DNA from: Acutalibacteraceae bacterium
GTDB lineage: Bacteria; Bacillota; Clostridia; Oscillospirales; Acutalibacteraceae
NCBI GenBank assembly: GCA_045542015.1
Contig: JAZQKF010000079.1
Span: 1,635 to 65,634, forward strand
Length of the DNA: 64,000 nt
Reading direction: 5' to 3'
Position numbers and translations under genes: made by a program
The notes under the pieces: model-generated
Database searches by the model: none
Told to the model about the DNA's origin: nothing
What the model saw: only the letters and a program-made list of their open reading frames with translations
Shown: piece by piece, positions 1 through 64,000 of the stretch
Numbering within the stretch: the first letter of the stretch is position 1
How the letters are laid out: every line of letters begins with the position of its first letter

Positions 1-156
1 CACGTCTACGCCGTGAACGGAGCAGGCCTGCTCCAGATTCTCGCTGCGGGCGCCGGGGCAACCCAGGCAATGCATACCCATCTCCAAGAAATAAGGGGCC
101 GTGGTAGCGTCGGCATCCAGAATGTTGCCGATAATGCTCTCTTTGGTAATAATCAT
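1..156 (-). CDS. DUF1858-like small Cys-motif protein (3' end runs off the window)
   Basis: ATG at 156 (complement), 8 nt after GAAAGGAG. Translation MIITKESIIGNILDADATTAPYFLEMGMHCLGCPGARSENLEQACSVHGVDV carries the GMHCxGCP signature I associate with DUF1858. Missing from the ORF track because it is truncated. Confidence 0.55.
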   Translation of the reverse strand, partial: MIITKESIIGNILDADATTAPYFLEMGMHCLGCPGARSENLEQACSVHGVDV

Positions 157-225
157 AACCTTTTCTCCTTTCATTAAGTACAACTACAGTATAGCATCTT
201 GCGGGGAAAATGCAACCGATTTTAA

Positions 226-3200
226 TCAGTTGGCGTTCTTTTCCACCGCCAGAGTAACGGTTTCGCCGTTGATGTTCCACTCCTTGACGTAGCCGGCGGT
301 CTCACCCACCGTCAGCGCGGTGGCCATCACGTCGGTGCCGATGGATTCCCAATTGCGGGTCACCAGCTGCTCCACCGTATCGTTGCCGCTGACGTACACG
401 GAAATGGTGTCCATCACCTCAAAGCCGGCCTCTTTACGCATGGTCTGCAGCTTGCTGACCACCTCGCGGACAAAGCCCTCTTCGATCAGCTGGGGGGTCA
501 AGCGGGTGTCGATAGCCACGGTGATGCCGCGGTCGGACACGGTGTAATAGCCCTCGGTTTGGGTGGTTTCGATCAGCATATCCTCGGTGTACAGCGTTAC
601 GTCGCCGGAGGCCAGATTCAGAGTGATAGCGCCCTTCTGATCCAGCTCCGCCTTGGCAGCGTTGCCGTCCAGCTCGGTCAGAGCCCCACGAATGTCATTG
701 AGCTGCTTGCCGTACTTGGGACCCACCGTCTTCAGCTGAGGCTTAAAGGAATAGCTCATAAAGGCGGCGGCATCTGTGATGAATTCCACCGACTTGATGT
801 TCAGCTCGTCCGCGATGATGGCGGTGCACAGCTCATCCAAGCTGCCATCCATCTGCACGTACATCTTGCCCAAGGGCTGACGGTTCTTGCAGGCGGCGCC
901 GTTACGGGCGGCACGGCCCTGCACCACGATCTGCAATACGCTGTCCATAGCGGTCTCCAGAGCAGTATCGATATAAGCCTCGTTCACCTCGGGGAAGGCG
1001 CACAGATGCACGCTGGCAGGAGCAGTGGGATCGTTCTCGCACACCAGGTTGCGGTAAATATCCTCCGCCATAAAGGGAATCATGGGTGCCGCAGCCTTGG
1101 CTACCGTCACCAAGGCGGTGTACAGCGTCATATAGGCGTTCACCTTATCCTGGGGCATATCCTTACCCCAGAAGCGCTCACGGCTGCGGCGGACGTACCA
1201 GTTACTCATCTCATCCACAAAATCCTGCAGCACACGGGCGGTCTCGGGAATGCGGTAATTGCCCAAATGATCGTCCACCGCACGGACGGTGGTATTCAGG
1301 CGGGACAGCAGCCACTTATCCATCAGCGACAGCTTATCGTACTCCAGGGTGTACTTGCCGGCATCGAAGTTGTCGATGTTGGCGTACAGCACAAAGAAGG
1401 CGTAGGTATTCCACAGCGTACCCATAAACTTGCGCTGGCACTCCTGCACCGCCTTGCCGGAGAAGCGGTTGGGCAGCCAAGGAGCCGAGTTGGAATAGAA
1501 ATACCAACGGATGGCGTCGGCGCCATAGGTTTCCAGCGCCTCGAAGGGATCCACGGCGTTGCCCTTGGACTTACTCATCTTCTGTCCGTCGGCATCCTGC
1601 ACATGACCCAGCACCAGCACGTTCTTATAAGGTGCTTTATTAAACAGCAGGGTGGAGATCGCCAGCAGAGAATAGAACCAACCACGGGTCTGGTCCACAC
1701 CCTCGGAGATAAAGTCCGCGGGGAACTGCTTGGCGAACAGATCCTGATTCTCAAAGGGATAATGATGCTGGGCAAAGGGCATCGCACCGGAGTCAAACCA
1801 GCAGTCGATGACCTCGGGTACCCGCTTCATCTCACCGCCGCATTCCGGACAGCGCAGGATGACGCCGTCGATAAAGGGACGGTGCAGCTCCACGTTATCG
1901 GGGCAGTCGACCGCCATCGCCTTCAGTTCCTCACGGCTGCCGATGGCGTGCTGATGACCGCAGGGGCACTCCCAGATATTCAGCGGAGTACCCCAATAGC
2001 GGTTACGGCTGATGCCCCAATCCTGCACGTTCTCCAGCCAGTCGCCGAAACGACCCTTACCGATGGATTCGGGAATCCAGTTAACAGTGTTATTATTGCG
2101 GATCAGATCCTCCCGCACGGCGGTCATCTTGATAAACCAAGACTCGCGGGCGTAGTAGATCAGGGGGGTGTCACAACGCCAGCAGAAGGGATAATCGTGC
2201 TCAAACTTAGGCGCGTCAAACAGCTGACCGCGGCTGTCCAGGTCCACCAGCACCTTGGGGTCGGCGTCCTTGACGAACAGACCGGCAAAGGGGGTGTCCT
2301 CGGTCATATGGCCGGCACCGTCCACCAGCTGTACGAAGGGCAGGTCGTACTTACGACCCACCTGGGCGTCATCCTCACCGAAGGCGGGGGCGATGTGCAC
2401 GATACCGGTACCGTCGGTCATGGTGACGTAACCGTCACAGGTGACAAAGAAGCCGGTCTTCTTCTGCTTATCGGCAACCGCCTTAGCGCAGTCAAACAAG
2501 GGCTCGTAGGCCTTGTGCTCCAAATCGCGACCCACATAGGTCTCCAGCACCTCATAGGCGGGAGCCTCCTCAGTGGCCAGCTTGCCAAGCACGCGATCCA
2601 GCAGAGCCTGTGCCATATAGTAGGTGTAGCCGTCGGCGGCCTTTACCTTGCAATAGGTCTCGTCGGGGTTGACGCACAGCGCCACGTTAGAGGGCAGGGT
2701 CCAGGGAGTAGTTGTCCAAGCCAAGAAGTAGGCGTCCTCGCCCACCACCTTAAAGCGGACGATAGCAGAGCGCTCTTTGACGCTCTTATAGCCCTGGGCC
2801 ACCTCGTGACTGGACAAGGGGGTGCCACAACGGGGACAATAAGGCACGATTTTAAAGCCCTTGTAGAGCAGCTGCTTGTCCCAAATCTGTTTCAGCGCCC
2901 ACCACTCGGACTCGATGTAATCGTCGTGATAGGTCACGTAGGGGTCGTTCATATCCACCCAGAAACCAACGGTGCCGGAGAAACCCTCCCACATTCCTTT
3001 GTATTTCCAGACGCTCTCTTTACATTTGCTGATGAAGGGTTCCAGACCGTATTCCTCGATCTGCTCCTTGCCGTCCAGACCCAGCTGTTTTTCGACCTCC
3101 AGCTCCACCGGCAGGCCGTGGGTGTCCCAGCCGGCCTTACGGGGCACCATATACCCCTTCATGGTGCGGTAACGGGGGATCATATCCTTGATCACGCGGG

Positions 3201-3381
3201 TCAGCACGTGACCGATATGGGGCTTACCGTTGGCGGTGGGAGGACCGTCGTAAAAGGTATAGGTCTCCCCCTGCTTGGTCTGCTCCAGAGTCTGCTCAAA
3301 CACCTTATTATCGGTCCAGAACTGCAGCACCTCGCGCTCACGCTGTACAAAGTTCATATTGGTCGATACCTTCTTGTACAT
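226..3381 (-). CDS. ileS: isoleucine--tRNA ligase
   Basis: 1051-aa translation with the class I signatures PPTANGKPHIGH and KMSKS and a zinc-finger CPxCG region. Start moved to the ATG at 3381 (MYKKVSTNMNF), 7 nt after GGAGG. Confidence 0.97.
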   Translation of the reverse strand: MYKKVSTNMNFVQREREVLQFWTDNKVFEQTLEQTKQGETYTFYDGPPTANGKPHIGHVLTRVIKDMIPRYRTMKGYMVPRKAGWDTHGLPVELEVEKQLGLDGKEQIEEYGLEPFISKCKESVWKYKGMWEGFSGTVGFWVDMNDPYVTYHDDYIESEWWALKQIWDKQLLYKGFKIVPYCPRCGTPLSSHEVAQGYKSVKERSAIVRFKVVGEDAYFLAWTTTPWTLPSNVALCVNPDETYCKVKAADGYTYYMAQALLDRVLGKLATEEAPAYEVLETYVGRDLEHKAYEPLFDCAKAVADKQKKTGFFVTCDGYVTMTDGTGIVHIAPAFGEDDAQVGRKYDLPFVQLVDGAGHMTEDTPFAGLFVKDADPKVLVDLDSRGQLFDAPKFEHDYPFCWRCDTPLIYYARESWFIKMTAVREDLIRNNNTVNWIPESIGKGRFGDWLENVQDWGISRNRYWGTPLNIWECPCGHQHAIGSREELKAMAVDCPDNVELHRPFIDGVILRCPECGGEMKRVPEVIDCWFDSGAMPFAQHHYPFENQDLFAKQFPADFISEGVDQTRGWFYSLLAISTLLFNKAPYKNVLVLGHVQDADGQKMSKSKGNAVDPFEALETYGADAIRWYFYSNSAPWLPNRFSGKAVQECQRKFMGTLWNTYAFFVLYANIDNFDAGKYTLEYDKLSLMDKWLLSRLNTTVRAVDDHLGNYRIPETARVLQDFVDEMSNWYVRRSRERFWGKDMPQDKVNAYMTLYTALVTVAKAAAPMIPFMAEDIYRNLVCENDPTAPASVHLCAFPEVNEAYIDTALETAMDSVLQIVVQGRAARNGAACKNRQPLGKMYVQMDGSLDELCTAIIADELNIKSVEFITDAAAFMSYSFKPQLKTVGPKYGKQLNDIRGALTELDGNAAKAELDQKGAITLNLASGDVTLYTEDMLIETTQTEGYYTVSDRGITVAIDTRLTPQLIEEGFVREVVSKLQTMRKEAGFEVMDTISVYVSGNDTVEQLVTRNWESIGTDVMATALTVGETAGYVKEWNINGETVTLAVEKNAN

Positions 3382-3395
3382 CTCAAAACCTCCGA

Positions 3396-3656
3396 AAATA
3401 AAAAATCCCCCGCCCTGCAAACAGGACGAGAGTAAACCTCGCTATACCACCTATCTTGCACGTACCATCATACGTCTTCCCGTTAACGGGGGAAAACCGT
3501 CCGTGCCTAGTGGTCACCCATTCAGCCGGCAACTCCCGAGTGATCTTCACACAAAGGCTATCCGTCGGGCTTACACCGTCCCCGACTCGCTGAGGGATAT
3601 TCCCCCTTGCGCTACTGTCTCGTTCTTCGTCTTTTAAATAATAGTATTGAATTAGC
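3396..3656 (-). promoter_or_regulatory. T-box leader (Ile specifier) with intrinsic terminator
   Basis: Read on the minus strand. AGACAGTA and GGTGTAA stem-I motifs. Specifier loop GAAG-ATC-A (ATC at 3542-3544). T-box sequence AGGTGGTATAGCGAGG (about 3443-3460). Terminator CGTCCTG-TTTG-CAGGGCG plus a T-run at 3396-3430. Confidence 0.85.
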
Positions 3657-3662
3657 AAACCT

Positions 3663-3691
3663 ATCATACCCCACTCTGCCGAAAATGTCAA
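3663..3691 (-). promoter_or_regulatory. sigma-A type promoter for the ileS leader
   Basis: Minus strand TTGACA (3686-3691), 17 nt spacer, TATGAT (3663-3668). Confidence 0.6.
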
Positions 3692-3923
3692 GGGGAAAAG
3701 GGAAAACCGCCCGATGGAGTCCATCGGGCGGCTTTCCGTTAGAGGGGTGTTTTGAGGAGGATGCACTCGGTTTTTTACGGGAGAGGTGCGGTTGCGGCTC
3801 CGACCTCTCCCCCCGAGCACATCCACAGTATAACGGACAAGTGTGAAAAAACTATGTCAAATTCGTGAATACTCAGTAAGAAAACTGTTAACACACGGAT
3901 TTATAAAAAATTTTGCAAAAAAG

Positions 3924-3964
3924 CAAACAAATGTTTGACTTTTACCGAACATATGTGCTATACT
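3924..3964 (+). promoter_or_regulatory. lexA promoter with two LexA (Cheo/DinR-type) boxes
   Basis: TTGACT (3935-3940), 18 nt spacer, TATACT (3959-3964). CGAACATATGTGC (3946-3958) lies in the spacer and resembles CGAACnnnnGTTCG. Palindrome CAAACAAATGTTTG (3924-3937) overlaps the -35. Confidence 0.6.
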
Positions 3965-3997
3965 GTGTGCAGGAGTAAGAAAATAGGAGGTTTTTCT

Positions 3998-4585
3998 ATG
4001 AAACCCTTGAACGAAAAACAGCAAAAAGTTCTGAATTTTGTCAAAGAGCGTCTGGGCGACGGCATCCCCCCCTCTGTGCGGGAGATCTGCGAGGCCACCG
4101 GCATTAAATCCACCTCTACCGTCCACGCCTATCTCAAGCGACTGGAGGACGAGGGGTATATTGACCGCCGCAGCGGTCTGAACCGCGCCATCCGCCTGCC
4201 CGGTGAGAGTGTCACCCGTGTGCCGCTGCTGGGTCGCGTCACCGCCGGTATGCCCATTCTGGCCGTGGAGGAGGTAGAGGACTACGTCCCCTTCTCCAGC
4301 GGCAGCCAGTACCCCGCCGGCGAGCTGTTCGCCCTGCGGGTGACCGGTACCAGTATGATCAACGCGGGCATTCTGGACCGCGACGTGGTGATCGTACGCC
4401 GCACCAACACCGCCCAAAACGGCGACGTGGTGGTGGCGCTCATCGGCGACGAGGCCACCGTCAAGCGCATTTATATGGAGAAGGACCACATCCGTTTGCA
4501 GCCCGAAAACCCCGAGTATGAGCCCATCATCGTCAAAGAGGCTGTGGTGCTGGGTAAGGTCATCTCTCTGGTGCGGTATTTCTGA
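3998..4585 (+). CDS. lexA: LexA repressor (S24 autopeptidase)
   Basis: MKPLNEKQQKVLNFVKE..., a winged-helix N-terminus, AG cleavage-site context (VTAGMPILA), and S..K peptidase motifs (GTSM ... VKR). ATG at 3998 follows AGGAGG. Confidence 0.95.
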   Translation: MKPLNEKQQKVLNFVKERLGDGIPPSVREICEATGIKSTSTVHAYLKRLEDEGYIDRRSGLNRAIRLPGESVTRVPLLGRVTAGMPILAVEEVEDYVPFSSGSQYPAGELFALRVTGTSMINAGILDRDVVIVRRTNTAQNGDVVVALIGDEATVKRIYMEKDHIRLQPENPEYEPIIVKEAVVLGKVISLVRYF

Positions 4586-5025
4586 TGGGGGCGCCGAAGT
4601 ATCTCGTCAGCGCCTGTCTGTGCGGCGAATGTTGCCGCTATGACGGAGGCTCCTTCGACTATCCTGCCCTGCGCAAGCTGGTGGAGGACGGTATCGCCCT
4701 CCCCTATTGCCCCGAGCATCAGGGCGGTCTGCCCATCCCCCGCAAACCCTGCGAGATCGTGGGTGAGCGGGTATTGGCGGCAGACGGCACCGACTGCACA
4801 GCGGAATATACCCGCGGTGCCGAGGGGGCGCTGGCGCTGTGCAAGCAACACGGCATCGCCGCCGCCATCCTCAAGGAGAGCAGCCCCAGCTGCGGCAGCC
4901 ATCTCATCTATGACGGCACCCACACAGGACATAAAATCCCCGGGATGGGACTTGCCGCCCGCCTACTGAGCGAAAACGGCATTCGGTTATACACCGAAAA
5001 AGAGTTGCCGACAGAAATCGATTAA
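4585..5025 (+). CDS. DUF523 (YbbK/TudS-like) Cys-rich protein
   Basis: The motifs LVSACLCGECCRYDG and KESSPSCG are typical of DUF523. Its ATG overlaps the lexA TGA (TGATG). Confidence 0.8.
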   Translation: MGAPKYLVSACLCGECCRYDGGSFDYPALRKLVEDGIALPYCPEHQGGLPIPRKPCEIVGERVLAADGTDCTAEYTRGAEGALALCKQHGIAAAILKESSPSCGSHLIYDGTHTGHKIPGMGLAARLLSENGIRLYTEKELPTEID

Positions 5026-5059
5026 AAAGAGCCGTACCCCGCGGGGTACGGCTCTTTTG
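5023..5059. terminator. bidirectional intrinsic terminator
   Basis: Hairpin AGAGCCGTACCCC-GC-GGGGTACGGCTCT, flanked by an A-run and a T-run, between convergent genes. Confidence 0.8.
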
Positions 5060-5060
5060 C

Positions 5061-6860
5061 TTATGCCAGTGAATATTTAGCGATGTAGGCGCGATAGGCG
5101 GACTCAAAGTCCTCGTTGCCGTGCTTAACGCCGTGGAGATAGTTGTGAATGTCGTAGGCGTTGTGCTCTGTTTCGATGATCGCCACCGCCACGTTAGAGC
5201 AGTGGTCGGAGATACGCTCGAAGTTGGTCAGCGCATCCGACAGCACAAAGCCCATCTCAATGCTGCACTCGCCGTGACGCAGACGACGAATATGATGGGA
5301 GCGAATCTTGGCGATCAGATCGTCAATGACCTGCTCCAGCGGCTCCACCTGAGCCGCCAACAGCGCGTCATTGTCCGCATAAGCGCGGTCGGTAAGCTCC
5401 AGAATTTCGCGTATGGCCTCCACCAACACGGACAGTTCCTCTTTCGCCTCGTCCGTAAAGGACAGACCCTTCTCATACAGTTCGCGGGCACTACCGGTCA
5501 GATTCAGCGCGTGGTCACCCAGTCGCTCGAAATTGCCGATGGCGTGGAGCATCTTGGAAACCACCTGGGAGTCTTTTTCGGACAAGGAACGGGACGACAG
5601 CTGTACCAGATAGGTGCTCAGTTTATCCTCGTTCTCATCCAGAATCTTCTCAGCGGTACGGATCTCCTCCACACAATTCTCATCGTACTTGCCAAACAAG
5701 CCGATGGCGCGAACAACGTTCTGATGTGCCAACGCACACATACTGATGGTGGCCGCGTTGCTCTCAGACACCGCCACAGAGGGGGAATTGAGCAGACGCT
5801 CGTCCAGGAACAGGCCGCGGGGCGCTTTCTCCTCCTTGCCGTCCGGCACCAAGGCCTGAGCAATCTTCTCCATCAGCTTGCTCATAGGCAGCAACAACGC
5901 CGCGGTCAGCACATTAAACACCGAATGGCAAACAGCCACCGAGAAAGCGGATGCCTGACTGTTATCGGTCAGGAAAGGAATAGCGGGGACCAGTGTGATG
6001 ACGACCATATACACCGCCAACCACACCACCGTGCCGATGACGTTCATTGTCAGGTGCAGGACCGCCACCCGTTTCGCATTGCGATTGGTGCCGATACACG
6101 AAATCAGCGAGGTGACACACGTACCAATGTTAGCACCCATCACCAGAGGAATCGCCATACCGTTGTTAATGGCGCCATTAAGCGCGAAGGTCTGCACGAT
6201 ACCGATGGTAGCCGCCGAAGACTGCACAATACCGGTGAACAACGTGCTAATGAGCAACAGGATCAGCGGATTATCAAACATACCCAAGATGGTGCTGAAC
6301 TCATTGAGTTCAGACAAGGGTTCTACGGCATCGCCCATCATCTTCATACCATAGATCAACACAGCAAAGCCCACCAACACGGTACCGATGCTCTTACGCT
6401 GATCGCGCTTTGACAGCATCAGCAGAGCGATACCGAACAATGCCAGCACCGGAGCGAAATTCTCCGGCTTGAGCATCATAATGCCCACGTTATTATCCGG
6501 AATGCCGGACAAAGACAGTATCCACGAGGTGAAGGTGGTACCGATATTGGCACCGTAAATGACGTACAGCGTCTGGGACATGGTCATCAGACCGGAGTTG
6601 ACCAGACCCACCAACATCACGGTGGTGGCCGAAGAGGATTGCACTGCTATGGTAATCGTCGCGCCCAGAAGAATGCTGACCAACGGGCTTGCCGTCGCCG
6701 TCTTCAGCATACGCTCCAGTTTACCGCCGGACATCTTCTCCAGGCTGCCGGACATTACATTCATACCAAACATAAAGAAGACCAAACCAACCATCAACCC
6801 AATGATAATGGTCAGCCAATGCTGGGAAGTCATCTCCCCTATGGCGGAGGGAAAATTCAT
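5061..6860 (-). CDS. Na/Pi cotransporter family protein with C-terminal PhoU-like repeats
   Basis: Polytopic N-terminal half with duplicated GANIGTT/GANIGTC motifs. The C-terminal half has two PhoU-like (ERIGDH/ERISDH) repeats. Start set at the ATG at 6860 (MNFPSAIGE) after GAGG. Confidence 0.9.
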   Translation of the reverse strand: MNFPSAIGEMTSQHWLTIIIGLMVGLVFFMFGMNVMSGSLEKMSGGKLERMLKTATASPLVSILLGATITIAVQSSSATTVMLVGLVNSGLMTMSQTLYVIYGANIGTTFTSWILSLSGIPDNNVGIMMLKPENFAPVLALFGIALLMLSKRDQRKSIGTVLVGFAVLIYGMKMMGDAVEPLSELNEFSTILGMFDNPLILLLISTLFTGIVQSSAATIGIVQTFALNGAINNGMAIPLVMGANIGTCVTSLISCIGTNRNAKRVAVLHLTMNVIGTVVWLAVYMVVITLVPAIPFLTDNSQASAFSVAVCHSVFNVLTAALLLPMSKLMEKIAQALVPDGKEEKAPRGLFLDERLLNSPSVAVSESNAATISMCALAHQNVVRAIGLFGKYDENCVEEIRTAEKILDENEDKLSTYLVQLSSRSLSEKDSQVVSKMLHAIGNFERLGDHALNLTGSARELYEKGLSFTDEAKEELSVLVEAIREILELTDRAYADNDALLAAQVEPLEQVIDDLIAKIRSHHIRRLRHGECSIEMGFVLSDALTNFERISDHCSNVAVAIIETEHNAYDIHNYLHGVKHGNEDFESAYRAYIAKYSLA

Positions 6861-7026
6861 CACATCAACCTCGCTTCTGTTTACACGAAATGATCGTGGC
6901 CGCGGGGCAAACCATTTGCCCACTATTGTTAATAGTATCACAATAAACAAGCGTTTTCAACATTTCATCAATAATTTCGGTCTGTCAAATCCGCTAAACT
7001 TTTTTCCACATTGTAGGGAATATGTA

Positions 7027-7060
7027 TAAAAGAAAGAGCCGAGGCGGTTGCCTCGGCTCT
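7027..7060 (-). terminator. intrinsic terminator after the EF-G paralog
   Basis: Hairpin AGAGCCGAGGC-AACC-GCCTCGGCTCT followed by TTTCTTTT on the minus strand. Confidence 0.75.
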
Positions 7061-7090
7061 TCTCTATGGGTTTCGATATTTTATGTTCGA

Positions 7091-9154
7091 TTACTCAGCC
7101 TTCGCGCGGGCGGCGATCACTTTATCCGCCACCGGCTTGGGAGCCTCCTCGTACCGCTCAAAAGCCAGGGTGAAATAACCGCGACCCTGAGTAGTGGAGC
7201 GCAGCATCACGGCGTAGTCACCCATCTCGCCCTGAGGCACCTCGGCCTCAATACAGGTCAACTCGTCCTCGGCGGGGTTCATACCCAGCACGCGACCGCG
7301 ACGCTTGTTAATGTCACCCATAATGTCGCCGGTATTGTCCGAAGGGACGTACACCGCCAGATGCATCACCGGCTCCAGCAGGATGGGGTTAGCGTCGGCG
7401 ATACCGGCCTTGTAGGCCAGAGAAGCGGCGGTCTTGAACGCCATTTCGGAAGAGTCGACGGGATGGTAAGAACCATCCACCAGAGTCGCCTTGACGCCCA
7501 CCAGCGGATAACCGGCCAGCACGCCTTCCTTGGCACAATCCTGCAGACCCTTCTCCACCGCGGGGAAGTAGTTCTTAGGCACGGCGCCGCCGAACACCTT
7601 CTCCTCGAAGACCAGGTCGTCGCCCTCCCAGGGCTCGAACTCGATCCACACGTCACCGAACTGACCGTGACCGCCGGACTGCTTCTTGTGGCGACCCTGC
7701 ACCTTCACCTTGCGGCGGATGGTCTCACGATAGGCCACCTCGGGCTCGGTCAGGGTAACCTCGGCGCCGAACTTGGACTTCAAGCGAGAGACGATGATAT
7801 CCAAATGCTGCTCACCCATACCGGACAGAATCAGCTCGCCGGTTTCGGTGTTTTTCTCCACCTTAATGGTGGGGTCTTCCTCTGCCAGTTTGGCCAGACC
7901 GGTGGCTACCTTTTCCTCGTCGCCCTTCTTGGTGGTGTTGACCGCCATAGACAGGCAGGGAGCGTCAAAGGGTACGCCGGGCAGGGTCACGGGGCAGCTG
8001 GGAGCGCACAGGGTATCGCCGGTGCCGGTGTTGACCAGTTTCGCCACAGCGCCGATGTCGCCGGCGGTGATGAAGGGAGCCTCCTCCTGCTTCTTACCGC
8101 GGACGTAGAACAGTTTACCCAGACGCTCGGTCTCACCGGTGCGGCTGTTGAGCAGCGCCATATCCGGTACGACCTTACCACGGATGACCTTGAAATAAAC
8201 CATCTTACCCACAAAGGGGTCAACGACGGTCTTAAACACGGTAGCGACGGTGGGAGCATCCTCGTCCACTTCCAGCTCGATGGGATCGCCGTTGGCGTCG
8301 GTGCCGATCTCGCCGGCCACGGACTCGGCCCAAGGTGCCAACCACAGCAGACCGGTCAGCAGCTGATCAATGGCCTCCAGTTCCTGCGCAGAGCCGCAGA
8401 ACACGGGGGCGATCTCGCCGCGGCGAACACCGGTGGCGATGCCCTTAATCAACTCGTCGGGGGTGAACTCCTCGCCGGAGAAGTATTTCTCCATCAGTTC
8501 CTCGCTGGTCTCGGCAACCGCCTCGTTCATAGCGGTGCGCAGGCCCTCCAGACGGTGACCCATATCGGGAATGGGAACCTGCTTCGCTTTGCCGTCCTCA
8601 TAGGTATAGGCACGGTACTCCAACAGGTTGACATAGCACTCCACCTTATGATCCACCACGTGGGGAACCACCATCGGGCAGACCATAGGACCGAACTTGC
8701 CCTTCAGGTCCTCAAACACTTTATAGAAATCCGCGCTCTCGCGGTCCAGCTTATTGACAAAGAAGATGGTGGCAATACCCTTCTTCTGAGCGGCGGAAAA
8801 CGCCTTTTCGGCGCCGACGGTCAGACCACTCTTACCGGACACCACGATAACCGAGGAACCGGCCGCACGGACGCCCTCACGCAGGCCGCCCACAAAATCG
8901 AACAAACCGGGAGTATCCAGAATGTTCAGTTTGGTATTCTTCCACTCTACGGGAACCAAAGAAGTGGATACCGACACCTGACGGCGGATCTCCTCCGGAT
9001 CGAAGTCGCTGACGGTGTTGCCATCCGCCACCTTGCCCAGACGATCGGCCTGATAAGCCAGATAATACATCGCCTCGGTCAAAGAGGTTTTGCCGGAGCC
9101 GGCATGGCCGGTCAGCGCCACATTACGGATGGTTTTTGCGTTGTAGTTTTTCAT
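7091..9154 (-). CDS. elongation factor G family translational GTPase (paralog)
   Basis: G1 AHAGSGKTS, DTPG, NKLD, and EF-G domains II-V (HGQFGDVWIEFEP...). Start at the ATG at 9154 (MKNYNAKTIRNV). Confidence 0.9.
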   Translation of the reverse strand: MKNYNAKTIRNVALTGHAGSGKTSLTEAMYYLAYQADRLGKVADGNTVSDFDPEEIRRQVSVSTSLVPVEWKNTKLNILDTPGLFDFVGGLREGVRAAGSSVIVVSGKSGLTVGAEKAFSAAQKKGIATIFFVNKLDRESADFYKVFEDLKGKFGPMVCPMVVPHVVDHKVECYVNLLEYRAYTYEDGKAKQVPIPDMGHRLEGLRTAMNEAVAETSEELMEKYFSGEEFTPDELIKGIATGVRRGEIAPVFCGSAQELEAIDQLLTGLLWLAPWAESVAGEIGTDANGDPIELEVDEDAPTVATVFKTVVDPFVGKMVYFKVIRGKVVPDMALLNSRTGETERLGKLFYVRGKKQEEAPFITAGDIGAVAKLVNTGTGDTLCAPSCPVTLPGVPFDAPCLSMAVNTTKKGDEEKVATGLAKLAEEDPTIKVEKNTETGELILSGMGEQHLDIIVSRLKSKFGAEVTLTEPEVAYRETIRRKVKVQGRHKKQSGGHGQFGDVWIEFEPWEGDDLVFEEKVFGGAVPKNYFPAVEKGLQDCAKEGVLAGYPLVGVKATLVDGSYHPVDSSEMAFKTAASLAYKAGIADANPILLEPVMHLAVYVPSDNTGDIMGDINKRRGRVLGMNPAEDELTCIEAEVPQGEMGDYAVMLRSTTQGRGYFTLAFERYEEAPKPVADKVIAARAKAE

Positions 9155-9271
9155 AGATGCACGCCCTTTCTGATAACCTCTCCCCCGCCTTTGGCTGTTT
9201 TGCATAGCAAAAGGACGAGGATTAGGATATTTTGCACAAAAAAATCAAACAAACCTCGTTTGTTTTATACG

Positions 9272-9300
9272 ATTATACTACAACCCAACCGATTTGACAA
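9272..9300 (-). promoter_or_regulatory. sigma-A type promoter for the EF-G paralog
   Basis: Minus strand TTGTCA (9295-9300), 17 nt spacer, TATAAT (9272-9277). Confidence 0.5.
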
Positions 9301-9352
9301 CAGTTTTTTGTGAAATTTTTTCAAAATTATAGTAGATTATATTTTATACATT

Positions 9353-9381
9353 AAAAAAAGGTCACCCGTAATCGGGTGACC
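9353..9381 (-). terminator. intrinsic terminator after the kinase/nucleotidyltransferase operon
   Basis: Hairpin GGTCACCCG-ATTA-CGGGTGACC followed by TTTTTTT on the minus strand. Confidence 0.7.
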
Positions 9382-9589
9382 TTTCTAAGCAGATGACTTG
9401 CTTACTGTTTTTCGTTTTCAGTAAGCGTTGATGAAATTGGTGTGCGCTTATCGGCGAGGTGGTTTTTTGTCGGGGATAGGTCAAAAGCGCAGGGAATACT
9501 GTATGTATTTCCGAGCATTTTGGACATTTCCGGCGAAAAATCCAACCGACGAGAAGCGTGCACAAGATTTCATCAGCGGTTACAAAATA

Positions 9590-10507
9590 TTACAGGTCGC
9601 TGAACAGGTCGGCATTGTACTCACCTGCGTCGATCAGCTCCTTGAAGCTGGCGACAACCAGGGGCTTATCCTCGGCGTAGGTGACGCCGAACCACTTATC
9701 GGGAGTGGGCAGCACCTTAACGGTCACCTTACCCGCCTTCAGCAGGTCGCCGATGTGACCGGGCAGCAGGTACTCGGCCTTCAGCTCGTTGCCGGCAATG
9801 CCGTCCAGGAACTTGGAGAAATCCGCCTCCAGCATGGGCAGATAAGCGGGGGTCAGACCCCAGAAGTTCATAGACACAGCGCCCTCGGCATCCAGAGGAG
9901 TGCCGTTGGTAGCGGCACCGCCGTCGGCGGTCTTAACGATATCGCCGGTCTCCACCACGTCGGTCAGGTAGTTGTCGGCATTGACCTGGCACACACCACG
10001 GGTCACACCGCCGTTGTCAGACAGGGTGTTCTTCAACTGGAAGCCGGCCATACAGAACTTGGTGTCGCTGGCTTCGTTCACCAGGAAGGTGTGCAGCTCC
10101 TTAAACGCCACCTTGCCGTAATAGTCGTCGGCATTGATGACCACGAAGGGCTCGGTCAGCAGGTCCTTGGCGGACAGCACGGCCTGACCGGTGCCCCAGG
10201 GCTTGGAACGACCCTCGGGGACGGAATAGCCCTCGGGCAGAGCGTCCAGAGCCTGGAAGGCATAGCCCACCTCCACGCCGTTAGCGGCGCAGATGGCCTC
10301 GATGCGGTTGCCGATGATCTCACGGAAGTCCTTCTCAATGTCCTTGCGGATGATGAACACGATCTTGTTAAAGCCGGCCTTGATGGCGTCGTGGATGGAA
10401 TAATCCATAATGATCTCGCCGTTGGGACCCACGGGAGCCAACTGCTTAATACCGCCGCCGAAGCGGGAGCCGATACCGGCAGCCATAATCAACAGAGTGG
10501 TTTTCAT
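9590..10507 (-). CDS. sugar-1-phosphate nucleotidyltransferase family protein
   Basis: N-terminal LIMAAGIGSRFGGGIKQL (the GxGxRx nucleotide-binding loop of NTP-transferases). 305 aa, immediately downstream of the kinase. Confidence 0.8.
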   Translation of the reverse strand: MKTTLLIMAAGIGSRFGGGIKQLAPVGPNGEIIMDYSIHDAIKAGFNKIVFIIRKDIEKDFREIIGNRIEAICAANGVEVGYAFQALDALPEGYSVPEGRSKPWGTGQAVLSAKDLLTEPFVVINADDYYGKVAFKELHTFLVNEASDTKFCMAGFQLKNTLSDNGGVTRGVCQVNADNYLTDVVETGDIVKTADGGAATNGTPLDAEGAVSMNFWGLTPAYLPMLEADFSKFLDGIAGNELKAEYLLPGHIGDLLKAGKVTVKVLPTPDKWFGVTYAEDKPLVVASFKELIDAGEYNADLFSDL

Positions 10508-10539
10508 AGTGCATTTCTCCTTTTATGTTAAAGTTTTGA

Positions 10540-11823
10540 TCAACCGATCTTATCCACGCAGACACCGCCGTAGGGACGGATGTTCAGCACGTGGCAGCTG
10601 CCCTCACCGAACACCTTCTCGATGAGCGATTTAAACTCCTCCAGCTTATCCAGCGGCACAAAATTCTGGGTGGTGCCGCCGAAGCCGCCGCCGTGGACAC
10701 GCCAGGCGCCGTAACCGTCCAGCACCCGCTGTGCCAGCGCCAGCGCCAGGGACATACTCTGCTCGGACACGTCGCAGGCGGCATAGACATTCTGCAGATA
10801 CTCAAACGAGGAGTTGCCGGAATCGATAATCAGTTTCTTAAAGCCTTCAAAGTCGCCGTTACGCAAAGCCGCCACCTGCTCCACCACCCGCTCATTCTCC
10901 TGCAGGAAGTGGATGGCACGAAGAACGGGACGGTCGCCGTGCTCGGCGCGCAGGGTGGCGATGTTGGCGATGAGGGTATCCATATCGGTCTGGCGCAGGA
11001 CGTTGACCCCCAAAGAGGTAGCCACTGCCTTCATCTCGCCGGGGACAGCCGCGTACTCGTGGGTCAGGTCGGCGTGATTACCGCCCACGTCCACGATGCA
11101 CAGGGCGTGACCGGTGGCCGCAAAGTCCACGTCCACCTTTTCGATAACGGGATTGGCGGGGTCGGCAAAGTCGATGGTAATGATATTGCCCACCGAGGAG
11201 GCCATCTGATCCATCAAGCCGCAGGGCTTGCCGAAATACACGTTCTCAGCATACTGGGCGATCTGGGCGATCTCCACGGCGCTGACCTTGCCATCGTTGT
11301 ACAGATGGCTGAGGATGACGCCGATCAGCACCTCAAAGGCGGCAGAGGAGGACAGACCGCTGCCCTTCAGTACGTTGGAGGTGGCGTAGGCGTCAAAGCC
11401 GCCAACGGCGTAATCCAGCTGAGTGAAGCGGGCGGCCGTGCCGCGAATCAGAGAGGCAGAGCCATTCTGCTCGCTGTCCACGGGAATCAGCTCCGCGGTA
11501 TCCACCGTCAGCATAGGATAGCCCTCGGACTGCATACGAATGATGCTGTCGCCGGGACGCACCACGGCAATCACATCCAGATTCACACTACCCGCCAGCA
11601 CGCGGCCGTAGTTGTGGTCGGTGTGGTTGCCGCCGATCTCGGTACGACCGGGGGCGGAGAACAGCATCAGGTCTCCCTCCCCACCGAAGGTAGACACAAA
11701 TCCCTCCACCGCGTGGGCGTAGCGATGGCGCTGTGCCATCACCTGATCCGCACCGTACAAAGCGGCAAACGCGGCGTCGTAATCACCGGTGTGAATTTTG
11801 TTCAACAGGGTTACAGCAGACAT
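10540..11823 (-). CDS. galK: galactokinase-family (GHMP) sugar 1-kinase
   Basis: GRTEIGGNHTDHNYG (galactokinase signature variant) and the GHMP motif GSGLSSSAA. Start at the ATG at 11823 (MSAVTLLNK) after GAGGGGAAGAGG. Confidence 0.8.
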   Translation of the reverse strand: MSAVTLLNKIHTGDYDAAFAALYGADQVMAQRHRYAHAVEGFVSTFGGEGDLMLFSAPGRTEIGGNHTDHNYGRVLAGSVNLDVIAVVRPGDSIIRMQSEGYPMLTVDTAELIPVDSEQNGSASLIRGTAARFTQLDYAVGGFDAYATSNVLKGSGLSSSAAFEVLIGVILSHLYNDGKVSAVEIAQIAQYAENVYFGKPCGLMDQMASSVGNIITIDFADPANPVIEKVDVDFAATGHALCIVDVGGNHADLTHEYAAVPGEMKAVATSLGVNVLRQTDMDTLIANIATLRAEHGDRPVLRAIHFLQENERVVEQVAALRNGDFEGFKKLIIDSGNSSFEYLQNVYAACDVSEQSMSLALALAQRVLDGYGAWRVHGGGFGGTTQNFVPLDKLEEFKSLIEKVFGEGSCHVLNIRPYGGVCVDKIG

Positions 11824-11976
11824 AATCCTCTTCCCCTCTCGCGAAATTTGATAAATTCTTACTTTCATTATAAAAAGCGAACGCAAAAAACGCAACCCTT
11901 TTATTCGGCATTTGTATGGACAAATGTTGCATAATGTGCTATAATCCATCTCAGAAGCATCTGAGGGGGGATACCA

Positions 11977-12804
11977 TTGACCAACAAACGCTACCAATTT
12001 CAGGATTCACTGAAGGAAAACGCCGGTCTGTCGGTATACAGCACCGGCTATGAACAATGCGACAAAAACCATAGCTGGGGGCCGGCTCTGCGGGACCATT
12101 ACATCATCCACTTCGTGGTGTCCGGCAAGGGCACTCTGCAATATAACCGACAGATATACACGGTGGAGGCGGGGCAATTGTTCATCATCTACCCATCGCA
12201 GGTGGCCTGCTATCAGGCGGACGCAGAGGATCCCTGGCAATACAACTGGGTGGGATTCAACGGCACCGACGCCGGTCGACTGGTGAAGCTGACCGGCCTG
12301 TCCCCCGACAACCCCGTTCTGAACAGCACCGACCCCGAAAAGACCCGCGAGCTGCTGCGCCGCATCGCCGATGCCGGCGACAACACCGCCGCCGCCGATG
12401 CGGAGATGGCGGGATGCCTGTACCTGCTGCTGGCTCATCTCATCCGCATCAACAGCGACAACCTCACCGGTAACCCCCATCAAACCTACGTAGCCAACGC
12501 CCTACGGTACATTCAGTACAACTACGCCAACGACATCGGCGTCACCGACATCGCCCGCTACGTGGGCATCAGCCGCAGTCAGCTGTATCGGGCGTTTCTG
12601 CAGGATTTCGGCGTATCCCCCCACAACTATCTGCAGACCTACCGCATCAACGAAGCCTGCGGACTGCTCCACGACCCCTCCCACTCCATCGCCCAGGTGG
12701 CCGGCTCGGTGGGCTTCAACGACCCGCTGTATTTCTCACGCGTGTTCAAGTCCATCAAGGGAACCACTCCTTCGGAATATCAGCGCAACAATACCAGAAA
12801 ATAA
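11977..12804 (+). CDS. AraC family transcriptional regulator
   Basis: Cupin-like N-terminus and a C-terminal double HTH (ARYVGISRSQLYRAF..., FNDPLYFSRVFK). TTG start after GAGGGGGG. Divergent from the kinase operon. Confidence 0.9.
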   Translation: MTNKRYQFQDSLKENAGLSVYSTGYEQCDKNHSWGPALRDHYIIHFVVSGKGTLQYNRQIYTVEAGQLFIIYPSQVACYQADAEDPWQYNWVGFNGTDAGRLVKLTGLSPDNPVLNSTDPEKTRELLRRIADAGDNTAAADAEMAGCLYLLLAHLIRINSDNLTGNPHQTYVANALRYIQYNYANDIGVTDIARYVGISRSQLYRAFLQDFGVSPHNYLQTYRINEACGLLHDPSHSIAQVAGSVGFNDPLYFSRVFKSIKGTTPSEYQRNNTRK

Positions 12805-12839
12805 AAAAACACGGTGCGATTCTTCGCACCGTGTTTTTT
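12804..12839. terminator. bidirectional intrinsic terminator
   Basis: Hairpin CACGGTGCG...CGCACCGTG flanked by AAAAAAA and TTTTTT, between convergent araC-like and sigE. Confidence 0.8.
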
Positions 12840-13545
12840 ATTCTATCCGCAGTAGATCCTCTCGCAGGCGGCGGATGATCCGCTTCTCCAAGCGGGATAT
12901 GTAGGACTGGGAGATGCCCAATTTGTCCGCTACCTCCTTTTGGGTATGCTCCCGATGCCCGTATATGCCGAATCGTAGCTCCATGATCCGCCGCTCACGG
13001 GGCGGCAGCTTAGCCACGCAGGCCAGCAACTGCTGGCGCTCCGCCTGCGCCTCCAGATCCCGATGCACCACGTCGGGATCGCTGCCCAGTATATCCGACA
13101 GCAGCAATTCGTTGCCGTCCCAATCCACATTCAACGGTTCATCAATGGATATTTCACTGCGTTTTTGGGAGTTTTTGCGCAAATACATCAGTATCTCATT
13201 TTCAATGCAACGGGAGGAGTAGGTTGCCAGCTTGATCTGGCGATCGGGGCAAAAGGTGCGAACCGCCTTAATAAGACCGATGGTACCGATGGAAATCAAA
13301 TCCTCAATTCCTACTCCCGACGACTCGAATTTGCGCGCGATATACACCACTAACCGTAAATTGTGGGTAATCAGCGAATCCGCCGCCGTTCCGTCACCGT
13401 CCCGCAGACGCTCCAGCATAATCCGCTCCTGCTCGGCAGAAAGCGGCGCAGGCAGAACGTCCGTACCGTTTATGTAATCCACCCGCTCCCGCGGAAACAG
13501 CCGCAAAACCCAGTGAAACCAACGATTTAACAGCCTGTAAAGCAT
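12838..13545 (-). CDS. sigE: sporulation sigma factor SigE (pro-sigma-E)
   Basis: MLYRLLNRWFHWVLRLF pro-sequence, region 2 (HNLRLVVYIARKF, IGTIGLIKAV) and region 4 HTH. Sits directly after spoIIGA. Confidence 0.92.
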   Translation of the reverse strand: MLYRLLNRWFHWVLRLFPRERVDYINGTDVLPAPLSAEQERIMLERLRDGDGTAADSLITHNLRLVVYIARKFESSGVGIEDLISIGTIGLIKAVRTFCPDRQIKLATYSSRCIENEILMYLRKNSQKRSEISIDEPLNVDWDGNELLLSDILGSDPDVVHRDLEAQAERQQLLACVAKLPPRERRIMELRFGIYGHREHTQKEVADKLGISQSYISRLEKRIIRRLREDLLRIE

Positions 13546-13547
13546 TT

Positions 13548-14399
13548 CTACTTGCCACCCCTTTCGGTTAATTGCTCGCCCAACGCCGTACCGATGAGTC
13601 CCCGATACTCTCCCCCATTCAGCCGCGGGCACACCGCCACATAGCAATCGCGTATGGCACGCGGCTGTCCACGCACCACCGCCGTGACGGAATCGGGGAT
13701 AAACGCGGGGAGCAGTCCCCCGCCGTGCACGGTATCGTAGGGTATCAGCCGCCACCCTCCCTCAGGGGGCATATCCTCCACGGCGGGTACGTCCAGCAAC
13801 CGCTCGGCGGCATCTCTTTCCAACAGCAACACGCCGTAACCGGAAAACGGCTCCACCAAATGATTGCCGCTATCGTACAAACAAGGCACCTCTACCTGCC
13901 GTCCCTTTACCGATACCGTCATACGATAGGCGTGGTCGGCAGGCGCACGGCGGCGAGTGAGCCACTCCCACAGCCACAGCACACCGTAGCAAAGCACGGT
14001 CAACCCCACCAACAGTAGCGGCGACACCGCGTAATACACCACGCCGTTATGGACGTAAAACTCCCGCGGTGCCGCAAAGAAGTATAATCCGCCGCAGATG
14101 CCGGCAAAGCCCGCCGACATGGCAAACAGTAGAAATACACGCCGTCCGAGCTTCGCCCACCCTTGCCAGCGGAAGGCGATGAGCGTCATCACCGCGGCGG
14201 CGGTTAGCTTGATGAGCAGATCCAGCCAAACGGGCAACGGCGGCAAAAACAGCACAAAGCAGGTCAAAGAACCCGCCAAAGCGCCCAAGACCAACCGCCA
14301 TGGTGCTGCACCGCCGCCCATCACCCGACGCACTCCCAGCAACAGCAGATAATCGATCCACCAATTTAGCGCCAACAGAATGTCTGCATATACCGTCAC
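13548..14399 (-). CDS. spoIIGA: sigma-E processing peptidase SpoIIGA
   Basis: Five N-terminal TM helices and a C-terminal aspartic protease part (YDSGN). GTG at 14399 (VTVYADILL) lies 6 nt after GGAGGTG, so I prefer it to the track start at 14414. Confidence 0.85.
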   Translation of the reverse strand: MTVYADILLALNWWIDYLLLLGVRRVMGGGAAPWRLVLGALAGSLTCFVLFLPPLPVWLDLLIKLTAAAVMTLIAFRWQGWAKLGRRVFLLFAMSAGFAGICGGLYFFAAPREFYVHNGVVYYAVSPLLLVGLTVLCYGVLWLWEWLTRRRAPADHAYRMTVSVKGRQVEVPCLYDSGNHLVEPFSGYGVLLLERDAAERLLDVPAVEDMPPEGGWRLIPYDTVHGGGLLPAFIPDSVTAVVRGQPRAIRDCYVAVCPRLNGGEYRGLIGTALGEQLTERGGK

Positions 14400-14420
14400 A
14401 GTCGCCACCTCCACCCGCTC

Positions 14421-14455
14421 ATTATACCAACCGTGCAGGGGCGGTTTTTGACGAA
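14421..14455 (-). promoter_or_regulatory. spoIIG-type promoter: TATAAT plus a 0A-box-like TTCGTCA, 22 nt apart
   Basis: Minus strand TTCGTCA (14449-14455; one mismatch to the reverse 0A box TTCGACA), 22 nt spacer, TATAAT (14421-14426). Confidence 0.45.
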
Positions 14456-14564
14456 AACCGTGTGCAAAACAAAAAGGGACAACACCTTGTTTTATTGGAA
14501 AAACTATGCTATACTAGAGCATATTCTCGTACAGACGGTTACACTATCTACGGAGGTGTGACCT

Positions 14565-14993
14565 ATGTATGAAAAACCGTCTCCCCGCGTGCTGTGGTCG
14601 TGGGTGAGTATTCTGATAGCGGTGGCAATACCGCATTTGGCGGTGGGCGGCTGGCTGCTGTGGCGACTGTTTCCTCGTCTGGTGATGCCGTTTCTGCTGC
14701 TGTCGGTGGCGGCGATCGCCGTGATAGGACTGTGGTATCTGCCGCGGCGGCGGGAGAATATGCGCTATTCCCTGGGCGAGCAACGGGTGACCGTGCGCGG
14801 CGGGGTGCTGTTCATCACCAGCCGCCGTATGGAGCTGGATGCGGTACGGCAGGTGACCCTGCTGCAGGGACCCGTTGAGCGGCGGTGTGACACCGCCTTC
14901 CTGCTCATCAGCGCCACCGGAGGCTATCTGCTCATCGAGGGCATCGACCGCCCGCGGGCGGAGGAATGGTGCAGGGGGCGATTCCCCTTATGA
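14565..14993 (+). CDS. YdbS-like bacterial PH-domain (bPH_2) membrane protein
   Basis: Two TM helices followed by the PH-like module RYSLGEQRVTVRGGVLFITSRRMELDAVRQV. Its stop overlaps the next ATG (ATGA). Confidence 0.75.
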   Translation: MYEKPSPRVLWSWVSILIAVAIPHLAVGGWLLWRLFPRLVMPFLLLSVAAIAVIGLWYLPRRRENMRYSLGEQRVTVRGGVLFITSRRMELDAVRQVTLLQGPVERRCDTAFLLISATGGYLLIEGIDRPRAEEWCRGRFPL

Positions 14994-17224
14994 AACGGTA
15001 CTATCGCGAGCATCCGGCGGCTCTGCCCCGTAATCTGTCCACTTTTTTCTTTTTACTGCTGCTACCTCTCATCCGAGGGGTGGGGTATATCCGCGTGCCC
15101 AACGGCTTCCCCACCTGGCTGGAAAGCCTGTGGGTGGACGGCGTCATACTCACCGCCGCCGTGGGCATCCTGGCCGCCGTCTGGTGGCGGCACACCTATG
15201 ACCTGACACCGCACCGTCTGCGCATCCGACAGCGCTTTGTCATACACACCACCACCCTGATCCCCCTGCCACTCATCACCACCCTGACGGTGGAGCGACC
15301 CCTCTGGCTGCGTATGCTGGGGGGCGCACGGGTAGCGGCGGACACCGACGCCGGCAATCATCGCCTGGCGGACGTGCGGCTGACCGTCACGCGGCGGCAG
15401 GCCACGCTATTCCTGCCGGACACGCAGGGGACTGCCGTCCACGCCCATAACGGACGGCTGTGGCTGCTGTCGGTGCTGTCCTCCGACTCCTTGGGGGGCG
15501 TGCTGCTGTTGGCCGCCGTATTCCGCCAGAGCGGCAATCTGCTGGGCGAGAGCATCCAGCAGACCGTAATGGATAATCTGGAGTACGCCGCCGACGCCAT
15601 CCGTCTGATCCCCCGCACCGCCGCCTTGATAGCGCTGATTCTATTAGGTGGATGGGTTGCCGGTACTCTACGGCATCTGTTGCGGCATCTACCCTTTTCC
15701 GCCAGCCGATGTCAGGACACCCTGACCATACGAACCGGCGTGCTCACCAAGCGCACCCACTGCTGTGCTCTGGGCGCTATCAATTACTCCGACCGCCGCC
15801 AAACGCTGATGGCCTATCTAATGAAGTGGTACACCGTCACCATCAGCTGCACCGGCTACGGCAAAGATAAGAATACGTTGGCGGTGCTGATCCCCCCTGC
15901 CCGCCTGCCGCGCCTGCGGCGGGAACAGAGCATTCTGTTGCCCGAATTCAGGGATGGTGCGCTTCATCTGCGTCCTGCACCTCATACCCTGTGGCGCTAT
16001 ATCCGTACCCCGCTGATATGGCTGGGGATATCCCCCATCATCGGATGGGTGGCAGGGTTACAATTCCCCGTGGTACGGGAATTGATGGTGTATCTGTCGC
16101 TGATGGCGGCGGTACCCTGTCTGTGGATGGTGGCGGTGCGTGTCATCGACCACCGCACGGCGGGCATCGGCTATGAGCACGGGCGATACACCCTCTGCTA
16201 TTCCCGACGGCTGACCCTGCACAGGGTCACCCTGCCCCGCAACAAGGTGGCGGCGGCGCACATCCGTCAATCCCGCCACCAACGGCAAAACGGCACCTGC
16301 GACGTGTGCTTGTACAGCTATCACGAATTCCGTCACCCCCATCCCGTCCGCGGTCTGATGCTGGAGGAGGTGCAACGATTAACCGAACTGCTGAATCTAA
16401 AGGAAGTGTCAACTATGGAAACCATCCGCACCGACCAACTGGTCGCCAACCAACTGAAGGTGGATATTGCCACCGCCGCCGCCCTCATTATGGAGGGACG
16501 GATATGGATCGGCAACGTGCCCGCGGACAAGCCGGGCACACCCCTGCCCGCCGACACGGTGGTCACCTGCCGCGAAAAGGCCAAAAAATACGCCAGCCGC
16601 TCCGGCTATAAGCTGGAAAAGGCGCTGGCTCACTTTGCTATTGACCCCGCTGACCTGACGGTGTGCGACATCGGCGCCAGCAACGGCGGCTTCACCGACT
16701 GCCTGCTGCAGAACGGTGCTAAGCGGGTGTTCGCGGTGGACGTGGCCTACGGCATACTGGACTATAAGCTGCGCACCGACGACCGCGTCACGGTGCTGGA
16801 GCGCACCAACGCCCGCCACCTGACCGCCAAGCAATTGGGTGGCACCATCTGCGATATGGTGACGGTGGACGTATCCTTCATCTCCCTCAAGCGCATCTAC
16901 CCCGCCATCCATCGGGTGCTGAAGGAGGGCGGCGAGGTAGTGACCCTCATCAAGCCCCAGTTTGAGGCCAAGCAGAAGGAGCTGGGCAAAAACGGCATCC
17001 TCAAGGACCCCGCCGCCACCCTGCCGGGGCTGATGGCGGAGCTGTTCGCCGCAGCGGCGGAGAACGGCCTGACCGTGCTGGGGCTGACCGTATCCCCTAT
17101 CCACGGTCAGAACGGCAACGTGGAATACTTGGCCCACTATCGCCACACCGCCCCCACCGAGGAAGATTTGGCAGGCTATTCCGCTATGATCGAGGCAGTG
17201 CTGGATCTGCAACCGGATATGTAA
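14990..17224 (+). CDS. tlyA: YdbT-like triple bPH_2 membrane protein fused in frame to a TlyA-family rRNA 2'-O-methyltransferase
   Basis: No stop codon lies between the YdbT-like part (about 14990-16414) and METIRTDQLV... (16415 onward). That part has an S4 domain plus the FtsJ-like SAM motif CDIGASNGGFTDC. Confidence 0.75.
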   Translation: MKRYYREHPAALPRNLSTFFFLLLLPLIRGVGYIRVPNGFPTWLESLWVDGVILTAAVGILAAVWWRHTYDLTPHRLRIRQRFVIHTTTLIPLPLITTLTVERPLWLRMLGGARVAADTDAGNHRLADVRLTVTRRQATLFLPDTQGTAVHAHNGRLWLLSVLSSDSLGGVLLLAAVFRQSGNLLGESIQQTVMDNLEYAADAIRLIPRTAALIALILLGGWVAGTLRHLLRHLPFSASRCQDTLTIRTGVLTKRTHCCALGAINYSDRRQTLMAYLMKWYTVTISCTGYGKDKNTLAVLIPPARLPRLRREQSILLPEFRDGALHLRPAPHTLWRYIRTPLIWLGISPIIGWVAGLQFPVVRELMVYLSLMAAVPCLWMVAVRVIDHRTAGIGYEHGRYTLCYSRRLTLHRVTLPRNKVAAAHIRQSRHQRQNGTCDVCLYSYHEFRHPHPVRGLMLEEVQRLTELLNLKEVSTMETIRTDQLVANQLKVDIATAAALIMEGRIWIGNVPADKPGTPLPADTVVTCREKAKKYASRSGYKLEKALAHFAIDPADLTVCDIGASNGGFTDCLLQNGAKRVFAVDVAYGILDYKLRTDDRVTVLERTNARHLTAKQLGGTICDMVTVDVSFISLKRIYPAIHRVLKEGGEVVTLIKPQFEAKQKELGKNGILKDPAATLPGLMAELFAAAAENGLTVLGLTVSPIHGQNGNVEYLAHYRHTAPTEEDLAGYSAMIEAVLDLQPDM

Positions 17225-17257
17225 ATCAAGGCCACCCCTATTCGGGGTGGCCTTGAT
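17225..17257. terminator. bidirectional intrinsic terminator
   Basis: Hairpin ATCAAGGCCACCCC-TATTC-GGGGTGGCCTTGAT between convergent genes. Confidence 0.75.
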
Positions 17258-18156
17258 TATGCAGTAATCACTAAGGACTGTTTGCCTAATTGCCGATACT
17301 GTTTTTCAACAATCCATTTTGCGTATTTCTTAACAGTTCCGCGATACGGGTCGTTAAAGTAATAGTTGTTCTGATCATAGCCAATCAGCACCATACAATG
17401 CTCATTGGCCGGCCATTCATAGGTCGAACCGTCTTCCAGCGTCCATTTATCGGTAGGATAAGAGTCAAGCATACCGATGGTAACCCACGTTAATACGGGA
17501 ACATTCTTATCCACGTAGGTTTTACATAATTCTTCCAACGAGGTGCCGGTGGTGTTTTGCACGCGGTCACTGTTACCGAAATAATGAATCAGTGCCTTTT
17601 CAATCACCGGTGCCATACAACCGTAAGACTGGGTGGAACGAGGGTCGCCAAGGAAGTTTTCGTACGGATCCGGTCCATAATAGACGCCGTTTTTCCAGTA
17701 AAATTTACTGCTTTTACTCAAATGGTTGTCTATAAACTCATCCACCGACACCGACTCGCCCCAGTATTTCAGGGCCATCACCGCGCTGACCGACTCACAT
17801 CCGGTGGGGTATTTCGGCATCTGATGAATCAAAGGAACGCCGCTGATGCTGTAAGCATATGTTGCCGACGTAGGCATAGTGGACGGGGGAACGGTGCTGT
17901 GTTCCGTTCCTGCCGTGGTGCCGGTCGTGGTGATTGTCGTGGTGGTTGAGGTTTTTGAAGCGGTGGTTGTCTGCGGGCGCTGTGTCGGGAGCGGAACGTC
18001 GGACGTCGTTGTGCTGACGGACTCGGTGACATTGGTTTTTTCGGTGGTGGTTGTGGTTGCAGGCTTTGTCAAGGAATACGCGCAGCCGCATAACGTAGAC
18101 AGCCAAAGAAACACAACCAACGCTATCACCATCGGTCTCAAATTTATAAATCGCAT
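17257..18156 (-). CDS. secreted/lipoprotein C39-like (Peptidase_C39_2) cysteine peptidase with a Thr-rich linker
   Basis: Signal/lipobox LSTLCGC, a poly-T/S linker, then QMPKYPTGCESVS...EHCMVLIGYD (Cys/His papain-like pattern). ATG at 18156. Confidence 0.7.
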   Translation of the reverse strand: MRFINLRPMVIALVVFLWLSTLCGCAYSLTKPATTTTTEKTNVTESVSTTTSDVPLPTQRPQTTTASKTSTTTTITTTGTTAGTEHSTVPPSTMPTSATYAYSISGVPLIHQMPKYPTGCESVSAVMALKYWGESVSVDEFIDNHLSKSSKFYWKNGVYYGPDPYENFLGDPRSTQSYGCMAPVIEKALIHYFGNSDRVQNTTGTSLEELCKTYVDKNVPVLTWVTIGMLDSYPTDKWTLEDGSTYEWPANEHCMVLIGYDQNNYYFNDPYRGTVKKYAKWIVEKQYRQLGKQSLVITA

Positions 18157-18270
18157 TATGCTTCCGTCCCCTTTCACATATCCCGCCTTGTCCGTCTCAA
18201 CGACGACCTTTCCGGCAACAGTACACTCTCTGACCGAGCAACGGTTTCGTTGCTCGGTCTTTTTTGTAGT

Positions 18271-20748
18271 TTACGGCATATACGAATCCGCCAGCACCTC
18301 GCCGGTGACCGCGTCGATCTCCATTGTATAGTACAGCATCGAATTCCCAGGCTTGCCATCCAGCGTATCAACTTTACGATAACCCAACTTATAGCAGGGG
18401 TTCTCCGCGGTGGGACCCTCCATCACGTACACTGTGGCATAATAACCGTTCAGCATATCCGGCTCATCCAGATTAACGTTCCAACGCTCAACGGCAATCT
18501 TAATGGCTTCCTCCTCGCTGATATAGCCGTTGTTCAGCGGCGTCGAAGAAACCCGCGTCATAGTCTGAGCGGTTATTTGAGGTGGATAGGTCTCCATTGT
18601 CTGACCGTTAAAACCAATCTGATATTCTTCATTCAGTTGCGGGGTCAACTGTGGAGAAGCATTGTAACGCACCCACACCACGTCAAATTGTTCTTTGTTA
18701 TAACAGTTTAATAGCACGGCATCGTCCATCACATAAATGACCTTGCCGGTAATAGTACCACTCTGCGTTATGGCAGATGTGTCTTTCTTCGGCAGTTCTT
18801 CCTCCGGCGGTGCAGCCAAATCCTGTGCATACACGGTATCGCCCAGCACAGTACCATCATAAGAGGCCTTGAGCAATGCGCCAAGATAAGGCAAACCGCT
18901 ACCGTAAAGATTCTGGGTGTTAACGCGGATCTTTTTACCAACCAGCGTTGCATCGTCTGCCTGCACCACATCCAGCACATAGCACCGTGCGTTCTTATTC
19001 CACTCGGCAAAATAGCCGTAGAAAGTGTGAGTAGGTTTAATGGTGCTGCCACCATCAGCCAACAGAAAATCCCAACTACCCAACTGCTCTTCCGGCAGAA
19101 CGGCATACTGCTTGCCATCGTACAAATAACCGGAGTTGCCCCAAGCTTCCAAGGACACATAGTAGCGGGTGTTACCGTCAAGAGTGAAATAGGCATCGAA
19201 CAGTTGCTCAGCGGTAGAGGTGACATCGCTGCGCCACTCCAGTTCGCCTAAAAACTCTTTCAGCTTCTTTAAATTGTGCTTTTCCAGAGAACGGCCGCCG
19301 GAAACCTTGGAGGCCTCCTCATAAGGCATAGGGTGACTCAAGGTCTGCCAAGTGTTTTGTTTGGTGACCACCGCATCCGCGGCAGGCTCGTCATTCCGAC
19401 CAAAATGGGCTTTGGCGGCGGCGAGGGTCCGGGGCTGGTGGATGTCGTAATACTTCGCCGCGTCCACCTGTATACGATAAATGAAGGGGAATTTTTCCTT
19501 CATATCCGGCAGATAGTGCGTGCCGTCACCGGGGATCCAGTATTCCACCAAAGAATAGGCGCTCCCCTCCATATCCACCGTGATCGCCGCAGGGATGTGA
19601 CTGCCGCTCTGAACCTGCAGTTCTCCCAGGTCGTCCAGATAATACTCCTCGTACAGTACCATCGCGTACACGGTGAGCTTACCGTCCTTTTTTCTGGTAC
19701 CAAAAACCGTATGAGCCTCGGTGGGATAGGCATCGCCGGTGTGCTCTTCACTATAATTCTGCTCCAAAATCACGTGAGTCAAATACGCGTCCAGCTCATC
19801 CGACACGACCGGCTTAGGGTTGGTCAGCAGGCAGACGGCGGCAACGATGGTCGCCACCACCGCCACGATAATCAGCCAGAACGCCGGCTTTTTGTAATTG
19901 AGCACCGACTTAATGCGGCTCTTGACCCCCGTCTCGCCAAAAGCCAGAGGGCAGGCAGAGATCAAATGCCGCGGTGCACTGCACGCCAGCAAGGTCTCGG
20001 AATAGGCCTTGCGCAGGGGCACGTCCATATCCCGAATCACCCGCTGGTCGCAGGCAGCCTCAATATCCCGACACAGCAGGACGTAGCCCAGCCACAGCAG
20101 AGGATGAAACCAATACACGGTGAGTAGCAGGAAACCCAAGGGCTTCCACCAATGGTCGCGGCGGCGAATATGCGCCAGCTCGTGAGCCACCACGCTTAAG
20201 CGGTCGTCCTCCGACAGCGTGGTGGGCAAATAGATGCGGGGGCGGATGATGCCCAGAATAAACGGTGTGGCGATTCGGTCACACTGGAAAATATTATCCC
20301 GCAGGCGCACCGACTCCCGCACCCGCCGATGCAGGCGGACGGTGGAGATGATGGCGTACAGCGCCATCGCCGCCATACCCAGCACCCACAGATTGGCGGC
20401 AACAGCGGACACCACCTGCATGGGGTTGACGCTATCCATCGGCTGCGGTGCAAAGCTGTCGGAGAGCATCGGATTCACCACCCCATCCACCGCGGGCAAG
20501 CCGCTCTGGATGGTGGGGGTGTCGTACAAAAAGGTGTCCACCGGCACCGTCTGAGCACTGGGAATGACGCTGAGCACACTCTCGATGGACACAGGGAAAA
20601 TCAGCCGAAGTGCCACCATCACCCACAGCAGACAGTGGATCCACTTGGGGGCACGGCGGAACACCAGGCGCAGCAGCAGTACAGCCAGCACCAGCCAACC
20701 GGCGGTGATGCTCATATTCAAAAGATGTAAAAATACAGCCTCCATCAT
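18271..20748 (-). CDS. BlaR1/MecR1-type M56 metallopeptidase signal transducer with a non-PBP extracellular region
   Basis: HELAHIRRRDHWWK zinc motif in the TM region. The long C-terminal ectodomain ends in DUF3221-like and PepSY-like modules. The start overlaps the blaI-like stop. Confidence 0.85.
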   Translation of the reverse strand: MMEAVFLHLLNMSITAGWLVLAVLLLRLVFRRAPKWIHCLLWVMVALRLIFPVSIESVLSVIPSAQTVPVDTFLYDTPTIQSGLPAVDGVVNPMLSDSFAPQPMDSVNPMQVVSAVAANLWVLGMAAMALYAIISTVRLHRRVRESVRLRDNIFQCDRIATPFILGIIRPRIYLPTTLSEDDRLSVVAHELAHIRRRDHWWKPLGFLLLTVYWFHPLLWLGYVLLCRDIEAACDQRVIRDMDVPLRKAYSETLLACSAPRHLISACPLAFGETGVKSRIKSVLNYKKPAFWLIIVAVVATIVAAVCLLTNPKPVVSDELDAYLTHVILEQNYSEEHTGDAYPTEAHTVFGTRKKDGKLTVYAMVLYEEYYLDDLGELQVQSGSHIPAAITVDMEGSAYSLVEYWIPGDGTHYLPDMKEKFPFIYRIQVDAAKYYDIHQPRTLAAAKAHFGRNDEPAADAVVTKQNTWQTLSHPMPYEEASKVSGGRSLEKHNLKKLKEFLGELEWRSDVTSTAEQLFDAYFTLDGNTRYYVSLEAWGNSGYLYDGKQYAVLPEEQLGSWDFLLADGGSTIKPTHTFYGYFAEWNKNARCYVLDVVQADDATLVGKKIRVNTQNLYGSGLPYLGALLKASYDGTVLGDTVYAQDLAAPPEEELPKKDTSAITQSGTITGKVIYVMDDAVLLNCYNKEQFDVVWVRYNASPQLTPQLNEEYQIGFNGQTMETYPPQITAQTMTRVSSTPLNNGYISEEEAIKIAVERWNVNLDEPDMLNGYYATVYVMEGPTAENPCYKLGYRKVDTLDGKPGNSMLYYTMEIDAVTGEVLADSYMP

Positions 20749-21110
20749 CAACCCTCCTCGTAGGTATCTATCAGGCGGCGAATCTCAGCCACCTCATCGG
20801 CGGTGAGATTCTTGCGGGCGGTAAAGGCCGCCAAAAATGCGGGCAAAGAGCCGGAGAAGGACTCCTCTACGAATTGCTCGCTACGGCGGGCATAAAACTC
20901 GTCACGGGAGAGACAGGCGGTCACCACGCCCCCCTCGTTTTTGAATATACCGCGGTCGGACAGCCGACCCAGCACGGTATAGGTGGTGGTGCGCTTCCAC
21001 TCCAGCTCGGTCTCGCACCGCTTCACCAGCTCCTTGGTGGTGATGGGCTGGTGCTGCCAGATGATGTCCGCAAAGCGGGATTCCACCGCGCCCAATGTCC
21101 ACTCTGCCAT
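20748..21110 (-). CDS. BlaI/MecI/CopY family transcriptional repressor
   Basis: Winged-helix region ITTKELVKRCETELEWKRTTTYTVLGRLSDRG. ATG at 21110 after AAGGAGG. Confidence 0.9.
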   Translation of the reverse strand: MAEWTLGAVESRFADIIWQHQPITTKELVKRCETELEWKRTTTYTVLGRLSDRGIFKNEGGVVTACLSRDEFYARRSEQFVEESFSGSLPAFLAAFTARKNLTADEVAEIRRLIDTYEEG

Positions 21111-21135
21111 ACTCTTACCTCCTTTATGATCGTTC

Positions 21136-21181
21136 GGTTGTCTACAACCTGTCGTCAACATTAGTCTACACCGTGTAGACT
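21136..21181 (-). promoter_or_regulatory. putative BlaI-type operators (TACA/TGTA dyads)
   Basis: GGTTGTCTACAACC (21136-21149) and AGTCTACAccgTGTAGACT (21163-21181), 26-71 nt upstream of the repressor start. Confidence 0.5.
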
Positions 21182-21202
21182 CGTTTGTCAAGAGGAATTT
21201 GC

Positions 21203-21238
21203 AAAAAAATCACCCCCGAACACTCGGAGGTGATTTTT
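21203..21238 (-). terminator. intrinsic terminator
   Basis: Hairpin ATCACCTCCGAGTGTTCGGGGGTGAT followed by TTTTTTT on the minus strand, after the 21240 gene. Confidence 0.7.
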
Positions 21239-21239
21239 A

Positions 21240-21593
21240 TCATTGTTTATCCATTCTGACAGCGGTGATGCGGGGCGGTAGCGAAGGCATCACGAGATCC
21301 TCGTGATAGACCACGTACTCCTCCCCCACCCGTGGGGTGACGGCGGCGGGGACGTGGACCCACACGGTATCAAAACGATCCGAATCAAGACATTTCATCA
21401 GCACGCTGTCGCCGTCCGTTTTCAGCACCTTACCGGTGAAATGAAGCGCGTCCGGTAGAGGTGCTTCCTCGGTGGTTGTGGTGGTGGTCTGTGGCGGTTG
21501 ATCATCGGGGCGATGCTTCGGTAAAATGATCGCCAGACAAACCACCGCCACCAAAATCATTACGGCAACGCCGATTATCCATCCTTTTCGCAT
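21240..21593 (-). CDS. small N-terminally anchored DUF3221-like protein
   Basis: One TM helix (IIGVAVMILVAVVCLAIIL), a poly-T linker, then a beta-rich module homologous to BlaR1-like residues encoded at 18550-18750. Confidence 0.6.
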   Translation of the reverse strand: MRKGWIIGVAVMILVAVVCLAIILPKHRPDDQPPQTTTTTTEEAPLPDALHFTGKVLKTDGDSVLMKCLDSDRFDTVWVHVPAAVTPRVGEEYVVYHEDLVMPSLPPRITAVRMDKQ

Positions 21594-21608
21594 ATACGTC
21601 CTCCTACA

Positions 21609-21636
21609 GAAAAACCTCTGTCCGTCGGGACAGAGG
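21609..21636 (-). terminator. intrinsic terminator
   Basis: Hairpin CCTCTGTCC-CGAC-GGACAGAGG followed by TTTTT on the minus strand. Confidence 0.7.
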
Positions 21637-21644
21637 CCTTTTTC

Positions 21645-22286
21645 TTACAGCTTGGAATAGCCGTGTCCGTTGATCAGGGCATCCAGTTTAACCCCCGCCT
21701 TACACTGGGGGCACTCGTGTGCCACGTAGCTGGCGTAATCCGGCAGATTCTGGGGATTGAAGCAGGAGCGGACGGTGTGACCGCCCACCGAATCGGTGGT
21801 GGCGAAGATGGAGGCAACACCCACCACATGACCACCGTAGTAATCCACCGCCTGAATGGCGCCCAGCGCGGTATAGCCGGTGGTGACCGACGCGGCCAGA
21901 ATCAGCACGTGCTTGCCCGCCACCATGGGGACCAGGTTATCACGGAGCAGCAGCTGACTGCCGGCGGTGTGCTCGGGGGTTATTACGTAAATGGTCTGGT
22001 GCGCATTCATATTCACCAGGCCCTCCTTGGTCAGCTCCCGCGCCAGGCAGGTGGCGATGACCTCGGTGCCGTCCAGGCACAGAATCGTATCCACGATGGT
22101 GGTGCTGTCGTAATAGTGCAGCAGCTCCTGTGCCACCGCCTTGGCCTCGGACAGACGGGTCTTCTGGCTAGTGACGTCAATATAATAATTGGTATGGCTA
22201 TGGCTGGTGGCAAAATGTCCCTGGGTCACGCGCAGGAACAGATTCTGACGCTTTGAGGGGATCTTAAAGGTTTTTCCGGTCGGCAT
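21645..22286 (-). CDS. phosphoribosyltransferase (type I PRTase) family protein
   Basis: PRPP loop VLILAASVTTGYT, a C-terminal CPQC motif, 213 aa. Confidence 0.7.
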   Translation of the reverse strand: MPTGKTFKIPSKRQNLFLRVTQGHFATSHSHTNYYIDVTSQKTRLSEAKAVAQELLHYYDSTTIVDTILCLDGTEVIATCLARELTKEGLVNMNAHQTIYVITPEHTAGSQLLLRDNLVPMVAGKHVLILAASVTTGYTALGAIQAVDYYGGHVVGVASIFATTDSVGGHTVRSCFNPQNLPDYASYVAHECPQCKAGVKLDALINGHGYSKL

Positions 22287-22428
22287 AGGTTGACCTCCTT
22301 GTTGTTGATGTAATTATTTTACATCATTCTCGCCCAATTGACAAGAGGAAATTGCAAGATTGTCCCACAACCCGTTTACTGATATTCGCCACCGCCGCAT
22401 CATATACTCCCCCTGGGAGGTGTGTAAC

Positions 22429-23922
22429 GTGGCTTTGCTGAATTGGCTCGTCGAGGTGAACGAGCGTATCAACCACGTCGTGTGGATGTGGTTGGGGCTG
22501 ACGCTGTTGCTGATCACCGGCGTGTGGATGTCCCTGCGGACCGGATTCTTCCAGGTACGGTATGGACGGCATTGGCTGGGGCAGACGCTGGGGCAGCTGC
22601 GCAGGCGCAGGGACGCCGACAACGGATCCATATCCCCCTTTCAGGCGCTGTGCACCACGCTGGCGGCCAGCATTGGAGTGGGCAACATCGCCGGCGTTGC
22701 CACCGCCATCGTCATCGGCGGTCCGGGATCCGTCTTCTGGATGTGGGTGGCGGCACTGCTGGGTATGATGACCGGCTATGCAGAGAGCGTACTGGGCATC
22801 TACTACCGCCGCCGCGGGAAGGACGGATGGCTGGGCGGAGCTATGTATTACATACGGGACGGACTCAAGGGCACGGTGGGGCGCGTGACAGCGACGTTGT
22901 TCGCCGCCTTTATGGCGCTGGCTTCCTTCGGTATCGGCAATATGGCGCAGGTAAACGCTATCGCCACCCATTTGCAGCTGGTGTTCCCCTCTCCTGCCCT
23001 ATCGGAGATAACCGTATTGGGTGACGTTTCCCTCTATGGGCTACTGGTGGGACTACTGCTCACAGCGGTGGTGAGCGGTATACTGCGGGGCGGGCTACAG
23101 CGCACCGCGCGGGTGGCCGAGGTTGTCGTGCCGCCTATGGTCATCGTGTTCACCCTGGGGTCGCTGGCGGTCATCGGCATCCATCATCATCGCATCGACG
23201 ACGCCGTCTCCGCCATCTTCCGCTACGCCTTTTCCCCCGACGCGGTGTGGGGCGCCGGCGGCGGCATCGCTCTCAAGCAGGTGATCACCTGCGGATTCAA
23301 ACGGGGTACCTTCTCCAACGAGGCGGGCATGGGCTCCTCGGTGGCGGTGCACGCCAACGCCCACGTGACCGAGCCGGTACAGCAAGGAATGTGGAGCATC
23401 TTCCAGGTGTTTGTGGACACCATTGTGATGTGCACCGTTACGGCGCTGGTGGTATTGGTGGGCGGCGACATTGACCTGACCGACGGCTCTATGCTGACGG
23501 ATGCGCCGCCCGAAACACTGGTATCCCAGGCGTTCGGTGCCGCCTTCGGCTCTGTAGGCGAAGGCTTCGTCGCCCTGGCGGTGGTGATCTTTGCCTTTAC
23601 CACCATACTGGGCTGGTCCCAGTACGGAGCTACAGCCGCCGCCTATCTGGGTGAAATACCGCGCCGACTGTATCGACCGCTGTTTCTGTCCATCATCCCG
23701 CTGGGTGCGGTCATCAGCGGCGACGTGGCCTTTTCTCTGTGTGATACCTTCAATGGACTGATGATGCTGCCCAACCTCGTAACATTACTGTATTTGAGCG
23801 GCACCGTCAAGCAGGTTACCGACAACTATATCCGCCGCCGCATACGCCGCGAGCCGATAGCGCCGATGATATCCTATCACCCCCGTATTCAGCGGCAAAT
23901 GATGCACGACGATACTGCGTAA
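22429..23922 (+). CDS. alanine/glycine:cation symporter (AGCS) family protein
   Basis: SPFQALCTTLAASIGVGNIAGVATAI and GGPGSVFWMW signatures. GTG at 22429 after GGGAGG is preferred over the track start at 22360. Confidence 0.88.
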   Translation: MALLNWLVEVNERINHVVWMWLGLTLLLITGVWMSLRTGFFQVRYGRHWLGQTLGQLRRRRDADNGSISPFQALCTTLAASIGVGNIAGVATAIVIGGPGSVFWMWVAALLGMMTGYAESVLGIYYRRRGKDGWLGGAMYYIRDGLKGTVGRVTATLFAAFMALASFGIGNMAQVNAIATHLQLVFPSPALSEITVLGDVSLYGLLVGLLLTAVVSGILRGGLQRTARVAEVVVPPMVIVFTLGSLAVIGIHHHRIDDAVSAIFRYAFSPDAVWGAGGGIALKQVITCGFKRGTFSNEAGMGSSVAVHANAHVTEPVQQGMWSIFQVFVDTIVMCTVTALVVLVGGDIDLTDGSMLTDAPPETLVSQAFGAAFGSVGEGFVALAVVIFAFTTILGWSQYGATAAAYLGEIPRRLYRPLFLSIIPLGAVISGDVAFSLCDTFNGLMMLPNLVTLLYLSGTVKQVTDNYIRRRIRREPIAPMISYHPRIQRQMMHDDTA

Positions 23923-23941
23923 TATCTGCATATCGACAGAG

Positions 23942-23975
23942 AAAAGCCCCCGACACCAACGTGTCGGGGGCTTTG
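23942..23975. terminator. bidirectional intrinsic terminator
   Basis: Hairpin AGCCCCCGACAC-CAAC-GTGTCGGGGGCT between convergent genes. Confidence 0.75.
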
Positions 23976-24002
23976 TTAGGTTAGGCTATATCCGTGCAGA
24001 AA

Positions 24003-25778
24003 TTACTCCTTAACAGAGGCGTACATGAAGTACTTGAAGCCCAGAGGAGAGGCAAAGAAGCCGTCGATCTTGGGACTGCACATATAGATATCGGTGTAGT
24101 AGTAGATGGGGCAGATAGCACCGGTCTCCATCAGGATATCCTCAGCGTCGTGCATCAGCTCGAAGCGCTTGGCAGGATCGGAAGAGGTCTTAACCTCGTT
24201 GATGATGGCGTCGTAGGAATCGGCCCAAGTCTTACCGTTGTAGCCGGCGTAATCAGCGTGAGCGCCCTTACCGAACTGGCAATCGTTGTTACCGGAAGCG
24301 GTCAGCCACATATCCAAGAAGGAGATGGGATCGTTGTAGTCACCCAGCCAGCCGTTACGGGCAACGGAGTAGTCGCCGTTCTTACGGGTGTTCAGGAAGG
24401 TAGCCCACTCCTGAACCTCAACCTTAACGGTGATGCCGTACTGGCCCCAAACCTGCTGCAGGTAAGCAGCGATGGCCTCGTGGCCGGAACCGTCGTTGGT
24501 CAGGTAGGTCAGAGTCGGGAAACCGGAAACCTTACCGTCAGCGATGGTGAACTTCTTAGAAGACTCGGCAACCTCGGTCAGCAGCTTAACAGCCTCATCG
24601 CAGTTGGCCTTGTAATCCTCAGCGGCAACACTGTAATAACCCTTACCGTCACGGTCGGGACCGTTCTTATCGATGAACTCCTTGCCATCGGGCTCGGTCA
24701 GACCCATAGCCACGAAACCGGCGGCGGGAACTTGACCGGCCTGACCGATGTCGGTGCAGATGTAGTTACGGTCGATGGTCAGACCCAGAGCCTTACGGAT
24801 CTTAACGCGCTCCGCCTCGGTGAAGTCCTTCAGGGCCTCATCGTTCACGTTAAAGGAGACGTAGTAGGTGCCCAGCTGGCCGGCTACGTAGAACTCATCC
24901 TTGTAGTCGCCGGTCTGCAGAGAGGCAATCTCATTGTTGGGAACGGAGTCGATGAACAGGTAGGAACCGTTCTGATAGTTCACCAGCAGAGAGTTATCGT
25001 CGTCGTTGAAAGCGAAGGTCAGCTTGTCGGACACAACGCGGTCAGCGTCGTAGTAGTTCTCGTTCTTCTCCATGACCAGCTCGGTCTCGGTGAAAGAAGT
25101 TACCTTGTAGGGGCCGTTGCCGATGTAGGTGTCAGCCTTGGTAGCCCAAGCATCGCCGTACTCCTCGATCAGATCCTTACGGACGGGCATATAGGCGGGG
25201 AAAGCACACAGCTCGGTGAAGTAAGGAACGTCAACGGGCAGAACCACGGTCAGGGTCTTGCCATCGTCGGAAGCGGTCACGTTCAGCTTAGCGTCGGGGT
25301 TGACCAGCTCTTCCTTGTCGTTCATCTCGGTCATAGCAGCATAACCGTCGATGCAGTCGAACATATAGCCGTAGTCAGCGGCGGTAGCGGGAGAAGCGGC
25401 ACGGTTCCAAGCGTACACGAAGTCGGCAGCGGTCAGATCGGTGCCGTCGGACCATTTCAGGCCGTCACGCAGGGTGAAGGTGTAAACGGTCTTGCCGTCA
25501 GCCTCGGACTTAACGGGCATCTCAGCGGCGCACTGGGGAACCAGCACCAGCTTACCGGACTCGTCCTGCTCCCAACCGATCAGACCGGCAAAAGCGTGAA
25601 CGATGTAAGTAGCGCCATCAACGGCGGAGTTCAGAGCGGGGTCAACCGTGTCAGGCTTAGCACCCACGTTCAGAGTCATATTCGCCGTGGCGGCGGGTTT
25701 GTCACCGCACGCGGTAAAGGCCAGCGTGCAGCCGAGCAGCATTGCTACAGCAAGCAAGATACTCAATGTCTTCTTCAT
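24003..25778 (-). CDS. oppA: ABC transporter substrate-binding lipoprotein, peptide/nickel family 5 (OppA-like)
   Basis: Lipobox LAFTACG. 591-aa family-5 SBP pattern. RBS AAAGGAGG. Confidence 0.88.
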   Translation of the reverse strand: MKKTLSILLAVAMLLGCTLAFTACGDKPAATANMTLNVGAKPDTVDPALNSAVDGATYIVHAFAGLIGWEQDESGKLVLVPQCAAEMPVKSEADGKTVYTFTLRDGLKWSDGTDLTAADFVYAWNRAASPATAADYGYMFDCIDGYAAMTEMNDKEELVNPDAKLNVTASDDGKTLTVVLPVDVPYFTELCAFPAYMPVRKDLIEEYGDAWATKADTYIGNGPYKVTSFTETELVMEKNENYYDADRVVSDKLTFAFNDDDNSLLVNYQNGSYLFIDSVPNNEIASLQTGDYKDEFYVAGQLGTYYVSFNVNDEALKDFTEAERVKIRKALGLTIDRNYICTDIGQAGQVPAAGFVAMGLTEPDGKEFIDKNGPDRDGKGYYSVAAEDYKANCDEAVKLLTEVAESSKKFTIADGKVSGFPTLTYLTNDGSGHEAIAAYLQQVWGQYGITVKVEVQEWATFLNTRKNGDYSVARNGWLGDYNDPISFLDMWLTASGNNDCQFGKGAHADYAGYNGKTWADSYDAIINEVKTSSDPAKRFELMHDAEDILMETGAICPIYYYTDIYMCSPKIDGFFASPLGFKYFMYASVKE

Positions 25779-26121
25779 AATGAAATCCTCCTTTTAATTA
25801 TAATCACACACGCTCGGGGCGTGTACAATCCTAGGGTAGAGTGATAAATACGAACTCCGTTTTAGAAAGACGGATTTTCGCTCTATCTTCGTTAAAATAC
25901 TCGCAAATGCATACAGCATTTGCTCCGTTTTATGCCTTAATAGAACAAAAATCCCCTCTTTCTAAAATCTGCGACCTGAAAGCGAGCAGATTTTGTGTGA
26001 TTTTTATTCTATTTGGGTGAAGAAAGGCTATCCGCCTTTCAAGAGCAAATAGGGTAAAAAGCGCCAAAATCCGCCGCTTTAAGGCGGGTTCGGATTTGTC
26101 GCTCTACCCTCGTTTCGCCTA

Positions 26122-27087
26122 TCACAGATTATGACAGGCAACGAACCGTCCGGGCTGAACCTCTTTCAGCTCCGGCATCGACTGAGCGCAGGCCTCGGTA
26201 GCACGAGGACAGCGGGTGCGGAAAGGACAACCGCTGGGCATGTGCAACGGACTGGGGACGTCCCCCTGCAGCAACACGCGTTGGTTGGCACGAGCTACCA
26301 CCGGATCCGGTACCGGCACCGCCGACAACAAGGAAATGGTGTAGGGGTGCAAGGGATTATGGTACAGGTCGTTAGAGGGGCCGATCTCAATCAGCTTACC
26401 CAGATACATGACCGCGATGCGGGTGGAAATATGCTTAACCACCAACAAATCGTGGGCAATGAACAGATAGGTCAGACCCAGCTTCTTTTGCAGGTCCTCA
26501 AACATATTCACCACCTGCGCCTGAATGGACACATCCAGTGCCGAAACCGGCTCGTCACAGACGATGAACTTGGGGTCTACCGCCAGAGCTCGCGCAATAC
26601 CGATACGCTGACGCTGACCGCCGGAAAACTCGTGGGCATAGCGGGCGGCGTGTTCACTGTTCAGTCCCACCAGATCCATCAAGTACAGAATCTTTTCCAT
26701 TCTCTCTTTGCGGTTGGAGTAGAGTTTGTGAACATCCAGCGGCTCGCCGATGATGTCGCTGACCGTCATACGGGGATCCAGCGATGAATAGGGGTCTTGG
26801 AACACCATCTGCGCCTGCTTTCGGAACTCGCTGATGGACTTTTTGTCCTTAATCAACTGTCCGTCAAACCAAACCTCACCGGCGGTGGGTTTATACAGGT
26901 GCAACAGGGTGCGTCCCACGGTGGTCTTTCCACAACCGGATTCACCCACCAGACCCAGGGTTTCGCCCTCCTTAATGTTAAAGGAAACGTCATCCACTGC
27001 CTTTAACTTCAGGGTACGCATAAACCCGTTGGGTACGTCAAAATGCTGTTTTAGGTTCTTTACTTCGAGAAGATTCTTGTCACTCAT
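26122..27087 (-). CDS. oppF: oligopeptide ABC transporter ATP-binding protein
   Basis: Walker [10 protein letters not shown], signature FSGGQRQR, and the C-terminal oligopeptide/dipeptide Cys motif. Confidence 0.92.
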
Positions 27088-28102
27088 CTTGATACATCTC
27101 CTCTACTTCTTTTTGGGTCAGGGCGCCGGCCTCAATGGCATCTTTTACATTGTGCCAACAACGGGAAATATGGTACTCGTTGATGCGCAACTCCTTTGCC
27201 TTATGGCACAGGCACACCTTCATCGCCGCGTCGCAACGGGGAGAGAAGGGGCAGCCGTCCGGCATATTCAGCAGGTCCACCGGCGTGCCGCCGATAGGCT
27301 CCAGTCGCCGTCCGTCATCACTGACGCTGGGAATGGACCGCATCAGGCCTTTGGTGTACTCGTGCTTGGGATTGTAGAAAATCTCGTCAGCGGTACCGCG
27401 CTCGCACACCTCGCCGGCGTACATAACGATAACCTCGTCGCACATCTCCGCCACGACACCCAGATCGTGGGTGATGAGGATCACCGACATACCCAACTGC
27501 TTCTGCAGGTCTTTAATCAGATCCAAAATCTGTGCCTGAATGGTCACGTCCAAAGCGGTGGTGGGCTCGTCAGCAATGAGGATGTCCGGCTCACAGGCCA
27601 GCGCCATAGCAATCATCACACGCTGACGCATACCGCCGGAAAACTCGTGGGGGTACTGCTTAATACGTTTTTCGGGTTCGTTGACACCCACCAGCTGAAG
27701 CATCTCAATGGCGCGGGCCTGAGCCTGCTCACGGTTGCGGTCGGTGTGCAGCAGGATCGCCTCCATCAGCTGATCACCGATGGTGAACACCGGATTCAGA
27801 CTGGTCATGGGATCCTGAAAAATAATGCTGATCTTGTTGCCGCGAATCTTGGCCATTTCTTCTTTGGAAGCGCCTACCAATTCCTGTCCACGGTAGAGGA
27901 TGCTACCGGAGACGATGCGGCCTGGGTTGGCAAGAATCTGCAGAATAGAGTAGGCGGTCACGCTCTTGCCTGAGCCGGACTCACCCACAATACCCAGCAC
28001 CTTACCTTCATCCAGCGAGAAGGACAGGCCGTTAACCGCCTTAACCTCGCCGGCGGGGGTAAAGAAGGAGGTGTGCAGATTAGACACTTTTAACAGTTCC
28101 AT
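27080..28102 (-). CDS. oppD: oligopeptide ABC transporter ATP-binding protein
   Basis: Walker [10 protein letters not shown], signature [11 protein letters not shown] at 28102 (MELLKVSNL) 10 nt after AGGAGG. Confidence 0.92.
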
Positions 28103-28117
28103 AAACGTCACTCCTCC

Positions 28118-29221
28118 TTATTTCTTCAGTTTGGGATCAAAGGCATCACGCAGACCGTCGCCCAACAGGTTAAGGGACAACACGATCAAGCAGATAGCCA
28201 CGGCGGGAATCACCAAGCGGTAACCGTAAGAGAATACACCGTCGCGAGCCTCGGATGCCAAGGAGCCCAAAGAGGGCATCGGCATATCCACGCCCAGACC
28301 CAAGAAGGACAGATAACTCTCGGTGAAGATGGCCGAGGGAATCTGCAGGGCGGTGGAAATGATGATCACACTGATACAGTTGGGCAGCATATGACGGCGA
28401 ATGATGTGGCCGCCCTTAGCGCCGATAGAGCGAGCATTCAGTACGTAATCCTGCTGCTTGATGGTGAGGATCTGACCACGAATCAAACGAGCCATACCCA
28501 CCCAGTAGAGCAGCGCAAACACGATAAAGATACTCAGCATACTGACGCCCAGCGTCTCAAAGACAGTGCCCTCAATAGCGGGGGCCAAGGTCTTATCAAA
28601 CACGGTGGCCAGCAGAATGATCATCAGCAGATCCGGCAAGGAGTAGATGATATCCACGATACGCATCATCACCAAATCCACCTTACCGCCGTAGTAGCCG
28701 GAGATGGAGCCGTAGATAGCACCGATAATCAACACAATGATACTGGCAAAGAAGCCCACCGCCAGAGAAATGCGGGCGCCGTAGATAACGCGGATGGCGT
28801 AATCACGACCATGGGCATCGGTACCAAAGATGTGGGGGAAGATGTATTCCCCGTCCTCCATACGAGCCAACTCGGTGGAACCGTATTCAAAGGGCTTCAG
28901 GTTGTTGTAAGAGGAGTCGACCGGCTCGCCGGGGGTAACGCCCAGCTGCTGGTCGTAGCTGTAGGGATAGAACATCGGGACGAAAATCGCCAGCAACACG
29001 ATGGCGGCCACGATGCACAGACAAATCATAGAAATGGGATTCTTGGACAAACGACGCATACCATCCTTAAAGAAGGTGGTGCTCTCCCGCATACGGGTCT
29101 GCTGCTGTTTTTCCTCATCGGTGGCTTTTTCAAAGCTCTGGAGGTTCAACTGGAAACTGAGAGGATTCTTTTGAGGCATCGCGTCGATGTCTTTTTTAAG
29201 GTTTTTCTTAAAAATACTCAT
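28118..29221 (-). CDS. oppC: oligopeptide ABC transporter permease
   Basis: BPD_transp_1 pattern (EAA-like loop ARSIGAKGGHIIRRHMLPN), six TM helices. Confidence 0.9.
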   Translation of the reverse strand: MSIFKKNLKKDIDAMPQKNPLSFQLNLQSFEKATDEEKQQQTRMRESTTFFKDGMRRLSKNPISMICLCIVAAIVLLAIFVPMFYPYSYDQQLGVTPGEPVDSSYNNLKPFEYGSTELARMEDGEYIFPHIFGTDAHGRDYAIRVIYGARISLAVGFFASIIVLIIGAIYGSISGYYGGKVDLVMMRIVDIIYSLPDLLMIILLATVFDKTLAPAIEGTVFETLGVSMLSIFIVFALLYWVGMARLIRGQILTIKQQDYVLNARSIGAKGGHIIRRHMLPNCISVIIISTALQIPSAIFTESYLSFLGLGVDMPMPSLGSLASEARDGVFSYGYRLVIPAVAICLIVLSLNLLGDGLRDAFDPKLKK

Positions 29222-29237
29222 ATTCTCTCAACCCCCT

Positions 29238-30164
29238 TTAGGACAGATCCACGCGGGGATCGAAAATCTTATACGCGATATCCGACAGCAGGGTCATAAT
29301 AACCATAATGGTGGCCAAGAAGATGGTGGTACCCATCACCATAGGATAGTCGCGGTTGATGATACTGGAGAAAAAATACTCACCGATGCCGGGCACCGAG
29401 AAAATATTCTCCACCACCAAACTACCGGTCAGGATGTAGGCGATCATAGGACCGACGTAGGTGATGACCGGAGTGACCGCATTCTTCAAGGAGTGCTTGA
29501 AGATGACCTTGGAAGGGGCAACGCCCTTAGCCCGTGCGGTACGGATGTAGTCCTGTCCCAATACGTCCAGCATACTGGAACGGGTCAAACGGGTAATGTA
29601 CGCCATGGGATACAGACTCAAGGAAATAACCGGCAGGATAAGGCCCTCGGTAGTGGAGCCGTTGGCCGGAAAAATCTTAAGCTGTACACAGAATACCAGC
29701 AATAAGATGGTGGCGATGACAAAGGACGGCATCGCCACACTGCCGGTGGACAGCACCATTATTAATTTATCTATCCATTTATTATGGAACACGGCTGCCA
29801 GAGAACCCAGAGCCAGACCGATAATAATGGCGATGGTCGCCGCTGCCAGACCCAGTACACTACTGGTCTTAAATCCCTCAATCATCAACTCCGCCACGGT
29901 ACGACCGCGCATCTTGATAGAGGGGCCAAAATCGAATTTCAGCACACCCTCAAGGTAAGTTGTGTACTGCTCAAACAGTGGCTTATCTAAGCCATATTTC
30001 TCCTCCAGCTGTGCCGTAACGGCCGGACTGGGAGATTTTTCGCTCAGGAAGGGACCACCGGGGATGGCCTTCATCACGAAGAAGGTAATGGTAATTACCA
30101 AGAATATCGACAGCAGTGCCAGCAGCACACGCTTAACGATATACCATGCCAATTTGGAATCCAA
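29238..30164 (-). CDS. oppB: oligopeptide ABC transporter permease
   Basis: DppB/OppB-type permease (YIRTARAKGV motif). TTG start 9 nt after AAGGAG. Confidence 0.9.
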   Translation of the reverse strand: MDSKLAWYIVKRVLLALLSIFLVITITFFVMKAIPGGPFLSEKSPSPAVTAQLEEKYGLDKPLFEQYTTYLEGVLKFDFGPSIKMRGRTVAELMIEGFKTSSVLGLAAATIAIIIGLALGSLAAVFHNKWIDKLIMVLSTGSVAMPSFVIATILLLVFCVQLKIFPANGSTTEGLILPVISLSLYPMAYITRLTRSSMLDVLGQDYIRTARAKGVAPSKVIFKHSLKNAVTPVITYVGPMIAYILTGSLVVENIFSVPGIGEYFFSSIINRDYPMVMGTTIFLATIMVIMTLLSDIAYKIFDPRVDLS

Positions 30165-30193
30165 TAGAGTCAGCTCCTTATGCTAATAGGGGT

Positions 30194-30238
30194 CTTTGTT
30201 AGTTACTGCAGTAACTAACAAAGGGGTATACCCCTTTC
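30194..30238 (-). promoter_or_regulatory. two overlapping perfect palindromes in the opp leader
   Basis: A 30-bp perfect palindrome CTTTGTTAGTTACTGCAGTAACTAACAAAG (30194-30223) overlaps an 18-bp palindrome AAAGGGGTATACCCCTTT (30221-30238). Confidence 0.5.
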
Positions 30239-30358
30239 GAAATTATTTTGGTTTTCGTTTACATCAGCATTACCTCTACGCCTAGTCTTATCTGTTCCGA
30301 CGGAAAAATCCACCGCCATTTTCGACAAGATATCTGTAAACATCGTTATAGTTTTGTC

Positions 30359-30387
30359 ATTCTAGCATATATTTGTAATCATTTCAA
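30359..30387 (-). promoter_or_regulatory. candidate opp promoter
   Basis: Minus strand TTGAAA (30382-30387), 17 nt spacer, TAGAAT (30359-30364), in an AT-rich spacer. Confidence 0.45.
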
Positions 30388-30456
30388 TGCTTTATTGCTT
30401 TTATGCGTTAAATTCTTGAAATATTACTATTCAATAAGCCAAAATTCGTTAAATTT

Positions 30457-31530
30457 TTATATAATTAGCAGCTGCTTTTCACTGGCGGTCAGATTCAGAG
30501 AGCCCTCTTCGGTGACGTACACCATATCCTCGATGCGGACGCCGAATTGATTCTCAAGATAAATGCCCGGCTCCACCGTCATAATCATACCGGGGCGCAG
30601 TATCGTCTCACAGCGGGGGCTGAAAGCGGGGTCCTCGTGAATCTCCACACCCACGCTGTGACCCAGACCGTGACCGAAGCAGCCCTCATAGCCGGCGGCA
30701 TAAATCAGGTCACGGGCAACCTTGTCCACGTCCTGACAGACTGCACCGGCGCGAATCACCCGCTCCGCCTCCAGCTGGGCGCGCAGCACGGTATCGTATA
30801 CCTTGCGCATCTCATCGGTGGCCTCCCCCACCGCCACGGTGCGGGTCATATCCGAATGATAGCCACCCACTACGGCACCGAAGTCCATGGTGATAAAATC
30901 ACCCCGCTCCACCACCTTATCGGAGGGGACGCCGTGAGGCAGAGAGGAATTTTTACCGGATACCACGATGAAATCAAAGGACACGCCCTCGCTGCCCAGA
31001 CGCCGCATATAGAACTCCATATCCAGCATAATTTCCTTTTCGGTGCGACCGACCTGAATGTGGTTGAGGATATACGAGAAGGTCTCATCGGTCATCCTCT
31101 GCGCCTCGCGGATATACGCCAGCTCCGCCTGCGTCTTAATGGAGCGCATATCGGCAATAATGCCGTCAAAGCGGTCACTGTCAGACACGGTCAGATCGGG
31201 CAGATCCCGACGCAGAGCCGCCAAGCGGCTGACCGAGGTGCTGTTGGCCTCAATGAACAGCTCCTTAATGCCGTACTGCTGACACAATTCCGACACCTTA
31301 GCCGGAGGCGACAGTACAACCTGACAGCTGTCTACGGTAGCCTTCGCCTTTTCATAATAGCGGAAATCAATGAGAAACACCGCCGCATCGGGGCAAATGA
31401 ACACCGAGCCGGCGCTGGATGCAAAGCCGGTGAAATAAAAGCGATTGCAGTCAGCCGTGACCAACAGCGCCTGACCGGAGGTCAGTTCACGCTGGATACT
31501 CTGTACTCGTTTCTTTATCATACGGGACAC
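30457..31530 (-). CDS. M24 family Xaa-Pro aminopeptidase/dipeptidase
   Basis: Creatinase-like N-domain and the pita-bread metal ligands (DFGAVVGGYHSDMTRT, HGLGHSVGVEIHE). Confidence 0.9.
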   Translation of the reverse strand: MSRMIKKRVQSIQRELTSGQALLVTADCNRFYFTGFASSAGSVFICPDAAVFLIDFRYYEKAKATVDSCQVVLSPPAKVSELCQQYGIKELFIEANSTSVSRLAALRRDLPDLTVSDSDRFDGIIADMRSIKTQAELAYIREAQRMTDETFSYILNHIQVGRTEKEIMLDMEFYMRRLGSEGVSFDFIVVSGKNSSLPHGVPSDKVVERGDFITMDFGAVVGGYHSDMTRTVAVGEATDEMRKVYDTVLRAQLEAERVIRAGAVCQDVDKVARDLIYAAGYEGCFGHGLGHSVGVEIHEDPAFSPRCETILRPGMIMTVEPGIYLENQFGVRIEDMVYVTEEGSLNLTASEKQLLII

Positions 31531-31534
31531 TCCT

Positions 31535-32941
31535 TTATAATTCTTTCAGAACCGCGCACAGATATTCATAGATCCGTGCAGCAGAGGATACCGACAGCCG
31601 CTCGCGGCAGGTGTGAATATCCTGCATATCGGGACCGATGGACACCGCGTCCAGTCCCGCCAGCTTTTCGCAAAACAGACCGCATTCCAGTCCGGCGTGG
31701 ATCGCCATCACAATGGGCAGGGCGCCGGTCTGCGCCTGCCACACGCGGCACATCACGTCCCGCAGACGGGAATCCTTGCGGTACTCCCACGCAGGATAAT
31801 GTCCGTGGGACCCATAGGTGCCGCCGAAGCGGGCTGCCACAGCCTCCAGTTCGGTCAACAACGCGAGTTTTTCCTCATTTCGACTGCTACGCACCGCAAA
31901 GGAGGCGCACAACCGATTCTCATCGGTGGTTAGTATGCCCAAATTGAGGGAGGTCTGCACCAGACCGTCAATATCCTCGCTCATAGACCGAATGCCGTTG
32001 GGCACGGTGGTGAGAAACTCCGCCACCCGACGGGTGGCGTCGGCGGTCAGCACCCTGTCGGTAGCGGCAGGGGCGACGGTAATCGTCAGATCGGGGTCAC
32101 CCGCCACGCGGTGAGCGGCGGCAAAAGCCTCTGCCGCAGCGGTGGGGTCTTCCACACAGGTGACCACCGCCTCGCACAGGACGGGGATGGCGTTATCCTT
32201 TTGTCCGCCGTTGACGGCGGCAATACGGCAATCCAACGAACGGAGCAATTGACCCATCACCACATTGGCATTCAGCCGTCCTTTATCGATCTCTACGCCG
32301 GAATGACCGCCGATCAGTCCGGAAACGGTGATACGATACGCGGGAGCAGAGGGTGACTCATAGCTCAGCGGCAGAGCGATCTCGGCGCGAGCGCCGCCGG
32401 CACAGCTGACGGTCAGCACTCCTTCCTGCTCGGAGTCCACGTTGATCAGCAGGCGCCCCTCCATATCGGTGGGGTCCAAGCCCTCGGCACCATACATACC
32501 CGTTTCCTCATCCACGGTAAACAGAACCTCCAGCGGCGGGTGGGACAGTCGGTCAGACTCCAGAATCGCCATCGCCATCGCCACAGCGATGCCATCGTCG
32601 CCGCCCAGGGTGGTACCGTGGGCGAACACCCAGGCGCCGTCGGTGTCCACCTGCAAACCATCGGTGGCAAAATCAATGGCACAATCGGGCGCCTTTTCGC
32701 ACACCATATCCAGATGTCCCTGCAGAATCACCGCGGGATGATCCTCATAACCGACGGTAGCGGGCTTCTTAATCAGCACGTTGCCCAGAGCGTCCTGCCG
32801 ATACCACAGGCCGTGGTCTTTGGCAAACGACACACAATAATCGCTGATGCGAGCGGTATCGCCGGAGCCGTGAGGGATGCCGCAAAGCTGCTCAAAATAG
32901 TAGAACACTCTATTCGGTTGTAAATGGGTCAGTTTGCCCAT
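31535..32941 (-). CDS. pepD: aminoacyl-histidine dipeptidase (M20C, PepD-like)
   Basis: IPHGSGD, LQGHLDMV and TLGGDDGIAVA motifs. ATG at 32941 after GGGAGG. Confidence 0.88.
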   Translation of the reverse strand: MGKLTHLQPNRVFYYFEQLCGIPHGSGDTARISDYCVSFAKDHGLWYRQDALGNVLIKKPATVGYEDHPAVILQGHLDMVCEKAPDCAIDFATDGLQVDTDGAWVFAHGTTLGGDDGIAVAMAMAILESDRLSHPPLEVLFTVDEETGMYGAEGLDPTDMEGRLLINVDSEQEGVLTVSCAGGARAEIALPLSYESPSAPAYRITVSGLIGGHSGVEIDKGRLNANVVMGQLLRSLDCRIAAVNGGQKDNAIPVLCEAVVTCVEDPTAAAEAFAAAHRVAGDPDLTITVAPAATDRVLTADATRRVAEFLTTVPNGIRSMSEDIDGLVQTSLNLGILTTDENRLCASFAVRSSRNEEKLALLTELEAVAARFGGTYGSHGHYPAWEYRKDSRLRDVMCRVWQAQTGALPIVMAIHAGLECGLFCEKLAGLDAVSIGPDMQDIHTCRERLSVSSAARIYEYLCAVLKEL

Positions 32942-33053
32942 CAGGACACCTCCCAAGATTGTCAATGATACTGTATTATAGCACAGCGTTAAAGCGATTT
33001 CAACCGGAAAGGGTTGACTTTAGCGGAGTTTATTGGAAAATCGCGTAAAAACT

Positions 33054-33091
33054 AAAGAAAAACACCCCGAAGTCGCAAAAACTTCGGGGTG
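33054..33091 (-). terminator. intrinsic terminator after the ACT gene
   Basis: Hairpin CACCCCGAAGT...ACTTCGGGGTG followed by TTTTTCTTT on the minus strand. Confidence 0.75.
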
Positions 33092-33104
33092 AAGGTGTTT
33101 CGCT

Positions 33105-33533
33105 TTACAGCTTATCTACGTCTGTATCGGCAATCAGGTGGAAGCCGGCGGCCTCCAGCGCCGCTTCGGCGGCGGCATTGTCGGTGGGGCGCAACACCAC
33201 GTAGGCGTGCCGCTCGGTGCGGGCCATAAAGGCGTACAGGTATTCCACGTTAACACCGGCATCCGCCAGCACGCCCAGTGCCTTGGACAGCTTACCGGGT
33301 TGGTCGCCGATCTTAACGCCCACCACATCGGTAATCTTCAGGATATAGCCCTTCTCCTGCAGCACCGCGGCAGCGGTATCGTTATCGTTCACGATCAAGC
33401 GCAGCAGACCGAAATCCTGGGTGTCGGCGATGGACAGCGCCCGCAGATTGACACTGTGGGACGCCAGAGCGTCGGTGATATCCACCAAAGCGCCCTGCTT
33501 ATTCTCTACAAAAACCGTTAACTGTTTTAACAT
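33105..33533 (-). CDS. ACT domain-containing protein (tandem ACT)
   Basis: 142 aa with two beta-alpha-beta-beta-alpha-beta ACT-like halves (QLTVFVENKQGAL..., GVKIGDQPGKL...). Follows the CoA ligase. Confidence 0.8.
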   Translation of the reverse strand: MLKQLTVFVENKQGALVDITDALASHSVNLRALSIADTQDFGLLRLIVNDNDTAAAVLQEKGYILKITDVVGVKIGDQPGKLSKALGVLADAGVNVEYLYAFMARTERHAYVVLRPTDNAAAEAALEAAGFHLIADTDVDKL

Positions 33534-33552
33534 ACCTTACACTCCCCTTTCC

Positions 33553-34863
33553 TTAATCGTGCAATTTACGCTTATCAATAACACGCACAGCCTTACCCTC
33601 ACTGCGGACAATGCTCTTAGGTGCCACCAGGTGCACCTTGGGATTGATGCCCAGCATCACCTTCAGGGCATTGGCCAGTGCCTTCTCCTGCTCGGTAACG
33701 CCGCGGACGGTATCGGTAAACTTATCGGGGTTCATCTCTACGTTCACGTCGAAGGTGTCGGTATTGCCCACGCGATCCACGACGATCTGGTAGTTAGGCT
33801 CATAGCCCTCCTTCAGCAGCACCGTCTCGATCTGGCTGGGGAATACGTTGACGCCGCGGATGATCATCATATCGTCGCTGCGACCCATAGGCTTCGCCAT
33901 CTTAATTAGGGTACGACCGCAGGAACACTTTTTGCGACTTAAAACGCAGATGTCACGGGTGCGGTAGCGGAGCAAGGGGAACGCCTCCTTATCCAGACTG
34001 GTGAACACCAATTCACCCTTGCTGCCCTCGGGAAGCACCTCGCCCGTATCGGGGTCGATGATCTCCGCCAAGAAGTGATCCTCGTTGATGTGCATACCGG
34101 TCTGCTCACAGCACTCAAAGGAAACACCGGGGCCGGAGGTCTCGGTCAGACCGTAGATATCATACGCCTTAATGCCCAGCGTCTTCTCAATACCGCGGCG
34201 CATCTCCTCCGTCCAGGGCTCGGCGCCGAAGATGCCCGCCTTGAGTGGGATCTGGTCGGGGGTATAGCCCTGCTCCTTGAGGGTCTCGCCGATGTAGGCG
34301 GCGTAAGAGGGGGTGCAGCACAGAATGGTGGCGGACAGGTCGGTCATAAACTGGATCTGCCGCTCGGTATTGCCGGAGGACATAGGCAGGGTCAGGCAGC
34401 CCACCTTGTGAGAGCCGCCGTTAAGACCGGGGCCGCCGGTGAACAGACCATAGCCGTACGCCACCTGGCACACGTCCTCCTCGGTGCCGCCCGCCGCCAC
34501 AATGGCACGGGCACAGCAATCCTCCCACAGGTCAACATCCTTTTGGGTGTAGAAAGCCACCACGCGGCGACCGGTGGTGCCGGAGGTGGACTGAATACGT
34601 ACACACTCGGACAGAGGCTTCGCCAGCAGACCGTAGGGGTAGGCATCCCGCAGGTCAGCCTTGGTGAGGAAAGGCAGCTTGTAAAGATCCTCGATGCCCT
34701 TAATGTCGTCGGGGGTTACCCCCTTCTCCTCCATCAGGTGGCGGTAGTAGGGCACGTTGTCGTAGACGTGACGCACCTGCTTGACCAATTTCTCCGACTG
34801 AAGCTTTTTGATCTCTTCCACCGGCATGGTTTCAATGTCTTTTTGATAGTAGCGCTGTGCCAT
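33553..34863 (-). CDS. paaK: phenylacetate--CoA ligase family protein (PaaK-like)
   Basis: IQSTSGTTGRRV AMP motif, 436 aa, PaaK-type N-terminus (MAQRYYQKDIETMPVEEIKKLQ). ATG at 34863. Confidence 0.88.
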   Translation of the reverse strand: MAQRYYQKDIETMPVEEIKKLQSEKLVKQVRHVYDNVPYYRHLMEEKGVTPDDIKGIEDLYKLPFLTKADLRDAYPYGLLAKPLSECVRIQSTSGTTGRRVVAFYTQKDVDLWEDCCARAIVAAGGTEEDVCQVAYGYGLFTGGPGLNGGSHKVGCLTLPMSSGNTERQIQFMTDLSATILCCTPSYAAYIGETLKEQGYTPDQIPLKAGIFGAEPWTEEMRRGIEKTLGIKAYDIYGLTETSGPGVSFECCEQTGMHINEDHFLAEIIDPDTGEVLPEGSKGELVFTSLDKEAFPLLRYRTRDICVLSRKKCSCGRTLIKMAKPMGRSDDMMIIRGVNVFPSQIETVLLKEGYEPNYQIVVDRVGNTDTFDVNVEMNPDKFTDTVRGVTEQEKALANALKVMLGINPKVHLVAPKSIVRSEGKAVRVIDKRKLHD

Positions 34864-34905
34864 TTTTGAATCATCCTTTCTGCAAAATAGAGTGGTGCGA
34901 AAGCA

Positions 34906-35183
34906 GAAAACAAAAACGTCCTCTGCATTCCGCTTTGGAATACAGAGGACGAGAAATTCCCGTGGTACCACCTCTATTTACCGCTATCTCACGATAACGG
35001 CCTCCGGGTGCCATCACACCCTAATCGATATAACGGTCGAACCCGTTTGGCCTACGCAAGCTAAGCTCTTCAACCAACGACTCGCGGAATGAATTCACCG
35101 ACTGTACACCGCTGCATCACACCAACCGCAGCTCTCTGTAGATGATATTTTCGGATACTGGTTTCCGCTCAAGCGTCTTTACG
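34906..35183 (-). promoter_or_regulatory. T-box leader with Phe (TTC) specifier and terminator
   Basis: Read on the minus strand. AGAGAG and GGTGTGA stem-I motifs. Specifier loop GAA-TTC-A (TTC at 35091-35093). T-box AGAGGTGGTACCACGGGAA (about 34957-34975). 15-bp terminator stem 34917-34951 plus a T-run. Confidence 0.85.
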
Positions 35184-35188
35184 TACTG

Positions 35189-35217
35189 ATTTTAGCACCA
35201 TTTACAAGGGGTGTCAA
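35189..35217 (-). promoter_or_regulatory. internal sigma-A promoter driving the Phe T-box leader
   Basis: Minus strand TTGACA (35212-35217), 17 nt spacer, TAAAAT (35189-35194), just downstream of the iorB stop. Confidence 0.6.
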
Positions 35218-35235
35218 TAGGTTTTACGCAAAAAA

Positions 35236-35808
35236 CTATGCGTGAAAACCCAGATCAAACGCCTTCTTATTCATCTCCACGAACTTGGGAGCCACCGTGT
35301 TCTCAATAGCGGCGATCCAGCGCTCGTAGGGGATGTCAAAATACTTGGCGGCACGCCCCATCAGGACGATGTTCACCGCCTTGGCGGAGCCTGCCTGACG
35401 GGCCAGCGTCAGCGCGTCCAGCGCCTCCACCTGCATACCCTTGGCGGTCAGCTCGTCCAGCACGGCGGCGGGATACTCTGCCGCGCCGATGATCACCGGC
35501 ATGGGGTCGATCTGCTGGGTGTTGACGATCAGCCGACCGTCGGTCTTTAGATACTTGGCATAGCGGGCGGCCTCCAGCTTCTCAAAGGAGATGATGATGT
35601 CCGCCTCACCCTCGGTGACGATGGGCGAATACACCTTATCGCCGAAGCGCACGTAGGTGACCACAGAGCCGCCGCGCTGGCTCATACCGTGAACCTCGCT
35701 GACCTTAACGTCGTAGCCCTCGTCCATCAGCAGACGCCCCAGCAGCTTGGAGGCCAGCAGACTGCCCTGTCCGCCGACACCGACAATCATAACACTTTTC
35801 GTTTTCAT
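35236..35808 (-). CDS. iorB: indolepyruvate:ferredoxin oxidoreductase subunit beta
   Basis: 190 aa, GVGGQG motif, gamma-type 2-oxoacid:ferredoxin oxidoreductase domain. Confidence 0.88.
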   Translation of the reverse strand: MKTKSVMIVGVGGQGSLLASKLLGRLLMDEGYDVKVSEVHGMSQRGGSVVTYVRFGDKVYSPIVTEGEADIIISFEKLEAARYAKYLKTDGRLIVNTQQIDPMPVIIGAAEYPAAVLDELTAKGMQVEALDALTLARQAGSAKAVNIVLMGRAAKYFDIPYERWIAAIENTVAPKFVEMNKKAFDLGFHA

Positions 35809-35822
35809 TGTCTTCTCCTCCC

Positions 35823-37547
35823 TTACACAATGGCGTCAAAGGCGCACAGCTGTTTACAAACGCCGCAGCCCACGCACAGGGTGGTATCCACCACCGCCTT
35901 GCCATCCTTCATACTGATAGCGGGACAGCCCAGGGTCATACACCGCTTACAGGAGCGGCACTTGTCCGCCTCCACCGTCAGCGGCGGCAGCGGCTTCACC
36001 GACTTGAGCAGCACGCAGGGGCGGCGGGAGATGATAACAGAGGGCTCCTCTGCCGCCAGCTCCTCCTTGATCGCCGCGTCGCAGGCCTTTAGGTCGTAGG
36101 GATCCACCACCCGCACACGGTTGATACCCAGAGCGCGGCACAGCGCCTCCAGATCCACCTTGGCGGCGGGGTCGCCCTTAATGTTATAGCCGGTGGTGGG
36201 ATTCTGCTGATGACCGGTCATACCGGTAATGGAATTATCCAGAATGATCACGGTGGAATTGGTGGCGTTATACGCCACGTTCACCAGACCGGTCATACCG
36301 GAATGCATAAAGGTAGAATCACCGATCACCGCCACGGATTTTTTCTCCGCCTCGGCGCCGCGCGCCAGGTTAAAGCCGTGCAGACCCGATACGGAGGCGC
36401 CCATACACAAGGTAGAATCCAGCGCATTCAGCGGCGGAACGGCGCCCAAGGTATAGCAACCGATGTCGCCCAGGGCGGTAATCTTATTCTTCGCCAGCGT
36501 ATAGAACAGACCGCGGTGGGGACAGCCCGCGCACATCATCGGGGGACGGTTGGGGATGTCCGAGTCCGCAGAAACGCTAACATTCGCCTCTTTGCCAAAG
36601 GCATCGGCGATGGTCTTTTGGGAGAACTCACCCAGCAGAGAGAAGGTATCCTTCCCCACCACGTCGATGCCCAAGGCACGCACGTGGGTTTCAATAACGG
36701 GATCCAGCTCCTCAATGACGTACAGCTTTTTCACCTTGGCGGCGAAGTCTTTAATCAGCTTTACCGGCAAGGGGTACGGCATACCGATCTTGAGAATCGA
36801 CGCCGTATCGCCCAGCGCCTCTTTAACATATAGGTAAGAACAGCCGGAGGTGATGATACCGATCTCGTCGGAATGCATCTCCACGGTATTGAAGGGGCAA
36901 TCCTCTGCATAGGCCTGCAACGCCTCGGTGCGCTGCTCCACCAGGGGGTGGCGCTGAATGGCGTTGCCCGGCATCATAATGTATTTAGCGGGATTCTTGA
37001 CGTATTCCTTAACAGGAGCCTCTTCCCTCCCGCCCACTTCGACAATGGACTGGCTGTGGGCGATGCGGGTGCAGGTGCGCAGCAGGACGGGAGTATCGTA
37101 CTGCTCGGACAGCTGAAACGCCGCCTTGGCAAAGGCATAGGCTTCCGCGGAGTCGGCGGGCTCCAACATCGGCACCTTAGCCGCCATAGCGTAATGGCGG
37201 CTGTCCTGCTCATTCTGGGAGGAGTGCATGGCCGGATCGTCCGCCACGCAGATGACCATACCGCCATTAACCCCTGTATAAGACAGGGTAAACAGCGGGT
37301 CGGCGGCCACGTTCAGACCCACGTGCTTCATGGCACAGGCGGAACGGGCACCCGCCAGGGACGCACCGAACGCCACCTCGCAGGCTACCTTCTCATTGGG
37401 CGCCCACTCGCTGTGGATGTCGTCGTATTTCGCCAAAAACTCGGTAATCTCGGTGGAGGGGGTGCCGGGATAACTGGACACTACCTGCAGACCGCCGTCG
37501 TACAGACCGGCGGCCACCGCCTGATTGCCAATCAATAATTTCTTCAT
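35823..37547 (-). CDS. iorA: indolepyruvate:ferredoxin oxidoreductase subunit alpha
   Basis: Pyrimidine- and TPP-binding domains (GDSTFMHSG) and a C-terminal 2x[4Fe-4S] region (CRSCKRC...CVGCGVC). Confidence 0.9.
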   Translation of the reverse strand: MKKLLIGNQAVAAGLYDGGLQVVSSYPGTPSTEITEFLAKYDDIHSEWAPNEKVACEVAFGASLAGARSACAMKHVGLNVAADPLFTLSYTGVNGGMVICVADDPAMHSSQNEQDSRHYAMAAKVPMLEPADSAEAYAFAKAAFQLSEQYDTPVLLRTCTRIAHSQSIVEVGGREEAPVKEYVKNPAKYIMMPGNAIQRHPLVEQRTEALQAYAEDCPFNTVEMHSDEIGIITSGCSYLYVKEALGDTASILKIGMPYPLPVKLIKDFAAKVKKLYVIEELDPVIETHVRALGIDVVGKDTFSLLGEFSQKTIADAFGKEANVSVSADSDIPNRPPMMCAGCPHRGLFYTLAKNKITALGDIGCYTLGAVPPLNALDSTLCMGASVSGLHGFNLARGAEAEKKSVAVIGDSTFMHSGMTGLVNVAYNATNSTVIILDNSITGMTGHQQNPTTGYNIKGDPAAKVDLEALCRALGINRVRVVDPYDLKACDAAIKEELAAEEPSVIISRRPCVLLKSVKPLPPLTVEADKCRSCKRCMTLGCPAISMKDGKAVVDTTLCVGCGVCKQLCAFDAIV

Positions 37548-37564
37548 TCCTTATTACCTCTTTA

Positions 37565-39202
37565 TTAAGACTTGTTCTGCATATCCACCAAGCCCTCGGC
37601 GCCGTACATTCTGCGCAGCTTGGGCTTTTCAATCTTGCCGGTGGGATTACGGGGCACGTCCGCAAAAATGATGCGGCGGGGGCGCTTATAGCGCGGAAGA
37701 TCCAGACAGAACTCGTTGATCTCCTCTTCGGTGCAGGTCATCCCCTGCTTGATCTCAATGATGGCGGTAGCGATCTCGCCCAGTCGAGCGTCCGGCAGAC
37801 CGATGACCGCCACGTCCTTGATCTTATTGTGAGCCGCCAGGAAATTCTCGATCTGCACGGGATACAGATTCTCGCCGCCGGTGATGATAACGTCCTTCTT
37901 GCGATCCACCAGATACACGAAGCCGTCCTCGTCCTGCATCGCCATATCGCCGGTGTACAACCACCCATCCTTGAGGGTGTCGGCGGTAGCGGCGGGGTCG
38001 CGGTAGTAGCAGGTCATCACGCCGGGACCCTGCAGGCACAATTCACCCACAGCGCCCGGCTGCACTTCGTTGCCGTCGGGGTCCACGATCTTGATCTTCC
38101 ATCCGTAGCCGGGCACGCCGATGGCGCCCACCTTATGGACGTTCTCCACGCCCAGGTGCACCGCACCGGGTCCGATGGACTCGGACAAACCGTAGTTGGT
38201 ATCGTACTGCTGGTCGGGGAAGTATTCCAACCAGCGCTTGATCAGGCTCTGGGGCACCGGCTGGGCGCCGATGTGCATCAGACGCCACTGCGTGAGATCA
38301 AAATCGTCCAGCGACAGCTCACCGCTGTCCAGCGCATTAAGGATCTCCTGCGCCCACGGCACCAACAGCCAGACGATGGTACACTTCTCCTCGCTGGCAG
38401 CGGTGAGAATGTGCTTCGCCTTGGCGCCCTTGAGGATGACCGCCTTAGAGCCTGCCAGCAGGCTGCCGAACCAGTGCATTTTTGCGCCGGTGTGGTACAG
38501 CGGCGGGATGCAGAGGAAATTATCCTCGCGGGTCTGTCCGTGGTGCGCCTGCTCCACGCGGCAGGAATGGATCAGGCTCTGATGCTTGTGCAAAATCGCC
38601 TTGGGGAAGCCGGTGGTGCCGGAGGAGAAATAGATAGCCGCGTCATCCTCCTCGGTCAGCTCGCACGGGGGAAACTTGCCGGAGCACTCTGAGATCAGGT
38701 CGTGATAATCGTCCGCAAAACTGGGGCAACCGGCACCCAGATAAATCAGATGGCAGCGGCGGCTGATCTTATCCGCCACCGCCTCTACACGGCCTACGAA
38801 CTCGGTGCCGAATATCAGCACGTCCGCCTCGGCCAGGTCCAGACAATAATCGATCTCGTCCGAAGAATAGCGGTAGTTCAGCGGCACCGCCAAAGCGCCC
38901 GTTTTTAATATACCAAAGTACACCGGCAGCCAGTCGATGCAGTTCATCAGCAGAATGGCCACCTTCTTGCCCTTACCGATGCCGTTCTGCTGCAGCATAT
39001 TGGCCAGGCGGTTGGCTTTTTCATTAAAAACCTCCCACGTGATCTCCCGCCGATAGTGCCGCGCACGGGGCGTGGACTCAACCAGTTCAAACTCGTGCCA
39101 GGTGGCACGACGGGTCTCCGGCTGCTCGGGATTGATCTCCACCAGCGCCACGTCCTTGGCATACTCACGCGCGTTTCTCTCTAACAGATGTACGATGGTC
39201 AT
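37565..39202 (-). CDS. AMP-dependent acyl-CoA synthetase/ligase
   Basis: YFSSGTTGFPKA, YHTGAK and GWLYTGD motifs. ATG at 39202 (MTIVHLLERNA). Confidence 0.88.
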   Translation of the reverse strand: MTIVHLLERNAREYAKDVALVEINPEQPETRRATWHEFELVESTPRARHYRREITWEVFNEKANRLANMLQQNGIGKGKKVAILLMNCIDWLPVYFGILKTGALAVPLNYRYSSDEIDYCLDLAEADVLIFGTEFVGRVEAVADKISRRCHLIYLGAGCPSFADDYHDLISECSGKFPPCELTEEDDAAIYFSSGTTGFPKAILHKHQSLIHSCRVEQAHHGQTREDNFLCIPPLYHTGAKMHWFGSLLAGSKAVILKGAKAKHILTAASEEKCTIVWLLVPWAQEILNALDSGELSLDDFDLTQWRLMHIGAQPVPQSLIKRWLEYFPDQQYDTNYGLSESIGPGAVHLGVENVHKVGAIGVPGYGWKIKIVDPDGNEVQPGAVGELCLQGPGVMTCYYRDPAATADTLKDGWLYTGDMAMQDEDGFVYLVDRKKDVIITGGENLYPVQIENFLAAHNKIKDVAVIGLPDARLGEIATAIIEIKQGMTCTEEEINEFCLDLPRYKRPRRIIFADVPRNPTGKIEKPKLRRMYGAEGLVDMQNKS

Positions 39203-39244
39203 AATAAACACTCCGCAATACATAAAAGTCTGTAGATACTTTAC

Positions 39245-39382
39245 CACTTTAAAGTGAGATTGTCAACCGTTTGCGGCGCATTTTATGCGGGTTTTTGAAA
39301 AAATTTGCACTTTTTTCAAAAATTCTATTGACATACTTGCTTTAAAGTGCTAAAGTGCTTATAGCGATTTCGTGCTTTAAAC
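39245..39382. promoter_or_regulatory. divergent control region with repeated CTTTAAAGT boxes and a promoter for the symporter
   Basis: CACTTTAAAGTG (39245-39256), GCTTTAAAGTGCTAAAGTGC (39339-39358) and GCTTTAAACT (39373-39382). TTGACA (39328-39333), 17 nt spacer, TAAAGT (39351-39356). AT palindrome TTGAAAAAA-n7-TTTTTTCAA (about 39294-39318). Confidence 0.45.
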
Positions 39383-39410
39383 TACTAAATCGAGAAAGGT
39401 CTGAGTTTTT

Positions 39411-41015
39411 ATGCTGTCCCTGATCCCTCAAACGGCGGCTCTGTCTACCGCCGCCACCGTCACCATCCCCATGCTCATCTGCTTCTTCGGGCTGATGATC
39501 GCCGTGGGTATCAGCTGCCGCAAGCACTCCACCAACGTGGACGATTTTGTGCTGGGTGGACGTGCCGTCGGTCCGTGGCTGACCGCCTTTGCCTTCGGCA
39601 CCTCTTATTTTTCCGCCGTGATTTTCGTGGGCTATGCGGGTCAGTTCGGCTGGAACTTCGGTCTTGCCTCCACCTGGATCGGTCTGGGTAACGCCTTTAT
39701 CGGCTCGCTGCTGGCGTGGATGGTACTGGGGCGTCGCACCCGCATCATGACCCAGCACCTTGGCTCCAAGACCATGCCGGATTTCTTCGAAAAGCGGTAC
39801 GACTCCAAGCAGTTAAAGGTAATCGCTTCTTTCATTGTATTCGTATTCCTTATCCCGTACACCGCCTCCCTGTACAACGGACTGTCCTCCCTGTTTAACA
39901 ACATCTTCTCCATCCCCTACTGGGTGATCGTATTGGTTATGGCGGTACTGACCGGTGTATACGTCATTTTCGGCGGTTATATGGCCACCGCCATCAACGA
40001 TTTCATCCAGGGCATCATTATGCTGGTGGGCATCGTGGCGGTCATCGCCGCCGTACTGGGCCAAAACGGCGGCCTCTCTGCCGCCGTAGAGGCTCTGAAC
40101 GTCAGCGAGCATGCCGGGCCCCAGTTCACCTCTACCTTTGGCCCCAACCCCATATTTCTGCTGTTTGTGGTACTGCTGACCTCACTGGGCACCTGGGGAC
40201 TGCCCCAGATGGTGGGTAAATTCTACTCCATCAAGGACGATGCCGCCATCAAAAAGGGCACTCTCATCTCCACCGTGTTTGCGGTGGTCGTCGCCGGCGG
40301 ATGCTACTTCCTGGGCGGCTTCGGCAAGCTGTATTTTGACGATATGCAGGCGGCGGGACACATCTCCCCCACCGGTGCAGTGTTGTTTGATAAGGTGATC
40401 CCCACCATGCTGCGCAACCTGTCCCCCGTGGTGGTGGCGCTGATCGTGGTGCTGGTGCTGGCCGCCTCTATGTCCACGCTGTCCTCGCTGGTGCTCACCT
40501 CCTCCTCTACCCTCACGCTGGACGTGGTGACACCGTTGGTGGAGAAAAAGGCCAAGATGGGCGACAAAAAGAACGTGCTCATTATGCGGCTGTTCATCGT
40601 GTTCTTCATCGCTGTGTCCGCCGTTATCGCCATTCTCAAGGACAGCATTTGGGCTGACTCGGTTTTCATTGCACAGATGATGGGCGTATCCTGGGGCGCG
40701 CTGGCAGGCGCCTTCCTCGCCCCCTTCCTGTACGGTCTGTACTGGAAAAAGGTTACCAAAGCCGCCGTGGCTGTCAACTTCGCCTTCGGCACCGCGCTGG
40801 AGATCGTCCAGCTGTGCATCAGCGTAGGCTGGCTGTCGGTGGCCGACGTCCCCGTTCTCAATTTCGTATTCACCAACTCGCTCTACTCCGGCGTGTTCGC
40901 TATGGTGGGCGGTCTTGTGCTGGTGCCCATCGTCAGCCTGCTGACTCCCAAAACCCTACCGGACAAGGTGGACGAGAAATTCGCCTGCTACAACAAAACG
41001 GCTGCAACGCTGTAA
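39411..41015 (+). CDS. sodium:solute symporter (SSS) family transporter
   Basis: 534 aa, about 13 TM helices, SSS-type pattern (GGRAVGPWLTAFAFGTSYFSAV). Confidence 0.85.
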   Translation: MLSLIPQTAALSTAATVTIPMLICFFGLMIAVGISCRKHSTNVDDFVLGGRAVGPWLTAFAFGTSYFSAVIFVGYAGQFGWNFGLASTWIGLGNAFIGSLLAWMVLGRRTRIMTQHLGSKTMPDFFEKRYDSKQLKVIASFIVFVFLIPYTASLYNGLSSLFNNIFSIPYWVIVLVMAVLTGVYVIFGGYMATAINDFIQGIIMLVGIVAVIAAVLGQNGGLSAAVEALNVSEHAGPQFTSTFGPNPIFLLFVVLLTSLGTWGLPQMVGKFYSIKDDAAIKKGTLISTVFAVVVAGGCYFLGGFGKLYFDDMQAAGHISPTGAVLFDKVIPTMLRNLSPVVVALIVVLVLAASMSTLSSLVLTSSSTLTLDVVTPLVEKKAKMGDKKNVLIMRLFIVFFIAVSAVIAILKDSIWADSVFIAQMMGVSWGALAGAFLAPFLYGLYWKKVTKAAVAVNFAFGTALEIVQLCISVGWLSVADVPVLNFVFTNSLYSGVFAMVGGLVLVPIVSLLTPKTLPDKVDEKFACYNKTAATL

Positions 41016-41021
41016 ATAACG

Positions 41022-41056
41022 CAAAAGCACCCGCCGTGTGGCGGGTGCTTTTTTTC
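41022..41056. terminator. bidirectional intrinsic terminator
   Basis: Hairpin AGCACCCGCC-GTGT-GGCGGGTGCT followed by TTTTTTT, between convergent genes. Confidence 0.8.
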
Positions 41057-41058
41057 GC

Positions 41059-42336
41059 TTATTTCTTCTTCTTTTTCAGCAGTAGAACGGTAGTGACAAC
41101 AACACCGGTCACCAGCAGCGCACCGCCGCCGATGATAACGCCCCACCATAATGGGGACAACTGATCCGTCAGGGAAATGGCGGTAGGTCCGTCCGCACCG
41201 CCGATGATACCCACGGCGGTGGTCTGGCCATCCTCGCCCGCGGCAGGGCGGGTAGACGACGGCTCGGGGGCGGTCTCCCCTACCTCATCCGTAGGCGCTG
41301 CCGTCGGCTGTGTTCCCTTATCGGTGGGGGGCGTGCTGTTCGCTGCGGTGGGGGCAGTGGTCTTTTTGGTGATCTGCACGCCGACACCCGCCTGATTGGC
41401 GGAGGTAGTGGTCTTGGCCGTGGTCTTATCCTTGGTGGTGGGGAACTTATATTTCTGCACCAGCAGGTCCGCAAACACCGGCATATGGTCGGAGGCGCCC
41501 TTGGCGTCATTGTCCTCCACCGTGGTGAAATACTTGCTCTGGACGCCGGCGGAATACAGGACGTAGTCGATGCCGCCGCGGTTATTGGCGGAGGCGGTCA
41601 TCCCCGCTTCGGACACCAGGTTCTGAATCGGCGGGTCGGCAAACTTACTGTTAAAGTCGCCGGTACCGATCACGGGGCAGCCGTATTCGGATTTATAGCG
41701 GTTGATGCAGTCCACTAACTCATCGGACTGGGTCTGGCGCATCTGCTGACCCTTGCCGTCCTGCTCCGCATCCAGGTGAGTGCTGAAGAAGGTAAACCGC
41801 TCGCCGGTGGCCTTGATCTCAAACACGGCGATGCTGGCATACCGCATCCGCTGGATGCAGCCCCAATAGTTGCAGGAATAACCAATCAGCTCATTTTCTA
41901 TCAGTTTCAGGGTCTTTTTGTTGTACATCATTGTGGTGCACATCCAGTCCTTTTTGCCCAGGCTCTCCGCCTTTTCCAGCGGCTGCACCTCCGGCACGTC
42001 GGCATTGACAAAGGCGTAATCCTTCAGATTATCCTTTAGGGACACGTGCCACTTATAGTTACACTCCTGAAAGCCGATGACGTCCGGCTGATAGTACTTG
42101 ATGCAAGCGGAAGCTTTATCGCCACGGCTGCCCAGGGGCTGACCCCAGCTCCATCCGCCCAGGGACTCATCGTTGTCCACCAGCACATTGTAGCTCATTA
42201 CCCGCAGGTTGGCGCCGGCGGTCTTCTCCTGCGGTGCCGAGCCGCTGTAGGCCGACACAGACAGTCCGCCGCACAGCAGACAGAGCGGCAGAACGCCGCA
42301 CAAAACCGAGCGAACAAACAGTTTCACCATCTTCAT
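41059..42336 (-). CDS. secreted endonuclease/exonuclease/phosphatase (EEP) family protein with a P/T-rich stalk and a C-terminal TM + poly-Lys tail
   Basis: Signal peptide, then LRVMSYNVLV...GFQE...SDHMPVFADL EEP motifs. C-terminus WWGVIIGGGALLVTGVVVTTVLLLKKKKK. ATG at 42336 8 nt after GGGAGG. Confidence 0.8.
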   Translation of the reverse strand: MKMVKLFVRSVLCGVLPLCLLCGGLSVSAYSGSAPQEKTAGANLRVMSYNVLVDNDESLGGWSWGQPLGSRGDKASACIKYYQPDVIGFQECNYKWHVSLKDNLKDYAFVNADVPEVQPLEKAESLGKKDWMCTTMMYNKKTLKLIENELIGYSCNYWGCIQRMRYASIAVFEIKATGERFTFFSTHLDAEQDGKGQQMRQTQSDELVDCINRYKSEYGCPVIGTGDFNSKFADPPIQNLVSEAGMTASANNRGGIDYVLYSAGVQSKYFTTVEDNDAKGASDHMPVFADLLVQKYKFPTTKDKTTAKTTTSANQAGVGVQITKKTTAPTAANSTPPTDKGTQPTAAPTDEVGETAPEPSSTRPAAGEDGQTTAVGIIGGADGPTAISLTDQLSPLWWGVIIGGGALLVTGVVVTTVLLLKKKKK

Positions 42337-42398
42337 AGACATTCCTCCCGCATAGGTCTTTTTCGTATTATAACACAGTGCGACCAAAAGAACAAGAC

Positions 42399-42436
42399 AA
42401 AAAGAAAACCCCCGACTGCCGAAACAGTCGGGGGTT
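42399..42436 (-). terminator. intrinsic terminator
   Basis: Hairpin AACCCCCGACTG...CAGTCGGGGGTT followed by a T-run on the minus strand. Confidence 0.75.
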
Positions 42437-42471
42437 TGTTTGGTTTAGGATTTAATTCCTATCCGAAGCGA

Positions 42472-45400
42472 TTACCACTCCAGAACACCGTCGTTGCTGT
42501 CGTACTTATTGATGTAGTTGGCCTGCTGCAGATCGTCATAGACGGTGATCACACGGCCTTCATACTCAAAGGTGTAGTAAGCACGGGCGTAGATGATGGT
42601 ATCCTCGTTGGCCAAGGGAATGTTGGTGATACGCACAGCGAACTGAGCGGAATCCGGCTCCAGGTCGCACAGGTACTTGGCGTTAACATCCAGCACCTTG
42701 CGGCCATCGGCCATCTCCTTGGTCATACCGGCCAGGCCATAGATGGGATCGTTGGAAACGATCGCACCCATGGACAGCAGCTTGTAGGAACCGCCATCGT
42801 CAAAAGCGTCGATGGTGGCGTTGTCCAGAACAGCCTCGGTCTCGTTGATAACCTCGATGCCGTTAGCATTGATCTTGAAGCGGAAGGCCAGACCCAGCTT
42901 GTCAGCGGTCATCTCCATACGGCTGGTGCCGTTCAGATCGATCACATCATACTTGTCGTCCTCCACGTCGCCCACGTATTTGACCAGCACGTCGCTGTTC
43001 AGGAAGGCGACCAGATCGTCGGCAAACTTCTGCTGACCGGCAGCAGAGGGATGCCAACCGGCACCGGCGGTGTTGGTGACCAGTTCCAGAGAGTACAGAC
43101 CCTCAGCAGCGCCGCCGTTCTCCTCGATCAGAGAGGCGATCATGGCGTTGTCGTCATCCTTCATCATACCGTAGATCCAGACGATCTTGGAGTTGGGGTT
43201 CTTGGCACGGACCAGATCCAGCATCTCCTGGTAGCCGACCTTACGCAGAGCGGCATCGGTCTGGTTGGCGATGTCGTTGGTGCCCAGAGCGATCACCACC
43301 ACATCAGGCTGACGGGCATTGAAATCGTACTGGGTAGTGCTATCGTAGTTGTAGCGCTGATAGGGATAGAAGGTCTGCATATTGGGATCCTGGTAGCCGT
43401 ACTTAGCACCGATGCCGGAGTAGGCAACGTCGGAGAAGTCGGCACCCAGAGCCTTAGCGGTCAGGTAGGGATAAGCCGCGGTGGCATCCTGCCACTTGGG
43501 GCTGCCGCCATCGGAATCGCTGGAGGTACCCAGAGCACCGAAGCCGGTGGAGATGGAGTCACCGATAAACTCGATATACAGACGGTTGTCAGCGGGCTTC
43601 TCATTGAAGCTGCCGTTCATCACGATGGAGGAGATACCCACCTCAGCACCGCGATGCTCGGTCTGACGATACACCTCGAAGGTGTGGTTGCCGGGGGTCA
43701 GGTTCTCAGCCAGAACCAGCTCCACGTTACCGGTGGAGGTGATGTGGCACTCGGCACGGTCCACCTTCACGCCGTCAACGAGGACGGTGAAGTACAGGCC
43801 GCCGTAAGAATCGGTCTGCTTCAGGTACTCGACGTTCAGATTCAGAGCCACCTTGCCCTCGCAGTTGGCGGAGAACTCGATACCGGAGGCAGAGAAGTCC
43901 AGCCACAGAGCGCCATCCTTCAGAGCGGTACGGCCCTGAGTCTTGATGTAATCCTTAGCATTCTTAATGGGAGTAGCATACTCATCCAGGAACTGGATGT
44001 CGGCGAACACAGCGTTGTGGTCGGAAGCACCGGACACAGCGGCATCGGCGACGGTGGTCTCATACAGATGAGTGGCCATACCATTGTAGAAGATGTGGTC
44101 GATGTAGCGACCGGCAGTGGCGTCGGTGAAGCCGGCGTCCACAAACTTGTTGTAAGAGGTGGCGTCGGTATTGCCGCTGTGCAGACCGGAGTTAAAGTCG
44201 CCACCGATGATAACGGGCTGCATGTGGGTAGCGGACAGGTTGGCTGCGTACTCGGCGGCCTCCTCCAGCTGGAACTGACGCCAGTAGCCGTCGCCCTCAG
44301 CAGCGGTGCCGTCGCCGTTCAGGTCCTGAGTGCCTTCCAGAGCACCGGCATCGGGGTGAGTAGCGCAGGCAATGAACTTCTCGCCGGTGGCGATGACCTC
44401 CAGGAAGGCCACGTTCAGATAACGCATACCCTGGGTGCCCCAACGGGACTTGGTCATACGCATCAGCTCGGTATCCAGCAGACGGACGGTGTTCACATTG
44501 TAAGCAATGCAGGTGTACAGCTTGCCGTTGTTCTGAGTATCCGCACTGGTCATCTCGCCGAAGGCGTAGTCGGGCATATTGGCCACGAAATAGTCGTACC
44601 ACTCGCCGGAGAACTCCTCCAGAGCGATGACGTCGGGCTTGTAGTAGTTGATCATAGCACAAGCCTTCTCGGGACGGCCGGTGATGGCAGAACCCCAAGA
44701 ATAGCCGCCGTTGGCGGTATCCTGACCCACCAAGACGTTGTAGGTCATCATACGGATGTCGGCGCCGGAGGTCATGGTCTCGGGATACAGGCCCTGATAA
44801 CCACTGGAAGCCTTCTCCATCACGATGTCATCGTAATAGACGTCGCCGCCGTTGGTCACACCCTGAGCGGGATAGATCACCAGAGAGGTGTACTCACCTG
44901 AGTTGAAAGCAATCTGGTAGGTAGTCCACTCGGTAGAGCCGGTAAAATAGTAGTTGGAGCTGTTCAGAGTGACAGCCTCAGCGCCGTCCTTAATGTAGAA
45001 ACGGGGCTGACCGCCGGCGGCAGCCAACTTCGCCTTAAAGGTGATGGTGTAATCGGTGTTCGCCTCGCAGGTGACAGTCTGCTTAACAAAAGAACCGTAC
45101 TTGGCGGTGTTGGTGCCCTGCAGAGAGAAGTTGCCGTTGGCAACCTCGGTCCAGGTAACGTTCGCGCTGGTCACGGTCCAGCCGGTCAGGTCGCCGGTCT
45201 CGAAATCACCGTTGATGATGTAGCCGTCGTTGGAGGGAGTGTCGTTGCCCTCGGGGGCGGGAACGATCTTCTGCAGGTTGAAGTTATCGTAATAGATGTT
45301 GCCGTCCATGGCGGTGGAAGAGGTGGGAGCAGCGTGCTGCTGCAGCACGATGCGCACCTGAGTGTTCTCACCGGAGTTGAAGGTCAGCTGGTGGGAATCC

Positions 45401-46275
45401 CAAGCGCCGGCCGTGATGTTCCAGTAGTAACTGGGAGAGGCCAGCTCGCTGGTGCCGCTGGCACCGGCATAGATGTGCACACGGGCAATACCGCCGGTGA
45501 GAGAGCCGTTGTAGTAGGACTCAACATCCAGGGTGTAATCGGTGTTAGCCTCCACGGTGATGGTCTGCTCAGCCACGGTGCTGTAACGGCTGGTGGTGGT
45601 AGCCTTCAGAGCGTAGTCGCCATTCAGAGCCTCAACCACACCACCGGACACAGTCCAACCATCGGCAGTGCCGTCGTTGAAATAACCATTGGCAACCAGG
45701 TTGCCGTCTGCTTCCTCATCGGGAGTGATGGTAACCTCGGGCTCATCGCCGGTGGGGATGGGACCGGTGAAGGTCACATCGTCGATGTAGCAGGAGCCGC
45801 CGCTGGCAATACCCTGAGCGAAGTTGAAGTTGATCGCCGTGTAACTGCCGGAGTTGAACGTGCAGGTCTTGGTGGTCCAAGCATCGGCAGTCGCGTCAGA
45901 AATATACAGAGCCGTAATCTGAGTGGTCGCAGTTTCTTCGAACACGTACATGCGATGCTGGGTGGTTGCCGCAGCGTCGGCACCCAATTTGATCTTAAAA
46001 GAAATGGTGTAATCGCTGTTAGGCACAACCGCCACAGTACGCTCAGCATACTTGCCATACTTGTTGGTGGCGGTACCCTTCAGAGAGTAGGAACCACTGG
46101 CAGCGTCCTCGGTGGTGACGGAGCCGTATTTCAGGGTCCAGTCAGTAGAACCATCCTCAAAGCCGCCGTTGGTCAGCAGGTCGCCATCCGCAGCAAACAC
46201 GCCCAGAGGCAACAGGGTGCACAGCATGGTCACGCAAGCAAGCACGGCCAATACTTTGCGCATTTTGATTTGCAT
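42472..46275 (-). CDS. 1267-aa secreted mosaic protein A: 3-4 CBM-like modules + EEP + CE2-like SGNH esterase + domain X
   Basis: Signal peptide. NGGFEDG/NGYFNDG/NGDFETG beta-sandwich starts. EEP module about 43990-44763 (IRMMTYNVLV...SDHNAVFADI). CE2-like module about 42991-43953 (IEFIGDSISTGFG, ALGTNDIA, WHPS). Domain X about 42475-42942, ending NDGVLEW. Confidence 0.85.
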   Translation of the reverse strand: MQIKMRKVLAVLACVTMLCTLLPLGVFAADGDLLTNGGFEDGSTDWTLKYGSVTTEDAASGSYSLKGTATNKYGKYAERTVAVVPNSDYTISFKIKLGADAAATTQHRMYVFEETATTQITALYISDATADAWTTKTCTFNSGSYTAINFNFAQGIASGGSCYIDDVTFTGPIPTGDEPEVTITPDEEADGNLVANGYFNDGTADGWTVSGGVVEALNGDYALKATTTSRYSTVAEQTITVEANTDYTLDVESYYNGSLTGGIARVHIYAGASGTSELASPSYYWNITAGAWDSHQLTFNSGENTQVRIVLQQHAAPTSSTAMDGNIYYDNFNLQKIVPAPEGNDTPSNDGYIINGDFETGDLTGWTVTSANVTWTEVANGNFSLQGTNTAKYGSFVKQTVTCEANTDYTITFKAKLAAAGGQPRFYIKDGAEAVTLNSSNYYFTGSTEWTTYQIAFNSGEYTSLVIYPAQGVTNGGDVYYDDIVMEKASSGYQGLYPETMTSGADIRMMTYNVLVGQDTANGGYSWGSAITGRPEKACAMINYYKPDVIALEEFSGEWYDYFVANMPDYAFGEMTSADTQNNGKLYTCIAYNVNTVRLLDTELMRMTKSRWGTQGMRYLNVAFLEVIATGEKFIACATHPDAGALEGTQDLNGDGTAAEGDGYWRQFQLEEAAEYAANLSATHMQPVIIGGDFNSGLHSGNTDATSYNKFVDAGFTDATAGRYIDHIFYNGMATHLYETTVADAAVSGASDHNAVFADIQFLDEYATPIKNAKDYIKTQGRTALKDGALWLDFSASGIEFSANCEGKVALNLNVEYLKQTDSYGGLYFTVLVDGVKVDRAECHITSTGNVELVLAENLTPGNHTFEVYRQTEHRGAEVGISSIVMNGSFNEKPADNRLYIEFIGDSISTGFGALGTSSDSDGGSPKWQDATAAYPYLTAKALGADFSDVAYSGIGAKYGYQDPNMQTFYPYQRYNYDSTTQYDFNARQPDVVVIALGTNDIANQTDAALRKVGYQEMLDLVRAKNPNSKIVWIYGMMKDDDNAMIASLIEENGGAAEGLYSLELVTNTAGAGWHPSAAGQQKFADDLVAFLNSDVLVKYVGDVEDDKYDVIDLNGTSRMEMTADKLGLAFRFKINANGIEVINETEAVLDNATIDAFDDGGSYKLLSMGAIVSNDPIYGLAGMTKEMADGRKVLDVNAKYLCDLEPDSAQFAVRITNIPLANEDTIIYARAYYTFEYEGRVITVYDDLQQANYINKYDSNDGVLEW

Positions 46276-46471
46276 AGTGTTTTCCTCCTAAAAAATTTTT
46301 GGAATCACATTAATAGTGGAAGAGTGTAGGCGGCCTTCCTTTTGAAAGCCGCAACCGTTCCGAAAGCATGCTCTCAGATGGCGGCGGCAAACCGGCTCGC
46401 AGAGGATAACGACTATCTCCCCCGACGAATGAATGCGTCGCCTGAGAGAACATTCTCCTACTATCCAATCT

Positions 46472-46500
46472 ATTATAATTTATTTACCATAAATAGTCAA
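46472..46500 (-). promoter_or_regulatory. sigma-A promoter of protein A gene (leaves a ~190-nt leader)
   Basis: Minus strand TTGACT (46495-46500), 17 nt spacer, TATAAT (46472-46477). Confidence 0.55.
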
Positions 46501-46624
46501 CCGAAAACACCCTTTTTCCCTCTTTGCAACCTGCACAGATTTTGAGTGAAATTATTTACGTTTCTCACAAAATTGCGATGGCAAACCTACTTCGGGACAT
46601 CTTTTATAACAGGACTAATTCCAC

Positions 46625-46660
46625 AAAAAAAAAGCACCCCGAGAACGCGTCTCGGGGTGC
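46625..46660 (-). terminator. intrinsic terminator
   Basis: Hairpin GCACCCCGAG...CTCGGGGTGC followed by T9 on the minus strand. Confidence 0.8.
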
Positions 46661-46673
46661 TTTCAAAACAGAC

Positions 46674-49379
46674 TTATTGCACGTGGAGGGAGGACGACGG
46701 CAGCTCGGCATAAATAATGCCGTACTTGGTCTTAAACGCCACGCGCGCCTTCAGATAACCCTTTGCGGGCTTGTAAATGCCGTAGCCGACCTCCTTTTGC
46801 GCATCCGTCAGCAGAGTGATGTGAACGGTCGCATTGGAGGAAGCGTTGATCCACTGAATATACAAAGGTTCGGCATTGCCGCTGCAAGCGAAGGATACCT
46901 TCACCTGTCGGGTGCCCTGATACAGTTCCGCGGAGGAGGTGACGTTGGTCACCAGCCACTTACAGTATTTGGAGTTCTTCTTGGGGCCGACCACACGGGC
47001 GCGGTAGATACCGGCCTTCAGACCCTTCAGCTTTACCACGCTGGACACAGACCGCGTCTCCTCCAGCTGCCAGGCGTCGGACACCCAACGATAAATCTCC
47101 ACGTCGGTGTAACCGCTGGTGCTCAGCACGTCCAGCACCACCGTTTCGTCGGAACGCCAGTTGGCCTCGTCACCCTTACGCGGGATGATGACTGTGTTGT
47201 AAGACACCGTCTTTGCCTTTTCATCCCCCACCGCCACGTAGTCGGAGGGAGTATAGGTCACATCCGCCAGCTTGCTGTAGCGGCAGTACTCATACAAGTT
47301 GGACGGGAACCGCTCCTTCAACGCCGTGATGGTGTATTTGCCGCTGTGAACGTCCGAGCCGGCCGACTCGGACACCGTAACCGTGACGATATTGCCGTGC
47401 TGATCGCGCACGATGCCGGTGATCATCGCCACGTGACCCTGTCCCACGATGGTATCGCACAGCTTGAGGCACTGTAGGTCCTGCCGCTCCAGCAGGGTCA
47501 TACCGGGGATCTCGGTCCACTGGTAGGTGGTGTAATTGGGGACGATATTTAAAGCATATGCACATGTGGTACTACATACAGTTCCATAATAAGTATCACC
47601 GTTAATATTGCCGTAATCCTCACCCAAATCAATGGTGTATAGGTAGCTGTTCGGGTTCTGCAAAGCGGTCATAAACGTGTGGAAACTAACGTTATTGGGG
47701 ACATACGCCTGGTCAATACGAGTCGAACTGTATGGTATACCCTTTTGGGTTAGATTTGCCGGCAGATCTTTGTTGCTTTGAGGAATGGCGCGGATAGGAG
47801 TAAAAGCAAGGCTTACTAACTGCTGCATATTCCACAATGCATTCTGCACGCCCTGATTCTCCGGCTTATCCGCGGTCAGCACCAACGGCTCATCCGGTGT
47901 GGTGGGCTTGGTGGTGGAGGTAGTCGTAGAGGTGGTGGTACCGGTGGTCGTAGATGTAGAAGTGGTGGTGCCTGTCGGATCGGTGGGTTGCGAAGGAACA
48001 GAGGGAACCGAAGGCTCAGAAGGAACCGAAGGCTCGGTGGGCTCGGTTTCCTCCGCGTCGGCCTCCGCCTCAAAGTCGCGATAAGCGTCACTTCCCGCCG
48101 CATAGGCGAAGAACTGCGCCATAGCCGAGGGTACCACACCGTCGACCGACTCGGAAATCAGCTCCTCCCCCTCCGGCTCAGCGGGCGTATCCAGCAGCAG
48201 GAAGCGGACGTAAGCCGCCGACGGCGGCGCCAGATTCAGCACCTTTTTGGCGCGGGTCATAAAGAAGCTGCCGCAGGAAATGAACTGCTTGTCGCTATCG
48301 TAGAAGAAGGGCATAAAGGTGGTGCGCCCCTCCGGCTTGACCAGAACGTCCCGCACCGACAGATAGCCGGTGCGACTGTACGCGGTATCGGCGGTTTCGG
48401 CGCCGTTCTCCTCAGACAAACCGCCGCTATGGAAGGTCAGCGGCACCACACTCTGGCGCTTATTACCGGTGACTACGATGGAATCGCCGAGAGCCGCCGC
48501 ATCGGTCACGGCAGAGCCGTCCGCTGAATAGGCGGTCAAGCGGATACCAACGGCATCGGCAGGGATGCCGAGATCCCCCAACACCGTCCAATTGGCGGTA
48601 ATATCTATCGAAGACAGATAGCCGTCCACGCCATAGTAATGCGCGCGGGCATAGGCGGTCGGCGAACCTTTAGTCTCCTCCGGCAGGCGGATCAGCAGGT
48701 CGGTGCTGTTGATATAATCGGTGCGCACGTCCGTGGTACTCTCCGCCTCGGTGCCGTCGGCACCCAGCGTACCCCGCTCCCAATTCAGCGAGCCGGGTTG
48801 TACCTCATAGCGGATCTTCTTGCCGCTGGAATTGGCGGATAAAATGTCACCATAGGCACACACCTCGTCCCCCTCGGCGTTTTTATAAACAAAGTACGGA
48901 CGGGCGTAGATGAGGGTATCGATCTGCGCCTCGGGAACGTTGACGATGCGCGTCACGTATTCGGCGTAGTTGCTGCCGCAACCAAACAGGTATTTCGCCT
49001 GGATATTCGTGACACCGGACTCATTAATTTTGAAAGCATTAGGGTTGTCACCAATCACTGCCTTATTGGTCATCACGGCACCGAAGCGCTCCAGCTTATA
49101 CGTGACGCCGTCAAAGGTCACCGTGGCGTTGTCGGTCACGGTCATTCGTCCGGAACCGTATTGGACACCCTTGGCGTTGATGCGGTAACGGAATGCCAGC
49201 GCCACTACGCTGGAGCCGTCAGACAGCTTTCTGTGAGTTTCAGCGCGGCTGACACCGGTCATCAGCATCAGGTCGGACGCCGCCGTATCCGTCGCCACGG
49301 CACCCAACGGCAGCAGAGCGCACAGCAACGCCACCGCCGCAACCAATGCCAAGAATTTGTGCAGTCTATATTTCATCAT
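46674..49379 (-). CDS. ~901-aa secreted protein D: N-terminal domain X + central modules + T/P linker + C-terminal papain-like (NlpC/P60-like?) module
   Basis: Signal peptide MMKYRLHKFLALVAAVALLCALLPLGAVA. Domain X about 48780-49277. Linker TTSTSTTTGTTTSTTTSTTKPTTP. Cys/His pattern GTVCSTTCAYAL...GQGHVAMITG. The catalytic call is tentative. Confidence 0.75.
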   Translation of the reverse strand: MMKYRLHKFLALVAAVALLCALLPLGAVATDTAASDLMLMTGVSRAETHRKLSDGSSVVALAFRYRINAKGVQYGSGRMTVTDNATVTFDGVTYKLERFGAVMTNKAVIGDNPNAFKINESGVTNIQAKYLFGCGSNYAEYVTRIVNVPEAQIDTLIYARPYFVYKNAEGDEVCAYGDILSANSSGKKIRYEVQPGSLNWERGTLGADGTEAESTTDVRTDYINSTDLLIRLPEETKGSPTAYARAHYYGVDGYLSSIDITANWTVLGDLGIPADAVGIRLTAYSADGSAVTDAAALGDSIVVTGNKRQSVVPLTFHSGGLSEENGAETADTAYSRTGYLSVRDVLVKPEGRTTFMPFFYDSDKQFISCGSFFMTRAKKVLNLAPPSAAYVRFLLLDTPAEPEGEELISESVDGVVPSAMAQFFAYAAGSDAYRDFEAEADAEETEPTEPSVPSEPSVPSVPSQPTDPTGTTTSTSTTTGTTTSTTTSTTKPTTPDEPLVLTADKPENQGVQNALWNMQQLVSLAFTPIRAIPQSNKDLPANLTQKGIPYSSTRIDQAYVPNNVSFHTFMTALQNPNSYLYTIDLGEDYGNINGDTYYGTVCSTTCAYALNIVPNYTTYQWTEIPGMTLLERQDLQCLKLCDTIVGQGHVAMITGIVRDQHGNIVTVTVSESAGSDVHSGKYTITALKERFPSNLYEYCRYSKLADVTYTPSDYVAVGDEKAKTVSYNTVIIPRKGDEANWRSDETVVLDVLSTSGYTDVEIYRWVSDAWQLEETRSVSSVVKLKGLKAGIYRARVVGPKKNSKYCKWLVTNVTSSAELYQGTRQVKVSFACSGNAEPLYIQWINASSNATVHITLLTDAQKEVGYGIYKPAKGYLKARVAFKTKYGIIYAELPSSSLHVQ

Positions 49380-49443
49380 CGTTCCTCCCAACATACAACG
49401 CATCGCAAGCATTGTGAGAAATGAGAAAAATTATCCACTATTT

Positions 49444-49473
49444 ATATTACTATATGTTCCTTCGTAATGTCAA
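49444..49473 (-). promoter_or_regulatory. sigma-A promoter of protein D gene
   Basis: Minus strand TTGACA (49468-49473), 18 nt spacer, TAATAT (49444-49449). Confidence 0.5.
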
Positions 49474-49507
49474 CAGCATTTTTCGCGCCACCCTACCTGC
49501 ACCGCAT

Positions 49508-49539
49508 AAAAAAAGCAACCCCGTGCGGGGTTGCTTTTT
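49508..49539. terminator. intrinsic terminator
   Basis: Hairpin GCAACCCC-GTGC-GGGGTTGC flanked by an A-run and a T-run. Confidence 0.75.
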
Positions 49540-49544
49540 AAAAC

Positions 49545-51566
49545 TCACCACTTCAAAGTGCCATCGTTAAACTGTGGCGCATCCCGATAGCAGGTACTGA
49601 TGATCTCGCCATACGTAATCACCCGCTGTCCGTCCCGTTCGAACACGTAGTACGGACGAGCATATACCTGCGCATCTGCCAAATGGACGGGAACATTCAC
49701 CACGCGGGCTGTAAAGCGAACACACTTGCCAGTCACGCCCACCAGGTAGCGTGCCTTCACGCGCACGGTGTTAGGGGACAGGTTCTCCACCGTCATACGG
49801 GCGGGATCCTCCCCCACCGCCGCATCGTTGCTTAACAGGGCGCCCATATCCACCAGCGTATACTCTCCGCCGTCACCGTAGGCGTCGACGGTGGCATTCT
49901 TGAGCAAACACCGATAATCGACAGTCATCTTGACGTTGGAGGCATTCAGCTGAAAGCGGAAGCCCAGGCCGCCGTACTTTTCGCTCATCTCCATACGGGA
50001 CACGCCCGCTCCGCTCAGCAGATCCCCTCTGCCTGTCGGAACGGGGCACAGCCCCTCCTCCAGCAAAAACGCCGCCAACTCGTCGGCAAAGGTCTGCTGA
50101 CCGACCAGGTCGGGGTGATACCCGCCGCCCGCCGTATTGCGGGTCAACCGACAGGCATAATAACCGGACGCCTCACCGCCAAATTCCTCCACGATATCCT
50201 CGATCATAGAGGAAACGCCGGTAGTCATCATACCGTGAATCCACACGATGGGAGCGTCGGGATTCTTGGCACGGACCAACCGCAGCATCTCCACCAAGCC
50301 GGCGCGAACAGACGCCGTATCGGGGCCCTTGGAATTATCGTTGGTGCCCAGCGCCAAGATCACCACGTCGGGCTGTACGGAAAAATCATAGGCGGCGGTC
50401 TTGTCGTAGTGATAGCGTTGAGCGGGATACACCTCCTGCATGGTGGTGGAGCTGTAGCCGTATTTACACCCCAAGCCCGACCAGGACACGTTGGACCAGT
50501 CGGCATTCAGCGCCCGTGCGGTCAAATAGGTGTACGCTCGGGTACCGTCAGACCACAGCGGGTTGCCGTTGCCCTTGGTGCTGTCGCCCAGATTGCCAAA
50601 GCCGCAGGAAATGGAATCGCCGATAAACTCGATACACACGTCTTTATCAGCGGGTCTGTCCAGCATCTCTCCGTCGTAGGACAGAGCACATACACCTACC
50701 TCACCGTAGGAGTGCTCGGTCTGTCGATAGATGGCAAAAGTATGCTTGCCGGAGGACAGCCCCTCTGCCAGATTCACCTTGGTTTCGCCCACAGAGGTAA
50801 TACGGCAATAATTCCGCGGCTGCGGAATACCGTCCACCACGATGGTGAAATACACGCCGCCCTCTGAGCCGGAGTTGGCGATCCGACGGGCGTTAAAGGT
50901 GGCGTACACATCCCCCTCGCAGTTCAGTTCAAATTCCATACCCGAAATGGAGAAATCCAGCATCAGCGTGCCGCCAACCATAGCGGTACGCCCCTGGGTT
51001 TTCACCTTATCCTTCAGGGTTTCCATCATCTTAAGATGGGGGTCGCCGTCATCGGCGCCCAGCACCACCTCGGTCAGGGTGACGTCGTCCAGATACATCT
51101 CGGTTGCCTGGTTATTACCCGCTCCCACCAGAGTGAAAAACACCGTGTCGCTCGTAGCTTCAAACTCCACGGAAAAGCGGGTCCATTCGGTTTTCGTGCC
51201 ATAAGTATAAGCCAGCTTAACACCCTTATCCGTGGTGCCGTCGCACAGCTGAATATTCACACCGTTGGACAGCGCCTTATACCACACGCTGAAGCGGTAG
51301 GTGGTGCCCACCTCCAGGCCGGTGACGGTCTGATTACCCAAGCCGCCCCAGCCGCCGTTGCCCACCACGTGCAGACCGTAGCTGCCGCTGCGGGCGGCGG
51401 TAGCATCCACCTGGGTGGACTGATACACCTGCCAGCCGTCGTTGCTGCCGCTCTCGAAATCGCCGTTGACAAACCGATTGACGGCGGCGGATGCTGTAGG
51501 AATGGTCGTCCACAGCAACAGCACGGCCATCAACACCGACAGAATACGCCGTTGTGTTCTTTTCAT
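49545..51566 (-). CDS. 673-aa secreted protein B: CBM-like + CE2-like SGNH esterase + domain X
   Basis: Signal peptide. NGDFESGSNDGW module. IEFIGDSISCGFG, ALGTNDNS and YHPD SGNH blocks. Domain X ends FNDGTLKW (49548-49571). Confidence 0.85.
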   Translation of the reverse strand: MKRTQRRILSVLMAVLLLWTTIPTASAAVNRFVNGDFESGSNDGWQVYQSTQVDATAARSGSYGLHVVGNGGWGGLGNQTVTGLEVGTTYRFSVWYKALSNGVNIQLCDGTTDKGVKLAYTYGTKTEWTRFSVEFEATSDTVFFTLVGAGNNQATEMYLDDVTLTEVVLGADDGDPHLKMMETLKDKVKTQGRTAMVGGTLMLDFSISGMEFELNCEGDVYATFNARRIANSGSEGGVYFTIVVDGIPQPRNYCRITSVGETKVNLAEGLSSGKHTFAIYRQTEHSYGEVGVCALSYDGEMLDRPADKDVCIEFIGDSISCGFGNLGDSTKGNGNPLWSDGTRAYTYLTARALNADWSNVSWSGLGCKYGYSSTTMQEVYPAQRYHYDKTAAYDFSVQPDVVILALGTNDNSKGPDTASVRAGLVEMLRLVRAKNPDAPIVWIHGMMTTGVSSMIEDIVEEFGGEASGYYACRLTRNTAGGGYHPDLVGQQTFADELAAFLLEEGLCPVPTGRGDLLSGAGVSRMEMSEKYGGLGFRFQLNASNVKMTVDYRCLLKNATVDAYGDGGEYTLVDMGALLSNDAAVGEDPARMTVENLSPNTVRVKARYLVGVTGKCVRFTARVVNVPVHLADAQVYARPYYVFERDGQRVITYGEIISTCYRDAPQFNDGTLKW

Positions 51567-51613
51567 ACAAACACCGTCCGTTTCTCAAAAGCAAGATAGT
51601 GAGATATAGGGAC

Positions 51614-51642
51614 AGTATAACAAACCCATATGGCAAAGTCAA
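51614..51642 (-). promoter_or_regulatory. sigma-A promoter of protein B gene
   Basis: Minus strand TTGACT (51637-51642), 17 nt spacer, TATACT (51614-51619). Confidence 0.5.
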
Positions 51643-51645
51643 ACG

Positions 51646-51681
51646 CAAAAGCCCCCGAACACCGAGATGGTGTTCGGGGGC
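51646..51681 (-). terminator. intrinsic terminator
   Basis: Hairpin GCCCCCGAACACC...GGTGTTCGGGGGC with a short T-run on the minus strand. Confidence 0.65.
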
Positions 51682-51736
51682 CTCATAGATTTATGGTTTC
51701 GGAACAGTCGGCCTGAATGTTATACGATTGGCCGTC

Positions 51737-54703
51737 TTACCACTCCAAAGCGCCGTCGTTGAACTCAAATTTGCCGTCGTAGTTGGCGCAGACGATCTCA
51801 TCGTACACCACTACCTGCTCGCCGGCCGCATTCTCGTAGATGTAGTAAGGACGAGCGTAGATGGCGGTAGCGGACTGCGACTCAGGAATGCGGATGATAC
51901 GCACGGCATACGTAGCGCCGTTTTCGTCGCACGCCATCAGATTCTCAGCGGATACCTTCTTAGTTCTGGTATTATCCGCATTGTCAATGATCAGCTTTCT
52001 CTCGCTCTGACCGACCAGCATATCGTTGGTCACCACGGCACCGAAGTCCACCAGCTTATATTCCTCGCCGTCGGACAGAGTCACGGTGGCGTCGGCGATA
52101 TCCCGCTTATAAGCAGTGCCCGCCTTGATATCGATGCCATTGGCGGCAATATTAAACTGGAACGCCAGACCGCAGCCGATGGTGGTATCCTCCATGCGGC
52201 TGGTCTCGCCGCCGGAAATCAGATCGTCGGACAGCACGGGCTCGTCGGGGATGTCGGGAGTGTCGGGAGTGTCGGGAGTGTCGGGAGTATTATTGCCCTC
52301 AGCCAGGCCGTTCTCCTGCAGGAAAGCCACCAGCTCGTCGGCAAACTTCTGCTGACCCGCCAGGTTGGGGTGAGCACCGCCGCCGGCGTTGTTCTGGGTG
52401 AGCTTGCAGGCATAGTAGCCGGCGTCGGCGCCGCCGAACTCGGCCACGATCTCCTCGATCATAGAAGAAACGCCGGTGGTCATCATACCGTGGATCCACA
52501 CGATGGGCGCGTTGGGATTCTTGGCGCGGACCAGCTGCAGCATCTCCACCAGACCCTCACGCTTCAAGGTGGCGTTGGACTGCATGGAGTTATCGTTGGT
52601 GCCCAGAGCCAGGACGATCACGTCGGGCTCCTTGGCAAAATCGTACTGAGTGGTCTTATCGTAGTTGTAGCGCTGGGCAGGATACACGTCCTGCATAGTG
52701 ATGGTACTATAGCCATACTTACAGCCCAGACCGGACCAGGAAACGGTGGACCAGTCGGCATTCAGCGCCTTGGAGGCGATGTAGGTGTAAGCCTGGGTGC
52801 CGTCGGACCAGAGCGGGTTGCCGTCGCCCTGGGAGCTGTTGCCCAGGTTTCCGAAGCCGCAGGAGATGGAGTCGCCGATGTACTCGATGTACAGATCCTT
52901 ATCGGCGGGCTTATCCAGCAGCTCACCGTCGAAGGACAGGGCACAAATACCCACCTCACCGTGAGAGTGCTCGGACTGACGGTAGATGGCAAAGGTGTGC
53001 TTGCCGGAGGACAGACCCTCTGCCAGCTTCACCTTGGTCTCGCCCACGGAGGAAATGCGGCAGTAGTCGCGGGCCTTGCTCACGCCGTCCACCACGATGG
53101 TGAAATACACACCGCCATCAGCGGCAGAGTTGGAGATCTTGCCGGCGTTGAAGGTAGCGTACACATCGCCGGCGCAATCCAGCTCGAACTCAATACCGGA
53201 CACGGTAAAGTCCAGCATCAGGGTGCCGCGCACCAGGGAGGTGCGACCCTGGGTCTTGATGTCGTCCATCAGGGTGTCGATCATTTTCAGGTTGGGGTCG
53301 TCGTCGTTGCCGCCCAGGACCACCTCGGTCAGGGTGACATCGTCCATATACATCTTCTCGGCCGTGCCGGTGCCGGAGCCAACGAGAGCAAAGCAAACGG
53401 TGCTAGTGGTAGCCTCAAACTCCACGGCGAACTCGGTCCACTGGGTGTTGCTGCCATAGATGTAAGCCAGCTTGGCGCCGGAGTTGTTGCTGCCCTCGCA
53501 CAGCTGAATGTTCACGCCGGCGGACAACGCCTTATACCACAGGCTGATGCGGTAAACCTTACCGACCTCCAGACTGTTGATGACCTGCTGACCCAAGCCT
53601 CCCCAGCCACCGTTGCCTTCAATGTACAGACCGTAGTTGCCGGTCTTAGCGGCAGTAGCATCCACCTTGGTGTTCTGATACAACTGCCAGCTGGAAGAAG
53701 AACCGGTCTCGAAGTTACCATTGACCACTAATCCGGTCTCGCCCAAAGCGGGCTCGTCGGGGGTGGCAGGCTCGCCGAACTCATTCAGGCAAACCAAAGA
53801 TAAATCATCAAAATAACCAGAAGCATCCGCTGCAGTACCCATCAGCGAAAAGATGATACTGGTCCGGTCACCAGTATTGAACTGCAGAGTGGTCTTACTC
53901 CAATCGGCGGAAAAAGCAATATTCTTCTGTTCTATGTTGACGGTGTCGTTACCGTCCTTGATCAATAAAGAGAAGTTATTAACATCTCTGGACCACAGAG
54001 TCGCCTCGTAATCAGTGTTGGGCTTCACATTGACAATCTGACGGAAGTGATTCCACTCGCCGCAACCGATATTCAAGCCGATGGAATCATTGTGACCGTG
54101 ACCATTTATCACAGCAGCATTGCAAGCACCCCACAAATTTTCCCAACCGGTGGTGCTACCAATTTCAAAGTCACCGTTTTCTAACAAGTTCGTACCTGTA
54201 GTAGTAGGAGCTTTCTCAGTGATCTTCACATAGTCGATGTAAAAAGTAGTACCACTAAGAGCATAGGTGCCGGTCTGGATGCAGACGATGGCTCCAGAGC
54301 TCACATCATCGGCGATGACAGTGAATTCATAATCCATCCACCCAAGGGACACTTCCAAATCTTGCTGAGCGGCGGTATGACCGGTCCAGCCATTGTTGAT
54401 CTTGAAGCTTAGTGTCTGCGGCAAATCCGCTTTAACACGCATAGACACTGTATATTCGGTGCCCGCCTGAATGGCATTGGCATAGGCATAAATATTAGCC
54501 CAATCATCAAGGGTGCCATACAGCACCGCAGTGCCATCCCTTACGGTAGCAGATTCGCTACGAAACAGGAAGCCGTCAGCATCAGCGTTGAAACTGGCAT
54601 CCATAATGACATCGCCGGGGGTGGCGAATACGCTCATCGGGATAACCGAGCACATCAACAATACAGCCAACACAACAGACAGTACTTTGTTAAACTTGCG
54701 CAT
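51737..54703 (-). CDS. 988-aa secreted protein C: 3 CBM-like + CE2-like SGNH esterase + (TPD)n linker + domain X
   Basis: Signal peptide. The CE2-like core is very similar to protein B. Domain X ends FNDGALEW (51740-51763). RBS AGGAGG. Confidence 0.85.
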   Translation of the reverse strand: MRKFNKVLSVVLAVLLMCSVIPMSVFATPGDVIMDASFNADADGFLFRSESATVRDGTAVLYGTLDDWANIYAYANAIQAGTEYTVSMRVKADLPQTLSFKINNGWTGHTAAQQDLEVSLGWMDYEFTVIADDVSSGAIVCIQTGTYALSGTTFYIDYVKITEKAPTTTGTNLLENGDFEIGSTTGWENLWGACNAAVINGHGHNDSIGLNIGCGEWNHFRQIVNVKPNTDYEATLWSRDVNNFSLLIKDGNDTVNIEQKNIAFSADWSKTTLQFNTGDRTSIIFSLMGTAADASGYFDDLSLVCLNEFGEPATPDEPALGETGLVVNGNFETGSSSSWQLYQNTKVDATAAKTGNYGLYIEGNGGWGGLGQQVINSLEVGKVYRISLWYKALSAGVNIQLCEGSNNSGAKLAYIYGSNTQWTEFAVEFEATTSTVCFALVGSGTGTAEKMYMDDVTLTEVVLGGNDDDPNLKMIDTLMDDIKTQGRTSLVRGTLMLDFTVSGIEFELDCAGDVYATFNAGKISNSAADGGVYFTIVVDGVSKARDYCRISSVGETKVKLAEGLSSGKHTFAIYRQSEHSHGEVGICALSFDGELLDKPADKDLYIEYIGDSISCGFGNLGNSSQGDGNPLWSDGTQAYTYIASKALNADWSTVSWSGLGCKYGYSTITMQDVYPAQRYNYDKTTQYDFAKEPDVIVLALGTNDNSMQSNATLKREGLVEMLQLVRAKNPNAPIVWIHGMMTTGVSSMIEEIVAEFGGADAGYYACKLTQNNAGGGAHPNLAGQQKFADELVAFLQENGLAEGNNTPDTPDTPDTPDIPDEPVLSDDLISGGETSRMEDTTIGCGLAFQFNIAANGIDIKAGTAYKRDIADATVTLSDGEEYKLVDFGAVVTNDMLVGQSERKLIIDNADNTRTKKVSAENLMACDENGATYAVRIIRIPESQSATAIYARPYYIYENAAGEQVVVYDEIVCANYDGKFEFNDGALEW
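52244..52288 (-). repeat. 9-bp tandem repeat (4 perfect + 1 imperfect) encoding the TPDTPDTPDTPDIPD linker
   Basis: GTCGGGAGT x4 at 52253-52288, preceded by GTCGGGGAT. In frame within protein C. Confidence 0.9.
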
Positions 54704-54765
54704 AATGTATTCCTCCTAATGACTTGATTCGAGCGCGCAGTCGCGCGCACTATGCTATCCTTAGT

Positions 54766-54794
54766 ATTATAACAAATATTACCGTCCTCGTCAA
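54766..54794 (-). promoter_or_regulatory. sigma-A promoter of protein C gene
   Basis: Minus strand TTGACG (54789-54794), 17 nt spacer, TATAAT (54766-54771). Confidence 0.5.
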
Positions 54795-54806
54795 CCGCCT
54801 ACGCAC

Positions 54807-54846
54807 AAAAAAACACCGCCTGCATAACGCAGACGGCGCTTTTTTG
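54807..54846. terminator. probable terminator (imperfect stem)
   Basis: A-run, imperfect hairpin CGCCTGC-ATAAC-GCAGACG, T-run. Sits after the 54851 gene. Confidence 0.4.
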
Positions 54847-54850
54847 CAAA

Positions 54851-55585
54851 TCACTCGCCCACCACGGCGTCGACGGCGGCGTGGATGGTATCAATGAGGG
54901 TCGCATCCCACTCGGGGAAGGCGTTGACAGCAGGAATCTTGCCGGTCAGCACCTTATACCAGGTGGCGGCGGCGGCATAGCGGCCGTAATCCCAAGACAG
55001 ATGGAATCCGTCACGATTCAGGGACAGACCGCCGTTTTTGTAATCAAAGGCGGGGGCATTCTCCCGCAGATACTGCACCACGGGGCCGCTGGGCAGGACG
55101 GTGGCGTCGATCAAGCGCCGTGCCATCTCGGTGCAGTCGCCGATGCGGCGGTACATCTCCTGCTGGTCGCGGTTGTAATTCAGGAATCCGCCGTGATCCG
55201 AGTCGATCTCATACGCCCAGGTCTGATGGAAGTAGATCTTGGCACCGGGGCATTTTTCGCGGACGTACGCCACCAGATCGGTCAAATACGGGATGTAAGT
55301 TTGAGGTTGACCACTGTAGTGGCTCACCTGCTGGACGGTGATCACGTCCCAGGTATCCAACGCCAGACCCTCGTCCAGGGTGACCATACGCTGCATATTC
55401 TTGCCGTTCTGCTCCAGGTAATAGGCGCACTCCTTATCCACCACGTGGTTCCAGTGGGTCTCCAGACTGCAGCCGCCGATCATCAGATTGGTGGTCTCCA
55501 GCTCCACGCCGTTGGCCACGGCGATTTGGTGCAGCCACTCCTGCGCATCCTGCGAAAAACTGTTACCGATAGACAGAAGCTTCAT
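54851..55585 (-). CDS. DUF4886-like SGNH-fold hydrolase (cytoplasmic)
   Basis: MKLLSIGNSFSQDAQEWLH N-terminal block. No signal peptide. The start overlaps the upstream stop. Confidence 0.7.
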   Translation of the reverse strand: MKLLSIGNSFSQDAQEWLHQIAVANGVELETTNLMIGGCSLETHWNHVVDKECAYYLEQNGKNMQRMVTLDEGLALDTWDVITVQQVSHYSGQPQTYIPYLTDLVAYVREKCPGAKIYFHQTWAYEIDSDHGGFLNYNRDQQEMYRRIGDCTEMARRLIDATVLPSGPVVQYLRENAPAFDYKNGGLSLNRDGFHLSWDYGRYAAAATWYKVLTGKIPAVNAFPEWDATLIDTIHAAVDAVVGE

Positions 55586-55878
55586 TATTCGGTCTCCCCT
55601 TTCTTATCCAAACGACGGTTACGGAAATACATAATCAGATCCAAACTGACCATAAACAGGTTCAAAAAGTAGAAAAACAGCACGTACCACTTGGCGGCGT
55701 AGTCAAAGGCGGGGTTGATGAACTTGGACGCGATGCCGGCGATATAGCCCGCAATAATCAGGCACAGAAACGGCAGACTCTTACCCTTGGCGGTGCGAGC
55801 TTTATACGATTTTATCACGTTCAGCGGCCACGAAAAGCCGAAGCAGACAAGCATCGCGATCTCCAGTAATTCAGGCAT
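55585..55878 (-). CDS. 97-aa three-TM PQ-loop / SemiSWEET-like membrane protein
   Basis: FGFSWPLNVIKSYKARTAKGKS resembles the PQ-loop motif (P-Q replaced by P-L). Three hydrophobic helices. Confidence 0.55.
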   Translation of the reverse strand: MPELLEIAMLVCFGFSWPLNVIKSYKARTAKGKSLPFLCLIIAGYIAGIASKFINPAFDYAAKWYVLFFYFLNLFMVSLDLIMYFRNRRLDKKGETE

Positions 55879-55898
55879 TTTCAGACACTCCTTCCCTA

Positions 55899-56546
55899 TT
55901 ATTCAGCCTCATTCTCAAAGTAATTCAGCAGCTGATCCTTGATCTGGGTCATACCCACGTCCGAGGGGTGACCCCACTCCTTGTCGATGTCCGACAAGGT
56001 GATGACCTTAACACCGTTGCGGGTGGCGGCCTCGATCAGGCCCTCGTGGATACAGGGCCTCAGCTCGGTATTGATGATGGCGTAAACGTTTACATCCGGC
56101 AAAATTTCCGCCACGCGGCAAAACAGACGGCCGATGGCGGGCAGGGCGCAGTACATATCCTCTTTCGTCCAGCCCTCAAATTTCAGCTCGCCCTCTGGTG
56201 CGCCGCACCAGTCGTCGTTGGTGCCGCCGAAGATCAGCAAGGTGTCGATGCCGTCCAGAATACCCTCCTCGTACATCTTATCCAAGCGGGTATTAAAGCA
56301 CAGGTGAGTGTAGTCCTCTCCCTCATAGCCGGTGTAGCAGACGGTGGATCCGGACCAGCTGTTGTTCAGCACCAGTTCGGAATCGGTGGCGGCCATCAGC
56401 TGATGCCACCAGGTCTGCTCCACGCGGATCACGCGGGAGTTGTGCTCGTCCTTGGGCGAATAATAGACCACGTGCCCCTCGGGAATATACCCCTCAAAGG
56501 TGGAATAGCTGTCGCCCAAAATAACGGTTTTACCCAGTTTAACCAT
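55899..56546 (-). CDS. SGNH/GDSL hydrolase family protein (cytoplasmic)
   Basis: Blocks ILGDSYS, NNSWSGST, FGGTNDD and WGHPS. No signal peptide. ATG at 56546 after GGAGG. Confidence 0.8.
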   Translation of the reverse strand: MVKLGKTVILGDSYSTFEGYIPEGHVVYYSPKDEHNSRVIRVEQTWWHQLMAATDSELVLNNSWSGSTVCYTGYEGEDYTHLCFNTRLDKMYEEGILDGIDTLLIFGGTNDDWCGAPEGELKFEGWTKEDMYCALPAIGRLFCRVAEILPDVNVYAIINTELRPCIHEGLIEAATRNGVKVITLSDIDKEWGHPSDVGMTQIKDQLLNYFENEAE

Positions 56547-56840
56547 AGCGTCTACCTCCAAATTCAAACTTTGTTATAGCACCACTTTTCCGTCAACCGT
56601 GCGGGTTTTCGTGCTGTAAAGCTGTTTTGCTTTACAGTCATTTTTCGACCGTTGGATAACGGATTTCTCCTCTTGCCGTATAGCATAGCAAATAATGTCG
56701 ATAATTTCAACCATTATTTGCAAAAAACGGCAGAATTTTATCGTTTGCGAAATAACAATTTATTGACTCTATTGTGCATTCATACGAAATTTCGCAGGTG
56801 GATTTGTGGAAAATTTTCGCAGAAATCCTATCAATATGGT

Positions 56841-56869
56841 TTGACAATTTTTTCTTGTTATTATATAAT
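56841..56869 (+). promoter_or_regulatory. consensus sigma-A promoter for the P1 / protein E unit
   Basis: TTGACA (56841-56846), 17 nt spacer, TATAAT (56864-56869), in a ~430-bp AT-rich spacer. Confidence 0.65.
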
Positions 56870-57000
56870 GGACGAGTACTCAAGTTGCGGGATTGGGCTA
56901 GCTATACCCATTTCGCTTTGTTATCAGCCGTGATTTCACAGCTTGAGATGCTCAGGCTTTGGAATATCCAAGGTACTTTTCGGGAAAGGAGGAACCCACT

Positions 57001-57114
57001 ATGAAAAAGTATGTGACCCCTGAGATGAAGGCTCTGGCCTTTGTCGCCGAGGAGGCTGTTGCCGCTCCCCTGGAGGGCTCCAAGACCTTCAACGACGGTG
57101 AGCTGGAGTGGTAA
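57001..57114 (+). CDS. unannotated 37-aa peptide P1 (MKKYVTPEMKALAFVAEEAVAAPLEGSKTFNDGELEW)
   Basis: ATG 7 nt after GAAAGGAGGAA. Paralog at 60873 shares the N-terminal MKxYxxPEMKxxxFxxEE and the C-terminal NDxExxxW. Below the 60-aa ORF-track cutoff. Confidence 0.6.
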   Translation: MKKYVTPEMKALAFVAEEAVAAPLEGSKTFNDGELEW

Positions 57115-57210
57115 TGCGGATGGCATAACCTCTTCCCCACCAACCCCCGGGCGGATGCCCACAAATCATTCGGGCAACTGCCCAAAAATCTATTAGGAGG
57201 AAATTTGCAA

Positions 57211-60200
57211 ATGAACATGCGTAAAATCATTGCCGTGCTGTCTGCTGTTCTGATGCTGTGCGCCATCATCCCGATGGGTGCTGTATCTGTTTACGCTGCT
57301 GAAGAAGTCGCTTATCTCGCCGATTTCGAGAATGGCAGCATCGGCGGCTGGAAAAACGATTCCGGCAATTTGTCCGTCGTTTCTACCAGCGAACTGCCCA
57401 CGGCTAACGCCGCTTGTGGCAGCTACGTTTTGAAGAAGGTTCAGCCCGTCGGCGAATACTCTTTCAACGAGGATCGTTCCGGCTTTGCCGTTGAACCCAA
57501 CACTGATTACACCGTGAGTGTGGACGTTCTGACCACCTCCAACAACTGGCCCATCCAGGCTTTCGTTTCCACCGGTACCTGGATTACCGGTCAGCTGGGC
57601 TCCGTCACTGTTAAGTGCACGAGCAATCAGTGGACCACCCTGACTTTCAACTTTAACAGCGGTGAGAACACCAAGCTGTATTGTTCTGTGAAGTCTCAGT
57701 GGGAAAACACTACTCTGTACATTGATAATTTCAAGGTCGCTAAGCTGGATCCCTATCGTGAGCTGGTCAAGAATGGCGGCTTCGAGGACGGCACCACCTC
57801 CGGTTGGAGCATCCACGAGACCGTTACCGTTGAGGCTGGCGCTGCCCACGATGGCAACTACGGCGCCCATCTGAAGGATCGTGGCACCTGGGGCGGTATC
57901 ATGAACCAGACCTTTGCCGTTGAGGCCGGCAAGACCTATGAGATCTCCTTCTGGATCAAGGTCAACCAGTTCGGTATCAACCTGCAGATCAAGGACGATA
58001 ATGGCTCTCTGGCTACCGGTACTTGGTATGACTACAACAGCCATTCCGAGTGGACTCTGAAGACCTACACCGTCGTCCCCACCACCAACAACCTGATCCT
58101 GAACTTCTGCGGTGGCGGTGGCGAGACCCCCGACGCTACCAAGGAAACCGACACCTACATCGATAGCCTGTCCATCAAGCGCGTTAAGGAGCCCTCTTTC
58201 GACGGCTACATTTACAACGGTGACTTCGAGACCGGTAAGCTGGGCTTCGGCACCGGCCAGGTTTCCACCACGGGCGCTTGGTACAACCTGTGGGGCAGCA
58301 CTGCTCACGAGCTGGTTGCCGGCTACAACGGCGACTACGCTCTGAAGGGTACCGCTTCCGGCAACTACAACATCACCTATCAGAACGTTGCGGTTGAGCC
58401 CAACACTGATTACATCATCGCTTACTACAGCAAGGATTCTTCTAACTCCGCTCTATGGGTTAAGAATGCCGGCGGTAACGGTGACATCGGTAGCCAGAGC
58501 TTCAACAGCGGCTCCGAGTGGGCTATGCAGGCCTATACCTTCAACTCCGGCTCCAACAGCACTGTCTGGGTCGGTCTGATGGGTATCTCCGCCGGCGGCA
58601 CCTACACCGTGGATGACATCAAGATGGTCAAGGCTGTTGCCCCCTCCAACGACGGTTACATTTACAACGGTAACTTCGAGTCCGGTAAGAAGGAGAGCTT
58701 CGAGCTGAGCCAGCAGACCGTCGTTTCTATGGATGCTGCTAAGGACGGCAACTATGGTGCTGAGCTGAAGGGCAATGGCGGCTGGGGCGGCATGCTGGGC
58801 TACACCTTCGCCGTTGAGGCCGGCGCTACCTATGAGCTGTCCTTCGAGGCCAAGGCTGTGAGCAACGGTGCTAACGTCGCCGTGCTGGCTGACACCTGGC
58901 AGGGTGCCAAGCTGAAGACCGGTTGGATCGGCGGCAGCGAGTGGAAGACCTACACTCTTGAGTTTGTTGCTACCACCAACCAGTGCTATCTGAACATCAA
59001 CGGCGCCGGCAACGGCACTGCCGAGCATATCTATGTGGATAATGTCGGCGTTGTGAAGACCAAGGACGCTCACGTCTGCGAGTTTGTGGGCGAGGTCACC
59101 GAGGAGCCCACCTGCGAGCTGACCGGTACCATGACCTACACCTGCTCCGGCTGTGGCGATAGCTACACCGAGGAGATCCCCGCCTATCACAACGGCAACC
59201 TGACCTACGTGGCCGCTGTCGAGCCCATCGATTGCGCCACCCCCGGTCACATCGAGTACTACACCTGCCCCTGCTGTAACGAGTACTTCACCGATGCCAA
59301 CGCCAGCGAGTACATCAACCCCTGGTTCATCAACATCACCGTGGACTGCGTGCGTCCCGAGGGCGTGGCTGACTGCGCCGACTGGATCTGCGGCGTCTGC
59401 GGCAACGAGAACTACGGCAACGGCGAACACGACACCGGCGTTCCTGCCTGCCAGGACGGTCACTGCTCCAAGTGCGATCAGGACGTCGCCGGCTACGGTC
59501 ACCAGAACTACGACGGCCCTGCCTGCCTGCCCGGCAACTGCTATTACTGCGGCGAGGCCATGGAGCCTGTTGCTCACGAGAACGGCGCCTGGGCTCCCTG
59601 CCTGGAGGGCGAGTGTGCCTATGGCTGCGGTCTGACCTATCCCGCCACCGCTGATCACGTGGACGAGGATGCCGACGACTACTGCGACGTCTGCTATAAC
59701 CACCTGAATCACGACGTGGATCCCTGCGTCGGCGGCGAGTGCTCCATCTGCTGGACCTACATTGAGGGTGCTCACACCTACGACAACGATTTCGACACCG
59801 ACTGCAACGTCTGCGGCGAGATCCGCGACGTGGAGCTGCCCATCGCCAAGGTTGGCGTCTCCGCTTCTGAGGATGTCCGCGGCGTGGCTGCTAAGTTCGT
59901 TCTGACTGTGGATGGCATGGGCATCGACGAGACCACCGCTATCTACGACAACGCCACCGTGAACGGCTACAAGCTGATCGGTATGGGCGCTAAGGCTACT
60001 AACGGCGTGAGCACCGTAGACATTCCCTGCGTATATCTGTGCGACGACGATGTGAGCACTTCTGCTCAGTACGCCATCCGCATTAAGAACATCCCCGTGG
60101 GCAAGGAGGACGTGGAGATCACCTTCACTCCCTACTTCACCATCGAGATCGACGACGAGCCGGTCACCATCTACGGTGAGGAAGTTGTCGCTTCCTACAA

Positions 60201-60216
60201 CTCCGTGATAGGCTAA
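57211..60216 (+). CDS. ~1001-aa secreted protein E: 4-5 CBM-like modules + Cys-rich CX4CX2C..H array + truncated domain X
   Basis: ATG at 57211 (MNMRKIIAVLSAVLMLCAI...) 10 nt after AGGAGG. NGGFEDGTTSGW / NGDFETG / NGNFESG module starts. 28 Cys (my count) in about 255 aa (about 59068-59835). Domain X about 59835-60213. Confidence 0.85.
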   Translation: MNMRKIIAVLSAVLMLCAIIPMGAVSVYAAEEVAYLADFENGSIGGWKNDSGNLSVVSTSELPTANAACGSYVLKKVQPVGEYSFNEDRSGFAVEPNTDYTVSVDVLTTSNNWPIQAFVSTGTWITGQLGSVTVKCTSNQWTTLTFNFNSGENTKLYCSVKSQWENTTLYIDNFKVAKLDPYRELVKNGGFEDGTTSGWSIHETVTVEAGAAHDGNYGAHLKDRGTWGGIMNQTFAVEAGKTYEISFWIKVNQFGINLQIKDDNGSLATGTWYDYNSHSEWTLKTYTVVPTTNNLILNFCGGGGETPDATKETDTYIDSLSIKRVKEPSFDGYIYNGDFETGKLGFGTGQVSTTGAWYNLWGSTAHELVAGYNGDYALKGTASGNYNITYQNVAVEPNTDYIIAYYSKDSSNSALWVKNAGGNGDIGSQSFNSGSEWAMQAYTFNSGSNSTVWVGLMGISAGGTYTVDDIKMVKAVAPSNDGYIYNGNFESGKKESFELSQQTVVSMDAAKDGNYGAELKGNGGWGGMLGYTFAVEAGATYELSFEAKAVSNGANVAVLADTWQGAKLKTGWIGGSEWKTYTLEFVATTNQCYLNINGAGNGTAEHIYVDNVGVVKTKDAHVCEFVGEVTEEPTCELTGTMTYTCSGCGDSYTEEIPAYHNGNLTYVAAVEPIDCATPGHIEYYTCPCCNEYFTDANASEYINPWFINITVDCVRPEGVADCADWICGVCGNENYGNGEHDTGVPACQDGHCSKCDQDVAGYGHQNYDGPACLPGNCYYCGEAMEPVAHENGAWAPCLEGECAYGCGLTYPATADHVDEDADDYCDVCYNHLNHDVDPCVGGECSICWTYIEGAHTYDNDFDTDCNVCGEIRDVELPIAKVGVSASEDVRGVAAKFVLTVDGMGIDETTAIYDNATVNGYKLIGMGAKATNGVSTVDIPCVYLCDDDVSTSAQYAIRIKNIPVGKEDVEITFTPYFTIEIDDEPVTIYGEEVVASYNSVIG

Positions 60217-60248
60217 GCCCATCTCGCTGTAACAGCTGAATAGCTAAC

Positions 60249-60287
60249 AAAACCCCCACCGACTATTCGGTGGGGGTTTTCCTTTTG
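60249..60287 (+). terminator. intrinsic terminator after protein E
   Basis: Hairpin AACCCCCACCG-ACTATT-CGGTGGGGGTT followed by TTCCTTTTG. Confidence 0.75.
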
Positions 60288-60597
60288 TTCAAACCCGACG
60301 CGGAATAGGATCCGTAGGGGACGGGTTTCCCGTCCCGCATAGACGCCCTCTATCGCCGCATAGCCCCCTGCCTCCCTTGTAAAGGTCGATTTCCCCCGAT
60401 AGCGGGGGAGAAATGTTAGGGGTGGCTCGTAGTTAGCAATTGTCCTAAGTTTGTGGCCACCCCTTGAGAATGTCGCTATGCTCCATTCTCCCAAAAAAGC
60501 AAAACGAATTGGGCCGACAAAAGGGGGGCCGTCTCGCGGCGAGCGGAGGGGGACCGCCGTTAGGCGGTGGAGGGATTGTCATTAGTTGTGAGTTTAG

Positions 60598-60645
60598 AGT
60601 TATGAGATTGCCTGCGGCAATCGTTATGAGAACCCCTGCGGGGTT
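60598..60645. repeat. two tandem 24-bp units, each GTTATGAGA + a hairpin with a CTGCGG core
   Basis: GTTATGAGATTGCCTGCGGCAATC / GTTATGAGAACCCCTGCGGGGTTT, inside a hairpin-dense non-coding stretch (60290-60700). Confidence 0.6.
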
Positions 60646-60761
60646 TGTTTTAATCCCCCCCCTTCCCTATTTCTCCGACGCATTGGTACATCGCTGTGAA
60701 AATGTCAAAAATCTCAATGGAATTTTGTGTAATATTTGTTTGTTTTATTACCAATATATCC

Positions 60762-60790
60762 TTGACACCTGTGCGCGTGTATATTATAAT
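60762..60790 (+). promoter_or_regulatory. consensus sigma-A promoter for the P2 / protein F unit
   Basis: TTGACA (60762-60767), 17 nt spacer, TATAAT (60785-60790). Confidence 0.65.
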
Positions 60791-60872
60791 GACATTGGTT
60801 TATTATGCCACAGTATCGCAAGATACTGAAAACTATGTCTCAGCAAATACTTTGTGAAAGGAGGAAATCGCA

Positions 60873-61010
60873 ATGAAAAACTATTTCGCCCCTGAGATGA
60901 AGGTCGTATCCTTCCTGCCCGAGGAGAACATGGCTGCCGCTGCCAAATCCGGCGAAGGCACTACCGGCGGCTCCAATCTCTACAACGACGCCGAGTTCGG
61001 CAGCTGGTAA
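60873..61010 (+). CDS. unannotated 45-aa peptide P2 (MKNYFAPEMKVVSFLPEENMAAAAKSGEGTTGGSNLYNDAEFGSW)
   Basis: ATG 7 nt after GAAAGGAGGAA. Paralog of P1. Below the ORF-track cutoff. Confidence 0.6.
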   Translation: MKNYFAPEMKVVSFLPEENMAAAAKSGEGTTGGSNLYNDAEFGSW

Positions 61011-61204
61011 TCAAGCGATTTGGTTACCGAGTAGTTGTGAGCTCCTTGCCGCCTCCTATGAAAGAGGGTCACCCCCTTTTATCCGAAACGGTTCTTACGG
61101 ATCCGCGAATTTTCCGAGTCCGTATTACCGACTCCCGAAACGGTGAACGATCTCACAACTGCGGAAACACAGCAAAGACTCAAAATTTAGGAGGAAAAAA
61201 GCCA

Positions 61205-63739
61205 ATGAAAATGCGTAAAATTGTGGCCATTGTGGCGGCGGCGCTGATGCTGTTCAGCATTATGCCCTTCTCCGCGATGGCTGACAGCAGTGTTACTCTG
61301 ACTTTCGATGACACTGCGAAACGCACCGTTTTCACTACTGAGTGCCAGCAGTGGGAGGAGAACGGCATCGTTCTCACCAACAACAAGGGAAGTTCCACTT
61401 CCGACGTTGCTGATTATGCGAGCCCTGCCCGTTTCTACAAGAACTCTCAGATCATCGTCTATTATCCCACCACGATGAACACCGTCATTTTCCACTGCAA
61501 CACTGCTGCCTACGCCACTGCTTTGGCGAACAGCATCGGCGCGGATCTGGTGATTGTTGAGGATAAGGATGTTTACTATCATCCTCAGACCACCGAGTAT
61601 GCCTTTGAGTTGACCGGCGGTCAGGTGCGTATGGATGGTATCACTGTTCAGTGTTCTGATACCATCTGTGAGCACGAGTATGAGTATGAGTGCTCTGAAT
61701 ACTGCAAACTGTGTGGTGTACGCACCCGTCCTGCCGCCCAGTGCGTCAACAACGGTCCCGCCTGCACTGACGGTGTGTGCCAGTATTGCGGCGTTGCCGT
61801 TGCCGGTTTGGGCCACGCCTACGACAACGACTACGATGCCGACTGCAACTACTGCGGCGAGGTTCGTGAGGTTGAAGAGGCTCCCGACGGTTACGTTCTG
61901 ATGACCTCTCTGAGCATTGGTGACACCGTCACCTTGGTAGCGGAAAGCGCCAGCAAGGAGTTGGGCGGTATCTCTACCACCAGCACCAAGTATGGCCTGG
62001 GCGTAGCCTATGTCGGTGCGCCCGTCGGTGCTTACCCCCTGACCGTAGAGGCCGGTTATAACGACAGCACCTATTCCTTCAAAACCGGTGATGGCAAATA
62101 TCTGTACTGGACCTCCGGTAACAGCTTAAACGTCACCACCACCAAGGATGCAAAATCTTCTTGGACTGTCACTTTTGAAGGCAATAACGTGATGATCGTG
62201 AACGCTTCGGATTCTACTCGCAAAATCCGTTGGAATACGAGTAGTCCCCGTTTTGCGACCTACACCTCTGCACAGACGGATATTCAGCTTTACGGCATCT
62301 CTGCCGGTGGCGAGTCCGGATGTGCACACGAGTACGACAACGACTGTGACACCGATTGCAACCTGTGCGGTGAAGTCCGCGTTGCCGGACATGCATGGGA
62401 TAGCTGTGCCGATACCGACTGCAACAAGGGCTGCGGTTATATCCGCGAAGCCAGTGACTGCGTGTACACCAGTGCTTACGACACCTCTTGTTCTGAGTGC
62501 GGCGCTACTCGTGCTGTGGAGCTGCCCGCTGCTGACAGCGAGCTGACCATCCCGGAGGCTAACGACGTTGCTATGCTGGGCGGCAGTGCCTACACCAGTG
62601 GCAAATACTATGTCACCGGTGTGGTCGAAAGCATTGCCAACACCACCTACGGTAACCTGTATATTCAGGACGAGAACGGCAACAAGCTGTATGTCTACGG
62701 TGTATACGGTCCCGACGGAACCACTCGTTACGATTCTCTGGGCGACCTGCAACCTGCTGTGGGCGACGAGATCACTCTGTATGGTCCTCTGGGTACCTAC
62801 AGCGGCGCCGGCCAGATGAAGAACGGCAGTCTGGTCGTGGAGACCACCGTCTGCGACGAGTGCACCTACAGCGGCGACTACGATCCCACCTGTAACGTAT
62901 GCTACACCGAGCGTGAGATCACTCTGCCCGAGGCCGACACTGAGTTGACCTTTGAGGAGATCGAGGAAATCGCTACCGGTCGCGATCACAACGACTACAC
63001 CGATAGCAAGTACTATGTGATCGGTACGATTACCGAGGTGTACGGTGCGGAGTATGGCAACATGTACATCGAGGATGAGGCCGGCAACTCCCTCACCATC
63101 TACGGCACCTATTCTGCCGATGGCTCCACCCGCTACGATGCTATGGAGACCAAGCCTGTGGTCGGCGACACAGTCAAGCTGTACGGCATCATCGGTAACT
63201 ATAACGGTACCGTTCAGATGAAAAACGCCTGGGTGATTGAGCATACCGCTCACACCTGTGTGTCCGATAGCGAGTACGAGTGCACCGATGGTGTCTGCAC
63301 CATCTGCGGCGCTGCCGTTGCCGGCATCGGCCACAGCTACTTCTATCCCTGCGACGTGGTGTGCCAGATCTGCTATCAGGAGACCAACCCCGACGCTGCC
63401 CACACCATCGTGGCTGTGGAGGCTGTTGAAGCTACCTGCTCCCAGAACGGTAACATCGCTTACTGGTACTGCTCCGATTGCGGCTATGTTTGGGCTGACG
63501 AGGCTCTGACTCAGCAGACCAACCGGATGAACATCGTTGTTCCCGCTACCGGCGAGCACACCTACGACGACGACTACGACGCTGACTGTAACGTCTGCGG
63601 CGAGACCCGCGAGGTTCCCGAGATACCTGTTGAGATCCTCTACGGCGATGCCGACGGTGACGGCGAGGTCACTCTGACCGACGCAGCTCTGCTGGGTCAG
63701 TGGCTGGCCGGTTATGACGTTACTCTGGGTCCGGTGTGA
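61205..63739 (+). CDS. ~844-aa secreted protein F: beta-sandwich modules + Cys-rich motifs + 2 OB-fold-like repeats + single dockerin-like repeat
   Basis: ATG at 61205 (MKMRKIVAIVAAALMLFSIMPFSAMA) after AGGAGG; the track ORF start at 61037 is an in-frame non-coding extension. HxYDNDxDxDCNxCGExR occurs three times. The C-terminus reads GDADGDGEVTLTDAALLGQWLAG. Confidence 0.85.
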   Translation: MKMRKIVAIVAAALMLFSIMPFSAMADSSVTLTFDDTAKRTVFTTECQQWEENGIVLTNNKGSSTSDVADYASPARFYKNSQIIVYYPTTMNTVIFHCNTAAYATALANSIGADLVIVEDKDVYYHPQTTEYAFELTGGQVRMDGITVQCSDTICEHEYEYECSEYCKLCGVRTRPAAQCVNNGPACTDGVCQYCGVAVAGLGHAYDNDYDADCNYCGEVREVEEAPDGYVLMTSLSIGDTVTLVAESASKELGGISTTSTKYGLGVAYVGAPVGAYPLTVEAGYNDSTYSFKTGDGKYLYWTSGNSLNVTTTKDAKSSWTVTFEGNNVMIVNASDSTRKIRWNTSSPRFATYTSAQTDIQLYGISAGGESGCAHEYDNDCDTDCNLCGEVRVAGHAWDSCADTDCNKGCGYIREASDCVYTSAYDTSCSECGATRAVELPAADSELTIPEANDVAMLGGSAYTSGKYYVTGVVESIANTTYGNLYIQDENGNKLYVYGVYGPDGTTRYDSLGDLQPAVGDEITLYGPLGTYSGAGQMKNGSLVVETTVCDECTYSGDYDPTCNVCYTEREITLPEADTELTFEEIEEIATGRDHNDYTDSKYYVIGTITEVYGAEYGNMYIEDEAGNSLTIYGTYSADGSTRYDAMETKPVVGDTVKLYGIIGNYNGTVQMKNAWVIEHTAHTCVSDSEYECTDGVCTICGAAVAGIGHSYFYPCDVVCQICYQETNPDAAHTIVAVEAVEATCSQNGNIAYWYCSDCGYVWADEALTQQTNRMNIVVPATGEHTYDDDYDADCNVCGETREVPEIPVEILYGDADGDGEVTLTDAALLGQWLAGYDVTLGPV

Positions 63740-63785
63740 ATATATAACGACACCGAGCTCAATTGGTAATTCCTAATCACCCCGA

Positions 63786-63821
63786 GGGACGCATACCGCC
63801 ATAAACAACGGTATGCGTCCC
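63786..63821 (+). terminator. strong hairpin after protein F (no clear T-run)
   Basis: GGGACGCATACCG-n10-CGGTATGCGTCCC. Confidence 0.4.
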
Positions 63822-63957
63822 CCATACGGTGACACTCTTTTAAAAATCCCCGGACGATAGCAAATACATTGGCACCTACGCCACTATAATATGGTTGCTA
63901 CAAGCAGGGTACGACATCCTGCCATATCCGAGAAATTCCAGAAAGGTGTATACACAA

Positions 63958-64000
63958 TGAAAAAGCTGTTTGCAATTCTCATGTCTATGCTTCTGCTGTG
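63958..64000 (+). CDS. start of another secreted/membrane protein (truncated by the window end)
   Basis: ATG after AGAAAGG. MKKLFAILMSMLLL is signal-peptide-like. Confidence 0.4.

Follow-up and report, generated by a model that had tools for sequence, protein, structure and literature searches.

A conserved 37-residue peptide of a gut Clostridia bacterium ends in the tail of large secreted plant-fibre enzymes

Why would a gut bacterium end a peptide of only 37 residues with the same short tail that it places on many of its large secreted plant-fibre enzymes? This question is raised by a small open reading frame, P1, in a 64,000-nucleotide stretch of DNA from an Acutalibacteraceae bacterium (assembly GCA_045542015.1, contig JAZQKF010000079.1, positions 1,635 to 65,634 of the forward strand), hereafter called the window. 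A preliminary description, made from the sequence alone, had pointed out that P1 lies behind a perfect promoter and a ribosome-binding site, is probably co-transcribed with the 1001-aa secreted protein E, is acidic and devoid of a signal peptide or transmembrane helix, and has last eight residues near-identical to the extreme C-termini of three nearby proteins. This observation proved correct: all of its sequence statements hold, the sole adjustment being that the ribosome-binding site ends 6 and not 7 nt before the ATG. Its interpretation was borne out only in part: of the three readings it offered, a donor or mimic of a terminal strand of a domain termed domain X is not supported, a precursor whose active part is the C-terminus fits best but is unproven, and a regulatory leader peptide for protein E agrees with co-transcription but not with the arrangement of the whole family. 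A second paralogue, P2, had been overlooked, and has the same layout ahead of a dockerin protein. Neither the peptide family nor the tail matches any described family, and their function was not identified.

The features of the locus are collected in the table below. P1 encodes MKKYVTPEMKALAFVAEEAVAAPLEGSKTFNDGELEW and terminates with TAA at 57112-57114. Its net charge is -3 and it has no hydrophobic core, since its best 11-residue Kyte-Doolittle mean is 1.5, against 3.0 for the signal peptide of protein E.

Coordinates of the promoters, genes and C-terminal tags in the window, with the observations attached to each
Position	Strand	Feature	Observation
56841..56869	+	Perfect sigma-70-type promoter (TTGACA-17-TATAAT) that drives P1 and, by read-through, protein E	Score 12/12; the same perfect or near-perfect promoter lies 60-150 nt upstream of 24 of 39 family copies
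56878..56955	+	Structured 5' UTR; a conserved long-range stem (CTCAAGTTG ... CAGCTTGAG) encloses a GGG/CCC hairpin	Starts a few nt after the predicted transcript start
56984..56994	+	Ribosome-binding site GAAAGGAGGAA, 6 nt before the ATG	GAAAGGAG(G) is present before almost every family copy
57001..57114	+	P1, 37 aa; leader (residues 1-22, MKKYVTPEMKALAFVAEEAVAA), short linker (PLE) and conserved core (GSKTFNDGELEW)	
57115..57210	+	P1-E spacer without terminator or promoter, so the two genes share one transcript	The same holds in 30 of 32 related loci
57211..60216	+	Protein E, 1001 aa, secreted; stereotyped signal peptide, three CBM_4_9 domains, a Cys-rich region and domain X at the C-terminus without the tail	
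60762..60790	+	Second perfect TTGACA-17-TATAAT promoter	82 nt upstream of P2
60873..61010	+	P2, 45-aa paralogue (MKNYFAPEMKVVSFLPEENMAAAAKSGEGTTGGSNLYNDAEFGSW)	Same leader, longer linker and a type-2 core (ND-A-E-F-G-x-W)
61205..63739	+	Cys-rich secreted dockerin protein downstream of P2	Ends ...DVTLGPV, followed by TGA
63737..63769	+	In-frame TGA followed by nine codons encoding the tag (IYNDTELNW) and then TAA; candidate read-through extension	Layout recurs in loci L021 and L028; orthologues in L001, L002, L005 and L042 encode linker plus tag without a stop
51737..51763	-	C-terminal tag FNDGALEW plus stop of the 988-aa CE2/GDSL esterase (51737..54703)	Left disordered and outside domain X by AlphaFold2
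49545..49571	-	C-terminal tag FNDGTLKW plus stop of the 673-aa CE2/GDSL esterase (49545..51566)	
42472..42498	-	C-terminal tag SNDGVLEW plus stop of the 1267-aa esterase/phosphatase protein (42472..46275)	

Is P1 a gene at all? Conservation of the reading frame and its dN/dS had been named in advance among the checks to be made, and both speak for a genuine gene. Over 25 distinct DNA copies the frame is conserved under strong purifying selection, with a dN/dS of 0.195 overall and 0.033 for codons 28-37, while synonymous sites are near saturation (pS 0.70). The exact peptide occurs on at least 23 metagenome contigs, with 36 close relatives and 72 representative clusters at E up to 0.001, of which 70 are small ORFs of 35-90 aa. 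The family is confined to Acutalibacteraceae metagenome-assembled genomes, with 1-5 copies per genome (33 copies in 11 genomes). Likewise, the possibility that the resemblance to the enzyme tails would vanish in orthologues, which had also been named beforehand, was not realized, as all but one of 39 copies of the small ORF end in the motif ND-x-x-[LFIV]-x(1,2)-W-stop. Nor is the resemblance due to chance: in the window plus 26 genome loci, the same motif ends 18 of 71 large secreted-type ORFs (signal peptide and/or domain X) and 0 of 272 other ORFs of at least 250 aa. A chance ORF or a remnant of the 3' end of an esterase gene, for which only the small size and the lack of any database family could be invoked, is refuted by the selection on the frame, the number of copies and clusters, and the conserved promoter and ribosome-binding site.

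The peptides of this family are built from a conserved N-terminal leader (MKKYxxPE[ML]xxLxF), a linker varying from about 3 to 20 residues and a conserved C-terminus ([FY]ND-x-E-[LF]-x(1,2)-W), with invariant M1, Y4, P7 and N31. Searches of curated families gave no match: P1 returned no family in Pfam (E up to 0.01) or in NCBIfam (E up to 1), searches with P2 gave nothing either, related leader-type small ORFs returned no family in NCBIfam and only one insignificant Pfam hit (E = 0.05) at E up to 10, and Rfam returned nothing for 56500-57300. Searches of the literature for the motif, for dockerin read-through and for small proteins of Acutalibacteraceae found nothing relevant. A word-indexed homology search with a distant leader-type small ORF returned 3 unnamed proteins. 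Using a degenerate DNA pattern for the leader on metagenome contigs, the same leader was found to head other acidic small ORFs with unrelated C-termini, which suggests a portable recognition handle. An AlphaFold2 model of P1 alone was uninformative, the peptide being predicted disordered (pLDDT 64), as expected of a motif-bearing peptide that folds on a partner.

The tail of the enzymes behaves as an independent module. It follows either domain X or, through Pro/Ala-rich linkers, a dockerin. AlphaFold2 builds domain X as a complete, confident beta-sandwich (pLDDT above 90), while the tail (residues 158-166) has a pLDDT below 50 and no secondary structure, and is thus not predicted to be a strand of this domain. 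A Foldseek comparison of domain X with the PDB gave only weak generic beta-sandwich hits (ApaG, CBM21, C2), with no E-value below 0.001, and a word-indexed homology search with domain X plus tail returned only 5 proteins, too few to survey tails. A sequence search of the PDB with the Cys/His-containing C-terminal region of the 912-aa neighbour gave no significant hit. In three genomes the tag lies behind an in-frame TGA; a global recoding of this codon was ruled out, because TGA ends 9 of 34 genes of the window.

Do these small ORFs always precede large Cys-rich secreted proteins, a check that had been suggested from the outset? Every close copy lies 43-697 nt upstream of a large secreted protein on the same strand. 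However, divergent members of the family depart from this arrangement. At locus L046 (such labels denote the related loci compared with the window), the peptide gene has its own promoter and a strong terminator, and the large gene there has a separate promoter. In L050, L053 and L051, the peptide gene lies 4-40 nt downstream of a gene, and in L050 and L053 it is the last gene before a terminator. The family's function therefore cannot be purely cis-regulatory.

The reading that we prefer, though tentatively and with less than even confidence, is that P1 is a precursor-type peptide, translated and predicted to be highly expressed, with two functional parts: a leader, with Tyr4 and Pro7 in Y-x-x-P-x-[M/L]-x-x-L-x-F, and a core (about residues 26-37) that is a free copy of a short C-terminal tag, x-N-D-x-x-[L/F]-x(1,2)-W-COOH, which this lineage also fuses to the ends of many Sec-secreted carbohydrate-active enzymes. 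In this view, the leader would be a handle for a processing or export factor encoded elsewhere in the genome, and the core, probably released near the conserved Gly-Ser, would bind in trans to the same unknown partner that reads the tag on the enzymes. Production of the peptide would thereby be coupled to production of the tagged or associated enzymes, as a signal, a competitor or a regulator of enzyme retention. The analysis itself establishes that the gene is real and under selection, that the leader-linker-core architecture exists, that P1 is co-transcribed with a large secreted protein from a consensus promoter, that the tag is a modular motif, unstructured in the model, restricted to secreted proteins, and that the family acts in trans insofar as a purely cis role fails; leader recognition, cleavage, export, and the existence and identity of a tag reader are inferences, drawn without expression or peptide data. 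Several observations weigh against this reading. No peptidase, ABC exporter, radical-SAM enzyme, RRE protein or lasso B/C gene was found by Pfam scans of all large ORFs of the window, in the Pfam tables of neighbours within +/-10 kb of 19 metagenome loci (L001-L019), or among the recurrent neighbours of 29 loci in an all-against-all clustering, in which only the large secreted proteins, AraC regulators, DUF4886 and housekeeping genes recur, whereas precursor genes of known RiPPs normally sit next to their enzymes. The peptide has no recognisable export signal, so that its meeting with extracellular tags is hypothetical, no tag-binding partner has been identified, and the putative Gly-Ser cleavage site is common but not universal, with variants such as LPSN and LMSN.

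Other explanations were weighed against the same data, and each appears unlikely. P1 could be a cis-acting leader ORF whose translation, perhaps with slow termination at ...NDGELEW-stop, controls or protects the downstream mRNA for protein E by attenuation, by a 5' ribosome roadblock against exonucleases or by prevention of premature termination, the peptide having no function after release. Its position as the first cistron behind a consensus promoter and a structured 5' UTR, the absence of a terminator or promoter before the large gene in most related loci, and a conservation that is strongest next to the stop codon all agree with this view; ribosome pausing at the conserved residues was not measured. 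On the other hand, the arrangements in L046, L050, L053 and L051 (in the latter the peptide gene sits 4 nt after a stop codon) contradict it, the distance to the downstream gene is variable with no conserved alternative structure, the invariant extreme N-terminus (Y4, P7) is not explained by an exit-tunnel arrest motif, and the same motif ends long enzymes. About as improbable is a tag supplied in trans, in which the peptide would bind a neighbouring secreted protein that lacks the tail, or complete its domain X, as a split version of the fused enzymes akin to donor-strand complementation. Indeed, in the divergent members L051, L053 and L049 the peptide gene starts 4-16 nt after the stop codon of a tail-less protein that ends in domain X, which suggests translational coupling, protein E and many other partners end in domain X without a tail, and tail-less domain X proteins stop exactly where the linker to the tail begins in fused ones (...SYNG-stop against ...SYNGKLSENDGELEW-stop). 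Nevertheless, the model of domain X is complete without the tail, adjacent large proteins carry their own tail as often (11/36) as secreted proteins in general (21/71), P2-type peptides share the same leader yet pair with dockerin proteins that have no domain X, and the partners are exported unfolded through Sec while the peptide has no export signal.

A slightly less likely alternative is that P1 acts as a cytoplasmic decoy or regulator, a cytoplasmic factor such as a protease adaptor, chaperone or transcription regulator reading the tag on pre-enzymes not yet exported, and the abundant free peptide titrating or informing that factor to give feedback between enzyme synthesis and secretion. 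The lack of an export signal, the very high predicted expression coupled to the enzyme genes, and a subgroup that is transcribed divergently from an AraC-family regulator and lacks the consensus promoter would fit, and C-terminal motifs are the usual form of degrons and adaptor tags. Yet the conserved leader has no role under this model, no candidate reader has been identified, and tags added through a leaky TGA or placed after dockerins point to an extracellular function. Most doubtful among these is that P1 is the precursor of a conventional modified natural product, for example a small lasso-like lariat with a Gly26-Asp32 ring made by enzymes encoded elsewhere, whose resemblance to the enzyme tails would be incidental. 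A Gly lies 6 residues before the invariant Asp in most members, giving a ring of 7, and the paralogues within a genome carry core variants; however, no B, C or RRE genes lie near any of about 50 copies, the 5-6-residue tail is very short for a threaded lasso, and the motif shared with 18 or more secreted proteins is far beyond chance.

How does P1 compare with known systems? Among the closest are lasso-peptide precursors of Firmicutes, such as paeninodin PadeA, and their RRE-bound leaders. Both are acidic small ORFs of about 40 aa without a Sec signal, which begin with MKK(x)Y-x-x-P-x-L-x-x-L; in P1 and most members of its family, though not in all, a C-terminal core with a Gly followed by an Asp 6-8 residues later resembles that of lasso precursors. 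P1 possesses the Y-x-x-P-x-L motif of lasso leaders (PMC10368454), Y4 and P7 being invariant across 48 diverse members and position 9 being usually M, L or I (occasionally another residue), and aligns with MKKQYSKPSLEVLDV..., which the literature lists as the precursor of the lasso peptide paeninodin (PMC11594732) rather than as a ranthipeptide precursor. By contrast, the motif of lasso leaders stands at a fixed distance from the core (-17 to -12) with Thr (rarely Ile/Val) at -2, whereas Y4 lies 22 residues before G26 in P1 and 30 or more in P2 and others, the linker length varies by about 17 residues, and residue -2 relative to G26 is Leu in P1. As for a core that starts with Gly/Ala/Ser/Cys and has Asp/Glu at position 7-9, G26...D32 gives position 7 in P1 and in most members but variants such as LPSNIFND and LMSNMFND lack a suitable first residue, which leaves this criterion without a decision either way. 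B1/B2/C/D genes are absent nearby, and no lasso system shows its core motif at the C-terminus of large secreted proteins. P1 also fails to fit the double-glycine leader peptides, which have a leader ending in GG, GA or GS and an adjacent C39-ABC transporter: G26-S27 is nearly invariant in close relatives but absent in several members, the consensus hydrophobic positions -4, -7 and -12 fit poorly on inspection, and the only C39-like protein of the window (17257..18177) is 39 kb away and is not fused to an ABC transporter.

Enterococcal sex-pheromone and inhibitor peptides (prgQ/iCF10 type) and other Gram-positive pro-peptide signals (PapR, ComX, ComS) share with P1 a very small ORF at the head of a long operon behind a strong promoter, an active part in the last 7-10 residues that resembles a sequence carried by unrelated secreted proteins, and sometimes a divergently transcribed regulator (AraC in L011 and L019). 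However, those peptides are hydrophobic or carry Sec-type signals and have known receptors (PrgX, PlcR, ComP, ComR) encoded next to them, while P1 is acidic, lacks the N-terminal signal peptide of the Phr, PapR and NprX type, and has neither an adjacent receptor nor a TPR regulator nearby, and the shared sequence is a C-terminal tail instead of a signal peptide. C-terminal sorting or anchoring modules of Gram-positive secreted proteins (LPXTG/sortase, dockerin-cohesin) and the C-terminal Y-x-F motif of outer-membrane proteins, read by the DegS PDZ domain, are likewise short motifs at the extreme C-terminus shared by many otherwise different secreted proteins, and a free carboxylate and an aromatic last residue are probably part of the recognition. 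In contrast, the tagged proteins end at the Trp of the motif, with no transmembrane segment or basic tail as in sortase signals and no match to an NCBIfam sorting-domain model even at E up to 1; the tag is only 8-9 residues long, coexists with dockerins on the same protein, is duplicated on free cytoplasmically synthesised peptides, and has no known reader. Regulatory leader peptides (TnaC, ErmCL, SecM-type arrest peptides) also combine a short ORF upstream of the controlled gene on one transcript with the highest conservation next to the stop codon, but members of the present family also occur as independent or terminal genes, their N-terminus is as invariant as their C-terminus, and no alternative RNA structures link translation to downstream expression.

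A bolder reading, not excluded by these data but rather unlikely, is that this lineage has a previously undescribed protein-tagging and recognition system, in which the tag marks a subset of secreted fibre-degrading enzymes, in some genes only on the fraction of molecules whose ribosomes read through a leaky UGA, free peptides carrying the same tag behind a lasso-like leader are encoded in the same operons and tune, signal or compete for the tag's reader, and the reader is a still unidentified third part. Together these would amount to a new mode of enzyme display or sensing alongside cohesin-dockerin. If the findings hold, they add a well-supported small-protein family, missed by gene callers and ORF tracks, with several copies per genome, predicted to be highly expressed, in ruminant-gut and other animal-gut fibre degraders. 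They also expose a new short C-terminal tag on secreted carbohydrate-active enzymes, independent of dockerins and sortase signals, which would change how enzyme display in non-cellulosomal and cellulosomal Clostridia is understood if it directs anchoring, assembly or sensing. The occurrence of one motif on free peptides and on enzymes, and of tags behind in-frame UGA codons, gives a directly testable case of a peptide ligand that mimics a protein tag and of programmed read-through in bacteria.

The long-range stem in the 5' UTR of P1 is itself conserved. In an alignment of 8 loci, RNAalifold keeps the 8-bp outer stem in 8/8 sequences, mostly through G-U/G-C changes. The consensus promoter, structured 5' UTR, small ORF and stereotyped signal peptide also look like a natural high-expression secretion cassette.

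The ORF opened by the ATG at 57001 contains 37 codons, ends in TAA and encodes MKKYVTPEMKALAFVAEEAVAAPLEGSKTFNDGELEW (P1), as the preliminary description had stated. The motif GAAAGGAGGAA lies 6 nt before the ATG, a TTGACA-17-TATAAT promoter scoring 12/12 is found further upstream, and no terminator is present on the + strand before the gene coding for protein E, the large secreted protein encoded downstream. The 5′ UTR of P1 also carries a conserved 8-bp long-range stem (CTCAAGYTG/CAGCTTGRG) that starts at the predicted 5′ end of the transcript, encloses a GGG/CCC hairpin and is kept in 8 of 8 loci, mostly through wobble changes. This structure gives no match in Rfam and could be an mRNA stabiliser or a regulatory element. 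Three proteins encoded on the minus strand, which bear signal peptides, CBM_4_9 domains and CE2/GDSL esterase domains, end in FNDGALEW-stop, FNDGTLKW-stop and SNDGVLEW-stop. P1 itself has a net charge of -3 and no hydrophobic core. The observation made from the sequence alone was confirmed, and it could be extended as follows.

Positions of the features discussed, in the window or in related loci (designated L plus a number)
Location	Position	Strand	Feature
Window	12838-14414	-	SpoIIGA and a sigma-E-like sigma factor
Window	46190-46275	-	Stereotyped signal peptide of a large secreted protein
Window	46674-49412	-	912-aa secreted protein located between the tagged esterases
Window	54620-54703	-	Stereotyped signal peptide of a large secreted protein
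Window	56841-56869		Promoter upstream of P1
Window	56878-56955	+	Conserved stem in the P1 5′ UTR
Window	56984-56994		GAAAGGAGGAA
Window	57001-57114		P1 ORF (TAA at 57112-57114)
Window	57211		ATG of the gene for protein E
Window	57211-57290		Stereotyped signal peptide of a large secreted protein
Window	58900-59900		Cys-rich region of protein E
Window	60190-60216		End of a tail-less protein whose last domain is domain X
Window	60762-60790		Promoter of P2
Window	60873-61010		P2 ORF
Window	61205-61285		Stereotyped signal peptide of a large secreted protein
Window	61800-63600		Cys-rich region of the dockerin protein
Window	63737-63739		In-frame TGA of the dockerin protein
Window	63737-63769	+	In-frame TGA, tag codons and TAA
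L021	13320-13355		In-frame TGA, tag codons and TAA
L028	9769-9804		In-frame TGA, tag codons and TAA
L011	8930-9853	-	AraC-family regulator and divergently transcribed peptide subgroup
L019	4638-5486	-	AraC-family regulator and divergently transcribed peptide subgroup
L061	6862-6999		Small ORF with the shared leader and an unrelated C-terminus
L063	1182-1349	-	Small ORF with the shared leader and an unrelated C-terminus

P1 is a real gene. The exact 37-mer is called as a gene on at least 23 metagenome contigs with the same gene order, and a word-indexed search found 36 close relatives. An exhaustive HMMER scan of 1.84 billion representative proteins found 72 clusters, 70 of which are small ORFs of 35-90 aa, mostly 35-50 aa. 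The other two hits are very long proteins, one of which was inspected and found to be a repeat-protein artefact. Across 25 distinct DNA copies, dN/dS is 0.195 overall and 0.033 for codons 28-37, where synonymous differences are near saturation (pS 0.70). Loss of the reading frame in relatives had been put forward in the preliminary description as an outcome that would overturn the claim, and the comparison shows instead that the frame is conserved. Moreover, the window holds a paralogue that had been overlooked, P2, which encodes MKNYFAPEMKVVSFLPEENMAAAAKSGEGTTGGSNLYNDAEFGSW. P2 has its own perfect TTGACA-17-TATAAT promoter and the same ribosome-binding site as P1, and lies 194 nt upstream of the gene for a Cys-rich secreted dockerin protein.

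A scan of one genome per species found 26 loci in 11 metagenome-assembled genomes, all of which are labelled Acutalibacteraceae, Oscillospiraceae, Ruminococcus or Clostridia. Where a source is named, the genomes come from goat and sheep guts. Each genome has 1-5 copies, for a total of 33. Each of the 38 copies in these close relatives with enough downstream sequence lies 43-697 nt upstream, on the same strand, of a large secreted protein, while the 39th copy (locus L045) is cut off by the end of its contig. These large proteins share a stereotyped signal peptide, M(N)MRKIIAVLAAVLMLC..., and indeed non-orthologous secreted proteins in about 35 loci carry this unusually constant sequence, M(N)MRKI(I/V)A(V/I)LAAVLMLC(A/S)..P. 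Together with the consensus promoter and the small ORF, it looks like a reused expression-and-secretion cassette, or a signal peptide under special constraint. Protein E and the dockerin protein also carry long Cys-rich regions with repeated units of the type H-x-Y-D-x-D-x-D-x-D-C-N-x-C-G-E-x-R, amounting to 36-39 Cys per protein. No Pfam family matches these regions, which are shared by many of the large proteins encoded downstream of the peptides.

Of the 39 copies, 24 have a perfect 12/12 promoter located 60-150 nt upstream, and nearly all have GAAAGGAG(G). On the other hand, one peptide subgroup (MKSYLSPQIT...; L011, L019 and L034-L038) is transcribed divergently from an AraC-family regulator, lacks the consensus promoter and precedes a 1580-aa protein with many CBM_4_9 domains and a metallophosphatase domain, which suggests substrate-inducible rather than constitutive expression. 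In 30 of 32 loci, the spacer to the large gene has neither a terminator nor a good promoter. In the window and its close relatives, P1 is therefore the first cistron of the enzyme operon.

Alignments show that the peptide is composed of three parts. The conserved leader, M-K-K-(x)-Y-x-x-P-E-[M/L]-x-x-L-x-F-x-x-E-E-x-[I/V]-A, in which Y4 and P7 are invariant, is followed by a linker whose length varies by about 17 residues and then by a conserved core, usually (G)-S-[N/K]-x-[F/Y/H]-N-D-x-E-[L/F]-x(1,2)-W, in which N31 is invariant and D32 and W37 are nearly so. A few members carry 1-4 extra residues after the Trp, and a third subtype ends in ...G-Q-[V/L/I]-N-G instead. AlphaFold2 predicts no stable structure for P1 alone (pLDDT 64).

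The C-terminal tail is a modular tag of secreted proteins. In the window plus 26 genome loci, the motif ends 18 of 71 large secreted-type ORFs (signal peptide and/or domain X, a domain that many of these proteins carry) and none of 272 other ORFs of at least 250 aa. Of these 18 occurrences, 15 follow domain X and three follow a dockerin through Pro/Ala-rich linkers, e.g., ...DVTLGPAEGPAEDAPLFNDGELGGW-stop. AlphaFold2 models domain X plus tail as a confident and complete beta-sandwich (pLDDT above 90), whereas tail residues 158-166 fall below pLDDT 50 and have no secondary structure, and Foldseek gives only weak generic beta-sandwich matches. The tail is therefore not the last strand of domain X. 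Large proteins adjacent to the peptide carry their own tag as often (11/36, counting the cases in which a TGA precedes the tag) as secreted proteins in general (21/71), and the peptide is not preferentially paired with tail-less partners. Tail-less proteins whose last domain is domain X (L022, L024-L026, L031, L039, L041-L043, L050, L051, L053 and one in the window) almost always end in Gly or Gly-Glu (...SYNG-stop, ...EIAG-stop, ...SVIG-stop, ...MIGE-stop), and they stop exactly where the linker to the tag starts in the tagged paralogues. The third peptide subtype likewise ends in ...NG. The 912-aa secreted protein encoded between the tagged esterases has domain X at its N-terminus instead, followed by a Pro/Thr linker and a C-terminal region of roughly 400 aa with Cys...His motifs (YYGTVCSTTCAYAL ... 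GQGHVAMITG) reminiscent of papain/NlpC-P60/transglutaminase-like enzymes, although no Pfam hit and no significant PDB sequence hit were obtained.

In some genes the tag lies behind a stop codon. The dockerin protein of the window ends in ...DVTLGPV, and an in-frame TGA is followed by IYNDTELNW and TAA. The same layout, with a nine- or ten-codon tag followed by TAA, occurs in two other genomes, at L021 (...GPQG-stop-LFNDCVLGGW-stop) and L028 (...GPV-stop-LYNDGFLGGW-stop), and in all three cases the TGA is followed by A or C. Orthologues in sister strains (L001, L002, L005 and L042) have sense codons at this position and encode linker plus tag without a stop. TGA is an ordinary stop in 9 of 34 genes of the window, so there is no global recoding. 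Retention of the tag motif behind a stop in at least two independent lineages suggests leaky read-through that tags a fraction of the molecules; these sites are candidates for programmed UGA read-through, which is suggested but not proven by the present data.

The family acts in trans, as judged from the layouts of its divergent members. In L046, a divergent member has its own promoter and a strong intrinsic terminator, and the following large gene has a separate promoter. In L051, L053, L049 and L050, the peptide gene starts 4-40 nt after the stop codon of a tail-less protein that ends in domain X, and in L050 and L053 a terminator follows it. A purely cis-regulatory leader peptide cannot explain these layouts.

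The leader fits the Y-x-x-P-x-L motif of lasso-peptide leaders (PMC10368454) and resembles the paeninodin precursor MKKQYSKPSLEVLDVHQTM/AGPG... (PMC11594732), and in most members a Gly lies 6 residues before the invariant Asp. However, the other defining features of lasso-peptide precursors are lacking, since the distance from motif to core is variable, there is no Thr at -2, and no B, C or RRE genes were found near about 50 copies. A degenerate DNA pattern for the leader retrieved the same N-terminus (MKKYxxPE[LM]xxhxF) on other acidic small ORFs of 45-55 aa with unrelated C-termini (L056, L058, L059, L061 and L063), some of them next to large surface proteins in other contigs. In L061 and L063, they lie just downstream of large surface proteins with InlB-type B-repeats, and in L061 a prepilin-type gene is nearby. 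None of these small ORFs matches Pfam or NCBIfam, and the leader looks like a portable handle used by a wider, undescribed and unannotated set of small ORFs. The tails of the enzymes lack the membrane segment of sortase-type signals and match no NCBIfam sorting model. Two functional analogies can be drawn. On the one hand, several Gram-positive peptide signals have their active part at the C-terminus (prgQ/iCF10, PapR, ComX). On the other hand, shared C-terminal motifs can be read by a dedicated partner, such as the Y-x-F of outer-membrane proteins read by DegS, or dockerin read by cohesin. Neither combines a free peptide and protein tags that carry the same motif.

The interpretations offered in the preliminary description are only partly supported: the donation of a strand to domain X is rejected, the leader-peptide reading holds only for transcription, and the precursor reading fits best. 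Among the explanations considered, the most likely, although still tentative, is that P1 is a leader-core precursor peptide, whose leader would be recognised by a factor encoded elsewhere and whose C-terminal 10-12 residues would engage, in trans, the same unknown partner that reads the tag on the enzymes. In this view, co-transcription would tie the level of the peptide to enzyme production. The analysis shows the reality of the gene, its pattern of selection and architecture, its co-transcription, its independence from cis position, and the modular and unstructured nature of the tag together with its restriction to secreted proteins, whereas processing, export and the existence of a reader are inferred. 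This reading is chiefly weakened by the lack of any export signal or nearby processing gene, and by the absence of expression data. An expression leader acting in cis and a tag supplied in trans to the neighbouring protein both seem unlikely, and to the same extent, a cytoplasmic decoy or regulator is slightly less likely still, and a conventional RiPP unrelated to the tags is more doubtful again. An artefact can be all but dismissed. Precursor-type small peptides are already known, but this peptide family, the tag and the TGA-separated tags are not described in the libraries or papers that could be searched. There is a fair chance, though less than even, that the whole arrangement is a new tag-and-ligand system. 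As ordinary context, the presence of SpoIIGA and a sigma-E-like sigma factor shows that the organism is a spore-former.

Follow-up and report, generated by a model that had tools for sequence, protein, structure and literature searches.

Comparison of related loci indicates that the small open reading frame P2 (60873..61010, forward strand; 45 aa plus TAA), within the 64,000-nt stretch of DNA analysed here (hereafter the window), is a real, conserved gene for a 45-residue protein, and that many large secreted proteins finish, at their very C-terminus, with the same motif as this peptide, ND-x-x-(L/F)-x(1-2)-W-stop. P2 is probably translated, as the promoter-proximal gene of a conserved module. 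As judged from the sequences compared, the shared tail points to an undescribed recognition signal with a putative partner.

The ORF is present where the initial annotation had placed it, and the 45-aa sequence quoted there is its translation. Upstream lie a promoter (60762..60790, forward strand; TTGACA-17 nt-TATAAT, 12/12 matches) and a ribosome-binding site, GAAAGGAGGAA (60856..60866, forward strand), which ends 6 nt before the ATG; the same site with identical spacing precedes the ATG of a second small ORF, P1, at 57001. The promoter scan bore out the perfect consensus reported for P2 and found exactly two 12/12 TTGACA-17-TATAAT sites within 56400-64000, the other being the P1 promoter (56841..56869, forward strand). 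P1 encodes 37 aa (MKKYVTPEMKALAFVAEEAVAAPLEGSKTFNDGELEW) and, with its start corrected to 57001, occupies 57001..57114 on the forward strand. Each small ORF is followed on the same strand by a large protein with a signal-peptide-like N-terminus, namely protein E behind P1 (57211..60216; 1001 aa, four CBM_4_9 domains, 36 Cys, tail absent) and protein F behind P2 (61205..63739; 844 aa, 39 Cys, one dockerin repeat, ending in TGA), the start of F lying 194 nt past the P2 stop, as had been described. The reported likeness of the two peptides is real (49% identity): M1, K2, Y4, P7, E8, M9, K10, F14, E17, E18, A21 and A22, as well as G, S, N, D, E and W, are common to both, and the codons used for these residues do often differ.

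This likeness is not a product of chance, because searches based on P1 and P2 recover a whole family of small proteins. A word-indexed search yielded 218 clusters at 90% identity, and a profile built from P1, P2 and three close P2 homologues, run against 1.8 billion proteins, returned 53 clusters at 50% identity, i.e., 52 small proteins and one 5507-aa haemagglutinin-like repeat protein (P0030) that we rejected as a spurious repeat match. Within the window, P1 and P2 were the sole matches to the family profile. The hosts found were Acutalibacteraceae/Oscillospirales gut MAGs only, with 1-6 copies per genome. Members are mostly 37 aa long, acidic and devoid of Cys; in the 99-sequence family alignment M1, Y4, P7, S, N, D and E are invariant and K2, F14, G and W at least 90% conserved, the linker differs in length by up to 10 residues across the family, and the terminal Trp is found in 92% of the 163 members collected. 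Among 30 distinct 37-aa members, pN/pS was 0.41, and conserved residues switch codons, Ser alternating between AGC and TCC/TCT and Leu among CTG, TTA and TTG. These codon patterns indicate protein-level selection on the family, in agreement with the earlier proposal that P2 is selected as a peptide. The initial annotation had also named a lack of intact ORFs at homologous loci as an observation that would speak against the gene; intact ORFs turned out to be the rule at such loci. Among the 120 clusters listed, 'hypothetical protein' was the only name present and none was functional, Pfam, NCBIfam, PDB sequences and Rfam gave zero matches above threshold for the peptides or the RNA, and motif strings and related terms retrieved no literature on this family. 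Conserved small ORFs are thus still unannotated in number, here as 218 clusters with zero functional names.

The pairing of a peptide with a large secreted protein, suggested initially for this locus, proved to be a conserved two-gene module, present in 34 copies in 11 reference MAGs. All 34 peptide copies have a ribosome-binding site, and nearly all homologues carry sites of the AAAGGAGG type. As read from the DNA, the module opens with a sigma-A-type consensus promoter and a leader of 60-130 nt; the small ORF comes next, preceded by a near-perfect Shine-Dalgarno site, and after a spacer another Shine-Dalgarno site introduces the gene of a large Sec-exported protein. A perfect consensus promoter with a 16-18 nt spacer lies 64-132 nt upstream in 18/37 family members, and downstream of the peptide copies, where sequence exists, a large protein with a signal-peptide-like N-terminus lies 31-697 nt away. 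The module is also found on metagenome contigs, and at L044 and L046 it forms an isolated two-gene unit amid housekeeping genes, whose chromosomal position is shared between different samples. A tandem pair of non-identical small ORFs stands ahead of one gene at L030 and L037, and module shuffling is seen at L007.

Two further proposals for the locus were not upheld. P1/E and P2/F had been read as a duplicated module; they are not a recent local duplication but paralogues of long standing that belong to different subfamilies, and both have syntenic orthologues in other genomes (L037, L045). A giant Cys-rich partner is not a rule of the module either, as the downstream proteins measure between 510 and 1593 aa, contain between 4 and 50 Cys and differ in their domains.

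The exoprotein tail has the consensus N-D-x-x-hydrophobic-x(1-2)-W-COOH, and the peptides end in (F/Y)-N-D-x-E-(L/F)-x(1-2)-W-COOH. In the window, the tail closes three exoproteins encoded on the reverse strand, i.e., two secreted CBM4_9/CE2/GDSL esterases (51737..54703, ending ...FNDGALEW-stop; 49545..51566, ending ...FNDGTLKW-stop) and a secreted multidomain protein (42472..46275, ending ...SNDGVLEW-stop), and it closes more than 15 elsewhere. It was restricted to proteins with a signal peptide, occurring on 11/44 signal-peptide-like ORFs of at least 300 aa versus 0/48 others (Fisher p = 1.4e-4). Profile-profile alignment paired residues 17-45 of the peptide with the final 21 positions of tailed exoproteins (69% probability, E = 4.4e-5). 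TAA directly follows the terminal Trp in 63/66 cases, which fits selection for Trp as the true C-terminus. The exoprotein C-termini that share the C-terminal motif of P2, to us the most informative fact about the locus, had been overlooked in the initial annotation, as had the in-frame copy of the motif behind the stop of F.

Variable linkers attach the tail to unlike terminal domains, a beta-sandwich in some proteins and a complete two-repeat dockerin in others. We considered whether the tail is a second dockerin repeat and rejected this, because in L037 the syntenic orthologue of F has two dockerin repeats followed by a contiguous tail, and esterases are tailed without any dockerin. A piece of the terminal beta-sandwich fold was likewise rejected as its identity: in the AlphaFold2 model of the esterase at 51737..54703, the last five residues (156-160) have a pLDDT below 50 and the last ten average 48. 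The terminal beta-sandwich domain of a tailed exoprotein had no significant fold match in the PDB, a search with the exoprotein C-terminal domain gave 2 matches only, and NCBIfam gave zero matches for the peptides and protein F. Two pattern scans of metagenomes for genes with dockerin plus tail gave zero matches, in a collection that evidently does not contain such contigs, as L037 fits the second pattern.

A tail also lies behind protein F, where the in-frame sequence IYNDTELNW plus TAA (63740..63769, forward strand) follows directly 3' of the TGA. The same TGA-plus-tail layout occurs in two other genomes (L029 and L033). Between these two, the tail and 3' UTR are about 87% conserved versus 69% for the upstream coding sequence, so the conservation of the post-TGA tail could be at the RNA level. 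Among complete proteins downstream of a small ORF, about 7/20 carry a tail of their own, near the 25% background, and the presence of the small ORF is uncorrelated with the absence of a tail on the downstream protein. We therefore rejected the notion that the peptide supplies, in trans, a tail or strand missing from its downstream protein; that E-type proteins keep their last beta-strand also argues against a supplied strand.

P2 itself opens with the motif MKxYxxPEMxxxxFxxEE, continues with a variable linker and closes with GSNLYNDAEFGSW as its C-terminal motif. The peptide is acidic (net charge about -3.8), lacks Cys and any export signal or signal peptide, and its N-terminal segment is broken up by charged residues. 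AlphaFold2, run on P2 with 99 sequences, gave a pLDDT of 60.8 and no secondary structure, such that P2 is predicted to be unstructured on its own.

The reading we favour, tentatively and as somewhat short of an even chance, is that P2 is a trans-acting free copy of the exoprotein tail, engaging whatever reads that tail. The tail would be a short recognition peptide, read together with its free Trp carboxyl end by a single common partner, for instance a factor for sorting, assembly, processing or sensing. The same ligand would come from P1 and P2 as a free, abundant peptide; as tail mimics in trans, they might activate the tail reader, titrate it or compete for it, in time with transcription of the exoprotein operon at whose head they stand. 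We infer that a tail reader exists and that the peptide acts in trans, and likewise which way its effect goes and in which compartment. The tandem non-identical small ORFs and the variable linker length fit a peptide product better than a nascent-chain device. Against the tail mimic stands the apparent difference in export, P2 having no signal peptide and the tailed proteins being exported, so that an encounter of the two would be limited to the cytoplasm ahead of export, unless the peptide left by some putative other export route. The missing correlation between small ORFs and untailed downstream proteins also counts against it, as does the strongly conserved N-terminal motif, which has no role in the proposal. 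No PDZ, TPR, RRE or peptidase gene recurred beside the modules in the Pfam scans of the window or at the inspected loci.

A broader version, which we regard as unlikely, is that exported enzymes and cellulosome-like components of Acutalibacteraceae bear a so far unrecognised C-terminal 'tail code', ND-x-x-hydrophobic-x-W-COOH. The dose of tail would be set by hard-wired tails on some proteins, by programmed UGA read-through that adds tails to only a fraction of the molecules (F, L029, L033) and by abundant free P1 and P2 made from consensus promoters; together these would make up a novel system for sorting, assembly or sensing that has its own peptide regulator. Should the tail serve as a recognition signal, it would mark a large, so far invisible class of secreted proteins, including esterases, carbohydrate-binding proteins and dockerin proteins of fibre-degrading gut and rumen Clostridia, and it would imply a putative reader with a part in sorting, anchoring, processing or sensing. 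In that case the small proteins would be the cell's free copy of a protein-terminal signal, controlling its reader, a control logic that to our knowledge is established mainly for envelope-stress proteases of Gram-negative bacteria. The promoter and ribosome-binding-site cassette, together with the tail, might also serve as expression or display tools in anaerobes that are hard to engineer.

The P2-to-F leader contains a conserved RNA motif, GCCG-CCUCC-[hairpin]-CCGAAA-CGGU (61042..61097, forward strand), which presents CCUCC, an anti-Shine-Dalgarno sequence. An 11-sequence alignment of the motif showed compensatory changes at 6/7 inner-stem pairs, with 95% of cells paired versus 46-59% in slid controls. 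The covariance model had one match in the window, at 61042..61097 (50.7 bits), and 15 strong matches in other loci, at the same leader position wherever checked. A minimal second copy, ACCGACUCCCGAAACGGU, lies at 61127..61144 on the forward strand, and CCGAAACGG occurs in the 64-kb window only at 61083 and 61135. By the covariance model, the P1-to-E leader is without the hairpin motif, and structure and motif are both absent from the 31-68 nt spacers of many modules. Downstream ribosome-binding sites are unpaired in the centroid structures of the folded window leaders, and at several loci the small ORF is predicted to pair through its 3' end with the downstream GCCGCCUCC. In a consensus scan, neither the P1-E nor the P2-F spacer contained a terminator; terminator-like hairpins are present in the spacer between small ORF and gene at some other loci. 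Furthermore, degenerate untranslated copies of the small-ORF 3' end (e.g., GAGCCGGAGTGGTAA) and adjoining hairpins stand in tandem in the spacers of L016, L023, L029, L030 and L033, indicating that small-ORF 3'-end fragments duplicate readily.

These RNA features bear on an alternative that we judge unlikely, namely that P2 is a cis-acting leader peptide. The last 8-10 residues of the nascent chain, ending in W-UAA, would pause the ribosome at termination, and the paused ribosome would remodel or shield the leader RNA, thereby setting transcription or translation of the downstream exoprotein. Such a role would be consistent with a small ORF that always lies immediately upstream of the large gene and co-oriented with it, with a modal length of 37 aa that corresponds to about one ribosomal exit tunnel, and with conservation that peaks at the extreme C-terminus, directly before the stop. 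The covarying CCUCC hairpin in the P2-to-F leader and 15 others, the predicted pairing of the small-ORF 3' end, and the lack of a terminator at P1-E and P2-F would suit it too, although terminator-like hairpins are present at some other loci. However, a leader peptide gives no role to the motif on mature exported proteins, to which it is joined by flexible linkers; the many short spacers offer no structure or motif to act on, the P1-to-E leader is without the motif, and the downstream ribosome-binding sites in the window leaders are unpaired. The variable linker, the tandem non-identical small ORFs and the invariant N-terminal motif are atypical of arrest peptides. Quite unlikely, in our estimate, is that P2 is a RiPP or pheromone precursor, with MKKYxxP(E)(M/L) as a leader of the YxxPxL type bound by an RRE/PqqD-like domain, GSNxFNDxE..W as the core, modification or cleavage by enzymes encoded elsewhere and release as a signal, in which case the exoprotein tails might feed the same pool. 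The conserved, leader-like N-terminus, the variable linker and the conserved C-terminal core with its final Trp would all suit a precursor, as would the several copies per genome, some of them tandem, and the predicted disorder, which is usual in precursors. Y4, P7 and (M/L)9 of the family resemble lasso-type leader recognition motifs, a lead only. Yet maturase, RRE, protease and transporter genes were absent near roughly 45 inspected loci, as checked by whole-window Pfam scans, by clustering the ORFs of the window and 33 loci, and by precomputed Pfam annotation of 8 more contigs; the sole C39-like protein that the window encodes (17257-18177) is no ABC transporter and is 40 kb distant. The copies are scattered, each tied to an exoprotein gene and not to a biosynthetic cluster, NCBIfam and Pfam precursor models give zero matches, and leaderless tails on Sec substrates of 500-1600 aa are ill-suited to leader-dependent chemistry. 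Y4, P7 and M/L9 are conserved, but the residue preceding the conserved Ser varies and only 3-6 residues follow the Asp/Glu. There is no Cys and no double-glycine site; in the alignment, Pro or a variable residue comes after EExI[ASG][AG], and a GG is not conserved. Features of RRNPP-type pheromone precursors were likewise absent, with no hydrophobic or signal segment in the peptide and no adjacent receptor gene at the inspected loci.

P2 could also be a by-product, a captured 3'-end fragment of a tailed exoprotein gene with an acquired start codon. It would persist chiefly because strong translation of a short ORF, bearing a STAB-SD-like GAAAGGAGG close to the 5' end, helps to stabilise or load a long mRNA that is highly expressed, and its peptide would be functionless. 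The homology to the last 21 residues of tailed proteins, the degenerate tandem 3'-end copies and hairpins in the five spacers, the perfect ribosome-binding site with its consensus promoter, and the module shuffling at L007 would all fit this. Nonetheless, we consider it very unlikely, given that purifying selection, over a divergence with pS about 0.6, covers the whole peptide including the novel N-terminal 16 residues, that the ORFs are intact in 218 clusters whereas the non-coding copies decay, and that the terminal Trp is kept in 92%. Next to no credence is due to the idea that P2 is no gene at all and that its frame is open merely by chance within the F 5' UTR: across the family, the frame with its start and stop, the ribosome-binding site and the amino-acid motifs are conserved, and these comparative data effectively refute it.

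For the favoured reading of P2 as a free tail mimic, the closest analogy comes from Gram-negative envelope-stress control. DegS is activated by the C-terminal YxF of outer-membrane proteins, and the C-terminal motifs of MucE and DimA resemble outer-membrane-protein C-termini. The small proteins MucE and DimA activate the PDZ protease AlgW and bind its PDZ domain through their C-terminal WVF and WTF motifs (PMC12780092). What P2 has in common with them is a small protein with a conserved aromatic C-terminal motif and a free carboxyl end. Unlike P2, which has no export signal, MucE and DimA carry signal peptides and act in a diderm periplasm, whereas the host of P2 is a spore-forming Firmicute, as indicated by SigE and SpoIIGA encoded in the window. 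The P2 motif (ND..L..W) is also longer and acidic, its gene is physically coupled to an exoprotein gene, and a PDZ partner was not found. Like LPXTG/sortase substrates, PEP-CTERM, GlyGly-CTERM and dockerins, the tail is a lineage-specific motif at the C-terminus of functionally diverse secreted proteins; in contrast to these sorting signals, it has no transmembrane helix or basic tail after the motif, and hence no LPXTG/PEP-CTERM-like signature (hydrophobic helix plus basic tail), because Trp is the last residue. We know of no free cytoplasmic peptide version in the known sorting systems.

The alternatives have their own precedents. With TnaC, SpeFL, SecM, MifM and the erm/cat leaders, P1 and P2 share a short upstream ORF, a conserved C-terminal sequence at or near the stop and, putatively, control of a downstream gene. 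SpeFL (34 aa) is conserved over its whole length. In these nascent-peptide regulators, unlike in P1 and P2, the motif is not known to be common to the mature C-termini of other proteins, and the P1/P2 family differs from them further by its many switch-less spacers, variable linkers and tandem small ORFs. RiPP precursors of the lasso YxxPxL type are likewise disordered and multicopy, with Tyr, Pro and Leu/Met spaced along the N-terminus and a conserved C-terminal core; P1 and P2, in contrast, have no linked biosynthetic gene and no fixed first core residue, their core is found on large Sec substrates as well, and their stretch past Asp/Glu appears too short for a lasso. STAB-SD is a 5' mRNA stabiliser of Bacillus that needs no ORF. 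The position of GAAAGGAGG, close to the 5' end of a long mRNA of presumably high expression, recalls it, whereas in P2 the amino-acid sequence of the ORF is conserved.

The 45-aa small ORF preceding protein F, P2 (60873..61010, + strand; product MKNYFAPEMKVVSFLPEENMAAAAKSGEGTTGGSNLYNDAEFGSW), carries the ribosome-binding site GAAAGGAGGAA at 60856-60866, whose 3' end lies 6 nt from the ATG, a spacing identical to that of P1 (57001..57114, ATG at 57001; product MKKYVTPEMKALAFVAEEAVAAPLEGSKTFNDGELEW), the 37-aa small ORF preceding protein E. In a promoter scan of 56400-64000, perfect TTGACA-17-TATAAT sites occurred only at 56841-56869 and 60762-60790; the protein F gene begins at 61205, 194 nt beyond the P2 stop. 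Thus, the ORF, ribosome-binding-site spacing and perfect promoter proposed for P2 in the initial annotation were all confirmed, and the residues it listed as common to P1 and P2 are present in their alignment (49% identity). Within the window, only the P1 and P2 ORFs match the family profile.

Profile searches place P2 in a genuine small-protein family that lacks annotation. When P1, P2 and three close P2 homologues were combined into a profile and run against 1.84 billion representative proteins (E <= 1e-3), 53 clusters were recovered, one of them spurious (a 5507-aa repeat protein) and the others 36-90 aa; in members longer than about 52 aa, the extra upstream residues stem from miscalled starts. 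A second search with a 40-sequence alignment yielded 218 clusters at 90% identity, none carrying a functional name, and the family had no match in Pfam, NCBIfam or PDB sequences. The family consensus reads MKKYxAPEMKxLAFxAEEAIxAPLxGSNTFNDGELEW; a 99-sequence alignment shows no variation at M1, Y4, P7, S, N, D and E, and conservation of at least 90% at K2, F14, G and the terminal W. The 163 members collected range from 35 to 52 aa, most often 37 aa, with a mean net charge of -3.8; Cys occurs in one member only, and 92% end in Trp. The linker between the N- and C-terminal motifs differs by up to 10 residues, and AlphaFold2 with the 99-sequence alignment gave no secondary structure (mean pLDDT 60.8). 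Codon usage indicates that selection on the small ORF acts at the peptide level: among 30 distinct 37-aa members pS was 0.61 and pN 0.25 (ratio 0.41), with conserved Ser switching between AGC and TCC/TCT, conserved Leu among CTG, TTA and TTG, and Phe between TTT and TTC. The codon argument first made from P1 and P2 therefore holds across the whole family.

The module (i.e., the peptide gene and the large signal-peptide protein gene downstream) is conserved and confined to one lineage. A strict gapped DNA pattern for the family, run against one genome per GTDB species, matched 35 stretches, of which 31 were in frame, representing 34 peptide genes, all in 11 MAGs labeled Acutalibacteraceae, Oscillospiraceae, 'Clostridia bacterium' or 'uncultured Ruminococcus' (1-6 copies per MAG by this pattern); titles indicate goat or sheep gut for several. 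The other four matches, in Halomonas, Cyclobacteriaceae, Pirellula and Lachnospiraceae, were out of frame. Every peptide copy has a AAAGGAGG-type ribosome-binding site, and a large same-strand ORF lies 31-697 nt 3' of the peptide gene wherever downstream sequence exists, its N-terminus, of the type MKMRKIIAVLAAVLMLC..., being read as a putative signal peptide. A perfect 12/12 consensus promoter lies 64-132 nt upstream of 18 of 37 copies, with other copies matching 10-11 of 12, where chance is estimated to give about 4e-5 perfect sites per 200-nt region. Since the downstream proteins are heterogeneous (510-1593 aa, 4-50 Cys), a Cys-rich giant protein is not the defining partner. Exoproteins that are otherwise unrelated have remarkably similar signal-peptide-like N-termini (M-x-M-R-K-I-I/V-A-V-L-A-A-x-L-M-L-C...), at 57211, 61205, 51737-54703 (-) and 42472-46275 (-) as well as in most other loci, which suggests either a common 5' cassette or a specialised requirement for export.

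The window has syntenic counterparts in two metagenome contigs, L037 and L045, in the order CE2 esterases, DUF4886, GDSL-like gene, peptide, CBM4_9 protein, peptide, CBM4_9-dockerin protein and a further gene (a cohesin protein in L037 and in contig L038). Because such syntenic, conserved modules occur in metagenome contigs, P1/E and P2/F are old paralogous modules that do not stem from a recent duplication. In a related MAG (L007), compared with 54861-57125 and 61181-61283 of the window, the gene immediately after a P1-like peptide, itself in the same GDSL/DUF4886 context, is F-like, so modules are gained, lost or recombined between peptide copies. Elsewhere, rpoD/metallophosphatase and phosphoglucomutase genes flank an isolated pair of the peptide and one large protein, at an identical chromosomal position in two different samples (L044 and L046), and one peptide gene (L040) is intra-operonic, with a large gene ending 4 nt ahead of it and another beginning 48 nt beyond it.

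The C-terminal motif of the peptides, ND-x-x-(L/F)-x(1-2)-W-stop, also ends three large signal-peptide proteins encoded on the window's minus strand (42472-46275, ...SNDGVLEW; 49545-51566, ...FNDGTLKW; 51737-54703, ...FNDGALEW) and over 15 other large proteins from the retrieved loci (e.g., NNDGELEW, TNDGIFEW, SNDVTMDW, FNDGELGGW). For complete ORFs 300 aa or longer, this tail occurs on 11 of 44 with a signal-peptide-like start versus 0 of 48 others (p = 1.4e-4). The domains preceding it differ, as do the linker lengths: a beta-sandwich in esterases, a full two-repeat dockerin in F-type proteins (...DVTLGPVEDAPLFNDVELGGW in L037). AlphaFold2 predicted a confident beta-sandwich for the last 160 residues of the 51737-54703 protein (pTM 0.73), with no significant PDB fold match for this domain, and a tail of low confidence (last five residues pLDDT < 50, last ten averaging 48). 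A beta-sandwich domain of ~150 aa, without a Pfam model, ends four exoproteins and lies close to the N-terminus of a fifth (46674-49412); its sites in the window are 51740-52219, 49548-50027, 42475-42954, 59764-60213 and 48852-49280. Peptide residues 17-45 align with the last 21 residues of tailed proteins (profile-profile: 69% probability, E = 4.4e-5), so the small ORF probably derived from the 3' end of a tailed exoprotein gene, later gaining its now-invariant N-terminal segment. The stop after the terminal Trp is TAA in 44 of 46 small-ORF-sized tails and 19 of 20 large proteins, compared with 17 of 24 listed window ORFs.

Protein F itself (61205-63739) ends ...AGYDVTLGPV-TGA, and the ten codons that follow in frame (63740-63769; ATA TAT AAC GAC ACC GAG CTC AAT TGG TAA) read IYNDTELNW-stop, TGA and tail together occupying 63737-63769. 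A dockerin gene in each of two other genomes shares the arrangement (L029, - strand, ...TLGPQG-TGA-LFNDCVLGGW-TAA; L033, + strand, ...TLGPV-TGA-LYNDGFLGGW-TAA), so that the tail is TGA-separated in three of eight genes and contiguous with the protein in five homologues; at least two independent events are involved. The three TGA contexts are UGA-A and UGA-C. This pattern fits a candidate programmed UGA read-through that would add the tail to a fraction of molecules; recurrent tail loss is one alternative, RNA-level conservation another. Between L029 and L033, the stretch from TGA through tail and 3' UTR is about 87% identical versus 69% for the upstream coding sequence, a contrast that fits read-through and, equally well, RNA-level conservation or gene conversion. 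Two metagenome pattern scans for genes combining dockerin and tail gave zero hits in a collection that evidently lacks the contigs concerned. F has one dockerin repeat versus two near-identical repeats in its syntenic orthologue (L037, 10283-13207), a difference that may reflect deletion by recombination or a collapse in the assembly. In L037, the counterpart of the gene starting at 63958 (MKKLFAILMSMLLLC...) is the cohesin-containing, Cys-repeat protein, and the locus therefore encodes a cellulosome-like pair. Two repeat types lacking a Pfam or NCBIfam model, a Cys-rich one (H-x-Y-D-N-D-x-D-x-D-C-N-x-C-G-E-x-R) and a ~48-aa one (C-x-E-x-G-N-I-E-Y-W-Y-C-E-x-C-G), fill much of the length of large proteins (59000-59900 in E, 61700-63600 in F; L037 13435-15963).

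Rfam gave no match in 56700-61300. Comparison of spacers between small ORF and large gene yielded a motif, GCCG-CCUCC-[6-8 bp purine/pyrimidine hairpin]-CCGAAA-CGGU, with compensatory changes in six of seven inner-stem pairs of an 11-sequence alignment and 95% paired cells versus 46-59% in slid controls. The covariance model from this alignment gave 16 matches of at least 41 bits, 15 in other loci, and those checked against the spacer sequences lie between a peptide gene and its large gene; the sole match in the window is in the P2-to-F leader (61042-61097), with a minimal second copy at 61127-61144. The exposed CCUCC is complementary to Shine-Dalgarno sequences, making a cis effect on translation plausible. 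The motif is absent from the P1-to-E spacer and from all short-spacer modules. Several spacers hold tandem degenerate copies of the peptide 3' end with adjoining hairpins; tandem two-hairpin arrays (GGYGGC...GCCRCC then GAGAAxGGCG...CGCCxTTCTC) interleaved with degenerate copies of the last peptide codons (GAGCYGGAGTGGTAA) occur in L016, L023, L029, L030 and L033, and one such element lies at 60421-60495, between the E terminator and the P2 promoter. A long-5'-UTR subclass (56876-56951 in the P1 5' UTR; L012, L017, L021, L030) has a stem AAGCUGUG...CACAGCUU around a smaller hairpin just 3' of the consensus promoter, which may stabilise the 5' end or serve in regulation.

Universal to the modules are the peptide sequence, strong expression signals and a place ahead of an exported protein; RNA structures occur in a subset only. 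The reading we rank first, tentatively, is that P2 would be a trans-acting free copy of the exoprotein tail, engaging the same putative reader as the tail. The tail matched by the peptide end is flexible, linker-borne and limited to signal-peptide proteins. The nearest precedent would be the small proteins MucE and DimA, which bind the PDZ domain of AlgW through a C-terminal WVF/WTF (PMC12780092). The main weaknesses of the tail-copy reading are that neither a receptor nor an export signal was found and that the N-terminal motif is left unaccounted for. A cis-acting leader or arrest peptide, ranked second, seems unlikely: the peptide end is identical to the exoprotein tail, the linker varies in length and small ORFs in tandem are non-identical, all of which speak for a functional peptide product rather than a device that acts only as a nascent chain.

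Ranked third, and rather improbable, is a precursor of a RiPP or pheromone. No recurring radical-SAM, RRE/PqqD, ATP-grasp, lasso-type, C39-ABC, PDZ or TPR gene was found near modules across the window, clustered ORFs from 33 genome loci plus the window, and further contigs. We give little credence to a relic ORF that stabilises mRNA, ranked fourth, and almost none to P2 not being a gene, ranked last. Curated families gave no match for the small-protein family, the tail or the leader RNA motif, the motif strings are not mentioned in the literature searched, and no membership test for known kinds was positive. Conservatively, the family would be placed among small proteins or leader peptides acting through a conserved C-terminal motif; a wholly new system based on a tail code, perhaps under read-through control, is less likely.

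Housekeeping genes make up the remainder of the window (IleRS, Opp, SigE/SpoIIGA, indolepyruvate oxidoreductase and the like). A T-box leader (34942-35182, - strand) lies ahead of a gene that encodes not an aminoacyl-tRNA synthetase but an AMP-binding, phenylacetate-CoA-ligase-like protein (33553-34971), downstream of indolepyruvate-oxidoreductase-like genes. Another T-box (3419-3636) precedes a class I (Ile/Leu/Val/Met-type) tRNA synthetase gene (226-3420), probably IleRS.
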